DNA from: Parasporobacterium sp.
Lineage (GTDB): Bacteria > Bacillota > Clostridia > Lachnospirales > Lachnospiraceae
Assembly (NCBI GenBank): GCA_017515535.1
Contig: JAFWFQ010000031.1
Span: forward strand, 1 to 51,469
DNA: 51,469 bases
Direction: 5' to 3'
The notes under the pieces were generated by a model. The model was not told the origin of the DNA. It did not search any database and saw only the letters and a list, made by a program, of their open reading frames with translations. Shown here piece by piece: positions 1 to 51,469 of this stretch (position 1 is the stretch's first letter; each line of letters opens with the position of its first letter). The position numbers and the translations under genes are program-made.

Positions 1-331
1 AATAATATGAAATATCCACGATAACGGCGGTGCCTTTCGCAATGACAAAGAGAGACTCATTGCCCGGTCCGCAAAAGTGATATTCTGTTTCCGCGCCGAT
101 AATGGCATTTGCGCCGAGAGCTTCTGCCTGAGTAACGAGTTTGCTGAAAGCGGCAGATGTGCCTTCGATAAAACAATTGTCAAATTCTTCCGGCGTCATT
201 TCCGAGATATTCTTTGAATTCGTACCTCTGAGTCCGCCTAAGTGTCCACCGATAAATGCCTGACCTGTCAGGACTTTTTTGTATTTTACGATTCGTTGTC
301 CTTCAATACTATTTGTTGTAGTTGTAACCAT
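1..331 (-). CDS. YbjQ/UPF0145-family protein (C-terminus beyond window edge)
   Basis: Absent from the ORF track because it runs off the window. Reverse-strand ATG at 331 is preceded by AGGAAGGAG (rc of 338-346). Translation MVTTTTNSIEGQRIVKYKKVLTGQAFIGGHLGGLRG...AEALGANAIIGAETEYHFCGPGNESLFVIAKGTAVIV resembles YbjQ-like proteins as I recall them. Confidence 0.7.
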   Translation of the reverse strand, partial: MVTTTTNSIEGQRIVKYKKVLTGQAFIGGHLGGLRGTNSKNISEMTPEEFDNCFIEGTSAAFSKLVTQAEALGANAIIGAETEYHFCGPGNESLFVIAKGTAVIVDISYY

Positions 332-416
332 AAACTGCTCCTTCCTGAATATATGATACGGCAATTCCTATCCTAATAGCATATATTGTATATCCATTTT
401 CCAGAAAACAAAAGGA

Positions 417-1262
417 TTAATCTTCGGTAAGGATATCCATTTTCTTTTTACGACGAAGGTAAATATACCAATAAGGCAATCCGACGCAGATCGCACCGCC
501 GATGATATTTCCGATCGTTACCGGAAGTAAGTTGCCGATGAACATTTTTCCAGCTGTGATCGAACTCAGATCAACACCGGCAGCAATTGCTGCATCCGCG
601 AATGCAGGAACTGCTTTTGCAAAAAGGCCTGCGAACAGATAATACATATTGGCAACACTATGTTCAAATCCGCAAAGCACGAACATCAGGATAGGGAAGA
701 AGAGACCGGCGATCTTACCTACAATATCTTTTGCAGCGAATGAGATCCAGACCGCAATGCAGACCAGGAAGTTACAAAGGATTCCCTTGATGAGTGCATC
801 GCCGAAGGATATGCTGCACTTAGCTGCAGCAGTAGAAAGAACCGAGACTGCAACACCATTGTCAAACAGCGCGACCTGATGGCTGAAAACAATTCCGGCC
901 GCCAGAAGAATACTTCCTACAAAGTTTCCGATATAAACAAGTACTAAATTTTTGATCACGCCCTTCAAGGATACCGCTTTTTCAAGCCACGGAACGATCA
1001 AAAGACAGTTTCCGGTAAACAATTCGGAACCGGCGAGCAGCACCATGGTAAGACCACCCGGGAAAACGATCGCACCCAGAAATTTACCAAGTGATGCAGG
1101 CTTAACTGCCACAGCGACTGTTGTTGACGCGATTCCTCCGATAGCAATAAACAATCCTGCTAAAATTGCAAGAACAATTAATTTCATTGCCGGAGTAGTT
1201 ACTTTGCTCTTACCAATCTGGATATAGTTTTGAGCGACGTCAGCAGGTGAAAAGAAATTCAT
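417..1262 (-). CDS. formate/nitrite transporter (FNT) family channel
   Basis: Track ORF 417..1280. Polytopic sequence has FNT-like features (FFSPADVAQNY..., GSELFTGN, FEHSVANMYY). I prefer the ATG at 1262 (MNFFSP) because GGAGG lies about 8 nt upstream of it. Confidence 0.85.
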   Translation of the reverse strand: MNFFSPADVAQNYIQIGKSKVTTPAMKLIVLAILAGLFIAIGGIASTTVAVAVKPASLGKFLGAIVFPGGLTMVLLAGSELFTGNCLLIVPWLEKAVSLKGVIKNLVLVYIGNFVGSILLAAGIVFSHQVALFDNGVAVSVLSTAAAKCSISFGDALIKGILCNFLVCIAVWISFAAKDIVGKIAGLFFPILMFVLCGFEHSVANMYYLFAGLFAKAVPAFADAAIAAGVDLSSITAGKMFIGNLLPVTIGNIIGGAICVGLPYWYIYLRRKKKMDILTED

Positions 1263-1427
1263 AATACCATCCTCCTTCAAATTCTACATAAACATCAAGA
1301 GGTATTTTAAGCAATCTTCATAAAAATATCTTGTAAGATATTCGATTATTTGTGAATTTTATTAAGAAACGAGAGATGAATCAGAATTGTTTTTCACTCT
1401 GATATTCTTTGTGTGTATACCGGAGAT

Positions 1428-2510
1428 TTACAGGACTGTTTGAATCGTGCCGCCTCCGACGACGGTCTCCCCGTCATAAAGAACGACCGCCTGGCCTTTT
1501 GTGATCGCCCGCTGGGGCTCTTCAAAGTCGACCCGGATCGTATCTTCTCCGGTCTGGACGACGGTTGCCCATTGTTCTTTCTGGCGATAACGGACTTTGG
1601 CTTTCAGGCGCATCGGTTCTTTGATCTCCGGAACAGAGATCAGGTTAATATCCGATGCGGTCAGACTATTTGAAAAGAGATCCTCGTTTTTCCCTAAGAT
1701 GACCCGGTTTCCTTCCAGGTCGAGACGGCAGACGTAGACCGGCTCCGGAACGGCAAGTCCGAGGCCTTTTCTCTGGCCGATCGTATAGTGGATGATTCCC
1801 TTATGACGGCCCATGATATTTCCGCTTTGATCGACAAAGTCTCCTTCCGGAAATGTCCGGCCGGAATACTGCTCGATGAATGATGCATAATCTCCGTCCG
1901 GGACAAAACAGATATCCTGGCTGTCGCGTTTATCCGCATTTAGAAATCCCTGACTTTCCGCGATTTTCCGGACTTCCGATTTAGAATAGGTTCCAAGAGG
2001 AAAGCAGGTATGAGAAAGCTGTTCCTGTGTCAGGGAGTAGAGGACATAACTTTGATCTTTTGTTTCATCGACTGCTTTTTTCAGCTCATAACGTCCGGTG
2101 TCCGGATTCTTTTCGATCCGGGCATAATGACCCGTTACGAGACGGTCGAAAGACAGTTCCTTCGCTTTCAGGAATAACTGGTCAAATTTCAGATACCGGT
2201 TACAGTCAATACAGGGATTCGGAGTTGCCCCTGTCTCGTAGGCGTTTACAAACCGCTTGATCACACAGTCTTCGAACCGGCCGGTAAAATTGAATACATA
2301 AAACGGGATGCCCAGACGAAAGGCAACACTTCTTGCGTCTTCAGCATCATCAAGAGAACAGCAGGTACGGTCGCCAACCTTTGAAGGGTCGCTGTTTTCA
2401 AACAGTTTCATCATAACACCGGTACAGTCATAGCCGGCTTTTTTCATAAGATACGCGGAAACGGAAGAATCAACGCCGCCGCTCATTGCGATCAATGCTT
2501 TCTTGTTCAT
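1428..2510 (-). CDS. mnmA: tRNA 2-thiouridine(34) synthase MnmA
   Basis: Track ORF 1428..2516. It has the PP-loop SGGVDSS, CCSLDDAEDA and DSQDICF motifs. The second ATG (2510) has an AGGA about 5 nt upstream, while the ATG at 2516 has no spacer. Confidence 0.9.
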   Translation of the reverse strand: MNKKALIAMSGGVDSSVSAYLMKKAGYDCTGVMMKLFENSDPSKVGDRTCCSLDDAEDARSVAFRLGIPFYVFNFTGRFEDCVIKRFVNAYETGATPNPCIDCNRYLKFDQLFLKAKELSFDRLVTGHYARIEKNPDTGRYELKKAVDETKDQSYVLYSLTQEQLSHTCFPLGTYSKSEVRKIAESQGFLNADKRDSQDICFVPDGDYASFIEQYSGRTFPEGDFVDQSGNIMGRHKGIIHYTIGQRKGLGLAVPEPVYVCRLDLEGNRVILGKNEDLFSNSLTASDINLISVPEIKEPMRLKAKVRYRQKEQWATVVQTGEDTIRVDFEEPQRAITKGQAVVLYDGETVVGGGTIQTVL

Positions 2511-2512
2511 AA

Positions 2513-3907
2513 TCATCCTACTTTTTCATCTGTAACAAGATTTACCGCCCATTTTCTTGATTTTAACATAAAGAAACCAATAATACATTTTATGATTTCA
2601 ATTGCGTTTACCAGGATAAAGACAACGACGATCGGGAGATCTGTATACCGGGTTAGAACAAAGGCGGCCGGAACATAAGCGACCCAGATCAGGAAGCTGT
2701 CAAAGATAAACGTAATGATCGTTTTCCCTCCCGTCCGCAGAGTAAAGTAACAGCAGTGGGTATACGAAAAAAGCGGCAGGAAACAGGACGTGACATACAG
2801 GAAGCTTACCGCATAAGCTTTTACCCCTTCGGTCGTATTATATATATTTACGATCAGCGGGGCGATAAGGGCAAGGATTCCGCCGAGAACGATACACATG
2901 ACAAGAGAAAGCAGGATGATCTGCTTATCTTCTTTAATCGCATCTTCGATCTCGCCGGCACCGAGTTTCTGGCCGATCATGATCGAGATCGCGGCACCGG
3001 TCGCAAACAGAGCACTGAAAAAAAGATTGCTGATCGTCGAAGAAATATTGGTTGCGGAAACGATCTCTAAGCCGCGGACGGAATAACACTGGTTCTGCAT
3101 CGCCATCCCTGCAGACCATAGAACCTCATTTACGAGAAGCGGGGTTCCTTTTTTGGCAACTTCTTTGATCAGCTTTGCCGGAATTTTAAACGATTGATAG
3201 AGTCCGGCAAAAAACGGAAACTTATCTTTCCTGGAATGGGTATAGATGATCAGGATCACACATTCCACAAAACGGGCGATCACAGTCGCAATTGCGGCGC
3301 CTTCCGCTCCGAGCGCCGGCAGACCGAGTTTTCCGAAGATCAGGATATAATTCCCGACCAGATTGACCGCAACCGCGATCATGCTGGCTTTCATAGGAAA
3401 AACCGTATCGTTGGTTTCTCTCAGAGAACTTGCATAAACCTGCGACAGGGAAAACGGGAGAAGCTGGAGCATCATAATATGAAGGTAATTGAAGCTATGG
3501 GTAAACGTAGCCTCAAGGTCAAGCGCTTCGGTTCCTTCATGAAGGAACGCATTGATCAGCATTCTTCCGCCGAACAGGAAGACAAGCACAAAAAGGATCG
3601 TAGCGATTACTGCGACAAAAAGCTTGATCCGAATCGTATTCGTTACGCCTTGATTGTCCCGCTTTCCGTAAAACTGCGCCGTATAGATTCCGGCTCCTGC
3701 AAGACCTCCGAAAATACAGAGGTTAAAGACGAAGAGGAGCTGGTTTGCGATCGCAACACCGGACATCGGTTCCGTTCCGACCTGGCCGACCATGATATTG
3801 TCGAGAAGACTGACGAACATCGTGATCACATTCTGGAGAAGGACAGGAGCCATGACGGCAAAGACCCGTTTATAAAACTGTTTTGTCCCGATATAATCCT
3901 TGAGCAT
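2513..3907 (-). CDS. MATE family efflux transporter
   Basis: 464-aa 12-TM-like protein. The N-terminus (FYKRVFAVMAPVLLQNVITMFVSLLDNIMVGQVG) is typical of MATE/NorM-type exporters. Confidence 0.85.
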   Translation of the reverse strand: MLKDYIGTKQFYKRVFAVMAPVLLQNVITMFVSLLDNIMVGQVGTEPMSGVAIANQLLFVFNLCIFGGLAGAGIYTAQFYGKRDNQGVTNTIRIKLFVAVIATILFVLVFLFGGRMLINAFLHEGTEALDLEATFTHSFNYLHIMMLQLLPFSLSQVYASSLRETNDTVFPMKASMIAVAVNLVGNYILIFGKLGLPALGAEGAAIATVIARFVECVILIIYTHSRKDKFPFFAGLYQSFKIPAKLIKEVAKKGTPLLVNEVLWSAGMAMQNQCYSVRGLEIVSATNISSTISNLFFSALFATGAAISIMIGQKLGAGEIEDAIKEDKQIILLSLVMCIVLGGILALIAPLIVNIYNTTEGVKAYAVSFLYVTSCFLPLFSYTHCCYFTLRTGGKTIITFIFDSFLIWVAYVPAAFVLTRYTDLPIVVVFILVNAIEIIKCIIGFFMLKSRKWAVNLVTDEKVG

Positions 3908-4025
3908 GGTTTCAGTTATAACATAATAAAGAAAAAAAGCAACTGGAGATTATGCGCTTGATAACGTATAATAATATTACCCCGAAACGGGCTGTTTCAG
4001 GCGGATAAATCGTCAATTCTGATAA

Positions 4026-4054
4026 TTGAATGTATGCCCCGCCTATGTTATGCT
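4026..4054 (+). promoter_or_regulatory. candidate sigma-A promoter for glyA (TTGAAT-17-TATGCT)
   Basis: TTGAAT at 4026-4031, a 17-nt spacer, then TATGCT at 4049-4054, about 50 nt upstream of the glyA ATG. Pattern match only. Confidence 0.3.
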
Positions 4055-4104
4055 TTAATTCTCTAAAACATGAAATCTACAGCCAATAAGGAAGGACAAC
4101 ACCT

Positions 4105-5358
4105 ATGTATTCCTATAGCAAACTATTAAATGCAGATCCGGAAGTTGCGGCAGCGATCAGAGGAGAAGTTGACCGCGAAAATTCCCATCTGGAAATGATT
4201 GCCTCGGAAAACTTTGTCAGCGAGGCAGTTATGAGTGCACTTGGATCTCAGTTCACGAATAAATACGCGGAAGGATATCCGGGGGACCGCTATTATGGCG
4301 GCTGCCAGTATGCGGATATCGTTGAAAATCTTGCAAGAGACAGAGCAAAAAAACTGTTCGGATGTGAGTATGTCAATGTACAGCCCCATGCCGGAAGTCA
4401 GGCAAATACCGCAGTCCAGTTCGCGCTTTTGAAACCGGAGGATATGATCCTCGGAATGACATTAGATGCGGGCGGTCACTTAAGCCATGGATGCAAGGCA
4501 AATATTTCCGGTAAGTATTTTCAGGTCGCCGGATACGGTGTCGATGAAAACGGCTATATTGACTATGATGAGATCTTAAAGATCGCGAAGGAGACCAGAC
4601 CGAAACTGATCATTTCCGGAGCGAGTGCTTATCCCCGGAAAATCGACTTTCAGAAATTCCGTGAGATCGCGGACGAAGTCGGGGCATATCTGCTCGCTGA
4701 TATCGCGCATATCTCCGGTCTTGTTGTTGCCGGGGAACATATGAGCCCAATCCCGTATGCCCATGTGACCACAAGCACGACTCATAAAACACTTCGCGGT
4801 CCGCGTGGCGGAATGATCATGTCTTCGGATGCATTCGCGAAAGATCACAAGATCGACAAAGCGATCTTCCCGGGACTCCAGGGTGGTCCGCTTGTGCATG
4901 TTATCGCGGCAAAAGCTGTTTGTTACGGCGAGGCTCTGAAACCGGAATTTAAAACCTACGCAAAGAACGTGATCGCGAATGCACAGGCACTTTCAAGCGG
5001 ACTTATGGACCGGGGGATCAAGATCTTTACCGGAGGAACAGATAACCATCTGATGCTGGTTGATTTAAGACCGCTCGGTGTAAGCGGAAAAGAAGCAGAA
5101 GATGAACTTGACGAGGCAGGAATCACCTGCAATAAAAACGCGATCCCGAATGATACCTCTTCGAAGACAATTACTGGCGGAATCCGGTTAGGAACCGCAG
5201 CGCTTACGACCAGGGGACTCGGGACAGCAGATATGGAAACGATCGCGGAGGCGATCCGCCTTGTTGTCGTTGAGAGAACAGCGGCTTCAAAAGCGAAAGC
5301 AAAAGCCATGATCGGGGAATTGACAGAAAAATACCCACTTTATGAAAACGTGGAGTAG
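4105..5358 (+). CDS. glyA: serine hydroxymethyltransferase
   Basis: 417 aa with hallmark SHMT segments (ELIASENF-like [10 protein letters not shown], the [18 protein letters not shown]-lysine region, [12 protein letters not shown]). AAGGAAGGA RBS lies upstream. Confidence 0.95.
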
Positions 5359-5379
5359 CTTTGTCTGATACAGAGAAAT

Positions 5380-5409
5380 AACCGGCCGGAAGTGAGGAGC
5401 CGACCGGTT
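5380..5409 (+). other. stem-loop between glyA and purE (no U-tract)
   Basis: AACCGGCCGG (5380-5389) pairs with CCGACCGGTT (5400-5409) in 9 of 10 positions. It is followed directly by the purE SD AGGAGG (5411-5416). Confidence 0.4.
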
Positions 5410-5425
5410 CAGGAGGATGAATACA

Positions 5426-5920
5426 ATGAAAAAAGTCGGTATCGTTATGGGCAGCGACAGCGATTTACCTGTCGTTTCCAAAGCCATTGATACATTAAAA
5501 GAATTCGGCGTACCGTTCGAGGTACATATCTATTCCGCACACAGAACGCCAAAAGAAGCTGCCGCATTTGCGTCCGGAGCCAGAGAAAACGGCTTTGGTG
5601 CAATTATTGCAGCGGCCGGAATGGCGGCACATCTTGCGGGGGCAATTGCGGCTCAGACAACGATCCCGGTCATCGGGATCCCGTGCAGCAGCAGTAACCT
5701 CGAAGGACTTGATGCGCTGCTGTCGACGGTTCAAATGCCTTCCGGAATCCCGGTAGCGACCGTTGCGGTAAACGGTGCGGCGAATGCGGCGCTGCTTGCA
5801 ATCCAGATCCTGGGCGTAGAGGACGTATCTCTTGCGGAGAAACTGGATGCAAAAAGAGCGGCAGATGCCGCAAAGGTCCTTGCAAAAGATGCAGGGATAA
5901 TGGAAAAAATAGAATCTTAA
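5426..5920 (+). CDS. purE: 5-(carboxyamino)imidazole ribonucleotide mutase, class I PurE-like
   Basis: Track ORF 5417..5920. AGGAGG abuts the first ATG, so the second ATG (5426, MKKVGIVMGSDSD) is better spaced. Motifs GSDSD, SAHRTP and AGMAAHLAG match class I PurE. Confidence 0.9.
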   Translation: MKKVGIVMGSDSDLPVVSKAIDTLKEFGVPFEVHIYSAHRTPKEAAAFASGARENGFGAIIAAAGMAAHLAGAIAAQTTIPVIGIPCSSSNLEGLDALLSTVQMPSGIPVATVAVNGAANAALLAIQILGVEDVSLAEKLDAKRAADAAKVLAKDAGIMEKIES

Positions 5921-5931
5921 GAACTGCTTTT

Positions 5932-5964
5932 TTACGTCGGGACCCTAAGGTGTTCCCGACGTAA
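5932..5964 (+). other. perfect 11-bp stem-loop between purE and purF
   Basis: TTACGTCGGGA (5932-5942) and TCCCGACGTAA (5954-5964) flank an 11-nt loop. There is no downstream T-run on either strand. Confidence 0.4.
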
Positions 5965-5996
5965 ATCGTGAATAAACAGAAAAAGGAAAACAGATT

Positions 5997-7421
5997 ATGG
6001 GTGGATTTTTTGGAATTACATCAAAAGAAGATTGCTTGAACGAAGTTTTTTTCGGAGTGGATTACCATTCTCATCTCGGAACAAAGACCGGTGGAATTGC
6101 AGTATATGACAAGGAAATCGGACTTCAGCGCCAGATCCATAAGATCGTGAATTCTCCGTTCCGTACGAAGTTTGAGCATGTGTTCGAAGACATGCAGGGA
6201 ACTTCTGCGATCGGATGCATTAATGACGGGGATCCTCAGCCGCTGCTTGTCCGGTCCGGACTCGGAGTCTTTGCAATCTGCTTTATCGGCGTGATCAGCA
6301 ACGCGCAGGAGCTGATCGAAAAGCATATGTTTGAGGTCGGCGGCCATTACGAAGCGATGACCGGAGGAAAGATCAATACAACAGAACTGGTTGCAGCGCT
6401 GATCAACCAGAAGAAGTCATTTGCCGAAGGGATCCGTTACGCGCAGGGACTGATCGAGGGAACCGCCTCGATCCTGATCCTGAAAGAGGATGGTCATCTG
6501 ATCGCGGCAAGAGATTTTCTCGGACGGCTTCCTATTCTGATCGGAAAAGGACCGGAAGGACATGCAGTTTCTTTTGAATCCTTTGCGTACCAGAAGTTCG
6601 GCTTTGAGGATGAAAAGGAACTCGGACCTGCCGAAATCGTAGAGGTCACGCCGGATGAGATCATCCAGCTTGCGCCGCCCGAAAAGAAGAAACGGATCTG
6701 TGCCTTCCTTTGGAGCTATTATGGATATCCGACATCGACCTATGAAGGGGTCAATGTAGAAGTCATGCGTTACCGTAACGGCGCGATCATGGCCAGAAAT
6801 GACGCGGAGAAGAAAAACGCGGAAGACGTAGATTATGTCGGAGGTGTTCCGGATTCCGGAACTCCGCATGCGATCGGATATGCGAATGAGAGCGGAAAGA
6901 CTTTCGCAAGAGCATTTATCAAGTATACGCCGACCTGGTCGAGAAGTTTTATGCCGACCAACCAGAAGGCAAGAAATGAAGTTGCGAAAATGAAGCAGAT
7001 CCCGGTCAAGGAACTGATTCGTGATAAGAGCCTTCTTTTCGTAGATGACTCGATCGTAAGAGGAACGCAGCTTCAGGAAACCGTCGACTTTCTTTATGCG
7101 AACGGAGCAAAGGCTGTCCATATGAGAAGTGCGTGCCCGCCGCTGATGTATGCCTGCAAATACCTCAGTTTTACCAGAACACAGAGTGATCTTGAGTTGA
7201 TCACCAGAAGAGTGATCCTGGAACTTGAAGGGGAAGAGGGGCTGAACCATATTGAAGAATACAGCGACGGAAATACGGAAAGAGGAAAGAAGTTAAGAGA
7301 AACGATTTGTGAAAAATTCCATTTTGCTTCCCTGGAATTCCAGTCTTTGGACGGAATTATTGAAGCAATCGGAATCGATCCTTGTGAACTATGTACTTAT
7401 TGCTGGAGCGGAAAGGAATAA
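5997..7421 (+). CDS. purF: amidophosphoribosyltransferase-like protein (PurF family, atypical Ntn domain)
   Basis: 474 aa. The PRTase half is canonical (GVPDSGTPHAIGYA, LLFVDDSIVRGTQ) and Cys residues sit at the recalled Fe-S ligand positions (ICAF, YACKY, CTYC). The N-terminus reads MGGFFG instead of MCG. See finding. Confidence 0.85.
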   Translation: MGGFFGITSKEDCLNEVFFGVDYHSHLGTKTGGIAVYDKEIGLQRQIHKIVNSPFRTKFEHVFEDMQGTSAIGCINDGDPQPLLVRSGLGVFAICFIGVISNAQELIEKHMFEVGGHYEAMTGGKINTTELVAALINQKKSFAEGIRYAQGLIEGTASILILKEDGHLIAARDFLGRLPILIGKGPEGHAVSFESFAYQKFGFEDEKELGPAEIVEVTPDEIIQLAPPEKKKRICAFLWSYYGYPTSTYEGVNVEVMRYRNGAIMARNDAEKKNAEDVDYVGGVPDSGTPHAIGYANESGKTFARAFIKYTPTWSRSFMPTNQKARNEVAKMKQIPVKELIRDKSLLFVDDSIVRGTQLQETVDFLYANGAKAVHMRSACPPLMYACKYLSFTRTQSDLELITRRVILELEGEEGLNHIEEYSDGNTERGKKLRETICEKFHFASLEFQSLDGIIEAIGIDPCELCTYCWSGKE

Positions 7422-7424
7422 TCG

Positions 7425-8468
7425 ATGAATACTGAATCAAGATCGGAAGCTTATGCACAGGCCGGCGTTGATATCACGGCCGGATATAAAGCGGTAGAGC
7501 TGATGAAGCAGCATATCGCGAGAACCATGACAGCAGGGGTCTGTTCTGATGTCGGAGGGTTCGGAGGACTTTTTGAGTTGGACCTTACGGGGATCACCAA
7601 ACCGGTCCTGGTCTCCGGAACCGACGGAGTCGGAACAAAGCTTAAGCTGGCCTTTTTACTGGACAAACATGATACCGTCGGAATTGACTGTGTTGCGATG
7701 TGTGTCAATGATATTATTTGTGTCGGAGCGAAACCGCTGTTCTTTCTGGATTATATTGCCTGCGGTAAAAATGTCCCGGAGCGGATCGCCGAGATCGTAA
7801 AAGGCGTTGCGGAAGGCTGCGTCCAGTCCGGAGCAGCCCTGATCGGAGGGGAAACGGCGGAAATGCCGGGCTTCTATCCGGAAGATGAATACGACCTTGC
7901 CGGCTATAGCACGGGCGTTGTTGATAAGGAAAAGATTATAGACAATAAAACAATGAAGCCGGGAGATATCGTAGTTGCGCTTCCTTCAAGCGGCGTTCAC
8001 TCCAATGGATTCTCATTGGTCCGGAAGGTATTTGATGTGGAAAGATCCGATATCAAATCCCCTTGCGCGGAACTTGGAGGAAAATCGATCGGAGAGACGC
8101 TCCTTACTCCGACAAAAATCTATGTCAAACCGGTCCTTGCTTTACTGGATCAGGTTACGGTCAAAGGAATCTCCCATATCACCGGCGGCGGATTCTACGA
8201 GAATATCCCGCGGAGCATCCCGGACGGACTCGGGGCAAAGATAGAGAAGAAGGCGGTAAGGATCCTGCCGATCTTTGATCTTCTTGCAAAGACCGGAGGG
8301 ATCAGCGAACGTGATATGTTCAATACCTATAACATGGGTGTCGGCATGAGTATCGTTGTGCCGAAAGAAGAGGCGGACAAAGCAGTTGAAGTCCTGAAAG
8401 CAAACGGAGAGGATGCTTATATCATTGGTGAAATTGCTTCCTCCGGGACGAAGATCCAGATCAGCTAG
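7425..8468 (+). CDS. purM: phosphoribosylformylglycinamidine cyclo-ligase (AIR synthetase)
   Basis: 347 aa with [26 protein letters not shown] and GGETAEMPG motifs. Confidence 0.95.
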
Positions 8469-8482
8469 GGGAGGAGTGCGAT

Positions 8483-9097
8483 TTGACCGAAAAGAAAGCA
8501 AAGGTAGCCGTTCTTGTATCCGGCGGCGGAACCAACCTTCAGGCGATCATTGATGCGGAAAAAAACGGAACGATCCGGTCCGGGACCGTTTCGCTTGTTG
8601 TATCAAATAATGAGAATGCCTATGCATTGACACGCGCCGCAAATGCCGGGATCGAGACGGCTGTCCTTCTCAGGAAATTATTCGAAAGCAGCGAGGCATT
8701 TGAACAGGCACTGATCCGGACATTGGAAGAGAAGGGAATTGACCTGATCGTCCTTGCCGGCTTTATGACGATCTTAAGCGAGCGTTTTACGACCCGCTTC
8801 CGAAACAGAATTATTAATGTCCATCCATCCCTGATCCCGTCTTTCTGCGGTCAGGGATTTTATGGGTTGAAGGTCCATGAGGAGGCTCTGAAAAAAGGAG
8901 TGAAAGTTACCGGAGCAACGGTCCATTTTGTAAATGAGATCCCGGACGGAGGCGAGATCATTTTCCAAAAAGCTGTTGAAGTCCTTCCGGGCGATACTCC
9001 CGAGACCCTCCAGAAAAGAGTTATGGAACAGGCAGAATGGATCCTTCTTCCGGCTGCCGTAGAGGAGATATCAAAAAGGATCTGCACGGAAGAATAA
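8483..9097 (+). CDS. purN: phosphoribosylglycinamide formyltransferase
   Basis: 204 aa with a TTG start per the track. VLVSGGGTNLQAIID, LAGFM and NVHPSLIP motifs. Confidence 0.9.
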   Translation: MTEKKAKVAVLVSGGGTNLQAIIDAEKNGTIRSGTVSLVVSNNENAYALTRAANAGIETAVLLRKLFESSEAFEQALIRTLEEKGIDLIVLAGFMTILSERFTTRFRNRIINVHPSLIPSFCGQGFYGLKVHEEALKKGVKVTGATVHFVNEIPDGGEIIFQKAVEVLPGDTPETLQKRVMEQAEWILLPAAVEEISKRICTEE

Positions 9098-9145
9098 AAT
9101 AAGGCAGATATAATTTTGACAGAGTGTTAAGAAAAGAGGGCGAAT

Positions 9146-9865
9146 ATGGATATATACAAAATCAATGATATTTACGAACTGATCAAGGACAATTCCTATG
9201 TCGGGCGCGGGATCATTACCGGAAAAAGCCCGGATGGAAAGAAAGCGGTTGGTGCTTATTTTATCATGGGCCGGAGTGCGAATTCGAGAAACCGTATCTT
9301 TTCCGAAAAGGACGGAACGATCATTACCGAACCGTTTGACGCGTCTAAAGTCGAAGATCCGAGCCTGATCATTTATACAGCAGTTCGGAAATATGAAAAC
9401 AACCTGATCCTGACGAACGGAGATCAGACCGATACGATCTATGAGGGCATGAAAGAAGGAAAGACGTTTACGGAAGCGCTCAAAAGCCGCGAGTTTGAAC
9501 CGGACGCTCCGAACTTTACGCCCCGCATCAGTTCAATGATCACCTTTAACGATAATGATTTTACTTATCAGATGAGTATATTAAAAAGCATTGATGCGGA
9601 AGGCAGCGCCTGCGCACGGTTTGGTTTTTCCTATCCTTCTATTGCGGGACTGGGTCATTTTATCCATACCTATGTCGGAGACGGAAATCCGATCCCGACC
9701 TTCCAGGGAGAACCTGAACGCATCGCTATCCCGGATGATATTGATGCTTTTACCGAATCCATCTGGCGGGGCCTGAATGAAGATAACAAGATCTCTCTTT
9801 ACGTAACCTATATAGACCTTGAGACAATGGAAGAAGAACATCGTCTGATCAACAAGAATGCTTAA
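9146..9865 (+). CDS. IMP cyclohydrolase, archaeal PurO-like type
   Basis: 239 aa. The N-terminal SYVGRGIITGKSPDGKKAVGAYFIMGRSANSRNRIF matches my memory of the stand-alone IMP_cyclohyd family. It sits directly before the AICARFT-only purH. Confidence 0.8.
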   Translation: MDIYKINDIYELIKDNSYVGRGIITGKSPDGKKAVGAYFIMGRSANSRNRIFSEKDGTIITEPFDASKVEDPSLIIYTAVRKYENNLILTNGDQTDTIYEGMKEGKTFTEALKSREFEPDAPNFTPRISSMITFNDNDFTYQMSILKSIDAEGSACARFGFSYPSIAGLGHFIHTYVGDGNPIPTFQGEPERIAIPDDIDAFTESIWRGLNEDNKISLYVTYIDLETMEEEHRLINKNA

Positions 9866-9879
9866 GGAGGAATAACCGG

Positions 9880-11064
9880 ATGAAAGAATTTGAACTCAAA
9901 TACGGATGCAACCCGAATCAGAAACCGGCGAAGATCTATATGCAGGATGGCAGCGAACTCCCGGTTAAGATCCTGAACGGGCGTCCGGGCTATATCAATT
10001 TCCTGGATGCGCTGAATTCCTATCAGCTTGTCAAAGAACTGAAGGCGGCTTTGAATATGCCGGCAGCAGCTTCTTTTAAACATGTCAGCCCGACTTCGGC
10101 AGCTGTCGGAACGATCCTTCCGGAGAAGCTGAAGAAGGCGTGCTTCGTTGATGATATTGAGGGACTGGATGATTCCCTGCTTGCCTGCGCTTATGCAAGA
10201 GCGAGAGGAACAGACCGTCTTTGTTCTTTTGGCGACTGGGTCGCTCTTTCGGATATCTGCGACAAGACAACGGCAGAGATCATTAAACGCGAAGTTTCCG
10301 ACGGTGTGATCGCACCGGGTTATGATGACGAGGCACTTGCGATCCTTAAAACGAAACGGGGCGGTAACTATAATGTTGTTGAGATCGATCCTTCTTATGT
10401 TCCGGACCCGCAGGAATGCAAGCAGGTCTATGGCGTAACGTTTGAGCAGGGCCGGAATAATTTTGAGATCAACCGCCAGCTGTTTGAGAATATCGTTACG
10501 GAAAACAAGGAACTTCCGGAAGAAGCCGTCAGGGATCTTATTATTGCTTTGATCACCCTGAAATATACACAGTCAAATTCTGTAGCTTATGCAGTAGACG
10601 GTCAGGCAATCGGTGTCGGTGCCGGTCAGCAGTCCCGGATCCACTGCACCAGACTTGCCGGATCCAAAGCGGATACATGGTTCCTGCGTCAAGCAGATCA
10701 GGTTCTGAATCTTCCGTTTAAGGCAGAAGTTTCCAGACCGGAGAGAGATAACGTCATTGACGGATATATTAACCAGAACGAAGAAGATGTCTGCGCGGAC
10801 GGAAACTGGCAGAAGTATTTTACGGAGCAGCCGAAACCTTTCACCGCAGAAGAGAAAGCAGCATACCTTGCTACCTGCAGTGATGTTGCGCTCGGATCGG
10901 ATGCCTTTTTCCCGTTCAGCGATAATGTTGAACGCGCAAAAAGAAGCGGCGTAAAATATATTGCTGAGCCGGGCGGTTCGATCCGCGATGACGCAGTGAT
11001 CGAGACCTGCAACAAATATGGAATCGTCATGTGCTTTACCGGCATGCGGCTGTTCCATCACTAA
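9880..11064 (+). CDS. purH: AICAR formyltransferase (PurH C-terminal domain only)
   Basis: 394 aa starting MKEFELKYGCNPNQ. It lacks the MGS-like IMP cyclohydrolase domain of bifunctional PurH. Contains GVGAGQQSR and SDAFFPF. Confidence 0.85.
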   Translation: MKEFELKYGCNPNQKPAKIYMQDGSELPVKILNGRPGYINFLDALNSYQLVKELKAALNMPAAASFKHVSPTSAAVGTILPEKLKKACFVDDIEGLDDSLLACAYARARGTDRLCSFGDWVALSDICDKTTAEIIKREVSDGVIAPGYDDEALAILKTKRGGNYNVVEIDPSYVPDPQECKQVYGVTFEQGRNNFEINRQLFENIVTENKELPEEAVRDLIIALITLKYTQSNSVAYAVDGQAIGVGAGQQSRIHCTRLAGSKADTWFLRQADQVLNLPFKAEVSRPERDNVIDGYINQNEEDVCADGNWQKYFTEQPKPFTAEEKAAYLATCSDVALGSDAFFPFSDNVERAKRSGVKYIAEPGGSIRDDAVIETCNKYGIVMCFTGMRLFHH

Positions 11065-11098
11065 AACAATGGAACTACTGGAATAAGGAGATGAGCAA

Positions 11099-12367
11099 AT
11101 GAAGGTTATGGTTGTCGGCGGTGGCGGAAGAGAACATGCCATCATCAAGAAGTTAAAAGAGAATAAAACGATCGAAACGATCTATGCACTTCCCGGAAAC
11201 GGCGGGATCGCAAAGGACGCGGAGTGTGTTGCGATCGCAGCAACAGATCTTGAAAAGATCACCGCGTTCGCAAAAGAAAACGCAGTTGATTACGCAGTCG
11301 TAGCGCCGGATGATCCGCTGGTTGCCGGGCTGGTTGATGAATTGAACGCAGTCGGGATCCCCTGTTTCGGACCGGATAAAAAAGCGGCTATTATCGAAGG
11401 AAGCAAGGTCTTTTCGAAAGATCTGATGAAAAAATACAAGATCCCGACAGCGCAGTATGAGACCTTTGACAATGCGGAGGAGGCTCTCCGGTATATTGAA
11501 ACCTCGGAGATCCCTGTTGTTGTCAAGGCGGACGGACTTGCGCTTGGAAAGGGCGTTATCATTGCCCAGACGAGAGAAGAAGCCAGAGATGCCGTAAAGA
11601 GCATTATGGAAGATAAGAAGTTCGGAAAAAGCGGTGACAAGATCGTTGTTGAGGAATTCCTGACAGGTCCGGAGGTTTCTGTCCTCTCCTTTACGGATGG
11701 AAAGAAGGTCGTTCCGATGATCTCTTCCATGGACCATAAAAGAGCAAAGGATAACGATGAGGGACTGAATACCGGAGGCATGGGAACGGTTGCCCCGAAT
11801 CCCTACTATACGGAAGAGGTCGCGAAGGAATGCATGGAGACGATCTTCCTTCCGACGATCGAGGCAATGAATAAGGAAGGCAGGACCTTTAAAGGCTGCC
11901 TGTATTTCGGACTGATGCTTACGGAAAAAGGGCCAAAGGTAATTGAATACAATTGCCGGTTCGGTGATCCGGAGACGCAGGTCGTCCTTCCGCTTTTGGA
12001 CAGTGATCTTCTTACGATCATGCAGGCGGTTACGAAGGAAGAACTGACGGAAGAAATGGTACAGTTCAGCAGCAAGAGTGCAGCCTGCGTTATTATGGCT
12101 TCTGACGGATATCCGGCATCTTATGAAAAAGGATATGAGATCACGATCCCTGAAGAAGTTGCAGATAATGTATATGTAGCGGGTGCAAAGCTTGAGGACG
12201 GAAAACTTTTAACATCCGGAGGAAGAGTTCTCGGCGTCACAGCTGTTGCAGATGATTTAAAGAGTGCGCTGAAAGAAGCGTATGAAATGGTTGATAAAGT
12301 TTCTTTCGGAAACGCATACTACAGACACGATATCGGGCAAAGAGCCCTTAAGGCATTGGAGGACTAG
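11099..12367 (+). CDS. purD: phosphoribosylamine-glycine ligase
   Basis: 422 aa with MKVMVVGGGGREHAI and an ATP-grasp body (KADGLALGKGV, EYNCRFGDPE). Confidence 0.95.
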   Translation: MKVMVVGGGGREHAIIKKLKENKTIETIYALPGNGGIAKDAECVAIAATDLEKITAFAKENAVDYAVVAPDDPLVAGLVDELNAVGIPCFGPDKKAAIIEGSKVFSKDLMKKYKIPTAQYETFDNAEEALRYIETSEIPVVVKADGLALGKGVIIAQTREEARDAVKSIMEDKKFGKSGDKIVVEEFLTGPEVSVLSFTDGKKVVPMISSMDHKRAKDNDEGLNTGGMGTVAPNPYYTEEVAKECMETIFLPTIEAMNKEGRTFKGCLYFGLMLTEKGPKVIEYNCRFGDPETQVVLPLLDSDLLTIMQAVTKEELTEEMVQFSSKSAACVIMASDGYPASYEKGYEITIPEEVADNVYVAGAKLEDGKLLTSGGRVLGVTAVADDLKSALKEAYEMVDKVSFGNAYYRHDIGQRALKALED

Positions 12368-12368
12368 A

Positions 12369-15300
12369 ATGGTCTACAGAATTTACGTTGAAAAAAAGAA
12401 AGAATATGCACATGAGGCATCCAAACTGTTTTCAGAAGCAACTGAACTGCTCGGGATCACGTCGCTCGAAGAGGTCCGCGTCCTGAACCGGTATGATGCG
12501 GAGGATATGGATTCGGATCTTTTTGAATCGGCGATCCGGACCGTTTTCTCAGAACCGCAGGTCGATATCGCATCCAGAGAAGTTGATCTTTCCGGCTATA
12601 CGGTTTTCGCAGTAGAGTATCTGCCCGGCCAGTTTGATCAGAGAGCGGACTCTGCGGCACAGTGTATCCAGATCATTTCCCAGGGAGAACGCCCCCTGAT
12701 CCGGTCCGCAACGGTTTATGCGCTGAAAGGGGATTTAAAGCCGGAAGAACTTGAGGAGATCAAAAAATATGTGATCAACCCGGTAGAAGCAAGAGAAGCT
12801 TCTCTTGAGATCCCTGAGACGTTGAAAACCGATTATGAGATCCCGGAGACAGTAGATACTTTAGAGGGCTTTCGGGAAATGGACCGCGAGACATTAAAGG
12901 GAATGATCAAAGAGTTTGGCCTTGCGATGGATCTGGATGATCTGGAATTTTTCCGGGATTATTTTGTAACGGAGAAACGGGATCCGACCGTCACAGAACT
13001 GAAACTGGTCGATACCTATTGGTCGGATCACTGCCGCCACACGACGTTCCAGACGATCATTGATGAGATTCATTTCGAGGATGAACTGCTCCAGAAAGCA
13101 TATGAGACTTATCTTGATACCAGAAAAGAACTGGGCAGGGAAAAGCCGGTCTGCCTTATGGATATTGCAACGCTTGCAGTCAAATATCTCAGAAAACACG
13201 GAAAGCTTGATAAACTGGATGAGTCTGAAGAAATCAACGCATGCACCGTCAAAATGGAAATTGAAACGGACGGAGTAAAAGAACCGTGGCTGTTATTGTT
13301 TAAAAATGAAACGCATAACCATCCGACGGAGATCGAGCCATTCGGCGGGGCCGCAACCTGTGTCGGAGGCGCGATCCGTGATCCTCTATCCGGAAGATCC
13401 TATGTTTACGGAGCGATGCGCCTGACCGGCGCTGCGGATCCGACGGTCCCGGTTTCTGAAACGATCCCCGGAAAGCTGCCTCAGCGCAAGATCGTAACGA
13501 CTGCGGCAAACGGATACTCTTCTTACGGAAACCAGATCGGTCTTGCAACAGGAATTGTAGATGAACTTTATCATCCGGGATATGCGGCAAAGCATATGGA
13601 GATCGGTGCAGTTATTGCGGCGGCTCCCGCGGAGAATGTAAGACGTGAAGTGCCGGCTCCGGGAGATGTTGTGATCCTTCTCGGCGGTTCAACCGGACGG
13701 GATGGTGTCGGAGGAGCAACCGGTTCATCCAAAGCACATGATGTCCATTCTGTTGAGACCTGCGGCGCGGAAGTACAGAAAGGAAATGCTCCGGAAGAAA
13801 GAAAACTCCAGAGACTGTTCCGGAATCCGGTCGCGAGCCGGATGATCAAGCGCTGTAATGATTTCGGCGCCGGCGGAGTTTCTGTAGCAATCGGTGAGCT
13901 CGCGGACGGTCTCGTGATCGACCTGAATGCGGTGCCGAAAAAATATGACGGCCTGGACGGAACCGAACTTGCGATCTCCGAATCCCAGGAGCGTATGGCG
14001 GTCGTTGTTGAGGCAAAAGATGTTGAGGCTTTTCTTGCTCTTGCAAAAGAAGAAAACCTTCAGGCCTGCCCGGTTGCGAAGGTTCAGGAAGATCCGCGTC
14101 TTGTTATGAACTGGAACGGAAACCGGATCGTAGATATCAGCCGGAAATTCCTTGATTCTAACGGAGCAGAGAAACATATCCGGATCGAAACGGAGAAACT
14201 TTCGGCTCCGGAAAAGAAGATCGAAGGAAGTTTTACGGACAATCTGAAAATGGCTGCCACCGATCTTAATTCCTGTTCCAAACGGGGACTGGCGGAGCGT
14301 TTCGATTCAACGATAGGCGCCGGAACGGTCCTGATGCCGTTCGGCGGCAAGTACCAGCTGACTCCGTCCCAGGCGATGGTACAAAAAATCTCGGTAGAGA
14401 AAAAACATACGAATGACTGCTCCCTGATGGCATGGGGGTACAATCCTTATATAGCGGAGGCAAGCCCCTATCATGGTGCTTACCTTGCGGTTGTTGAATC
14501 CGTCTGTAAGCTGGTTGCTTCCGGAGCGGAATTTAAAGATGTTTACCTGAGCTTCCAGGAGTATTTTAAGAAGCCGGGAACCAACAGTAAAAACTGGGGA
14601 CAGCCGCTGGCTGCTCTTTTAGGAGCATTTATTGCTCAGATGAAACTTGGAATCGGCGCGATCGGAGGAAAGGATTCCATGAGCGGATCCTTTGAGGATC
14701 TGCATGTTCCGCCGACGCTTGTCTCGTTTGCGGTAACAACAGAAAAGGCGGATCACATTATATCGGATGACATGAAAAAAGCCGGTGATCCGGTCTATCT
14801 CCTTGCTCCGAAACGCGATGAGCAGGGACTTCCGGATGCGGACTCACTCCTTGCTTTGTTTAAGAAAGTGACAGGTCTGATGCGTGACGGGAAGATCGTC
14901 TCCTGCTATACTCCGGGACCGTTCGGAATCGGAGAGGCTGTGATGAAGATGGCCTTTGGAAACGGATTCGGCTTCCGCTTCACGGATGCCCTTGATGTTC
15001 CGGAACTTTTCGATTACAGCTATGGCGCGTTCATCGCAGAAGCAACGGAACCGCTCGAAGGAGAGGTCCTTTTAGGAACCGTTACGGATGACGGACTCTT
15101 TACCTATAAAGAGGAAACCGTTTCCGCAGAGGAAATCTTAACGCTTTATGAAGATAAGCTGGAAGATATTTATAACTGTAATATCCCGGGACCGGAAGGA
15201 AATCTGGAGAATTTCTCTTTCACCGCTGAGGTATATCCGTCTCCGGCTGTAAAAACAGAGAAACCGAAGGTGCTGATCCCTGCATTTCCGGGAACCAACT

Positions 15301-16058
15301 GTGAATATGATAGTGCGAAAGCAGTTGCTGATGCCGGCGCCGAACCGGAGATCATTGTGATCAACAATCTGACTTCCGCTGGAATCACTGCTTCCGTCGA
15401 AAAATTTGCAAAAGAACTTGAGTCGGCCCAGATGATTTTTATCCCGGGAGGCTTTTCCGGAGGCGACGAGCCGGATGGCAGCGGAAAATTCATTACTGCC
15501 TTTTTCCGGAACGGCAAGATCAAAGATGGCGTTACAAGGCTTTTAGAGGAACGGGACGGATTGATCTGCGGTATCTGTAACGGATTCCAGGCACTGATCA
15601 AGCTTGGCCTTGTTCCTTACGGAAAGATCATTGATACGGATGAGACTTGTCCGACTCTGACCTATAATACGATCGCAAGACATCAAAGCCGGATCGTCCG
15701 GACAAGGATCAGCTCCAATAAATCTCCTTGGCTGAGCCTGATGAAGACCGGTGATATTGTCAATGTTCCGATCTCTCATGGAGAAGGAAGGTTTATTGCA
15801 GAAGAAGATCTGATCCGGAAACTTGCGGAAAACGGTCAGATCGCGACGCAGTATGTAGACCTTGACGGAAATGCGACAATGGATGTCCACTTTAATCCGA
15901 ACGGGTCCATGTACGCGATAGAAGGAATTACCTCTCCGGACGGCCGTGTCTTTGGTAAAATGGGGCACAGCGAACGAATCGGAGAAGGCCTGTATAAAAA
16001 CGTTCCGGGGAACTATGATATCCGGATGTTTGAGGCCGCGGTCCGCTACTTCCGTTAA
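12369..16058 (+). CDS. purL: phosphoribosylformylglycinamidine synthase, single-chain large form
   Basis: Track ORF opens at 12282 inside purD. The in-frame ATG at 12369 (MVYRIYVEKKKEY) lies 1 nt after the purD stop. Has FGAM synthase domains plus a C-terminal GATase (GICNGFQAL). Confidence 0.95.
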   Translation: MVYRIYVEKKKEYAHEASKLFSEATELLGITSLEEVRVLNRYDAEDMDSDLFESAIRTVFSEPQVDIASREVDLSGYTVFAVEYLPGQFDQRADSAAQCIQIISQGERPLIRSATVYALKGDLKPEELEEIKKYVINPVEAREASLEIPETLKTDYEIPETVDTLEGFREMDRETLKGMIKEFGLAMDLDDLEFFRDYFVTEKRDPTVTELKLVDTYWSDHCRHTTFQTIIDEIHFEDELLQKAYETYLDTRKELGREKPVCLMDIATLAVKYLRKHGKLDKLDESEEINACTVKMEIETDGVKEPWLLLFKNETHNHPTEIEPFGGAATCVGGAIRDPLSGRSYVYGAMRLTGAADPTVPVSETIPGKLPQRKIVTTAANGYSSYGNQIGLATGIVDELYHPGYAAKHMEIGAVIAAAPAENVRREVPAPGDVVILLGGSTGRDGVGGATGSSKAHDVHSVETCGAEVQKGNAPEERKLQRLFRNPVASRMIKRCNDFGAGGVSVAIGELADGLVIDLNAVPKKYDGLDGTELAISESQERMAVVVEAKDVEAFLALAKEENLQACPVAKVQEDPRLVMNWNGNRIVDISRKFLDSNGAEKHIRIETEKLSAPEKKIEGSFTDNLKMAATDLNSCSKRGLAERFDSTIGAGTVLMPFGGKYQLTPSQAMVQKISVEKKHTNDCSLMAWGYNPYIAEASPYHGAYLAVVESVCKLVASGAEFKDVYLSFQEYFKKPGTNSKNWGQPLAALLGAFIAQMKLGIGAIGGKDSMSGSFEDLHVPPTLVSFAVTTEKADHIISDDMKKAGDPVYLLAPKRDEQGLPDADSLLALFKKVTGLMRDGKIVSCYTPGPFGIGEAVMKMAFGNGFGFRFTDALDVPELFDYSYGAFIAEATEPLEGEVLLGTVTDDGLFTYKEETVSAEEILTLYEDKLEDIYNCNIPGPEGNLENFSFTAEVYPSPAVKTEKPKVLIPAFPGTNCEYDSAKAVADAGAEPEIIVINNLTSAGITASVEKFAKELESAQMIFIPGGFSGGDEPDGSGKFITAFFRNGKIKDGVTRLLEERDGLICGICNGFQALIKLGLVPYGKIIDTDETCPTLTYNTIARHQSRIVRTRISSNKSPWLSLMKTGDIVNVPISHGEGRFIAEEDLIRKLAENGQIATQYVDLDGNATMDVHFNPNGSMYAIEGITSPDGRVFGKMGHSERIGEGLYKNVPGNYDIRMFEAAVRYFR

Positions 16059-16134
16059 ATGCCGGTTAGACATGACACCTAAAATTGTTACAATATTTTG
16101 TGCATTTTTTAACTTCGTAAAGAAAAATTAACAA

Positions 16135-16290
16135 TTATATATGACAAAATGACTTTATCTTTTGTGTAAAATGTATTATCATAATGTCATATATAACAAA
16201 AAACTGTGAAAAAAATGTACAAATGTTGCAACTGGCTTATTTTAAATCATAAAATAAGTTAACAAAATGTCCACATAATGGTCATATATG
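16135..16290. promoter_or_regulatory. three copies of an ATAATGTCATATAT-like motif upstream of the PucR-like gene
   Basis: TTATATATGACA at 16135-16146 is the inverted partner of TGTCATATATAA at 16185-16196. ATAATGTCATATATAA (16181-16196) recurs as ATAATGGTCATATATG (16275-16290) with a 1-nt insertion. Confidence 0.35.
16226..16255 (+). promoter_or_regulatory. candidate sigma-A promoter (TTGCAA-18-TAAAAT)
   Basis: TTGCAA at 16226-16231 and TAAAAT at 16250-16255, about 45 nt upstream of the ATG at 16300. Pattern match only. Confidence 0.35.
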
Positions 16291-16299
16291 AGGTGTATC

Positions 16300-17382
16300 A
16301 TGATTTCTAATCAGCTTTTACAGAAGACATTGGACGAAATGAAAGCAATTACAGAAAAGGATATGGCCGTCTTTGACACGGACGGCCATATGTCTGCCGA
16401 AACGGTCAGGAATTTATCAATTGATCAAAGGAAGCTTTTCGATTTTTACGAATCTTCCAGAGAGTATAAAGAGATTCCTGACTTTCAGTTATTTAAGATT
16501 CAGGATGAAGGCAGGAACGAATATATTCTTGCCGTAAAAGGCAGCTCCTCCAGTTCTGAACTGGTTGGCCGGATGGTCAAGTACCAGATCGAAAAGATGC
16601 TTTCGGAATACAAGGAGAAATTTGATAAAGACAATTTTATCAAGTCGCTCCTGGCGGACAATCTTCTTCTTGTTGATATTTTTGACAGATCCAGAAAATT
16701 ACATATCGAGCTTGAAGCAAAACGGATCGTCTTTCTCGTACGGATGGATAAGAAGAACCAGGATGATGCAATCGGGACTCTTAAGAATATCTTCAGCGAG
16801 AAAGAAGATTTTGTTACGGCAATTGATAAAAAGAAGATCATTGTCGTCAAACAGCTCCTCGAAAAGGAAGAGGATGTTTATTCCATCGCGCGTAATATGC
16901 TGAATGCGTTAAAGAGCGATATTGACGACGATGTTACGATTGCTTACGGAACGATCGTGAAAGATCTCAAAGAGGTTTCGAGATCTTATAAAGAAGCAAA
17001 GATGGCGCTTGATGTCGGGGATATCTTCTTCAGTGAACGCCGGATCAACCCCTATGAGACGCTTGGGATCGGCCGTCTGATCTACCAGCTTCCGATGCCG
17101 CTCTGCAAGCTCTTTATCAATGAAATCTTTAAAGATATCTCACCGCTGGATCTTGATGAGGAAACGATTGAAACGATCAACAAGTTTTTCGAAAATTCGC
17201 TCAATGTGTCTGAAACATCACGCCAGCTTTTTATTCACAGAAATACCCTGGTGTACAGACTGGATAAGATCCAGAAAATGACCGGATTGGATCTTCGCGT
17301 TTTTGATGACGCGATAACCTTTAAGATTGCCCTCATGGTCTCCAGTTACATGCAATATGTAGAACAGCTGGAATACAAATAA
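16300..17382 (+). CDS. PucR/CdaR-like transcriptional regulator
   Basis: Track ORF 16288..17382. GAGGTG precedes the second ATG (16300). The C-terminal HTH (SLNVSETSRQLFIHRNTLVYRLDKIQKMTGLDL) is typical of PucR C-terminal domains. Confidence 0.75.
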   Translation: MISNQLLQKTLDEMKAITEKDMAVFDTDGHMSAETVRNLSIDQRKLFDFYESSREYKEIPDFQLFKIQDEGRNEYILAVKGSSSSSELVGRMVKYQIEKMLSEYKEKFDKDNFIKSLLADNLLLVDIFDRSRKLHIELEAKRIVFLVRMDKKNQDDAIGTLKNIFSEKEDFVTAIDKKKIIVVKQLLEKEEDVYSIARNMLNALKSDIDDDVTIAYGTIVKDLKEVSRSYKEAKMALDVGDIFFSERRINPYETLGIGRLIYQLPMPLCKLFINEIFKDISPLDLDEETIETINKFFENSLNVSETSRQLFIHRNTLVYRLDKIQKMTGLDLRVFDDAITFKIALMVSSYMQYVEQLEYK

Positions 17383-17394
17383 ACGGAGGATACT

Positions 17395-18084
17395 ATGATA
17401 AGACTCGAAAATGTTTCAATGACTTATGATGATCAGCATACCTATGCGCTGAATCATGTAAGCCTTACGATCGAGGATGGTGAATTTGTTTTTATCGTCG
17501 GAGATTCCGGCGCAGGAAAAACGACCCTGTTTAAGCTGCTGATCAAAGAGATGCAGCCGACATCCGGGGAGATTTTCGTAAACGGAAAAGCAGTGACCCG
17601 TCTCCGCCGCAGAAAGATCCCGATGCTCCGGAGAGAGATCGGTGTTGTCTTTCAGAATTTCCGCCTCTTAAAAGACCGGAATGTTTATGAGAATATCGCG
17701 TTTGCACAGAGAGCGATCTCCGCGCCGACAAAAGATATCAATAAAAATGTTGCAGAAGTACTTACGTTAACAGGAATCTCGGAAAAATACAGATCTTTCC
17801 CGGACCAGCTTTCCGGTGGAGAGCAGCAGAGGGTCGCGCTTGCAAGAGCGTTGGTCAATAAGCCGAGCATTCTCCTGGCCGATGAGCCGACCGGTAACCT
17901 CGATCCCGGAAATTCGCGCGCGATCATGGAGATCTTAGAAGAGATCAACCGCCGCGGAACAACGGTCATTGTTGTTACCCATAACCATGAGATCGTCCGG
18001 ATGATGAACAAGCGTGTCATCAACCTGAAAAACGGAATGGTTGCAAACGATATTCAGGAAGGAGGGTTAGCTTATGAAAGGTAA
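17395..18084 (+). CDS. ftsE: cell-division ABC ATPase FtsE
   Basis: 229 aa with Walker A GDSGAGKTT, signature LSGGEQQRV and Walker B ILLADEPT. Overlaps the downstream ftsX. Confidence 0.9.
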   Translation: MIRLENVSMTYDDQHTYALNHVSLTIEDGEFVFIVGDSGAGKTTLFKLLIKEMQPTSGEIFVNGKAVTRLRRRKIPMLRREIGVVFQNFRLLKDRNVYENIAFAQRAISAPTKDINKNVAEVLTLTGISEKYRSFPDQLSGGEQQRVALARALVNKPSILLADEPTGNLDPGNSRAIMEILEEINRRGTTVIVVTHNHEIVRMMNKRVINLKNGMVANDIQEGGLAYER

Positions 18085-18982
18085 TTCTTTCTTCTATTGC
18101 CTTGGACAGGGATTCAAGGGAATCAAACGAAATAAAGTCTTTTTCCTTGCGTCGGTTGCAACGATCGCGGCCTGTGTCTTTATGGTTGGGATCCTTCTTG
18201 CAGTCATGATGAATATTAACTTTGTTTTGAAAGAAGCACAGGATTCCGTCAGCATCACTGTTTTCTTTGATGAGGATCTGAATGAAGCTGAAATCAAAGA
18301 GATCGGAAAACGGATCGAAGCCTGGGAGGAAGTTTCCAAAATCGAGTTTATCTCTGCAGAGGATGTATGGGCAACTTTCAAGGAAAGCTATTTTAAAGAT
18401 AATCCGGAACTGGCGGAAGGCTTTGCAGGTGACAATCCGCTTGCAAGTTCAGCCTCCTATGCTGTCTATTTTAATGATATTGATCAGCAGAAGACGATCG
18501 TAGACAGATTATCATCCCTGACCGGAGTCCGGAAGGTCAATAGTTCAGAAGTGACTGCAAACGCACTCTCGGATGTCGGAAAGATCGTCAGTATTATTTC
18601 CCTTGTCATCGGAGTCGTTTTGTTCTGCGTTTCCGTATTCCTGATCTCCAATACGATAACGACCGGTATTACGGTCCGTTCGGAAGAGATCAAGATCATG
18701 AAATACGTCGGAGCGACAGACTTCTTTGTCAAATCGCCGTTTGTATTTGAAGGTATTATTATCGGTCTGATCGGAGCGATCATTCCGCTTGTGATCCTCT
18801 TCTTTGTATACCGCTCCGCGATCAGCTATATCGTAAACCAGTTTAATACGATCTCTGATGCGTTCTCGATGATGCCGATCGCTCAGGTCTTTACGATCCT
18901 GGTTCCGGTCGCACTTATCCTCGGAGCGGGAATCGGTTTGATCGGAAGTATTATTGCTACGAATAAATATATTAAGGTTTGA
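18074..18982 (+). CDS. ftsX: FtsX-like permease
   Basis: 302 aa with one TM, a large extracytoplasmic loop, then three C-terminal TMs. Overlaps ftsE by 11 nt. Confidence 0.85.
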   Translation: MKGNSFFYCLGQGFKGIKRNKVFFLASVATIAACVFMVGILLAVMMNINFVLKEAQDSVSITVFFDEDLNEAEIKEIGKRIEAWEEVSKIEFISAEDVWATFKESYFKDNPELAEGFAGDNPLASSASYAVYFNDIDQQKTIVDRLSSLTGVRKVNSSEVTANALSDVGKIVSIISLVIGVVLFCVSVFLISNTITTGITVRSEEIKIMKYVGATDFFVKSPFVFEGIIIGLIGAIIPLVILFFVYRSAISYIVNQFNTISDAFSMMPIAQVFTILVPVALILGAGIGLIGSIIATNKYIKV

Positions 18983-18989
18983 TCAGCTT

Positions 18990-20396
18990 ATGAATAACAA
19001 CAATGGAAATATAAATCCAAATATGCAGCCGGGGAATACCCCGAATAATAATTCGAATTATAACGCAAACTATAACCCTAATTATAATCAGAACTATAGC
19101 CAGAACTATAATCAGAATTACAATTATGGTTATAACTACAACCAAAACTATGACCCGAACAATAACCCGAATGTTCCGCCCCAGGGAAGCCGGAACGGAA
19201 GTCCAAAGAAACCGAAAAGCCGGTTTGGAATCGGAATCCTTGTCGGAGTTCTGATCACGATAGCGGCCCTGTTAGTTGCAGCGGTATTAGGGGTCTTTGT
19301 GTTCTTTAACGGAATGAAGAAGGGGACTACGGATCTGAATTATCAGGAAAAACTGGATACGATCCAGAGTTATCTTGATATGTATTTCCTTTGGGACATT
19401 GATGAAGAAGCGATGGAAGATTCACTTGCAGAGGGACTTCTTGCCGGAACCGGGGATAAATACGCTCAGTATTATTCGAAAAAAGAATTCGATAATCTGA
19501 TGGAAGAGATCAGCGGAAGCTATGGAGGGATCGGAGTCAGCATTATTGAGAACGATGACGGAATGATCGAGGTCGTTCAGGTCTTTGAGGGATCGCCGGC
19601 AGAGGCAGCCGGAATCCAGGCGAAGGATATTATTATTGAGGCGGACGGAATCACGGAAATCAGAGACGTTGATCATCTTGTCGAACTGGTTCGGGGAGAA
19701 CCCGGAACGACGGTTGATCTTGTAGTCAAAAGAGACGATAAAGAAATCCCGGTTACCGTTGAGCGCCAGATCATTGAAATGGAACTGATCACTTATGAAA
19801 TGCTGGAGGACCATATCGGATATATCCGGCTTTCGGAATTTGAAACGATCGCAATAGAGCAGTTTAATCAGGCACTGGATGATCTTGAATCCCAGGGGAT
19901 GACTTCCCTGATCATCGATATCCGGGATAATCCGGGTGGAGATTATGATACCGTTATCGCGCTGGCAGACCGTGTTCTTCCGGAAGGAAAGATCACAACT
20001 GTAATTGATAAGAACGGAACAAGTTCTGTTGAGACCTCGGATGAGGAGCACCAGATCAATATCCCGATGGTCGTATTGATCAATGGGAACAGTGCAAGTG
20101 CATCCGAACTCTTCAGCGGAGCGATCAAGGACTACGGAATTGCCACGATGATTGGAGAAACAACGTTCGGAAAAGGAATCATCCAGAGTATTTACCGTCT
20201 TCCGGACGGCTCAGGAATGAAATTTACAACACAGGAATATCTGACCCCGAACGGCAACCATATTCACGAGATCGGTGTTTCCCCGGATATTGAAGTAGCG
20301 ATTCCGGAGGAAGCTTATGAGGATGGAGTTGTTACCAGAGAAGAAGATGTCCAGCTTCAGACAGCAATCGACTTTTTAAAGGACAAAACGAAGTAA
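18990..20396 (+). CDS. S41 family C-terminal processing peptidase with Asn/Tyr-rich N-terminal tail
   Basis: Track ORF opens at 18954 inside ftsX; the in-frame ATG is at 18990 (MNNNNGN). Has a TM, a PDZ (GGIGVSI...GSPAEAAGI) and an S41 core (IIDIRDNPGG, NGNSASASE, TFGKG). Confidence 0.85.
   Translation: MNNNNGNINPNMQPGNTPNNNSNYNANYNPNYNQNYSQNYNQNYNYGYNYNQNYDPNNNPNVPPQGSRNGSPKKPKSRFGIGILVGVLITIAALLVAAVLGVFVFFNGMKKGTTDLNYQEKLDTIQSYLDMYFLWDIDEEAMEDSLAEGLLAGTGDKYAQYYSKKEFDNLMEEISGSYGGIGVSIIENDDGMIEVVQVFEGSPAEAAGIQAKDIIIEADGITEIRDVDHLVELVRGEPGTTVDLVVKRDDKEIPVTVERQIIEMELITYEMLEDHIGYIRLSEFETIAIEQFNQALDDLESQGMTSLIIDIRDNPGGDYDTVIALADRVLPEGKITTVIDKNGTSSVETSDEEHQINIPMVVLINGNSASASELFSGAIKDYGIATMIGETTFGKGIIQSIYRLPDGSGMKFTTQEYLTPNGNHIHEIGVSPDIEVAIPEEAYEDGVVTREEDVQLQTAIDFLKDKTK
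18999..19170 (+). repeat. imperfect AAT/TAT/CAG-rich coding repeat (NYNQ-type)
   Basis: Repeated aattataa(c/t)c(a/c)gaactat-like units encode NYNANYNPNYNQNYSQNYNQNYNYGYNYNQNY. Confidence 0.6.
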
Positions 20397-20433
20397 GGAC
20401 AACAAGCGGAAAAGAAAGGAAAAACGATAGTTT

Positions 20434-21681
20434 ATGAAAAAATGGAAACGAATCGTACAGATCCTTCTTGTTGCAGTGATAGGGATCATGCTCGCCTTTC
20501 CGACTTTTGCAGATGATCTTTTTGATGCGAAGCAGAAGCAGAAAGAACTGGAACAGGAACTGTCGGATAGTGAGGCAAAGCTTGAGGAGCTGAAAGAGAA
20601 CGTGGAAAGCGCACAGCAGGCAGTCGATGAGATCGACAGCGAGATTGCTGCCGTTGAAGCGGTGATCAGTGATTATGAGCTCCAGAAAGAAAACCTTGAG
20701 ACTAAGATCGACGAACTCCAGAAACAGATCGATGAGAAACAGGTCGAGATCGAACATGAATACGATATGATGAGCAAACGGATCAAGTTCCTCTATGAGA
20801 ATCTGGGAAATTCGTATGTTGAAGCATTTCTGACCTCCGAGACCTTTTCCGATGCCCTGAATAAAGTCCAGTACCTGATCGAGCTTTCCGATTATGACAG
20901 AAAACAGATGGAGACACTGGAAAAACTTCAGAAAGGGATCGAGAAAGATCAGGCTGAAGTGGAAGAAGAAAAGGAAGGCGTTGAGTCTCTGATCAGTGCC
21001 CAGAATGACCAGAAAGATGTCCTGGACGGGATGCTCGCGGTCAAAGCGGAAGCACTTCAAACCGCGCAGGAGGCACAGGCAATCGCAGAAGAGCAGAACG
21101 CAGCAATCGCACAGATGCTCGAAGAGCAAAAAGAGACCGTTGATCAGCTTGTCGAGGAATATAACGAGCGTCTGAAAGAACAGCTGCGGGCACAGATGCA
21201 GGCGCAGGGCAGCGGTGTTGAACCCGAAGGAGAGATCATCTTTGCGCCGGGTGGTTATATCTGGCCGCTTCCATCCCCTTATTACTCGAACTATATTACT
21301 TCACGGTTTGGCTGGAGAGGCGATCCGTTCGGCGGTGGCTATGCGGACTTCCATGGCGGACTCGATATCGGAGCGCCGTGCAACACCCCGATCATGGCGG
21401 TTGCAGACGGAACTGTTATTATCTCTCAGGACGGCTGGAACGGCGGCTGCGGAAACTATACGGTTATTTACCATGGCGGTGGCGTCTATACCGAATACAT
21501 GCACCAGAATTATCGTGCGGTTTATGTCGGACAGGCTGTTTTGCAGGGTGAAGTCATCGGATATGTCGGAACAACAGGATCTTCGACCGGATACCATCTT
21601 CATATCGGATTTGTAATGTCGGATCATGGTTTCGATACCTCCTGCAGAGTCGATCCGGGACCAATCCTCGGTGCATACTAA
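20434..21681 (+). CDS. coiled-coil M23 (LytM) peptidoglycan endopeptidase, EnvC/PcsB-like partner of FtsEX
   Basis: 415 aa with a signal/anchor and about 230 aa of heptad-like E/Q/K-rich coiled coil. The M23 domain keeps intact metal ligands (HGGLD and YHLH). Confidence 0.85.
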   Translation: MKKWKRIVQILLVAVIGIMLAFPTFADDLFDAKQKQKELEQELSDSEAKLEELKENVESAQQAVDEIDSEIAAVEAVISDYELQKENLETKIDELQKQIDEKQVEIEHEYDMMSKRIKFLYENLGNSYVEAFLTSETFSDALNKVQYLIELSDYDRKQMETLEKLQKGIEKDQAEVEEEKEGVESLISAQNDQKDVLDGMLAVKAEALQTAQEAQAIAEEQNAAIAQMLEEQKETVDQLVEEYNERLKEQLRAQMQAQGSGVEPEGEIIFAPGGYIWPLPSPYYSNYITSRFGWRGDPFGGGYADFHGGLDIGAPCNTPIMAVADGTVIISQDGWNGGCGNYTVIYHGGGVYTEYMHQNYRAVYVGQAVLQGEVIGYVGTTGSSTGYHLHIGFVMSDHGFDTSCRVDPGPILGAY

Positions 21682-21717
21682 AGAGATTTTAAACTCAACT
21701 TAAACAATTGTATTACG

Positions 21718-21753
21718 ACACCTCCTGTATTTTACGGGAGGTGTTATTTTTAT
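21718..21753 (+). terminator. rho-independent terminator
   Basis: ACACCTCCTG (21718-21727) pairs with CGGGAGGTGT (21735-21744) over 10 bp including one G-U, and is followed by TATTTTTAT. Confidence 0.75.
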
Positions 21754-21870
21754 ACTGCTCAGTGAATTATAGTTCAGTATATGGCTGAATTATGATTGTC
21801 TTTACGAAACTTAAAACATCCTATATTCTGTGAATGACTTAAATATACTTCAAACACAATGAAAAGCAAC

Positions 21871-21879
21871 TGTTATTAT
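21871..21879 (+). promoter_or_regulatory. candidate extended -10 element (TGtTATTAT) for the HTH-ligase gene
   Basis: TGTTATTAT at 21871-21879. The best -35-like hexamer, TTCAAA at 21849-21854, has a poor 19-nt spacer. The predicted TSS falls on the ATACTGAACT repeat. Confidence 0.3.
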
Positions 21880-21916
21880 AAGAAATACTGAACTACGGTA
21901 TATGACGGGGGATGTT

Positions 21917-23758
21917 ATGGATTTTGGAGAAAGATTAAAACAATTTCTGGAAGAGAAAAAAATGACGATGAATTCCCTGGCCAATGAAACAGGGATCACG
22001 TACAACATGATCAAAAAGTATTGCAACATGGGTGCGGAACCAACGATTTCCTATGCAGCGAAGATCGCGGATGCGCTTGAGCTCTCCATTGATGAATTAA
22101 TGGGACACGAGGCAAAAACGAAAAAAAGCATGTTCCAGGAAGTATTTGAAGAGGATATGACCTATATCAAAGGATTTATGCGAAATGTACGTCGTTTTGC
22201 GGATCGTACTGCCGTGATCGATCCTCTTGCGGAGACAACGCTGACTTATACAGAGCTGAACCGGGATGTAAACCGGTTTGCGAATGCCCTGTCTGACCAT
22301 GGTGTTGTTTCGAAGGATGTTGTATTGTATCAGCTTCCGAACAGCATGGAATTTCTTCTTTGCTATTTAGCTCCGCAGAAACTCGGCGCCGTCAACAGTC
22401 CTGCAAACTATAACTTCTCCCCCGGAGAGACTGTTGTTTGCTTAAATACAAGCAAGCCGAAAGTATTTGTATATGATGCTGCTTTTAAAGATGCTTCCTT
22501 GAAAGCGTTGGAGATCGCAGAGACAAAACCGGAGATCGTTCTTATGGTTGGAGAAGGGGAACTTCCGGAAGGGCATGTTTCATTTGCAGAATTTATAAAA
22601 GGATATCCGGAAAGTGAACCGCTGACGTCCTATGTTCCGAATATGTATGACGAGGCTATGCGCCTTTATACTTCCGGAACGACCGGAAAGCCTAAGGGAG
22701 TTCCGATGTATCATGCAAATGAAGTCATGAGTGCGCATGATGTTATGATGCATTTCCCGATGAATCCAACCGATCGGACAATGAATACGACGCCCTGGTT
22801 CCACAGAGGCGGAATCCATTCGGGTGGACCTTGTCCGACATTGTATGCCGGCGGCTCCGTAGTCATAATGCGAAACTTCCAAAGCCTTTTGTCACTGAAA
22901 TATGTGGAAAAATATAAGATCACATTCCTGATCGGTGTTCCATCGATCATTAAGATGCTGGTCCGCCATCAGGAAAAGTATAAAGCCGATCTTTCAAGCC
23001 TGAAGGGGATCATTACAATGGGCGCTCCATTTGAGAGAGCAGACTGCCTTAAGGTCCATGAAGTTCTTACTCCGAATCTGTTTAATGGATACGGAACAAC
23101 GGAGACATTCTGGAATACATTCCTTCGACCATATGATCTTCCGGAAATGGCTGGAACAGCAGGAAAATCCTGTACGGATGATGATGTTCGCGTTGTTAAA
23201 TATGTGGAAGGGAAAAAGAGCGAGCCGGATGAACTTGTTGCTATGGATGAAAGCGAGACCGGAGAGGTTATTATCCGGACTCCGAAGTCTTCCTACTGCT
23301 ATTATAATAATCCGGAGGAGGACGCAAACAAGTTCTACAAAGGCTGGATGTATACAGGCGATCTTGCCACATGGGATAAAAACCAATTCATTACAATTTC
23401 CGGACGGAAAGACGATATGATCATTTCGGGTGGTGAAAACATTTACCCTCCGATCATTGAAGAAGCCGTGAATACACATCCGAAAGTTGCGGCATGCGCA
23501 GTTACAGGTGTTCCGGATGCTGTGCGCGGGGAGGCGGTTGTTGCATATGTTGTTCCGGAAGATGATTCCCTGACGATTGGAGACCTTGTTGATCATTGCA
23601 ACGCGTCAGATCTTCTTTCCGGATACAAGAGGCCGCGTTATTACCGGATTGTAAAAGAGCTTCCGATGACGGCAACCGGAAAGCTTCAGCAATACCTTGT
23701 TAAGGAAATGGCCCTTACGGATATGGAAAACGGACTCTTAAAACTTGCGATGAAATAA
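21917..23758 (+). CDS. XRE-family HTH domain fused to an ANL-superfamily acyl-CoA/AMP ligase
   Basis: Track ORF 21902..23758. GGGGGA precedes the ATG at 21917. The N-terminal ~63 aa are Cro/C1-type HTH. The remainder has LYTSGTTGKPKGV, GYGTTE, YTGD, GRKDDMIISGGENIYP and MTATGK. Confidence 0.8.
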   Translation: MDFGERLKQFLEEKKMTMNSLANETGITYNMIKKYCNMGAEPTISYAAKIADALELSIDELMGHEAKTKKSMFQEVFEEDMTYIKGFMRNVRRFADRTAVIDPLAETTLTYTELNRDVNRFANALSDHGVVSKDVVLYQLPNSMEFLLCYLAPQKLGAVNSPANYNFSPGETVVCLNTSKPKVFVYDAAFKDASLKALEIAETKPEIVLMVGEGELPEGHVSFAEFIKGYPESEPLTSYVPNMYDEAMRLYTSGTTGKPKGVPMYHANEVMSAHDVMMHFPMNPTDRTMNTTPWFHRGGIHSGGPCPTLYAGGSVVIMRNFQSLLSLKYVEKYKITFLIGVPSIIKMLVRHQEKYKADLSSLKGIITMGAPFERADCLKVHEVLTPNLFNGYGTTETFWNTFLRPYDLPEMAGTAGKSCTDDDVRVVKYVEGKKSEPDELVAMDESETGEVIIRTPKSSYCYYNNPEEDANKFYKGWMYTGDLATWDKNQFITISGRKDDMIISGGENIYPPIIEEAVNTHPKVAACAVTGVPDAVRGEAVVAYVVPEDDSLTIGDLVDHCNASDLLSGYKRPRYYRIVKELPMTATGKLQQYLVKEMALTDMENGLLKLAMK

Positions 23759-23768
23759 TCAGGCGGTA

Positions 23769-23796
23769 TTGTCGCGCACCGGTTCCATGCTATAAT
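23769..23796 (+). promoter_or_regulatory. candidate promoter for the thioesterase gene (TTGTCG-16-TGcTATAAT)
   Basis: TTGTCG at 23769-23774, a 16-nt spacer and an extended -10 TGCTATAAT at 23788-23796, within the 96-nt gap after the ligase stop. Confidence 0.45.
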
Positions 23797-23854
23797 ATGT
23801 GATATCCGCGGAGGAAAGCTCCGCAGGAAATAGTCATACTTTGAGGAACAAAAG

Positions 23855-24274
23855 ATGGAAAGATATTGCAGACAGGTTTTTTACTATGAAACGGATAAGA
23901 TGTCAATCGTTCACAACGCCAATTACCTTCGGATCTTCGAAGAGGCACGGTTGTTTTTTATGGAACAGGCGGGAATCCCGTATCCGGTGATCGAAGAGGC
24001 GGGGATCCTGATCCCGGTCGTTGATGCTTATGTCCGTTATCATCAGACAATGAAATACGGAGACGAATTTTACGTGGATGTTCAGCTGACCGAATTCAAC
24101 GGAGCAAGAATGAAATATATATATGAGATCCATCGTAAGGGAGATGAGGCGCTGATCGCATCCGGGTTTTCCAGCCATTGTTTTATTGATGAAATAAAGC
24201 GGCTTCCACTCAACGTAAAAAGACGTCTGCCGGAAGCATATGAAAAAATGATTGCTGCATTGTCAGAAGAATAA
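23855..24274 (+). CDS. hotdog-fold acyl-CoA thioesterase (YbgC/4HBT type)
   Basis: 139 aa. VFYYETDKMSIVHNANYLRIFEEAR matches the YbgC-type N-terminal motif with its catalytic Asp. Confidence 0.8.
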   Translation: MERYCRQVFYYETDKMSIVHNANYLRIFEEARLFFMEQAGIPYPVIEEAGILIPVVDAYVRYHQTMKYGDEFYVDVQLTEFNGARMKYIYEIHRKGDEALIASGFSSHCFIDEIKRLPLNVKRRLPEAYEKMIAALSEE

Positions 24275-24294
24275 GGAATCGTGATTGAGACAAT

Positions 24295-24320
24295 AAAAGA
24301 GACCTGAAAAGGTCTCTTTT
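24295..24320. terminator. bidirectional rho-independent terminator
   Basis: AAAAGAGACC tgaaaa GGTCTCTTTT forms a perfect stem with A-run/T-run flanks. It lies between convergent genes ending at 24274 (+) and 24339 (-). Confidence 0.75.
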
Positions 24321-24338
24321 CTACTGTTCTGAAATCCA

Positions 24339-25004
24339 TCAGCAATAATGCGGCCAGGGATCACTGTTCTCATTGCCGGCCCAACCGGTGGAGGAGGAAC
24401 TGTCAAATTGCCACATCCCGTACTGAATGACCGGACCCCAGTTCAATTCGAAAAGTTTCCAGCCATCTTTGCATTTGCGAAGTTTCATGATGTATCTTCC
24501 GATATCCGGCATCGCAGGGCACATCTCTCCGGCATTTCCAAAAGCTTCCCCCATCATAGTCCAACCAAGATCAAGGAAATAAGCAGCAGCAGTATCCTTG
24601 CTAAGAGGAACGATATACGGAGTCGAAAGAGTATGAACCCCTTGTTTTTTTCGCTGAAGTGTCCGCATACGTTCCATCATATCGAATTGGTCTTGAAATC
24701 CTCGATAGCCAGGTACCGGAATCATAACATCGCACAAAAGGTCGTTTGCGTCTTTTTGAAGTGCACGGCTTTCAAATACAGAAGGGTCACAGGTGCGAAT
24801 TGCGTCTGTCCAGAGAGCAGACCGATTCCGGATATCACAGAGATCTTCCGGAGACAAAAGATCTCCGCTTCCTGTAAAAAGTGACTGTCTGAGTTTTCTC
24901 TTTATCATCTCTTTCGCCTGCGGAGGTGTCATCGGATTTGCACTGAGCGCAGCGAGCAAAACCGGCTTAGAAGAACAAACAGGAGATACGTTCTCATTGC
25001 TCAA
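24339..25004 (-). CDS. NTF2/SnoaL-like fold protein (hypothetical); start uncertain
   Basis: 221-codon ORF with a TTG start per the track; alternative ATG codons lie further in (MTPPQ.., MIKRK..). The C-terminal half (HTLSTPYIVPLSKDTAAAYF...GRYIMKLRKCKDGWKLFELNWGPV) resembles SnoaL_4/NTF2-like domains. A terminator lies just downstream. Confidence 0.5.
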   Translation of the reverse strand: MSNENVSPVCSSKPVLLAALSANPMTPPQAKEMIKRKLRQSLFTGSGDLLSPEDLCDIRNRSALWTDAIRTCDPSVFESRALQKDANDLLCDVMIPVPGYRGFQDQFDMMERMRTLQRKKQGVHTLSTPYIVPLSKDTAAAYFLDLGWTMMGEAFGNAGEMCPAMPDIGRYIMKLRKCKDGWKLFELNWGPVIQYGMWQFDSSSSTGWAGNENSDPWPHYC

Positions 25005-25010
25005 AGAAAA

Positions 25011-25497
25011 CGTCCTTTTACTCTTGGGAAACTATTTACACGAAAGGAAACCTGGCAGTTGATGTTTGGCTGGGGGCTTCCATGGTTCGGAATGATGGCT
25101 GTTTGGATGGCTTGATACGAAGATCGGATGTAAAAAATCATCTATTATTTTAGGGTTCGCTTTACTGGTCGGATGTGTTGCAGCTTTTCTCCACCCGGCC
25201 GGGATGTTCTTCGTATGGCTTTGTGCTGTTATGATGGCGCTTGGTCAAGGCGCTATGGCAAACCTTGTTCCGTCTATGATCGCCAGCTGGTTTGGAAGAT
25301 GGGATTTTCCTGCTGCAAGCAGACTTCTGTTCCCACTGGTCAATATCGTAGCAACTGCCGGAATGACGCTGGTTGGAGTTTTCCTCTCTCACAATATTCC
25401 TTTCAGTACATTGTATATAGTAAGTTCAGTGGTTACTGCTATCGGTGTGGTCATTATGTTTACAGTAAAAGAGGAAATGATCGGAAGAAAAGATTGA
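25011..25497 (+). pseudogene. remnant of an MFS transporter (C-terminal portion only, frameshifted)
   Basis: One frame reads ..TLGKLFTRKETWQLMFGWGLPWFGMMAVWMA* (stop at 25113-25115). The frame open from 25093 reads WLFGWLDTKIGCKKSSIILGFALLVGCVAAFLHPAGMFFVW...VIMFTVKEEMIGRKD. There is no N-terminal half or usable start. Confidence 0.55.
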
Positions 25498-25504
25498 GAG
25501 TGTT

Positions 25505-25533
25505 GTGGCTGCCCGGAAGGGCAGCCACTTTTT
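25505..25533 (+). terminator. rho-independent terminator
   Basis: GTGGCTGCCC ggaa GGGCAGCCAC followed by TTTTT. Confidence 0.75.
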
Positions 25534-25575
25534 CTGAATCATTATTGAAAAGAAGAAGAAATGAATATATTATTC

Positions 25576-28017
25576 TCAAGGCTGTGGTGGTGCTTCACCC
25601 GGAGCACCGCCTTCACCGCCAGGCATTCCGCCCGGAGGCATTTCTCCAGGTGGCATTCCGCCGGGACCGCCGGGGCCGCCCATCATGCCTTGCATTTCCA
25701 TTTCAATATATTTGTCACTGATCGTCATAGTACCGTCTTCCGCAACATCAAGCCATCCGACCAGACCGAATGCAACATCTGTGATCACGGCGCCGCTTGC
25801 AGGTTCCTCCTGTGTTGCGCCGATAATGTAGTAATTCTGTCCTTCAAAGGAGAAGTCAGAGTATTTGCCCATACATTCGTTCCGGTATGTCTGACCGATC
25901 ACCCAGTCTTTGGAATCAACCATTCCGACTGATCCGCCGCTGGTAAGGTCTCCGGCTTCTTTGGATGTTCCGTCGTATTCTTTTCCATCGACATACAGTT
26001 TTGCTCCGTTGGTCAGATTGATCGTTCCGTTATTGACCAGTCCTTTGATATAACAGTCTTCATCTATATTCCAGGTTGCACCTTCTTCCAAGGTCACCAG
26101 GACATTCGCGCCAGCCATGATCTTATTGATCATATGAGAGATGATATAGTACTCGTTCATCGTAAATTCATTGATCTGGATAAACGCTGCTTTTGATTCG
26201 TCAGTCGTTTCTTTTCCGTCTTCGTCCAAAAGAGTGTATTTTACGGTACAAGATTCACCACCATTCGGGGCGATTCCCTCGCCATATTTTTCAGCAAGTT
26301 TGTTCAGGAACTCTACCGCTTCTTTTGAATAAGTAAGACCATGAACCGCTGAAGTGGATGTGATTGCGCCATTCAGGGTGACATCTGTTCCGATATTGAC
26401 CATCAGGCCGCCGGCTGTCGTATCTTTTCCGGTTCCGGAACCATTCAGGATATCGCCGGTATATTCAACCGGAGTTCCGTCAATATCTGTTTCAAGGCTT
26501 AAGGAGGTATTGTATGCACCGCCTTCCTGAGGGTTTACAAAACCGGGCTCATTCGGATCTGAAAATCCAGAAGAAAATGTTGGCATGCCCCAAGCCTCTC
26601 CGTTCCATTTATGGAAACCGGCAGAACCATCAGTATCACCACCTGCACCGGAAGTTCCGTATCCGTCATCATCATCCATCATCTGGAAAATAATCCCGGA
26701 ATTTGGATTCAGTTCTGCACCGGAGATCGTATAGTCTGAGGCCTGTGCGCCACGGACAAGGATGACTGCTTCCTCGGTATTCCATACAGAGCCTTTATCC
26801 AGGATCACTTCTTCTGCGCCCTGATGATCCATAACACCAAATACCGAATTGACAACCGTATCTTTCGCATCTCCTTCATAGGTGAAAACAGCTTCGTCTT
26901 TACCCATGTTCGCAGCGGTAAGCCCGTTTGCAGAAGGACCATAATAAGTCGGGCCGGCACCGGTCAGGATCGTTGCGTAAGTTGTTCCGTCGAAGGTAGT
27001 TCCAAAGAAGTTCTCATAGGAACTACCAATATTGTATGTTCCGTATCCGGAACCGTAATTTCTTTCATATCCGAAGAGGGCAGCGCCTCCGTTCATTGAA
27101 TCTGAACTGTCATTTCCGGTTGGATCTGTTCCGTCATAGTTTGAGATCTTCAAAGTTGAATTGATAACGTTGACGGTCGGAGTAGAGCAGTCGTCTGTGG
27201 AAATGACTGCCCAGGAACCGGATTCAATTGTTGAATCTGCTACGGTAAAGGAACTGTTCGTTCCGAGAACATTGGAAGCTCGTACGCCTCCGTAGATACC
27301 GAGGATCCATGGAGGGGAGAGCATGAATGCCTGAGCAGCGGTGCTTGCATAACCCTCATATGCTTCTGTCAGAGGGTTACTGCCGGCTGTATAGATTTTA
27401 GAATCTGTCATGACTGCATCCGCATAAGCATCAACGATAACACCATCACGGCCGAATCCGTCTGTCTTGATTGAAATGTTCTCCATGTTCAGAGTTGTTT
27501 TTGTATTCTCTCCGCCGGTTGCGGTTACAACAGTTCCAAGTGCAGTAAAGTCATTTGCATTCTTGCCGTCAGAATTGTCGGAAAAAGCAAGCGAGACGTC
27601 TTTCATCTCTACGTTCGTATCCGTATCTGTACCGACAACAGCCAGATAACCGGTGTTGGTTGCTTCCTTGTCATTGATCTCATCTCCGAGCTCTGAGGAA
27701 ACATTGACGTTATTGATCTTAACAATATCCCCATCCGCGATTGCCGTATCTTTCAGGTTTCCGCTGATTTCCGTACCCTTGACCAGGGAACCGAGAATAA
27801 AGCTGCTGCTTACGCCTTTTTCCGCCCATGCAGGAATAATCGATCCTGTATAGGTAACTTCATCATTGGCTGATAATTGAATCATCCCGGTTGTTGTAAA
27901 AGCAGAGCCGGAATCTTCTCCTGGAGATGTATTCCCGCAGGCTGCAAGAGAAAACGCAAGAACGGCTGCAGCCGAAATCGCGAAAATCCGCTTCAGTTGT
28001 TTGTTTCGTGTTTTCAT
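25576..28017 (-). CDS. large surface lipoprotein, possibly beta-helix-like, with Gly/Pro/Met-rich C-terminal tail
   Basis: 813 aa. Signal peptide with lipobox (AFSLAAC), GGGAGGAG RBS, a Gly/Thr/Asn/Asp-rich body, and a tail ending MQGMMGGPGGPGGMPPGEMPPGGMPGGEGGAPGEAPPQP. Confidence 0.8.
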   Translation of the reverse strand: MKTRNKQLKRIFAISAAAVLAFSLAACGNTSPGEDSGSAFTTTGMIQLSANDEVTYTGSIIPAWAEKGVSSSFILGSLVKGTEISGNLKDTAIADGDIVKINNVNVSSELGDEINDKEATNTGYLAVVGTDTDTNVEMKDVSLAFSDNSDGKNANDFTALGTVVTATGGENTKTTLNMENISIKTDGFGRDGVIVDAYADAVMTDSKIYTAGSNPLTEAYEGYASTAAQAFMLSPPWILGIYGGVRASNVLGTNSSFTVADSTIESGSWAVISTDDCSTPTVNVINSTLKISNYDGTDPTGNDSSDSMNGGAALFGYERNYGSGYGTYNIGSSYENFFGTTFDGTTYATILTGAGPTYYGPSANGLTAANMGKDEAVFTYEGDAKDTVVNSVFGVMDHQGAEEVILDKGSVWNTEEAVILVRGAQASDYTISGAELNPNSGIIFQMMDDDDGYGTSGAGGDTDGSAGFHKWNGEAWGMPTFSSGFSDPNEPGFVNPQEGGAYNTSLSLETDIDGTPVEYTGDILNGSGTGKDTTAGGLMVNIGTDVTLNGAITSTSAVHGLTYSKEAVEFLNKLAEKYGEGIAPNGGESCTVKYTLLDEDGKETTDESKAAFIQINEFTMNEYYIISHMINKIMAGANVLVTLEEGATWNIDEDCYIKGLVNNGTINLTNGAKLYVDGKEYDGTSKEAGDLTSGGSVGMVDSKDWVIGQTYRNECMGKYSDFSFEGQNYYIIGATQEEPASGAVITDVAFGLVGWLDVAEDGTMTISDKYIEMEMQGMMGGPGGPGGMPPGEMPPGGMPGGEGGAPGEAPPQP

Positions 28018-28037
28018 AAAAAAACTCCTCCCTGATT

Positions 28038-28057
28038 ATTGTTGAACATTCAACAAT
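28038..28057. promoter_or_regulatory. perfect 9-2-9 palindrome ATTGTTGAA-CA-TTCAACAAT
   Basis: Seen directly. It lies 5 nt upstream (in mRNA sense) of the SD of the 813-aa lipoprotein gene, in the 106-nt gap after the GH36 gene. Confidence 0.4.
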
Positions 28058-28123
28058 TTTAGTTTAAAACAGGAAGGAGGTTTAGACTATCAAGTCTTCA
28101 GTTGTCACCCTACAATCTAAACA

Positions 28124-29752
28124 TTAAACAAGAACACCTTTTTCTTTATTATAGGTCAGCTTTTTCTCATTTTCGTCGAGGATGTAAGTGATCGTGATCA
28201 GATTCCCTTTCCGGCTGATATCTGTAATTTCAGCATCTGTAAGTTTTTGCGCCTCTTTCAGGATCTCATATTTTTCCGCATCATAGGCCCCGACGTTATC
28301 GCTGGTCAGATAAAGGGAGCCGCAGAGGTGATTCAGGATACAGAGCGCCTTGCGCTGTTCTTTCGACAGCTTGATATTGTCATCCCTTAAGAGGAAGACG
28401 TCCGGGTCGCATCGGAAAACGCTTCCGTCCATATGGGCACGGAAGATCGTATTTTGGATCGTAACCTTTGTTGAGATCCTCTCACGATGCATTTTCCGCA
28501 TGTAAAATACATCATCGAAAACCAAGGAAACGTCCGGCCCGATCCGGCAGTAGTCAACCAGATTGAACGCAGATGAGAGCGGAACTCCGCAGCCTAAGAT
28601 CAGTTTGTCTTTTAATATTTCACGAAGCCCCTTCATTCCCGCGCGCATGATCTCAGCGCGGGTATAGGTCCCGTCATGGATCAGGGCAGCGGCATAAAGA
28701 AAGTCCAGCTTAAAGAAATCGAACCCAAGGTCCATAAAGTATATAAGACATCTGCGGATGTATTCCTGAACTTCCGGAAGGCGGATATCAAGAACAACGA
28801 ATCCGCTCCAGTTGCTTCCGGCGAAGAGTTCTTTTCCGTTTTCCTTGTAAAGCCAGTCCGGATGATCTTGAAAGATCCGGCTTTTTGTTTCACAGACAAA
28901 CGGTGCAAGCCAGATCCCGGCTTTCAGCCCTTTCGCATGAATCTTTTCAACGATTTTTTTCAATCCGGCAGGGAATTTATGCGGATCAATATCCATCCAG
29001 TCTCCGACAAACGTTTCATAGCCATCATCGATCTGGAAGAGCTCAAAATGATCGCTGTCAATTCCGTCAAGAGCCGTCTGGATCTTTTCCTCGTTGATAT
29101 TCTGGTAATGCAGATACCAGGATGTATAGCCCCGAAGCTTCGGAGCAGAGCAGGTCCCGTAATTTGCAAAGTATTTCTGAAGGACCTCACGGCAGGTTCC
29201 CTGATAAACAACAAAATCATAAAGACAAAACGTACCATCAACCTTTTTCAGACCGCAGTCGCTTCGGATCGACATGATCTCTTCCAGCTTTTTATAGTGG
29301 ATGATCAGAAACGCATTTTCTTCATTCAGGGACCCGATCAGATCGCAGCTTCCGTCTTTCTTCTTGCGGTAAGAATAGGTAAAACTATGGAAGTTGTCCT
29401 TCTGGTAATCCATAAACCAGGCATCTCCGTAGTTCTCAAAGTGAAAGATATTCCGGAGAAACGCAGGAACTTTTTTGACATCGTGAATATATTCAGAAAG
29501 CATATATTCTTTGGTGTCGGTCCATGACTGGTAACCATTCACAAAGATCAGATCTTCCTGATAGTAGTTGTAGGGGACCTCGAAGGAAGAGGTAACAAGC
29601 GTCAGCGGCTTTTTTGCGTGAAAAGTAATCGTTGTCCGTTCACCGGCTTGGTCAAGGGACAGGAAATAGTCTTCTGTTTCCGGCCCCTTTCCGCGCTTTT
29701 CAATCCCGTCTATCCGGTATCTGATATTGATATCTGATAATTGAATAATCAT
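28124..29752 (-). CDS. GH36-type alpha-galactosidase (short, cytoplasmic form)
   Basis: 542 aa with no signal peptide. TSWYLHYQNI, FQIDDGY, nucleophile region FFKLDFLYAA and acid/base region YCRIGPDVS, similar to the compact Thermotoga GalA-type GH36 as recalled. Confidence 0.8.
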   Translation of the reverse strand: MIIQLSDINIRYRIDGIEKRGKGPETEDYFLSLDQAGERTTITFHAKKPLTLVTSSFEVPYNYYQEDLIFVNGYQSWTDTKEYMLSEYIHDVKKVPAFLRNIFHFENYGDAWFMDYQKDNFHSFTYSYRKKKDGSCDLIGSLNEENAFLIIHYKKLEEIMSIRSDCGLKKVDGTFCLYDFVVYQGTCREVLQKYFANYGTCSAPKLRGYTSWYLHYQNINEEKIQTALDGIDSDHFELFQIDDGYETFVGDWMDIDPHKFPAGLKKIVEKIHAKGLKAGIWLAPFVCETKSRIFQDHPDWLYKENGKELFAGSNWSGFVVLDIRLPEVQEYIRRCLIYFMDLGFDFFKLDFLYAAALIHDGTYTRAEIMRAGMKGLREILKDKLILGCGVPLSSAFNLVDYCRIGPDVSLVFDDVFYMRKMHRERISTKVTIQNTIFRAHMDGSVFRCDPDVFLLRDDNIKLSKEQRKALCILNHLCGSLYLTSDNVGAYDAEKYEILKEAQKLTDAEITDISRKGNLITITYILDENEKKLTYNKEKGVLV

Positions 29753-29754
29753 AT

Positions 29755-31167
29755 TTATTCTTCGATTCCTTCTGCTTTATGTTCATCGGAGATCGTCTTC
29801 ATGACCTTCTTCTCATTGTAGAGACCGAGGATAATTGCGCCGAGGACACAGAAGACGATAGCAACGATTGCAACGATCCGAAGACCGGTGGAAGAAGCAG
29901 TAAGGTCATTGCTGGTAAGATCCTGTGTTGTTCCGAGGACTGCAAGGGAAGTAAATGCGAGCATTGCGATCGACTGTCCGAGTTTCATCGCAAAGGTTCT
30001 TGCTGCAAAGAACATGCCTTCTCGTTTTTCTCCTGTCAGGATCGCATCTTCTTCTGCCACGTCAGCAACGATAGACTGCGGAATAATTCCGAGAAGCGCC
30101 ATCGGGAAAGCGGCAATAATGACGATGATAACACCGAAAACGATTCCCGGGAGCGGAAGAATACCGATCAGAGCGGTGATCAGATATGCAAGCGCAAGAC
30201 CCAGGAAACCGGTAATGACCAGCTTTTTCTTTCCAAACTTCTTGACCAGCTTGGAAACGATCGGATAGAAGCATGCCGAAAGGACCGTCATTGCACCTAG
30301 GAAAACGGTGGTATAGAACTCGTCAAGCTGCATGGAGACTTTGACGAAGAACGGAAGTCCGGTCTGGAATAAGGTGAGTCCGATCCAATACGCGATATCA
30401 GAACCGGCAAATTTCAGGAACTCTCTGTTCTTGAACGTAGCACCAAGACTCTTAAATGCATTAGACTGGCTTGGTACCGCATCAATAAAATCTTTTTCAT
30501 GTAGTTTGAAGGTCGGGATCAGCATGCAGATCAGTGCGATGATCGCGAGCACAATGAACCAGATCCGGTAGCTCCAGCCATATCCGACCATCTTCTGTAA
30601 TGGCCCGGCAAGTACGAACGGAAGATAGGCGATGACCGTTCCGAAGAAATAGGTCAGAGAGATCGCCGTTGAAATATACATTCTGTCCTCCTGCGTTTTT
30701 CCGAACTCGGAGATCAGCGCATTATAAGGAGTACAGTACATTGTCATAAACAAATAGAAGAGGATCAGGAAGACCAGGATCCAGACGATATTGATCGTAC
30801 TGATCGTTTCGACCGGCGCACAGAATACCAGAACGGTAATCACTGCAAACGGGATCGCAGCCCTGCGCATAAACGGTATCCGGCGTCCTTTCGGGTTTTT
30901 GCTCCGGTCAGAGAGAGAAGCAATCCACGGGTCCGTTACCGCGTCAAAAATACGGCAGATAAAAGTGATCAGGCCGAGAACCGTCAGTACTCCGAAAATG
31001 ATCAGTCCGGTCGGAACGTAGAATTTCGCTCCGGCTTCGACTGAACCGGTAGTCGGCAGATAAAACGTGACAAGCCATGTACTGATGATGCCTCCCAGAA
31101 TGGACCAGCCAAGCTGACCTACTGCAAAGGTCCACATCTCCTTTTTTGTTAAGCGTCTGGTATTCAT
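29755..31167 (-). CDS. glycoside-pentoside-hexuronide (GPH):cation symporter, MelB-like MFS
   Basis: 470 aa, 12-TM-like. The N-terminus KKEMWTFAVGQLGWSILGGIISTWLVTFY and DAVTDPWIASLSDR are typical of the GPH family. Confidence 0.85.
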   Translation of the reverse strand: MNTRRLTKKEMWTFAVGQLGWSILGGIISTWLVTFYLPTTGSVEAGAKFYVPTGLIIFGVLTVLGLITFICRIFDAVTDPWIASLSDRSKNPKGRRIPFMRRAAIPFAVITVLVFCAPVETISTINIVWILVFLILFYLFMTMYCTPYNALISEFGKTQEDRMYISTAISLTYFFGTVIAYLPFVLAGPLQKMVGYGWSYRIWFIVLAIIALICMLIPTFKLHEKDFIDAVPSQSNAFKSLGATFKNREFLKFAGSDIAYWIGLTLFQTGLPFFVKVSMQLDEFYTTVFLGAMTVLSACFYPIVSKLVKKFGKKKLVITGFLGLALAYLITALIGILPLPGIVFGVIIVIIAAFPMALLGIIPQSIVADVAEEDAILTGEKREGMFFAARTFAMKLGQSIAMLAFTSLAVLGTTQDLTSNDLTASSTGLRIVAIVAIVFCVLGAIILGLYNEKKVMKTISDEHKAEGIEE

Positions 31168-31207
31168 GATATTTTGTATTCCTTTCTATGAGTAATTGTT
31201 TTAACGA

Positions 31208-31993
31208 TTAGTATTCTTGATATTTGATCAGTTCGTACGAGTCATGCCCGTTATAATACTTCGGATATACACTGGCAGATCCGGTTCCGATCTGGTTTAG
31301 ATCCGAAGCAGAGGCAGCCTGATCCGGGGTCATGGAATAATAATACTCTGTGACCGCAAGCCCGCCGATTGATTCATAGGAAAAATCGGAAAGTTTATAT
31401 TTGATAAACGTCATTTCGTAATGGCCGTCCGGGAAGGAGAGCACAGAATCTACAACAACGAATTCCAGTGTTGTTCCTCCGCCGGCAGGCACCCAGTAAA
31501 GATTGCCGTTACTGTAATATGGTCCGCTATAAAAACTTTCATAAGAATCAGCCGGATACGGGAATGACTGAAGTTCTCCCGCTGTGACAGAATCGCCGAA
31601 GAAACGTTCAAGGACCGAATTAGCGTAATCGAGAGTAATGGATTCATACATGCCATAGGAGATTGCGCCGGCTTCGTTGATCTTTGCGTAAGCGTGAGCG
31701 AAATTGATCAGGAATTCCACGTTATGATCTTTTACATCATACTGCTGAATAAACTGTTCCGCGAAATTGCTTAGGAAGATATTTGCTTCGTACTGCATGT
31801 TTCCTGTTAGAGAAACCGGAGTCCCTTCCGCCTTTGTTTCCGTCTCCGTTTCCTGAATCTCTGTAATAGAAGCCGAATTCCCGCTTGTCTCCGGTTCAGA
31901 CTCCAAGGATATGGTTGCTGGCTCCGCTTGATTCTCCGGTTTGTGTCCGATGCGGATCCCGCATCCGGTTATAAAAAAAAACAGTGCAGGCAA
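31208..31993 (-). CDS. small lipoprotein of unknown function; 5' end disrupted at a T9 tract
   Basis: Track ORF (TTG start) begins MPALFFFITGC. A proper ATG at 32033 encodes MGTFKKLFFTAILFACTVFF in the other frame, joined only if the T9 run (31973-31981) were T8. Confidence 0.6.
   Translation of the reverse strand: MPALFFFITGCGIRIGHKPENQAEPATISLESEPETSGNSASITEIQETETETKAEGTPVSLTGNMQYEANIFLSNFAEQFIQQYDVKDHNVEFLINFAHAYAKINEAGAISYGMYESITLDYANSVLERFFGDSVTAGELQSFPYPADSYESFYSGPYYSNGNLYWVPAGGGTTLEFVVVDSVLSFPDGHYEMTFIKYKLSDFSYESIGGLAVTEYYYSMTPDQAASASDLNQIGTGSASVYPKYYNGHDSYELIKYQEY
31973..31981 (-). repeat. homopolymeric T9 (A9 on plus strand) inside the lipoprotein signal-peptide coding region
   Basis: Counted directly: plus strand shows a at 31973-31981. 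Confidence 0.9.
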
Positions 31994-32210
31994 ATAAAAT
32001 TGCTGTAAAAAAGAGCTTTTTAAAAGTCCCCATAATATACCGTCCCAATCATAATTCTACCCTCGTTGCTATTATAAAGTAGCTTTAAAGTCTGCGCAAG
32101 GAAATAAACCTGTTCTGCCGGAGAAAGACAGTTGTGGTAAAAGCAGAGGGTTTGTACTATAATATAAACTGGTTTTTTATAGGCTTAAGAAAAGGAAAGC
32201 AGAACCGGAC

Positions 32211-33188
32211 ATGGATAAGATTGCGATACTGATTCCCTGCTATAATGAGGCACCTACGATCGGAAAAGTCATTCGTGATTTCCGGGAGTACTTGCCGGAA
32301 GCAACGATATATGTTTATGACAATAATTCCACGGATGGAACGGATGAAATCGCCCGAAAAGAAGGAGCGATTGTTCGATATGAAAAAAAACAGGGAAAAG
32401 GAAATGTTGTGAAACGGATGTTCCGAGAGATCGACGCGGAATGCTATCTGATGGTTGACGGAGACGATACTTATTCTGCTTCTGACGGACCGGCACTCGT
32501 AAGCAGGGTCCTTTATGACGGAGCGGATATGGCAATCGGGGACCGGCTGTCATCAACCTATTTTGAGGAAAATAAAAGGGTCCTGAACAGCTTTGGAAAT
32601 GTGTTGATGCGGAAAGTGATCAACGGGATCTTCCGAAGTGATATCAAGGATATTTTGACCGGATACCGGGCATTCAGTTTTGATTTTGTTAAGACTTTTC
32701 CAATCTCTTCATCGGGATTTGATATTGAGACAGAGATGACGATCCATGCCATCGATAAAAAGCTCCAGATCGACAATGTTGTGATCGATTATAAAGACCG
32801 GAAAGCAGACAGTAAAAGTAAACTGAATCCGGTCAGGGATGGGTTGCGAGCCATCGGGAAAATGCTGTCCCTTTATAAAAACTATAAGCCAACCGGTTTT
32901 TTCGGAATTATTGCGGCAATCCTCTTTATTATCGGAGCAGCTTTCTTTATTCCGATCCTGGTCGAGTTTATACAAACGGGACTGGTCCCTAAGATCCCGA
33001 CGTTGATCGTCTGCGGATTTTTGATCCTGGCAGCAATCATCTCGCTTTTTGTCGGAGTCCTTTTAAGCAATATCGTACATAAGAACCATCAGGATTTTGA
33101 GATCGCAAGGCTTTCCGCTCACGGACGGTATTGTGACCTGTTGGAAAGAAAAGAGAAAAAAAGCCGGACGGGATGGCTGAAGCGATAA
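32211..33188 (+). CDS. GT2 glycosyltransferase with C-terminal TM pair (polyprenyl-phosphate sugar synthase, GtrB/CsbB-like)
   Basis: 325 aa with ILIPCYNE, DNNSTDGT and DGDDTY (DxD), plus two C-terminal TM helices. Confidence 0.85.
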   Translation: MDKIAILIPCYNEAPTIGKVIRDFREYLPEATIYVYDNNSTDGTDEIARKEGAIVRYEKKQGKGNVVKRMFREIDAECYLMVDGDDTYSASDGPALVSRVLYDGADMAIGDRLSSTYFEENKRVLNSFGNVLMRKVINGIFRSDIKDILTGYRAFSFDFVKTFPISSSGFDIETEMTIHAIDKKLQIDNVVIDYKDRKADSKSKLNPVRDGLRAIGKMLSLYKNYKPTGFFGIIAAILFIIGAAFFIPILVEFIQTGLVPKIPTLIVCGFLILAAIISLFVGVLLSNIVHKNHQDFEIARLSAHGRYCDLLERKEKKSRTGWLKR

Positions 33189-33189
33189 G

Positions 33190-34413
33190 ATGAAGATCCT
33201 AGTTGTCTGCCAGCATTACTGGCCGGAAAATTTCAGAATCAATGATATCGTAGAGGGTTTTCTTGAACGCGGCCATCAGGTCGATGTTCTTTGCGGACAA
33301 CCGAATTACCCGGCCGGACAGTTCTTTCCGGGATACGATTCGCACTCTGTGAAAGAGGAAAAACACGGAGATGTTACGGTCTACCGGACCTTTGAGATCA
33401 AACGCGGAAATAATTCCAACCTCCGGATCTTTTTGAATTATATTACTTATCCGATCGCGAGCTGGCTGCGGGTCTTAAAGCTGAAAGAGAACGGGTATGA
33501 GCGTATCTTTATTTATCAGCTTTCGCCTGTTTATATGGCAGCCGCAGGACTCAGGCTCGGGAAGAAAAAAGGGATCGAAACAACAATGTATATTCTGGAT
33601 ATCTGGCCCCAGAATCTTTATTCTGTCCTGAATATCCGGAACCGTTTTCTCCGGAAAATGCTGTACCGGTCCTCAATGAATATTTACAGGAAGCCTGACC
33701 GGCTGATCACAGTCTCGGAAAAAATGAGGCAATATTTCCTTAAGAAGCTGGAGCTTACGGAAGACAGGATCACCTTTGTTCCCCAGTGTCCGGAAAAATT
33801 ATATGAAGAGCGAAGGGAAGATCCTGCACTGAGAGAACGCTTTCAGGGAGGTTTCAATATCGTTTTCACCGGTAATATCTCTCCGGCCCAGAATTTTCCT
33901 CTGATCCTTGAGGCGGCTGCGCGGTTGAAAGAGACCGGATTTCAGGATATTCGTTTTGTGATCGTCGGAGACGGAATGAGCGCAAAAGATGTTAAGGCGG
34001 AGGTCGAGGAAAAGGGACTTTCAGAGATGTTTTTCTTTGAAGGATTTCATCCGATCGAACAGATGCCGTTCTACACGGATATCGCGGATGCATTGATCGC
34101 AACTTTAAAATCCGAAGGAGTTGAGGATTTCTCTATTCCGGCAAAAGTCATGAGCTATATGGCTTCCGGAAAACCGCTGCTCATCGCAATGGAAGGTGAG
34201 ATCAACGAGATCATTGAGAAGGCAGGCTGCGGGCTGACTTCCTCTCCAGAAGATGCGGAAGCGATGTGCCGGAATATCGTTGCTCTATACCGGATGAGCC
34301 CTGAAGACAGAGAAAAAATGGGAGCGAACGCTTTTGCTTACCAGCAGGAAAACTTTGAACGAAATAAGAGTGTGGATAAGATCCTTGAAGTAATTACCGG
34401 AGAGAAGCATTGA
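33190..34413 (+). CDS. GT4 glycosyltransferase (WbuB-like)
   Basis: 407 aa. MKILVVCQHYWPENFRINDIVEGFLERGHQVDVLCGQPNYP is typical of the WbuB-type GT4 N-terminus. Confidence 0.85.
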   Translation: MKILVVCQHYWPENFRINDIVEGFLERGHQVDVLCGQPNYPAGQFFPGYDSHSVKEEKHGDVTVYRTFEIKRGNNSNLRIFLNYITYPIASWLRVLKLKENGYERIFIYQLSPVYMAAAGLRLGKKKGIETTMYILDIWPQNLYSVLNIRNRFLRKMLYRSSMNIYRKPDRLITVSEKMRQYFLKKLELTEDRITFVPQCPEKLYEERREDPALRERFQGGFNIVFTGNISPAQNFPLILEAAARLKETGFQDIRFVIVGDGMSAKDVKAEVEEKGLSEMFFFEGFHPIEQMPFYTDIADALIATLKSEGVEDFSIPAKVMSYMASGKPLLIAMEGEINEIIEKAGCGLTSSPEDAEAMCRNIVALYRMSPEDREKMGANAFAYQQENFERNKSVDKILEVITGEKH

Positions 34414-35117
34414 AAAAACTAGTCATTATTCCGGCTTATAATGAATCCCTGAATCTTCTCCATGTAATCGAAGACCTCAGGGAACATGCGAAAGGCTATG
34501 ATTATATCATAATAAATGACGCGTCAACTGATGCGACAAAGGAAGTCTGTGAAACGAACCGGCTCCATTATCTTGACCTTGCGTCAAATCTCGGAATCGG
34601 CGGAGCAGTCCAGACCGGATATCAGTACGCACTTTATGAGGGCTATGATCTTGCCGTCCAGATTGACGGAGACGGCCAGCATGAAGCCTCGTCGCTCCTT
34701 CAATTAGAAGAGGCATTGCTTTCCGGAGAAAAGCCGGCGGATATGGTGATCGGCTCCCGGTTTATTGATAAAAAAGGATTTCAGTCTACAACGCTGCGCA
34801 GGGCGGCGATCCGCTGGATCTCCTTTCTGATCCGGCTGCTTACCGGAGTCAGGATCACGGATCCGACTTCCGGATTTCGGATGTGCAACCGGAAAGTGAT
34901 TGAATTGTTTGCAAAGAAATATCCCTGGGATTACCCGGAGCCGGAATCGACGACGGGACTGCTTGCCAGAGGCATGAAAGTAATCGAGATCCCGGTTGAG
35001 ATGAAAGAACGGCAGGGGGGAAAATCTTCGATTTCCAATCCGTTCAGTGCGTTTTTCTATATGATCAAAGTCAGTCTCGGCATTTTGATCGAGGTTTTAG
35101 GAGGCTATAAGAAATGA
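34410..35117 (+). CDS. GT2 glycosyltransferase (soluble/peripheral, DPM1-like)
   Basis: 235 aa. The TTG start overlaps the upstream stop (TTGA). Motifs IIPAYNE, INDASTDAT and VQIDGDGQHE. Confidence 0.8.
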   Translation: MKKLVIIPAYNESLNLLHVIEDLREHAKGYDYIIINDASTDATKEVCETNRLHYLDLASNLGIGGAVQTGYQYALYEGYDLAVQIDGDGQHEASSLLQLEEALLSGEKPADMVIGSRFIDKKGFQSTTLRRAAIRWISFLIRLLTGVRITDPTSGFRMCNRKVIELFAKKYPWDYPEPESTTGLLARGMKVIEIPVEMKERQGGKSSISNPFSAFFYMIKVSLGILIEVLGGYKK

Positions 35118-35479
35118 CACTTAGACTACAGATTATCGTTATCGTAGTAGCAGTCCTTGCAATCTTGTTTACGGTACTGCTGATAAAAAAAGATCGTTTG
35201 GGTCTTCGGATCGCGATGCCCTGGCTGGTCGTTTTTGTCCTGATCATCCTTTTTGCCGCGATCCCTTCACTGATGGATTGGTTTTCCGGATTGATCGGAA
35301 TCTATGCCCCGGTCAACATGGTTCTCTTTCTGGCGGGGATATTTCTTATGATCATAATTTATTCCCTGACGATCACGGTCTTTACGAACCGGAAAAAGGT
35401 CAGGGATCTGATACAGAAAGTCGCGTATCTGGAAGAAAAAATAAAGAAAGAAGAATCTTCAGAAACTGATGATCGATAA
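35114..35479 (+). CDS. DUF2304-like small membrane protein
   Basis: 121 aa with 3-4 TM helices and a charged C-tail. ATGA overlap with the preceding GT2, which is the usual genomic partner of DUF2304 as recalled. Confidence 0.7.
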   Translation: MTLRLQIIVIVVAVLAILFTVLLIKKDRLGLRIAMPWLVVFVLIILFAAIPSLMDWFSGLIGIYAPVNMVLFLAGIFLMIIIYSLTITVFTNRKKVRDLIQKVAYLEEKIKKEESSETDDR

Positions 35480-37220
35480 GGGTACAAAAAATAAGACAGG
35501 ATGGAATCTGCTTCTTTCGCTGCTTCTGACTGCAGCCCTTTTTGCGGTGGCTGCGCTCCTTTATCGGTTCACATACGGGGTCATAGATGACCCGTTTATA
35601 ACAACCGTCCTGAACGGGGCTTATACCGGAACGCCGGACGCCCACGTTGTCTATATCAAATATCCGCTGGCATGGATCTTTATGACACTGTTCCGCATTA
35701 TACCGTCTGTGAACTGGCATTTTCTGTATCTGACAGGGTGTTTTGCAGTCTGTATTTTTGCTGTGAATTACCGGATCTGCTCAAATGTCAAAAAGATTCT
35801 TCCTAAGATCATCTTCTGCATTCTCTTCATGCTTCTTTTCTGGCTCTGTATGGCAAAGATGATCCTTACGGCCCATTACTCGATGTGTGCGGCGACGCTT
35901 GCGGCGACCGGTCTCTTTTGTTTTGGGACGATCCGCCCTGACTGTTCGAAGGGGGCAAGGGTCCTGAATATATTTTTTGTCCTTCTTCTGCTCTGGAATG
36001 CATATGCGTTAAGGGCAAGGACTCTTTTTATGCTCCTTCCGCTCGGAGGCGTTCTCTTTTTATATCAGTTCTTCCGGGAAAAACCTTATTTCTCTTTCCG
36101 GAATCTTGTCCGCTGGTTAAGTATTCCGATCCTTTTATTTATCGGACTTGGCGCGATCGAACTGGTTCATAACGCCCAGTACCGTGATAAGGCGTGGCAG
36201 GAATTTTTATCTTTTAATGATGCAAGAACGACACTTTATGATTTTTACGGACTTCCGGAATATGAGAAAAATAAAGACTTTTATCAAAGCCTGAATATTT
36301 CTGGAGCACGTGAATATATGTATGAAAAGTATTATCTGGAATTTCAGGATAACGTTCCGGAAGATGCGCTCTCCAGGATCGCGGACCACAGGGTCGAAGA
36401 GTATAAACAGGATATGCCGACGGGAAAACGGATCGTTGAAACACTGAAAGCGCTTTTCCCGAATCTGGCATTAAAAACCTATCTTCCGGTCAGCTGGATC
36501 TGCGGAGCAGCATTTTTCATTTTCCTTCTGATCGCTCTGATCATGGCCAAGTGGCGTCTCGTATGGACGCTTGTGCTTGGGATCATCGCGAGCCTGATCC
36601 CATGGCTCTGGATGATCTATATGGGAAAGCCGACTTCCAGAGTCACGATGGGAATCTGGGCGGCAGATCTTCTTTTCCTTGCCGCACTCCTGATCTCAAA
36701 TTCAGACCGGATCAAGGAATGGGTGGAAGAGAAGTCAGTTTTGTGTTATATTTTATCAGTTATAGTTGCTGCACTTCTGGTCTTTGGAATCGTCAGAGGA
36801 TATGGTAAAATAGCATCGGCTCAGGAAAAGACGATTTCTTCCGGACTGGCCCGGAGCAGTCTTGAGAATTATTGCGAGAGCCACCCGGAGAACCTTTATA
36901 TCTGCGAGTCGGAGATCGTAAACGGGCTCGGGTTTGATGTCCGGGCCGTAGACAACAGTCTCCAGAATCTCTACTGGCCGGGAGGATGGACCGCAAAGAT
37001 GGCTCAAAGTAAAGAGATCTGGGCGCGTTTCGGTATCAGCGATATCGAAAAAGCAGCTGCACAGGATGATAATGTATATATCGTTGCATTCGAAGAAACG
37101 GATATGGACTACTGGACAGATTTTTACCGGGAGCAGTATCCGGGGATCGTCTTGAAAGAGACAGAAAGGATCGAATGTGATCAAATACCGTTTAAAGTAT
37201 ATCAGCTACAGGAAAGATAG
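35469..37220 (+). CDS. polytopic membrane protein with C-terminal soluble domain (GT-C-like, uncharacterised)
   Basis: 583 aa. An acidic motif (GVIDDPF) follows TM1, then many TMs and a ~150-aa hydrophilic C-terminus. Overlaps the upstream gene by 11 nt. Confidence 0.7.
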   Translation: MIDKGTKNKTGWNLLLSLLLTAALFAVAALLYRFTYGVIDDPFITTVLNGAYTGTPDAHVVYIKYPLAWIFMTLFRIIPSVNWHFLYLTGCFAVCIFAVNYRICSNVKKILPKIIFCILFMLLFWLCMAKMILTAHYSMCAATLAATGLFCFGTIRPDCSKGARVLNIFFVLLLLWNAYALRARTLFMLLPLGGVLFLYQFFREKPYFSFRNLVRWLSIPILLFIGLGAIELVHNAQYRDKAWQEFLSFNDARTTLYDFYGLPEYEKNKDFYQSLNISGAREYMYEKYYLEFQDNVPEDALSRIADHRVEEYKQDMPTGKRIVETLKALFPNLALKTYLPVSWICGAAFFIFLLIALIMAKWRLVWTLVLGIIASLIPWLWMIYMGKPTSRVTMGIWAADLLFLAALLISNSDRIKEWVEEKSVLCYILSVIVAALLVFGIVRGYGKIASAQEKTISSGLARSSLENYCESHPENLYICESEIVNGLGFDVRAVDNSLQNLYWPGGWTAKMAQSKEIWARFGISDIEKAAAQDDNVYIVAFEETDMDYWTDFYREQYPGIVLKETERIECDQIPFKVYQLQER

Positions 37221-37223
37221 ATT

Positions 37224-39095
37224 ATGAGATTTTATGTTTTTATTTGTTTAGCACTTATTTGTCTTGCAATCGGATACAGCGGACTTTTTAAGAGGAAATT
37301 TGCAGCGATGATGCCGCTTTCGGTATTCTCGTCAATCCTCGTCCTCTATGTTTTCGGACTTTTCGGGAAAATGAAACTCGGCGTTATCGTTTTTATCGGA
37401 ATCGCCTTTGTTTTGTTCCTTCTTGGTCTTTCGAAAAGCATTGTCCGGAGAGAGATGAAAACGTATGTGTCAAATGTCTTTAGTTTCGGACTCCTGTTTT
37501 TCCTTGCTGCACTGATCCTGATCTATTATATGACGGACGGCAGACTTCTTTCCCGATTTGATGAGTTTACCCATTGGGGCCTTACCGTTAAGAACTATAT
37601 GATCTTTGACGGATTTGCAAACGTTGCCGGTTCGACGACTCATGGGGCAGGATATCAGCCGGGGATCTCGCTGTTCTGCTATCTCTTTACTTCGTTAAGA
37701 GATCAGGTCAATGAATGCGACATGCTGAAGGCTATGGATGTTTTTATTGTCTCCATGCTTCTTCCGATCTTCCGCAGGATCTCATGGAAACGGTTTGTTT
37801 TCGGAATCTTTCTGATTCCGTTCGTCCTGTTCCTTCCATGGCTTTTTGCAACCAATATTATTCCGTACAATACGCTTTATATTGATGCGGCGATGGCAGT
37901 TACATTCGCCTTCCTGCTGACGCATTATTATACAAATATCCAATGTAAGGTTACCTATTTTGTTCTCGGAATGGGGTCAGCCGCAATGATCCTGATCCGT
38001 CCGGGAAGTGAAGCGTTCGCACTCATGATACTTTGTATGGTGATCCTGGATGTCCTTCTGTTCCGGAGACCCCAGTTTGCCGCTATGTGCAAAAAAGGCG
38101 GATGGATCATGCCGGTCTTTTATGTTGTTTTGTCGGTTGCATCCTATCTGTCCTGGCGTATCTTTACAACCGCGAATAAGATGATGCAGGTCTTTGACTA
38201 TATCAATCCGGAAGGACAGGGAGCGGCAGCTTCCGAGTCGATCACCTCCAATTTCTTTGCTGCAATGCGGCAGATCCCGTCAAAGGCGACGATCAAAATA
38301 CCGTATCTGATGTGGATCGTTGTTTTTGCGATCCTTGCATTTCTGGTCATACTGATGACAAAGGGCGCGAGAGAGCGGGCAAGAAGCATTGTCTTTTCTG
38401 TTCTGGTCATTATCGGCTATGTTCTTTATGCAGGCGCGCTTCTTTATATGTATACGCATTTGTTCTCTGCTTATGAAGGCACAACGCTGGCATCACTCGA
38501 CCGCTATATGACGACTTATATTATGGGAGCTACGATCTTCTTCCTTTACATGCTCGTCGAGCGTATCTTCGAGCGGTTCGGAGGACTCGGGAATATTCTG
38601 ATCCTGATCCCGGTTGCTGTGATCCTTGCCTTTACACCATGGAGCAAAGTTGTCGCTGATATGTTTAACTGCAGGGAGACGGTGGAGAAGACGATTGAGA
38701 ACCGGGCAGAGTATTATATTCTGGAGGAAGAGATCAAAAATCTTGACTATACCAAAGACCGGGTCTATTTCATCGCGCAAAACAGCAATGGCTATGAGTA
38801 TCAGGTTGCCTATTATCTTTCGACTCCGGTATCGCTTTCCTATGATTATGAGATGGGATGGAGTCTCGGATTCCCGTATTCCGATGAAGATATCTGGACG
38901 CTGGAGATGACTGCGGATGACTGGGAAAAAGCGCTGATTGAAGGCGGTTATACCCATGTTTATCTTTACAGGGTGGATAAGCAGTTCCGTCACAGATTCG
39001 GGGAACTGTTCGAATATGAAACAACGATAAGCAATGATTCTATATTTGAGGTTGATGTGACCGGCGGACATGTAGTTCTGAGGAGAGCTTTCTGA
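37224..39095 (+). CDS. polytopic membrane protein with C-terminal soluble domain (GT-C-like, uncharacterised)
   Basis: 623 aa with many TMs, an RFDEFTHWG motif in an early loop and a ~150-aa hydrophilic C-terminus. Confidence 0.7.
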   Translation: MRFYVFICLALICLAIGYSGLFKRKFAAMMPLSVFSSILVLYVFGLFGKMKLGVIVFIGIAFVLFLLGLSKSIVRREMKTYVSNVFSFGLLFFLAALILIYYMTDGRLLSRFDEFTHWGLTVKNYMIFDGFANVAGSTTHGAGYQPGISLFCYLFTSLRDQVNECDMLKAMDVFIVSMLLPIFRRISWKRFVFGIFLIPFVLFLPWLFATNIIPYNTLYIDAAMAVTFAFLLTHYYTNIQCKVTYFVLGMGSAAMILIRPGSEAFALMILCMVILDVLLFRRPQFAAMCKKGGWIMPVFYVVLSVASYLSWRIFTTANKMMQVFDYINPEGQGAAASESITSNFFAAMRQIPSKATIKIPYLMWIVVFAILAFLVILMTKGARERARSIVFSVLVIIGYVLYAGALLYMYTHLFSAYEGTTLASLDRYMTTYIMGATIFFLYMLVERIFERFGGLGNILILIPVAVILAFTPWSKVVADMFNCRETVEKTIENRAEYYILEEEIKNLDYTKDRVYFIAQNSNGYEYQVAYYLSTPVSLSYDYEMGWSLGFPYSDEDIWTLEMTADDWEKALIEGGYTHVYLYRVDKQFRHRFGELFEYETTISNDSIFEVDVTGGHVVLRRAF

Positions 39096-39099
39096 TTTC

Positions 39100-40326
39100 A
39101 TGGAAGAAAATCCGGTTTCCATAAAAAAGAATATCATCTGGAACTCGATCGGCACCTTTGTCATGTTCTTCAGCCAATGGCTTATGATGGTGCTTATCGT
39201 CCGACTTTCCGGATATGCGGATTCGGGTATTTTATCCCTCTCTGTTTCCTGCGGAAATGTCTTCCTGATCATTGCTGCTTTTGGAGTCAAAACCTTCCAG
39301 GTCTCCGATATCCAGAACCGGTATCAGGGCAGGGATTATCTCGGAGCAAAGATCATAACGGTTTTATTCACCGTGGTCTGCGGGATCATTTGGGTCCTGG
39401 TCTCCGGGTATGAGGGCGTTGAAAAGATATCGATCCTTCTCTATATGGTCTATATCATGGTGTACTCTTATTCGGACGCGATTTACGGGGAACTCCAGAA
39501 AAAATGGAGGCTGGATATTGCCGGAATTTCCATGATCATACGAAATCTGGCCGCGCTGATCATCTTCTGTGTTCTGATCTGGCTGACGAAAGATATCCGG
39601 ATCGCGCTTGCGGCGATCCTCTTTGCCTCACTTGCAGTTCTGTTTATTTATGATATTCCGGCATCAAAAAAAGTCACCTCGATCCGGCCGGGACTGAAAG
39701 GAAAAAGGCCGTGGCTTCTTTTATGGGAGTGCTTCCCGTTTGCAATCTATACCTTCCTGCATACGCTGCTCCTTACTGTACCGAAGCTGGCAGTCAGAGG
39801 GTTTTACGATAAAGAGGTTCTTGGAATCTATTCCGCAGTCATGGCTCCGGTAACGGTGCTCCAGGTTGCAGCGACGTTTGTGATCAATCCGCTTTCTACT
39901 TTGATGGCGGAAAAAGTGGAAGAAGGAAAGATCAGGGATCTTTTGATGTTGATGCTGAAATGTTTCCTGATGCTGGTCGGGATCCTTGCAGTCGGGATCC
40001 TTGCCGCCGTCTTCCTCGGAAAATGGGGGCTTTCGATCCTTTACGGAAAAGAGATCACGGAATATTCCTATCTTCTTGTTCCGATGGTTTTTGTTTCTGT
40101 TATGACCGCACTTACGATCCTCCTTGGAAACCTTGCGATCGTGATCCGTGATCGGATCGGCGCAAATCTCAGCGCGGTCCTTGGACTTGCGGCAGTCTTT
40201 GGCGCCAGTTTTCTTTTTATTCCGAAGACCGGAATGCAGGGAGCGAACTGGGCGTTTCTGATCGGGCTCGCGGTTCAGGATATTGTTTTGATCCTGGCGA
40301 TAGCCGGAAAGCTGAAAAAAAGATGA
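39100..40326 (+). CDS. Wzx-type oligosaccharide flippase (MOP superfamily)
   Basis: 408 aa, about 12 TM. The N-terminus KKNIIWNSIGTFVMFFSQWLMMVLIVRLSG is typical of polysaccharide-biosynthesis flippases. Confidence 0.75.
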   Translation: MEENPVSIKKNIIWNSIGTFVMFFSQWLMMVLIVRLSGYADSGILSLSVSCGNVFLIIAAFGVKTFQVSDIQNRYQGRDYLGAKIITVLFTVVCGIIWVLVSGYEGVEKISILLYMVYIMVYSYSDAIYGELQKKWRLDIAGISMIIRNLAALIIFCVLIWLTKDIRIALAAILFASLAVLFIYDIPASKKVTSIRPGLKGKRPWLLLWECFPFAIYTFLHTLLLTVPKLAVRGFYDKEVLGIYSAVMAPVTVLQVAATFVINPLSTLMAEKVEEGKIRDLLMLMLKCFLMLVGILAVGILAAVFLGKWGLSILYGKEITEYSYLLVPMVFVSVMTALTILLGNLAIVIRDRIGANLSAVLGLAAVFGASFLFIPKTGMQGANWAFLIGLAVQDIVLILAIAGKLKKR

Positions 40327-42371
40327 AGATATTAAATGTTTTATACCAGACAGATAATAATTATGCGGCGATAGCGGGTGTTTCCATGACATCCCTTTTC
40401 CGGACGAACCGCCATCTTGATGAGATCAACATTTATCTTCTTGACAGCGGGATCTCAAAGGAAAACCTGGAGAAATTCGAGCAGCTCTGCCGGGAATACG
40501 GACGGAACCTTACCGTGATCGATACGATCCCGCTTACGGAAAAGATCAAGAGCTACGGAGTCGGAACTTTCCGGGATGTTTATACGGTCTACCATATTAT
40601 GTTTGCATTGAATGATCTTGAACTGAAGGGTGAAAGGATCTTTAAACTGGATGCGGATACGATCGTGAAAGGACCTCTGGATGAACTATGCGACATGGAT
40701 CTTCATGGATGTTATCTTGCCGCAACCTATGATTGTACGCTGAATGATTACAAAGAAATGGTCGGTCTTACCCCGGACGATTTCTATCATAACGCGGGAA
40801 TCATTCTTTTTGATCAGAAAGCGTGGATCGATCATCAGTGCGAGAAGCAGCTGATCGATCATATCCATAACTGCCGGAATAATTACTATCTCTGCGAACA
40901 GGATCTTATGAATGTTGTCTTTCGCGGCAAGATCGCGTATCTTCCGGTCAAATATAATTTAAACAGCGGTTTCTATATTTTCGGGGCAGAGCTTTCTTAC
41001 AAGCTTTATCAGCTGAACCGTCTTGCATTTTCACCACTGAGCGAAGTCGAAGAGGCGATGGAGCATCCTCTGGTTCATCACCTTATGGGTGCAATGACGG
41101 GAAGACCCTGGGAGGCAAAGAATACGCATCCGCTGAAAAAAGAATTCCAGGAGATCCTTGCGGATTCCCTTTGGAAAGGCTGGGTCCCGAATTCTTCGAA
41201 ACGTTCTTTTGTATTCCGGATGCAGAAGTTCCTTCACAGCATCCTGCAGGACTGGGCTTATATCCGGATCCACCGTTACATGAACCGGCGTTATCTCCGC
41301 CGCAAAAACGAGGAAGCGGTCGCGGCGTCCGATGTATATGATCCGAAGTATATCTGTACGACCTATTACGGAAAGGAATATGAGGTAGAAAAGCCTCTGA
41401 ATATCCTTTATCAGTCGAATGATTATTATGCGCCGTATCTTGGGGTTTCGCTCCTCTCGCTCCTGGATCGGAACAAACACATAAAAGACATAAATATTTT
41501 TATAATAGACGATGGGATATCGCCGGAGAATAAAGAAAAGATCAGCGGGACTGCCGGAATGTTCGGCCGCCCGGTCTCCTTTATTGATCCGTCCCGTCAG
41601 GCAAAGATGCTGGAAGATGCCGGCGCTCCGAGATTCCGCGGAAATTATGCGACATATTTTAAATTGTTTGTTTTGGATGAACTTCCGGAAGAAGTTGAAA
41701 CGATCCTTTATGTGGATTCGGATACTGTCGTCCGTGGAAGCCTCGAAGAGATCACTGAATTTGATTTTCAGGGAAGATCCCTGTCGATGGTTCCGGCGAT
41801 CTATCATGACAAATACCGGGCAAAAGTCGGGATCTCCCATGAAGATATTACTTACAATGCGGGGATCATGGCCTTTGACCTTAAAGCCTGGAGAGCGAAC
41901 CACTGCAGAGAACGCCTGATCCGGGGAATGCAGGAGGATCCGAAAGTTCTTTCCTTTGCACCGGACCAGTCCCTTGCAATCAAGGTCCTGCAGAAAGACC
42001 TGATCCCGCTTCCGTTGAAGTTTAACTTCTCAACGTTGTATACGCTGTTTACTTATAAGGAAATCACAAAGATGTTTTCCTGTGCGGAAGCGGCCATGTT
42101 TACCCAGGAGGATATTGACAAAGCCTATCAGGATATTGCGGTTTATCATTTTATTGAGCTTCAGGTCGGAAAGCCCTGGGAAGCCGACAGCGTTCATCCG
42201 AAAAAGTTCCTCTGGAAGGAATACTTTGATAAATCCAAGTGGAGCGATACGCCTGCTCCAAAGGTGAAACTTTCCCCGATCCTGAAATTACAGCGGATCG
42301 CGTACAAGATCCTTCCGACAAGGCTTTATATGGCTTCCTACGCATTTGCGTGGAAGTATTTGATGAGGTAA
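40323..42371 (+). CDS. tandem (two-domain) GT8 glycosyltransferase
   Basis: 682 aa. Two GT8-like modules each start LN(V/I)LYQ(T/S)(D/N)(N/D)(N/Y)YA and carry their own DxD (KLDADTIV and YVDSDTVV). ATGA overlap with the flippase gene. Confidence 0.8.
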   Translation: MKILNVLYQTDNNYAAIAGVSMTSLFRTNRHLDEINIYLLDSGISKENLEKFEQLCREYGRNLTVIDTIPLTEKIKSYGVGTFRDVYTVYHIMFALNDLELKGERIFKLDADTIVKGPLDELCDMDLHGCYLAATYDCTLNDYKEMVGLTPDDFYHNAGIILFDQKAWIDHQCEKQLIDHIHNCRNNYYLCEQDLMNVVFRGKIAYLPVKYNLNSGFYIFGAELSYKLYQLNRLAFSPLSEVEEAMEHPLVHHLMGAMTGRPWEAKNTHPLKKEFQEILADSLWKGWVPNSSKRSFVFRMQKFLHSILQDWAYIRIHRYMNRRYLRRKNEEAVAASDVYDPKYICTTYYGKEYEVEKPLNILYQSNDYYAPYLGVSLLSLLDRNKHIKDINIFIIDDGISPENKEKISGTAGMFGRPVSFIDPSRQAKMLEDAGAPRFRGNYATYFKLFVLDELPEEVETILYVDSDTVVRGSLEEITEFDFQGRSLSMVPAIYHDKYRAKVGISHEDITYNAGIMAFDLKAWRANHCRERLIRGMQEDPKVLSFAPDQSLAIKVLQKDLIPLPLKFNFSTLYTLFTYKEITKMFSCAEAAMFTQEDIDKAYQDIAVYHFIELQVGKPWEADSVHPKKFLWKEYFDKSKWSDTPAPKVKLSPILKLQRIAYKILPTRLYMASYAFAWKYLMR

Positions 42372-42377
42372 GACAGT

Positions 42378-43913
42378 TTGAAGCGTACACCGCGGTCTGA
42401 GACCGAAAACTTATATCGTGACCGGGAGATCCGGCACAAATCTTCGAGACGTTCTTCCGAAAGAAGAACGTCTGATTATAAACGCTATGAACGATACCGT
42501 CCGGAGGAGAGTGATCCGCAGGAGTGGAAAGAAGTTTACAGCGAACCGGAAAGCACAAAGAAAACGATCCGCAGGATCCGTCCGGAAGAAGAATGGGAAG
42601 AGAATCTTTCTACCGAACCCCGGAAAAAACCGAGAAGTTATAAGGCGGAGCGGGATTATTATGAACGAAGCCTGAAAGAACACCGTTACTATCAGGAAGA
42701 AGAACCGGAAGAGGTTCTTTGGAGGGGGAATTCCGGAAAAACGAAAAAGAAGCATAAAAAAAGAGGCTTCGGGAAAGCGCTCCTTTGTATTATCCTGATC
42801 CTGGCTGTCGCGATCGGTGTGATCTGGGCGGTGCCTTCCTGGAGATCGGCAACAGCAAAAGCGGTTTTAAAATCTCCTGCCGGTCCGTTTATCGGAAGCC
42901 TTTTTATCGGCGGAAATTACAACCGCTATGTAAAAGATAAATCTTATGACAGGAAACAGGTCCGGATCCATGACGGGGCAGAAGTTCCGGATGGAAATAT
43001 TACGATTGCCCTGTTCGGGATCGACTCCCGGGTCGAGGATATCACAAGCGGAACGATGGCAGATTCGATCATGGCTGTCAATATTGATAAGGATGGCAAT
43101 ATTAAGATGGCCTCGGTCTTCCGGGATACGTATCTGATGAGCCGGACGGAAGATGGGGAAGAGATCATCTCCAAGGCGAATTCGGCGTTCTTCCGGACCG
43201 GACCGCTCGGGGCAGTCAATATGCTGAATGAGAACTTTGATCTTGCGATCAAAGATTATGTTGTTGTTAATTTCTGGGGAATGGCCAACATTGTGGATAT
43301 GCTGGGCGGGATCCGGCTTACCGTTACAGAAGAAGAGCGGGAAGAATTGAATTTCCACATGCATGAGCTATATCTTTATCAGGGTGTGGAATACTATCCG
43401 CTCGAGACCTCAGGAGAATCAGTACTCCTTACCGGAAATCAGGCAACGTCCTTCTGCAGACTCCGGAAAACCCCGTTTGATTCCCCGGTAGATGGAGTTC
43501 ATTATACTGATGACTATGGAAGGGCAGCAAGACAGCGGTATGTTCTGATGGAGCTCCTTCGCCAGGTAAAAGAGCAGGGGATACTAAAGTTGATGCAGCT
43601 TTCCAATAAACTGTTTGCGGCAAATGCAGGGGAGCAGCGGTTTATCCAAAGTTCTATGAGCGCCCAGGATCTTGTTCGTTTATTTGCACGTGGATATGAT
43701 ATGAAAATCGAGGGAAACGAAGGTTTCCCGAAGAAAGAACTACAATATAACGCAATGCTGGACAGCGGCGATACGATCGTTGCGGATACGCTCGAGGGAA
43801 ACGTTGTTTTAATGCACGAATTCCTCTATGGAATCTCCGGATATGAGCCGACGAACGGGCTCAGAGAAGTCGCAGACCGGATCCGGGCAGAAGTTGCAAG
43901 GCAACTCAACTGA
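42378..43913 (+). CDS. LCP (LytR-CpsA-Psr) family glycopolymer ligase with long charged N-terminal tail
   Basis: 511 aa. TTG start with GAGGT 7 nt upstream, and no in-frame ATG before the TM. LCP core IALFGIDSR...ADSIMAVNID...SVFRDTY. Confidence 0.85.
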   Translation: MKRTPRSETENLYRDREIRHKSSRRSSERRTSDYKRYERYRPEESDPQEWKEVYSEPESTKKTIRRIRPEEEWEENLSTEPRKKPRSYKAERDYYERSLKEHRYYQEEEPEEVLWRGNSGKTKKKHKKRGFGKALLCIILILAVAIGVIWAVPSWRSATAKAVLKSPAGPFIGSLFIGGNYNRYVKDKSYDRKQVRIHDGAEVPDGNITIALFGIDSRVEDITSGTMADSIMAVNIDKDGNIKMASVFRDTYLMSRTEDGEEIISKANSAFFRTGPLGAVNMLNENFDLAIKDYVVVNFWGMANIVDMLGGIRLTVTEEEREELNFHMHELYLYQGVEYYPLETSGESVLLTGNQATSFCRLRKTPFDSPVDGVHYTDDYGRAARQRYVLMELLRQVKEQGILKLMQLSNKLFAANAGEQRFIQSSMSAQDLVRLFARGYDMKIEGNEGFPKKELQYNAMLDSGDTIVADTLEGNVVLMHEFLYGISGYEPTNGLREVADRIRAEVARQLN

Positions 43914-44025
43914 AAATTTGTATTTTAGACATACTCATATCACAAAAGGAACACATTTTGTTTTTATATTCTTCTGTATACAAATGAGATTGCCATTTTA
44001 AGGAATAATTAGGAGGCAGGTAATA

Positions 44026-45417
44026 ATGCAGGACGACTTTAATAAAGATCCATTTGACGAAGAAAAGAAAAACGATCAATCGGACGAAAAACAGGATATC
44101 CCGAGATGGACTCCGTATGATGAGGAGTATAAAACTGTATCAAAACCGGAGAAAACGAAAAAACGATGGATCATTCCACTTGTGATCGTTCTTTCGCTTA
44201 TGGTGATCGGAATTGCAGTCGGACTTATTTTCGGAGCGAAAAGTTTAGAGAATATGGTCAAGGACTCCCAGACGCTTATAGAAGATACCCAGCCGGTCCA
44301 GACAGATGATCCGGCCGTGATCTCAACGACGGATACCAGCGCGATCAAGGAAACCACGAACGGAAAGATGGTTCTTACGGATGTTTCGGATGTTGTAGAG
44401 GAAGTCATGCCGGCAGTCGTATCGATCACATCAAGAACACTTGTGGAAAGCGGCGGATATAATGATTACTGGGATTTCTTCTTCGGAAACCGTCAGGGCA
44501 CAAGTGACGGGGAGACTCAGGAGGTTGACCAGGGTTATGGTTCAGGTACGATTATTTCCCAGAATTCGACAGAGCTTTTGATCCTGACCAGCTTTCATGT
44601 TGTTGACGGAAGTTCTTCTCTTTACGTTACCTTTACCGACGGAACCTCTGTAGACGGAAGTATCAAGTCCCAGAGTGATGCGGATGATATTGCGATCGTT
44701 TCCGTTCCGCTTGCGAATATTCCGGAAGAGACGATGAACAGTATCCGGATCGCGAACCTTTCCACAGAAGAAGCACAGGTCGGAGAAGGCGCGATCGTAA
44801 TCGGCAATGCAATGGGTTACGGCATGAGTGTTACGAGCGGAATCATAAGTGCGACAAACCGCCAGATCACGGTCAACGGAAAAACCCTTACAGTCATGCA
44901 GACAGATGCAGCGATCAACAGCGGAAATTCCGGAGGCTGTGTCCTCAATAAGAATGGAGAGGTCATCGGAATCAGCGAAGCAAAGATCGTTGTCAGCAAT
45001 GTTGAGGGTATGTGCTATGCGATCCCGGTTTCCTCGAATACAGAGTTGATCCAGACGCTTCTGAATCTGGAAGGCGAGGCGAACCCTTCGGGGAATGCGA
45101 ACGGGGAACACAGTGCGTACCTCGGGATCCGCGGACGTGATATTGACAGTATCTTAGCAGACAGCTACGGAATGCCAAGAGGAATCTATGTTGCGGGAAC
45201 GACCGCAGGCGGCGGTGCGGAAGCAGCCGGGATCTTAGAGGGCGATATCATCGTCGGAATGGACAATGTTTCCTTTACAACGATGAGCGAACTTCAGGAA
45301 CAGCTCTCAAGGCATGAGCCGGGAGATGTTGTAACGATCATCCTTATGCGTGAGGTTGACGGACGTTACAGCCAGACAAAGGTCGATGTTACACTGACAG
45401 GAGAAATCGCAAACTGA
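44026..45417 (+). CDS. HtrA/DegP-family serine protease with PDZ domain
   Basis: 463 aa with a TM anchor, a catalytic triad context (TSFHVV, DDIAIV, NSGNSGG) and a C-terminal PDZ (GGGAEAAGILEGDII). AGGAGG RBS. Confidence 0.85.
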   Translation: MQDDFNKDPFDEEKKNDQSDEKQDIPRWTPYDEEYKTVSKPEKTKKRWIIPLVIVLSLMVIGIAVGLIFGAKSLENMVKDSQTLIEDTQPVQTDDPAVISTTDTSAIKETTNGKMVLTDVSDVVEEVMPAVVSITSRTLVESGGYNDYWDFFFGNRQGTSDGETQEVDQGYGSGTIISQNSTELLILTSFHVVDGSSSLYVTFTDGTSVDGSIKSQSDADDIAIVSVPLANIPEETMNSIRIANLSTEEAQVGEGAIVIGNAMGYGMSVTSGIISATNRQITVNGKTLTVMQTDAAINSGNSGGCVLNKNGEVIGISEAKIVVSNVEGMCYAIPVSSNTELIQTLLNLEGEANPSGNANGEHSAYLGIRGRDIDSILADSYGMPRGIYVAGTTAGGGAEAAGILEGDIIVGMDNVSFTTMSELQEQLSRHEPGDVVTIILMREVDGRYSQTKVDVTLTGEIAN

Positions 45418-45458
45418 TTGCCGAAAAACAGGAGTCAGAGTTATAATTAAATGACAAT

Positions 45459-45490
45459 GGGAAACGTAGTTCTCTGCGTTTCCCTAATAT
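45459..45490 (+). terminator. weak stem-loop terminator candidate
   Basis: GGGAAACG (45459-45466) and CGTTTCCC (45477-45484) are followed by TAATATT; the U-tract is poor. Confidence 0.35.
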
Positions 45491-45513
45491 TAAATAAAAG
45501 TGAGAATTAACCA

Positions 45514-47112
45514 ATGACAGACGAAAGAGATTTTGAAGAAAAAGGAAACGATAACGACAGAGAAAATGTTTGTTATATGTGCCATAGGAGCGAGAGCAAA
45601 GCCGGACGTATGTTAAAGATGCCCGGAAATCTTCATGTATGTGTAGATTGTCTTCAGAAAACGCTCGATTCTTTTAGTAACGGCGGTCCGATGGACCTTT
45701 CGAGTCTCGGGCTTTCCGGGATACCGTTCATGGGCGGACCGTTTATGGGCGGCCCGATGGGCGGTCCGGAGGATGGGCCGATGGGCGGTCCGATGGATGG
45801 CCCTTACAGCGGGATCCAGGATCTTCCGGAAAATGAAAGACCGGAAGTCCTGCCGGGTGACGTCGTGAATGAGGATGGATCTCCGGCAGTAGAAACAGAA
45901 GAAAAACCGCAGGACGGACCGGCAGCGGACGGTCCGAAGAGAGGAATCCCGAATATCAGCTTTATTAATCTTGCAGATCTTCAGCAGGGATTCGGCCGGC
46001 GCCAGCAGGTCAAGAAAAAACCAAAAAGAACCGGTCCTTTGATCGATCCGGACAAGGTCCTGCCGCCGCATAAGTTAAAAGAAAAACTGGACGAGTATGT
46101 TGTCGGCCAGGAAAAAGCAAAGAAGGCGATCTCTGTTGCCGTTTATAACCATTACAAGCGTGTCATCGCGGGAGAAAAGCTGGATGCATCGGATGATGTC
46201 CAGATCGAAAAATCCAATCTTCTTATGATTGGACCGACCGGATGCGGAAAGACTTATATTGTCCAGACCCTGGCAAAGCTTCTTGACGTTCCGCTTGCGA
46301 TCACGGATGCAACCTCCCTGACAGAGGCAGGTTATATCGGAGATGATATTGAGAGCGTCCTTTCCAAGCTCCTTGCGGCTGCAGACAATGATGTCGAAAG
46401 GGCAGAGATCGGAATCGTCTTTATCGATGAGATCGATAAGATCGCGAAAAAGAACAGCAACCGCGGAAGGGATGTCAGCGGCGAGTCTGTACAGCAGGGA
46501 CTGTTAAAGCTTCTTGAAGGAAGCGAGGTCGAAGTCCCGGTCGGAGCCAGCAGTAAAAATGCTATGGTACCGCTTACAACGATCAATACAAAGAACATCC
46601 TCTTTATCTGCGGCGGTGCATTCCCTGAACTGGAAGATATTATCCGGGAAAGACTTAGAGAGAAGACCTCGATCGGGTTTAATGCCGACTTGAAAGATAA
46701 ATATGAAGAGGATGAAAATATTCTGGATCATGTGGAATCAGAAGACCTTCGGAAGTTCGGTATGATCCCTGAATTCCTTGGAAGACTGCCGATCGTTGTT
46801 ACGCTTCAGAGCCTTACCAGTGAGATGATGGTCGCTGTTTTGAAGGAGCCGAAGAACGCGATCCTGAAACAGTATCAAAAACTTCTGGAACTGGATGAAG
46901 TAAAGCTTGAGTTCGAAGATGATGCGCTTCTGGCGCTGACACAGAGAGCCGAAAAGCGGAAGATCGGAGCCAGAGGTTTAAGGTCGATCATTGAGGAGAT
47001 CATGCTGGATATCATGTATGAGATTCCAAAGGACGACAGTATCGGAACCGTAGTGATCACAAAGGATTATATCGAAAATAACGGGGCGCCGAGAATCGAA
47101 CTGAGAGGTTGA
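45514..47112 (+). CDS. clpX: ATP-dependent Clp protease ATP-binding subunit ClpX with ~125-aa low-complexity insert
   Basis: 532 aa. C4 zinc ribbon (CYMC...CVDC), Walker A GPTGCGKT, pore loop GYIG, IGF loop (TSIGFNA) and the DEYVVGQEKAKKAISVAVYNHYKR box. No clpP is adjacent. Confidence 0.9.
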   Translation: MTDERDFEEKGNDNDRENVCYMCHRSESKAGRMLKMPGNLHVCVDCLQKTLDSFSNGGPMDLSSLGLSGIPFMGGPFMGGPMGGPEDGPMGGPMDGPYSGIQDLPENERPEVLPGDVVNEDGSPAVETEEKPQDGPAADGPKRGIPNISFINLADLQQGFGRRQQVKKKPKRTGPLIDPDKVLPPHKLKEKLDEYVVGQEKAKKAISVAVYNHYKRVIAGEKLDASDDVQIEKSNLLMIGPTGCGKTYIVQTLAKLLDVPLAITDATSLTEAGYIGDDIESVLSKLLAAADNDVERAEIGIVFIDEIDKIAKKNSNRGRDVSGESVQQGLLKLLEGSEVEVPVGASSKNAMVPLTTINTKNILFICGGAFPELEDIIRERLREKTSIGFNADLKDKYEEDENILDHVESEDLRKFGMIPEFLGRLPIVVTLQSLTSEMMVAVLKEPKNAILKQYQKLLELDEVKLEFEDDALLALTQRAEKRKIGARGLRSIIEEIMLDIMYEIPKDDSIGTVVITKDYIENNGAPRIELRG

Positions 47113-47155
47113 CAAATAGAGCCGCCGCGTTGTAGAATACCCTTTGCGTGATTAA

Positions 47156-47229
47156 GTGCATTTAGCTCAGCTGGATAGAGCGTCTGGCTACGGACCAGAA
47201 GGTCGGGGGTTCGAATCCTCTAATGCACG
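47156..47229 (+). tRNA. tRNA-Arg (anticodon ACG)
   Basis: Hand-folded cloverleaf. Acceptor GTGCATT/AATGCAC, D arm GCTC..GAGC, anticodon stem TCTGG/CCAGA with loop CTACGGA, T arm GGGGG-TTCGAAT-CCTCT. 74 nt, no encoded CCA. Confidence 0.9.
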
Positions 47230-47236
47230 GAGAAGA

Positions 47237-47264
47237 GCCCTTCGGTTTCCGAAGGGCTTTTCTT
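47237..47264 (+). terminator. rho-independent terminator after tRNA-Arg
   Basis: GCCCTTCGG ttt CCGAAGGGC followed by TTTTCTT. Confidence 0.75.
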
Positions 47265-47299
47265 ATAGGTTTTAATCAGTATCAGAAAGAGAATTCAAT

Positions 47300-47914
47300 A
47301 TGACAAAAATAGAATTTTTATCGGTATTACGTGGACGTATCACCGGAAGTATTCCGACCAGCGAAGTCGAATCACAGATCGATTATTATTCTGCTTATAT
47401 CGACGGACGGATCGGTGCCGGCCTGACGGAGGAGGAAGCAGTCGATGAACTCGGCGATCCGCTCCTTATTGCAAAGACGGTCATAGAATCTACGGACCGC
47501 GCTGCAGAGGCTGCGGGGTATGATGGTCCTTACCGGAGCAGTACCGATACCTATGATGATTCAGACGGAGTCAATTCCGGGATCTTCGGAAACTCCGGAT
47601 CGAATACATACCGGAATCCATATCAGGGAAACAGCGCTTCCGAAACTGAGAGCGGACCGTATCGGGAAAATGCCGGATACGACCGTTCCGCGTACCAGAG
47701 GACGGAAGGTCAGGGAGAACAACAGAGGGCTTCTTCCGGCAGCAGTTTTGGCCGCATTATCGCGGTGATCATTCTTGTGATCGTAATGGCGATTGGATGG
47801 GTCCTGACAAGCTTTGTTTTCCGTATCGGCTTCCGTTTGCTTGGCTGGTTTTTCCCGCTTGTAGCAGTTGGCGGAATCATTGCGTTGATCATAAGTATGT
47901 CGAGGAGACGGTAA
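47300..47914 (+). CDS. DUF1700-like membrane-anchored protein
   Basis: 204 aa. The N-terminus MTKIEFLSVLRGRI...EEEAVDELGDPLLIAKTVI resembles DUF1700. It has a disordered Gly/Ser/Tyr/Asn-rich middle and a C-terminal TM pair. Confidence 0.6.
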   Translation: MTKIEFLSVLRGRITGSIPTSEVESQIDYYSAYIDGRIGAGLTEEEAVDELGDPLLIAKTVIESTDRAAEAAGYDGPYRSSTDTYDDSDGVNSGIFGNSGSNTYRNPYQGNSASETESGPYRENAGYDRSAYQRTEGQGEQQRASSGSSFGRIIAVIILVIVMAIGWVLTSFVFRIGFRLLGWFFPLVAVGGIIALIISMSRRR

Positions 47915-47925
47915 ATATATATGGT

Positions 47926-47953
47926 AAAAAGCCAGCTTAGAAGCCGGCTTTTT
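47926..47953. terminator. rho-independent terminator (A-run/T-run flanked)
   Basis: AAAAAGCCAGC ttagaa GCCGGCTTTTT with one mismatch in the stem. Confidence 0.6.
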
Positions 47954-48087
47954 GAGGGGAGTATAAATAAATAATAAGGGATTATAAGTGGACAGTATTG
48001 CCCACAACGTGAGTTTAACCTTTACCCCCAAAAAAAGCAACCTTTATTTAGGAAATCATAAATTCCATTTCTGTATAGCATTGTTTT

Positions 48088-49221
48088 ATGGATTTTGAAC
48101 TTGTCGCTCCATGCCATTTTGGACTTGAAGCAGTTCTGAAAAGAGAAATAATAAAACTTGGATTTGAGATCCTTCGCGTCGATGACGGCAGGGTCACATT
48201 TGCATCGGATGAGGCCGGAATTGCAAGAGCAAATATTTTTTTGAGAAGCTGCGAACGAATCCTTTTAAAAGTCGGACAGTTTGAAGCAACGACATTTGAC
48301 GAACTTTTTGAGAAGACAAAGGAGCTTTCCTGGGAACGTTTTTTACCGGCTGATGGAAAGTTCTGGGTAAAGAAAGCTTCTTCTGTAAATTCGAAATTAT
48401 TCAGTCCGTCGGATATTCAAAGGATCGTAAAAAAAGCAGCGGTTGAAAGCCTCAAGAAAACATATCATAAAGAATGGTTCGAGGAGAGCGGAGACGAATT
48501 TCCGATCCGTGTTTTTATCCAGAAGGACCAGGTACTGATCACAATTGATACATCCGGAGAGTCCCTGCATAAGAGAGGCTACCGGCGTATGGCTTCCGCA
48601 GCTCCGATCTCGGAAACGCTTGCGGCTGCTTTGATCATGCTGACGCCATGGAAAAAAGACAGGATCTTAGTTGATCCATTCTGCGGAAGCGGAACGATCC
48701 CGATCGAGGCGGCAATGATCGCTGCGAATATTGCGCCCGGAATCAACCGGGAATTCCTTTGCCAGGAATGGGACCATCTGATCCCGAAGAAAGCCTGGTA
48801 TGAGGCAATTGATGAAGCACATGATCTGATCGATCTGAATATTGAAACGGATATTCAAGGGTATGACATTGATGACCGTGTGATCAAAGTTGCGCGGCAT
48901 AATGCGCAGGAAGCAGGAGTCGGAGAGCTGATTCATTTTCAGAGAAGAGCGGTCAGTGAACTGAGCCATCCGAAAAAATACGGTTTTATTATTACGAATC
49001 CTCCTTATGGCGAAAGGCTGGAAAATGAGAAAACTCTGCCGGAACTTTACCGGGTTTTCGGACAGCGTTTCAGGGCACTGGATTCCTGGTCGGCGTTTAT
49101 TATCTCCGCCTATGAAGATACCCAGAAATACTTCGGGGGAAAAGCCACGAAAAACCGTAAGATCTATAACGGAATGATAAAAACATATTACTATCAATAT
49201 ATGGGACCGAAACCAAATTGA
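48088..49221 (+). CDS. THUMP-domain class I SAM-dependent RNA methyltransferase (RlmL/YpsC-like)
   Basis: 377 aa with N-terminal THUMP-like region, SAM pocket DPFCGSGT and catalytic ITNPPYGERL. Confidence 0.8.
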   Translation: MDFELVAPCHFGLEAVLKREIIKLGFEILRVDDGRVTFASDEAGIARANIFLRSCERILLKVGQFEATTFDELFEKTKELSWERFLPADGKFWVKKASSVNSKLFSPSDIQRIVKKAAVESLKKTYHKEWFEESGDEFPIRVFIQKDQVLITIDTSGESLHKRGYRRMASAAPISETLAAALIMLTPWKKDRILVDPFCGSGTIPIEAAMIAANIAPGINREFLCQEWDHLIPKKAWYEAIDEAHDLIDLNIETDIQGYDIDDRVIKVARHNAQEAGVGELIHFQRRAVSELSHPKKYGFIITNPPYGERLENEKTLPELYRVFGQRFRALDSWSAFIISAYEDTQKYFGGKATKNRKIYNGMIKTYYYQYMGPKPN

Positions 49222-50945
49222 AAAAGATATTTCTTTCCATCATCATAACGTTTATCGCAGGTATTGCCGTAGTCTTTGGAATCGGTTTTTTTAAAGAGCC
49301 GGATTATGTTACGAAGTCCCATTCTTCCGTAGAAGTAAACAGAACATGGAAAGTTGCCCTCTCACATTATGTGAATGAGACCGGACTTTCTCTGACGGTT
49401 GACGGAGAAGTTCTGGACAGCAAAACGAGCGGAGCTGCTTACATGAGCGAAGACATGGAATTAATGCTGGAAAAAGATGCAGTTACAGAGCTGTTTGATT
49501 GTGCTGTGAATCTTTATGATGGGGAGAACTTGACGATTTCCCGCGGAGAAACGGATATTCAGGTCGATGTCAATGATGCATCTTCGATGCAGATCAATGG
49601 TCAGAATGTAGAACTCGAACACTCTCCGGTGAAAACGGATTCAAAGGTTTTTATTCCTGCCGAGATCCTTACCGGAGGAATCTGTTTTTCCTATGACTGG
49701 GATAAAGATTCCCGCGTCGTTACCATGAATTGTCTTGAGCCGGACAAGCCTTGGCTTCCTTCCTATTACAATTACGCGGATATTGGAAAGATCAGCTTTG
49801 CGCGGGATCAGGGAAATCTCGGGACCTGCTGGGCATTTGCTGCGCTTTCTGCTTTGGAGAGCACATTGCTTCCGGAGGAGGATGATGATTTTTCAGAGGA
49901 CCATTTGATCCATAATAACGGGTTTGGACTGAATCTCGAAGATGGTGGAGATTATATCATGGCGCTCGCTTACCTTTCTTCCTGGAAAGGACCGGTCTTT
50001 GAGGAAGATGATCCTTATGGAGATGATGAAACGGATCCGACGCTGGAACCGGTGAAGCATATACAGGAAGTACAGATCGTAGAGAACAAGGACTATCAAA
50101 AGATCAAGGAAATGATCTATAAATACGGCGCTGTGGAAAGTTCGATCTATATCTCGCTTCTGGATGCGACAACGATCGATACGGAGTATTTTGATCCCTA
50201 TTTCAATTCCTATTGCTATCCGGATCAGGCCGTTCCAAACCATGAGATCATAATTATCGGCTGGGATGATAATTATCCTGCCTCGAATTTTACAAAACCC
50301 GTTTCGAAAGATGGTGCCTTTATCTGCAGAAACAGCTGGGGAAGTAATTTCGGAGATAATGGAATCTTTTATGTTTCTTATGAAGACTCCGTGATCGGAA
50401 GCGGCGGAGAAGTCTATACGGGGATCGAACCGACCTCTAATTATGACAATATTTATCAGTATGATCCGTGCGGATGGATCGGAAGGGTCGGCTATAATAA
50501 AAACCATGGCTATTTCGCAAATGTTTATACAGCAGAAGGAAATGAATCCCTTCAGGCGGTCAGCTTTTATGCGACCGGACCTTCGACTTCTTATAAAGTC
50601 TATGTTGTAACAGAAGTCGGACCGGATAATTCCGGAGTGATCTCCCTTAAGGGGATCAGCCCGTCGGCAGAGGGGAGCTTTAAGAACGCCGGTTATTATA
50701 CCGTGAAACTTCCTTCACCGGTCGATCTTAATGCAGGAGAAGACTATGCTGTTGTTGTAGAGATCGATACTCCGGGCAGTTCCCATCCGATCGCAATGGA
50801 GATCAATGCAGATGATATGAGGACCCAGCCTGTTGTTCTGGATGGGAAACGCAGCTATATCAGTAATTATGGTGATGTCTGGGAGAATACTCAGGCGTCT
50901 TCTCAGTGCAACGTCTGTCTTAAGGCATTTACGAATAACCGATAA
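49218..50945 (+). CDS. membrane-anchored papain-like (C1) cysteine peptidase
   Basis: 575 aa. The TTG start overlaps the upstream stop (TTGA). N-terminal TM, a stalk domain, catalytic Cys (DQGNLGTCWAFAALSALE), His (NHEIIIIGWDD), Asn/Trp (RNSWG) and a C-terminal beta-rich domain. Confidence 0.75.
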   Translation: MKKIFLSIIITFIAGIAVVFGIGFFKEPDYVTKSHSSVEVNRTWKVALSHYVNETGLSLTVDGEVLDSKTSGAAYMSEDMELMLEKDAVTELFDCAVNLYDGENLTISRGETDIQVDVNDASSMQINGQNVELEHSPVKTDSKVFIPAEILTGGICFSYDWDKDSRVVTMNCLEPDKPWLPSYYNYADIGKISFARDQGNLGTCWAFAALSALESTLLPEEDDDFSEDHLIHNNGFGLNLEDGGDYIMALAYLSSWKGPVFEEDDPYGDDETDPTLEPVKHIQEVQIVENKDYQKIKEMIYKYGAVESSIYISLLDATTIDTEYFDPYFNSYCYPDQAVPNHEIIIIGWDDNYPASNFTKPVSKDGAFICRNSWGSNFGDNGIFYVSYEDSVIGSGGEVYTGIEPTSNYDNIYQYDPCGWIGRVGYNKNHGYFANVYTAEGNESLQAVSFYATGPSTSYKVYVVTEVGPDNSGVISLKGISPSAEGSFKNAGYYTVKLPSPVDLNAGEDYAVVVEIDTPGSSHPIAMEINADDMRTQPVVLDGKRSYISNYGDVWENTQASSQCNVCLKAFTNNR

Positions 50946-50966
50946 CTCACAGGGGAGGTTCTGTCT

Positions 50967-51469
50967 ATGACTCAGATCATTATGGCAACCGGAAATATGA
51001 ATAAAGTCAGAGAGATCCGTCGGATGCTGAGGGGAACAAATCTTAGAGTGATTTCTTTAAAAGAAGCCGGGATCGAGGCAGAGATCGAAGAAAACGGTAC
51101 AACGTTTGAAGAGAATGCAGCGATCAAAGCCGAGACGATCCGGGATCTGACCGGAAAAATTGTTATGGCGGATGATTCAGGCCTGGAGATCGACGCGCTC
51201 GGAAAAGAGCCGGGGATTCATTCTTCCCGTTTTATGGGAGAGGATACCTCTTACACGATCAAGAACCAGGCAATCTTGGATCTTTTAAAAGATGTTCCGG
51301 AAGAAGAGAGGACCGCCAGATTTGTTTGTGCGGTAGCGATTGCCTATCCGGATGCTCCGACAATCACGTTCCGTGCAACGTTTGAAGGGCGGATCGCACA
51401 CGAGATCAAAGGGGAGAACGGATTTGGCTATGATCCGATCTTTTATGTTCCGGAAAAGGGAAAGACATC
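50967..51469 (+). CDS. rdgB: RdgB/HAM1-family XTP/dITP diphosphatase (3' end beyond window)
   Basis: Absent from the track because there is no stop in the window. GGGGAGG RBS then ATG at 50967. Translation MTQIIMATGNMNKVREI...VMADDSGLEIDAL...GFGYDPIF. Confidence 0.85.
   Translation, partial: MTQIIMATGNMNKVREIRRMLRGTNLRVISLKEAGIEAEIEENGTTFEENAAIKAETIRDLTGKIVMADDSGLEIDALGKEPGIHSSRFMGEDTSYTIKNQAILDLLKDVPEEERTARFVCAVAIAYPDAPTITFRATFEGRIAHEIKGENGFGYDPIFYVPEKGKT

Follow-up and report, generated by a model that had tools for sequence, protein, structure and literature searches.

Whether a helix-turn-helix (HTH) domain and a complete acyl-CoA ligase of the ANL superfamily can be parts of one working protein, and what DNA such a protein would bind, is the question raised by a gene of Parasporobacterium sp. 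whose family members are named in NCBI only as "AMP-binding protein". We analysed this gene within the window, i.e., the whole 51,469-nt stretch of DNA from that genome, and compared it with fused and unfused homologues at other loci.

One reading frame for an HTH and an ANL ligase

The ORF listing gives an uninterrupted frame of 618 aa at 21902..23758 (+), in which homologues support a start at ATG 21917, 4 nt downstream of the Shine-Dalgarno sequence GGGGGA (21907-21912), and a 613-aa protein encoded at 21917-23758 (+). The original prediction had read the gene as a single unbroken 613-aa frame, had regarded it as a genuine HTH-ligase fusion, and had noted that ATG 22130, the codon of M72, has no Shine-Dalgarno sequence within range; all three points were borne out, the closest candidate for M72 being a GAGG 17 nt upstream. 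The unfused orthologues, whose alignment with the fused protein begins at residue about 61-72, start at least 10 residues further upstream and contain M72-F73 internally, so M72 is not a relic start codon. HTH and ligase stand in one frame in more than 110 independent 90%-identity clusters (610-629 aa, 65-88% identity) and in 37 loci of species-representative genomes, and no stop codon or frameshift separates the two domains in relatives, the frame being intact throughout these >110 clusters. Because the same architecture recurs across the clusters and the 37 loci, the fusion is not an assembly artefact but real. The fused gene, constant in length, is found in 36 or more species genomes, which belong to Lachnospiraceae, Anaerovoracaceae, and Oscillospiraceae. 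Across pairs, dN/dS is 0.02-0.24 in the HTH and 0.02-0.07 in the ligase, values indicative of strong purifying selection on both domains.

The N-terminal Cro/C1 HTH that had been proposed is supported by two Pfam models, both above cutoff: HTH_26 at residues 6-66 (42 bits against a cutoff of 22) and HTH_3 at residues 7-61 (39.3 bits against 23). In the AF2 model it forms a five-helix bundle (helices 3-13, 18-25, 29-36, 44-54, and 58-62; pLDDT 83-91), and the recognition helix region, TGITYNMIKKYC, is nearly invariant among fused homologues, which matches the invariance of the operator described below. An exhaustive phmmer search found no close stand-alone XRE relative or donor and returned family fragments and ~30%-identical multi-HTH proteins, and a Rosetta-stone test found no separate HTH gene upstream of the unfused orthologues, where the small ORFs are spurious. 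Six short stand-alone HTH proteins retrieved by a word-indexed search were set aside as contig-end fragments or a 99-aa remnant retaining ligase residues. A role as an anti-phage defence regulator (CapH-type XRE) was also rejected, PADLOC giving only weak generic HTH matches (<=28 bits, within residues 1-78) amid housekeeping neighbours.

In the remainder of the protein, Pfam identifies AMP-binding (PF00501) at residues 88-463 (E = 1.8e-69) and AMP-binding_C (PF13193) at residues 514-589 (E = 6e-20). The complete ANL core motifs claimed earlier, i.e., YTSGTTGKPKG (250-260), GYGTTE (391-396), YTGD (479-482), GRKDDMIISGGENIYP (496-511), and TATGK (585-589), are every one present and invariant in 30 fused homologues; with all motifs intact, the domain is predicted to be a catalytically competent acyl-CoA or acyl-carrier ligase. 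The best Foldseek matches are exclusively ANL enzymes (probability 1.00), and sequence and fold matches in the PDB comprise only acyl-/aryl-CoA ligases, generic ANL enzymes at ~25% identity; with no closer structure among the matches, the substrate is not readable from structure. No PDB chain found by sequence or fold search spans HTH and ligase, and no NCBIfam equivalog model reaches its cutoff, the best being the PRK06187 fatty-acid-CoA ligase subfamily (374.5 against 476 bits). The BirA-family BPL_LplA_LipB fold with its winged HTH is absent, since Pfam finds only HTH_3-clan and AMP-binding domains, and the BzdR-type shikimate-kinase-like domain is absent as well, the C-terminal part being an ANL ligase.

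Palindromic boxes at fused-gene promoters

At 31 of the 32 fused loci, the promoter carries two to four phased copies of a 14-bp palindrome, TGAAYTATARTTCA, set about 21-23 bp apart, with box spacings clustering at 20-23 and 41-42 bp, and wherever the loci contain an exact match to it, a fused gene begins no more than 200 nt downstream. With a PWM trained on these same upstream regions, a circularity partly removed by exact-pattern tests and a hold-out genome, we obtained 34 matches at >=17 bits in the 8,320 nt that precede fused genes, and neither the 7,920 nt preceding unfused orthologues nor the other 656,833 nt gave any; even at >=15 bits, boxes were found at 0 of the 24 unfused loci. The fused loci with boxes sit in unrelated genomic contexts, and in Anaerovoracaceae-type loci the box corresponding to O3 (Table 1) fills the -35/-10 spacer of TTGCCT-17-TATGAT. 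In the hold-out genome, Parasporobacterium paucivorans, which was outside PWM training, boxes occur at 9918 and 9971 of L064 before the fused gene, and a neighbouring gene, for an MbcS-like short-chain acyl-CoA synthetase that is about 25% identical to the fused protein, has an identical promoter, TTGACG-17-TATAGT, with its boxes at 8007 and 8059. As compared across these sequences, the TGAAYTATARTTCA array appears to be associated exclusively with fused genes, which is strong comparative evidence for DNA binding; judging from this co-occurrence, the fused HTH would be the protein that binds the boxes.

Table 1. Positions, in the window, of the features around the fused gene
Feature	Position	Strand	Description
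Intrinsic terminator of the upstream M23-peptidase gene	21717..21745	+	13-bp stem, 6 GC pairs, then T run; inverted repeat I1
Operator O1 (predicted)	21763..21776	.	TGAATTATAGTTCA; perfect match to the family palindrome
Operator O2 (predicted)	21786..21799	.	TGAATTATGATTGT; left half-site perfect; 23 bp from O1; abuts -35; PWM 13.2 bits
Putative sigma-70-type promoter	21801..21829	+	-35 TTTACG 21801-21806, 17-nt spacer, -10 TATTCT 21824-21829
Operator-like box O3	21839..21852	.	TTAAATATACTTCA; 3 mismatches; 9-10 nt 3' of -10, over predicted transcription start
Degenerate box O4	21889..21902	.	TGAACTACGGTATA; left half-site ACTGAAC conserved; adjoins Shine-Dalgarno
XRE/Cro-C1 HTH	21917..22114	+	residues 1-66; Pfam, AF2, conservation, dN/dS
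Linker, Lys-rich	22115..22129	+	HEAKTKKS; residues about 63-71, 8-9 residues; pLDDT 68 in block 61-70
ANL N-terminal (adenylation) domain	22130..23416	+	motifs A3 YTSGTTGKPKG, A5 GYGTTE, A7 YTGD, A8 hinge GRKDD
ANL C-terminal subdomain and stop codon	23417..23758	+	catalytic Lys589 in TATGK; Pfam AMP-binding_C
Promoter-like site	23769..23796	+	TTGTCG-16-TGnTATAAT between ligase and thioesterase; 10/12 matches, extended -10
YbgC/FadM-family 4HBT acyl-CoA thioesterase gene	23855..24274	+	Pfam 4HBT_2 E = 5e-23; TIGR00051 78.7 vs cutoff 68.7 bits

In the window, the region 21751-21905, which had been picked for EMSA before any operator was recognized there, holds the conserved palindromic array over the promoter, and the preceding terminator sets the fused gene apart in a transcription unit of its own. 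O1 is the sole exact match to the palindrome in the 51-kb window (any match occurred in 0 of 100 shuffles); its equivalent is present in 31/32 fused loci, and its columns are invariant in an 8-locus alignment. O2 is kept in L001-L007, and the tandem pattern of O1, N9, and a half-site is unique within the window and was matched in 0 of 100 shuffles. The promoter is weak (8/12 consensus matches, not called by a consensus scan) and is proposed from conservation only, TTTAC(G/A)-17-TAT(G/C)(C/T)T being conserved in 8 aligned loci. The position of O3, about +3 to +16 in the window's clade, is occupied in related loci by TTCACTATTGTTCA, TGAACAATAGTGTA, and TTAATTATGATTCA, while O4 pairs with the right half of O1 as an 11-nt inverted repeat (I2) and its ACTGAAYTA is aligned in the window, L001, L002, and L005. 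Both O3 and O4 are degenerate in the window. A search for a riboswitch or leader RNA gave no Rfam match in 21600-24400 at E <= 0.1.

The thioesterase partner and fab-linked relatives

In 27 loci the gene that comes next after the ligase is that of the thioesterase, the only constantly linked neighbour, and the two travel together as one cassette. At most loci beyond the window's clade, the gap between the two genes is 0-9 nt or they overlap, and in most loci they are translationally coupled. The TG-n-TATAAT element between ligase and thioesterase is conserved in L001, L002, and L005, and the site at 23769..23796 is possibly an internal promoter in the window's clade. Genes for SpoIVA, ProC, rubrerythrin, transporters, and an AraC-type protein were rejected as conserved partners, being lineage-specific and unrelated. 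On its face, the pairing of a ligase with an acyl-CoA thioesterase looks futile. The operators, the co-transcribed thioesterase, and the link to fatty-acid-synthesis operons were all absent from the original prediction.

This last link comes from the unfused paralogues, which are 82% identical over the ligase domain and terminate acpP-fabK-fabD-fabG-fabF-fabZ-fabF2 operons at the 3' end; more distant unfused orthologues follow fabF2. At L014 and L029 that fab operon and the fused gene are divergently oriented, and fused and unfused copies occur together in one genome in two cases (L016 with L031, and L017 with L032). By PWM, no operator was found at the fab operons with unfused paralogues (L031-L033), which leaves direct control of fatty-acid synthesis unsupported. 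The window itself holds no fab operon, its 32-44 kb operon being for polysaccharide biosynthesis and that at 4-16 kb for purine biosynthesis. In an NJ tree without support values, which we take as a lead only, the unfused fab-linked paralogues fall inside the fused clade, and this placement could reflect loss of the HTH after duplication or gene conversion.

A candidate trigger enzyme and its alternatives

We consider it probable that the fused protein is an uncharacterised bifunctional "trigger enzyme", i.e., a ligase for fatty or short-chain acids that carries an HTH and autoregulates. The HTH would let the ligase bind TGAAYTATARTTCA operators, presumably as a dimer. These lie about two helical turns apart on its own promoter, next to the -35 element and over either the -35/-10 spacer or the start of transcription. 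From operators so placed, repression of its own two-gene cassette of ligase and YbgC/FadM thioesterase would be expected; the second, MbcS-like short-chain acyl-CoA synthetase gene, which has such boxes in one lineage at least, may come under this control too. A short-, branched-, or medium-chain fatty acid that feeds type II fatty-acid synthesis is the probable substrate. Occupancy of the active site (acid plus ATP, acyl-AMP, or acyl-CoA) would alter the geometry of the dimer or the HTH and relieve repression, such that the enzyme would be made when its own substrate is present; that ligand state is coupled to DNA binding in this way is plausible. For the window's clade, the sign of regulation is uncertain because O1 and O2 lie upstream of -35 (O2 centred near -43), a position from which activators also act. 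More tentatively, the protein could be the ANL counterpart of BirA, in which the large rotation that the C-domain makes during catalysis, or acyl-AMP/acyl-CoA occupancy, would reach the HTH through the 8-residue linker, and one polypeptide would both sense and activate a short-, branched-, or medium-chain fatty acid of the gut or rumen and set the expression of itself and of the MbcS-like synthetase.

Ligand-independent autoregulation would be a simpler account, with the HTH providing plain negative feedback that buffers a potentially harmful ligase/thioesterase pair (drain of ATP and CoA) and the ligase giving no allosteric input. Operators essentially only at the gene's own promoter, a short linker, and the lack of a dedicated sensor domain agree with it; nevertheless, we regard it as unlikely, as in each cited characterised enzyme-regulator fusion the enzyme or enzyme-derived domain is the sensor (PMC5397151, PMC3602430), and the second ligase gene with boxes in P. 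paucivorans resembles pathway control and not pure self-buffering. We give still less weight to BirA-like co-repression, in which the acyl-adenylate form, accumulating under a shortage of the CoA or ACP acceptor, would bind DNA, or to dual control, in which a low protein level would activate from O1/O2 and a high level repress from O3/O4, like lambda CI at PRM. BirA is a precedent for an adenylate acting as corepressor (PMC5397151 and established knowledge), and in the window's clade the centre of O2 falls ~43 bp before the predicted start, the promoter is weak, and another box covers the start; dual control, however, is at odds with the Anaerovoracaceae-type loci, whose strongest boxes, at O1 and in the -35/-10 spacer, form a purely repressive layout.

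It is very improbable that the protein is a pure regulator whose ligase domain is a non-catalytic ligand sensor, a pseudo-enzyme like BzdR, with catalysis left to the unfused paralogues. The coexistence of fused and unfused copies in one genome would fit such a division of labour, as would a divergent fused relative, P0149, in which A3 and A7 are degenerate and the C-terminal subdomain is missing and the recognition helix is kept; against it, the catalytic motifs including Lys589 are invariant in 30/30 fused sequences and the ligase is under the low dN/dS given above. P0149 is a single low-coverage contig lacking an upstream operator, may be decaying, and was rejected as proof of a pseudo-enzyme regulator. 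The idea that the HTH is vestigial, or that the fusion arose in annotation or assembly, with the palindromes bound by an unrelated global regulator, is already largely refuted, and we give it a negligible chance. The uninformative NCBI label and the six short HTH matches might suggest it, but those matches are contig-end fragments or a truncated remnant with ligase residues, more than 110 clusters keep the frame unbroken, purifying selection acts on the HTH, and boxes at nearly all fused loci in unrelated contexts but at none of the unfused loci at >=15 bits do not point to an unrelated regulator.

If the fused protein is indeed an autoregulating trigger enzyme, it joins several bacterial regulators (FapR, FadR, FabT, and DesT) that connect fatty-acyl or malonyl thioester pools to transcription, among which FapR has an HTH fused to an enzyme-like hot-dog thioesterase fold. 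The sensor domains of these regulators are, however, non-catalytic and of other folds, and they regulate fab/fad regulons, whereas the TGAAYTATARTTCA-type operator is absent at the fab operons examined. As the original prediction had supposed, no characterised member with the HTH-ANL architecture was found in full-text literature or in sequence and fold searches of the PDB. Enzyme-regulator fusions are described as "a few", i.e., BirA, NadR, and PutA, plus RbkR (PMC5397151), and none of these four uses the very large ANL superfamily. BirA, the archetypal trigger enzyme, likewise ties its own catalysis to transcription via a palindromic operator (PMC5397151, PMC4016012). It differs in having a BPL/class II aaRS-like fold and a winged HTH in place of ANL and XRE domains, and in repressing a biosynthetic operon with the adenylate as corepressor, whereas the main predicted target of the fused protein is its own gene; on domain content, BirA is an analogue of the fused protein and not a relative.

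BzdR/BoxR of Azoarcus have an N-terminal XRE-family HTH, a linker, and an enzyme-derived acyl-CoA-sensing domain, and repress a pathway that starts with a CoA ligase (PMC3602430). The joining of an XRE HTH by a linker to an enzyme-derived domain is shared with the fused protein, but the BzdR sensor is shikimate-kinase-like and has lost its activity, whereas the fused protein retains a complete ANL ligase with all catalytic motifs intact. By this analogy, the fused protein is closer to the "missing link" stage, in which an enzyme recruits a DNA-binding domain, a step that was reconstructed synthetically for BzdR (PMC3602430). FadD1 of Pseudomonas aeruginosa is a fatty acyl-CoA ligase and cis-2-decenoic acid receptor with reported promoter binding, its DNA affinity being modulated by fatty acid (PMC12754631). 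Although it is, like the fused protein, an ANL fatty-acid ligase linked to DNA, a leucine-zipper-like motif is invoked in place of a canonical DNA-binding domain and it is called a global regulator, in contrast to the XRE HTH and well-defined local operator of the fused family. MbcS of S. aureus is an ANL short-chain acyl-CoA synthetase that turns exogenous short branched acids into primers for type II fatty-acid synthesis (PMC10026030, PMC11167679); it has no DNA-binding domain, and the MbcS-like gene of P. paucivorans bears the same operator boxes as the fused gene.

The small class of trigger enzymes would thereby gain a member and, with both halves intact and a defined operator, a live intermediate of an enzyme recruiting a DNA-binding domain. 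It would also be tractable enough to show whether the alternation of ANL domains is translated into DNA binding, and is a compact candidate biosensor for carboxylic acids. Were the tentative likeness to BirA true, this would be a natural one-protein fatty-acid biosensor by which anaerobic Clostridia tie the priming of fatty-acid synthesis to the supply of exogenous acid. The comparison further draws attention to a ligase/thioesterase cassette, so far unstudied, that is linked to fatty-acid synthesis in Lachnospiraceae and Anaerovoracaceae abundant in the rumen and gut, and P. paucivorans, a cultured carrier, makes experiments feasible.

Conservation of the HTH-ligase fusion

The fused gene lies in an uninterrupted ORF of the window (21902..23758(+)), and since homologues and a GGGGGA Shine-Dalgarno sequence 4 nt upstream fix its start at ATG 21917, it encodes the single 613-aa frame of the original prediction. 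The N-terminal HTH read there scored above the curated Pfam cutoffs, and every core motif quoted for a complete ANL enzyme was found. Met72 (ATG 22130), the supposed natural N-terminus of the ligase, indeed has no Shine-Dalgarno sequence within range and is internal to the unfused orthologues, whose starts are further upstream. In the AF2 model (mean pLDDT 79), residues 3-62 form a five-helix XRE bundle, which a short linker of lower confidence (63-71) joins to a ligase part with the standard two-domain ANL fold. Foldseek with this model returned ANL enzymes only, with no match spanning the HTH, and the PDB relatives from sequence and fold searches were generic (∼25% identity).

A search of 5.8 billion proteins yielded more than 110 clusters with HTH and ligase (65-88% identity), all of 610-629 aa, whose named proteins are labelled only "AMP-binding protein". 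Species-representative genomes yielded 37 fused loci, most of them in metagenome-assembled genomes of rumen and gut origin. They belong to Lachnospiraceae/Parasporobacterium, Anaerovoracaceae (Lentihominibacter, Mogibacterium, Copromorpha), Oscillospiraceae, and unclassified Clostridia. All ANL core motifs were invariant in 30 fused sequences; mean identity was 64% for the HTH and 76-80% for the ligase, and pairwise dN/dS was 0.02-0.24 and 0.02-0.07, respectively. The uniform length of the clusters, the number of loci, and the dN/dS values are indicative of a genuine fusion, as had been proposed, rather than two merged genes. That the fusion is real and functional, with a defined operator, is well supported. 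Short "HTH-only" proteins, considered as stand-alone relatives, were few and were contig-end fragments or one truncated remnant.

Predicted domains of the fused protein (residues) and promoter elements of the window (nt)
Feature	Position	Strand	Evidence
HTH_26 and HTH_3	residues 6-66	+	Pfam, 42 and 39 bits vs curated cutoffs 22 and 23
AMP-binding	residues 88-463	+	Pfam, E = 1.8e-69
AMP-binding_C	residues 514-589	+	Pfam
O1	21763-21776		exact palindrome, alignment
O2	21786-21799		alignment
Predicted -35	21801-21806		alignment
Predicted -10	21824-21829		alignment
O3	21839-21852		alignment
O4	21889-21902		half-site by Shine-Dalgarno, several loci

Predicted operator array and promoter layout

An alignment of the 260 nt preceding each fused gene brought out a 14-bp palindrome, TGAAYTATARTTCA, present 2-4 times per promoter. 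Neighbouring boxes are spaced by 20-23 bp (two helical turns) and outer ones by 41-42 bp (four turns). In the 51-kb window, the exact pattern is found at a single site, O1 (0/100 shuffles match); O1 with the half-site 9 nt later is likewise unique there, and all exact matches across the loci examined lie ≤200 nt upstream of fused genes. At ≥13 bits, a PWM gave 61 matches upstream of fused genes (8,320 nt; 31 of 32 loci), 1 upstream of unfused genes (7,920 nt), and 4 elsewhere (656,833 nt); at ≥17 bits, the counts were 34, 0, and 0. Because the PWM was trained on the same fused-gene upstream regions on which it was scored, hold-out genomes were examined, and Parasporobacterium paucivorans and one relative, fetched after the PWM was built, carry the same boxes 5' of their fused genes.

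In an alignment of 8 loci from the window's clade, O1, O2, a -35 TTTAC(G/A), a 17-nt spacer, and a -10 TATGCT (TATTCT in the window) are conserved, followed by a third box 9-10 nt past the -10. A strong terminator (21717-21745) sets this unit apart from the cell-division genes that precede it. In Anaerovoracaceae-type loci, the third box occupies the spacer of TTGCCT-17-TATGAT, which would plainly be a repressive position. In the window's clade, O2 lies near -43 of a weak promoter that a consensus scan did not call, and control may therefore include an activating component there. In P. paucivorans (FQYT01000018.1), directly upstream of the fused gene, lies an unfused 548-aa ANL gene (L064 8193-9839) that is 25% identical to it, with MbcS/acetate-CoA ligase as top NCBIfam match. 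This MbcS-like short-chain acyl-CoA synthetase gene has the same TTGACG-17-TATAGT promoter as the fused gene and operator boxes at 8007 and 8059 (L064 7990-8200), and is the first candidate regulon member besides the fused gene itself.

Several variant loci were also observed. One locus (L015) carries two complete fused paralogues in tandem (165-2012 and 2062-3939; 71% identical), both with separate promoters and operator boxes (136 and 2063), and a thioesterase gene after the pair. The 99-aa remnant P0122 (L062 289-613), probably a deletion derivative, comprises the HTH and the first ∼25 ligase residues before a stop; an operator-like box, TGAAATATAGTTTA (14.4 bits), is kept 25 nt upstream, and an AAA_14/DUF4143 gene lies downstream. 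The divergent fused relative P0149 (L063 2654-4180; 48% identical), known from one contig of ∼5x coverage, has an intact recognition helix, degenerate ANL motifs (P-loop to YETDVTGTLAG, YTGD to HTGY), no C-terminal subdomain, and no canonical operator upstream; it represents either a regulator with a pseudo-enzyme domain or a copy in decay.

Proposed autorepression and its alternatives

The best-supported reading of these predicted features is an autorepressing ligase: the enzyme, predicted to be active, would bind its own promoter via the HTH and repress the ligase-thioesterase cassette and, in one lineage, the MbcS-like gene. The ligand state of the ligase domain may modulate DNA binding. 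Rival readings are ligand-independent feedback and BirA-like adenylate co-repression or dual control. That the ligase domain is a non-catalytic sensor is disfavoured by its invariant catalytic motifs, although one degenerate relative, P0149, is known. A vestigial HTH, or an unrelated protein binding the boxes, is effectively refuted by the association of PWM matches with fused genes and the low dN/dS of the HTH.

By function, the protein groups with the trigger enzymes BirA, NadR, PutA, and RbkR (PMC5397151), and it resembles XRE-HTH/enzyme-derived regulators such as BzdR (PMC3602430); membership in the BirA or BzdR family was rejected because the defining domains of both are absent (Pfam). 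FadD1 is the only ANL ligase for which we found a report of transcription-factor function, and it has no canonical DNA-binding domain (PMC12754631). In agreement with the original prediction, literature and PDB sequence and fold searches gave no description of an HTH-ANL protein.

Gene neighbourhood and probable substrate

A YbgC/FadM 4HBT thioesterase gene comes next after the ligase in 27 loci, usually overlapping it or starting ≤9 nt away. The two genes are 80-97 nt apart in the window's clade, and between them lies a conserved promoter-like site particular to this clade (TGnTATAAT, extended -10; window 23769-23796), through which the thioesterase may be expressed independently of autorepression.

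Unfused paralogues share 71-73% identity with the window protein and, over the ligase domain, 82% with fused copies of the same genomes. Close ones terminate an acpP-fabK-fabD-fabG-fabF-fabZ-fabF2 operon (L031-L035, L053, about 100-7700), sometimes with the thioesterase next, and more distant unfused orthologues (52-56% identity) often lie directly 3' of a fabF2-like gene. At two loci, L014 and L029 (74-6000), the fused gene is divergent from such an operon. Within the sequence covered at these loci, the operons contain no fabH, and no operator of the fused-gene type was found at these fab operons. The second FabF is under the fabF equivalog cutoff (476 vs 493.75) and could serve the ligase as a dedicated partner in priming or condensation. 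Between acpP and the fused gene of L014 (5783-6000), a separate palindrome, TTAGCCAGGCTAA, which resembles a FapR-type box, lies closer to acpP, and this suggests that the fab operon is under a regulator of its own, other than the HTH-ligase.

No NCBIfam equivalog model reached its cutoff for the fused protein. In S. aureus, MbcS provides branched short acyl-CoA primers to fatty-acid synthesis (PMC10026030, PMC11167679). Taken with the fab-operon paralogues and the operator at the MbcS-like gene, this suggests that the substrate is probably a fatty or short/branched-chain acid tied to type II fatty-acid synthesis.

The rest of the cassette surroundings differ from lineage to lineage. The window also encodes an 813-aa protein (25576-28017(-)) without a Pfam match, predicted to be secreted or lipoprotein-like, with a Gly/Pro/Met-rich tail (…GGPGGPGGMPPGEMPPGGMPGGEGGAPGEAPPQP), and an S41 C-terminal processing peptidase (18954-20396(+)) of an ftsE-ftsX-S41-M23 (PcsB/EnvC-like) cell-division cluster. 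In this peptidase, the low-complexity, Asn/Tyr-rich N-terminal segment before the membrane anchor is unusually long (∼70 residues).
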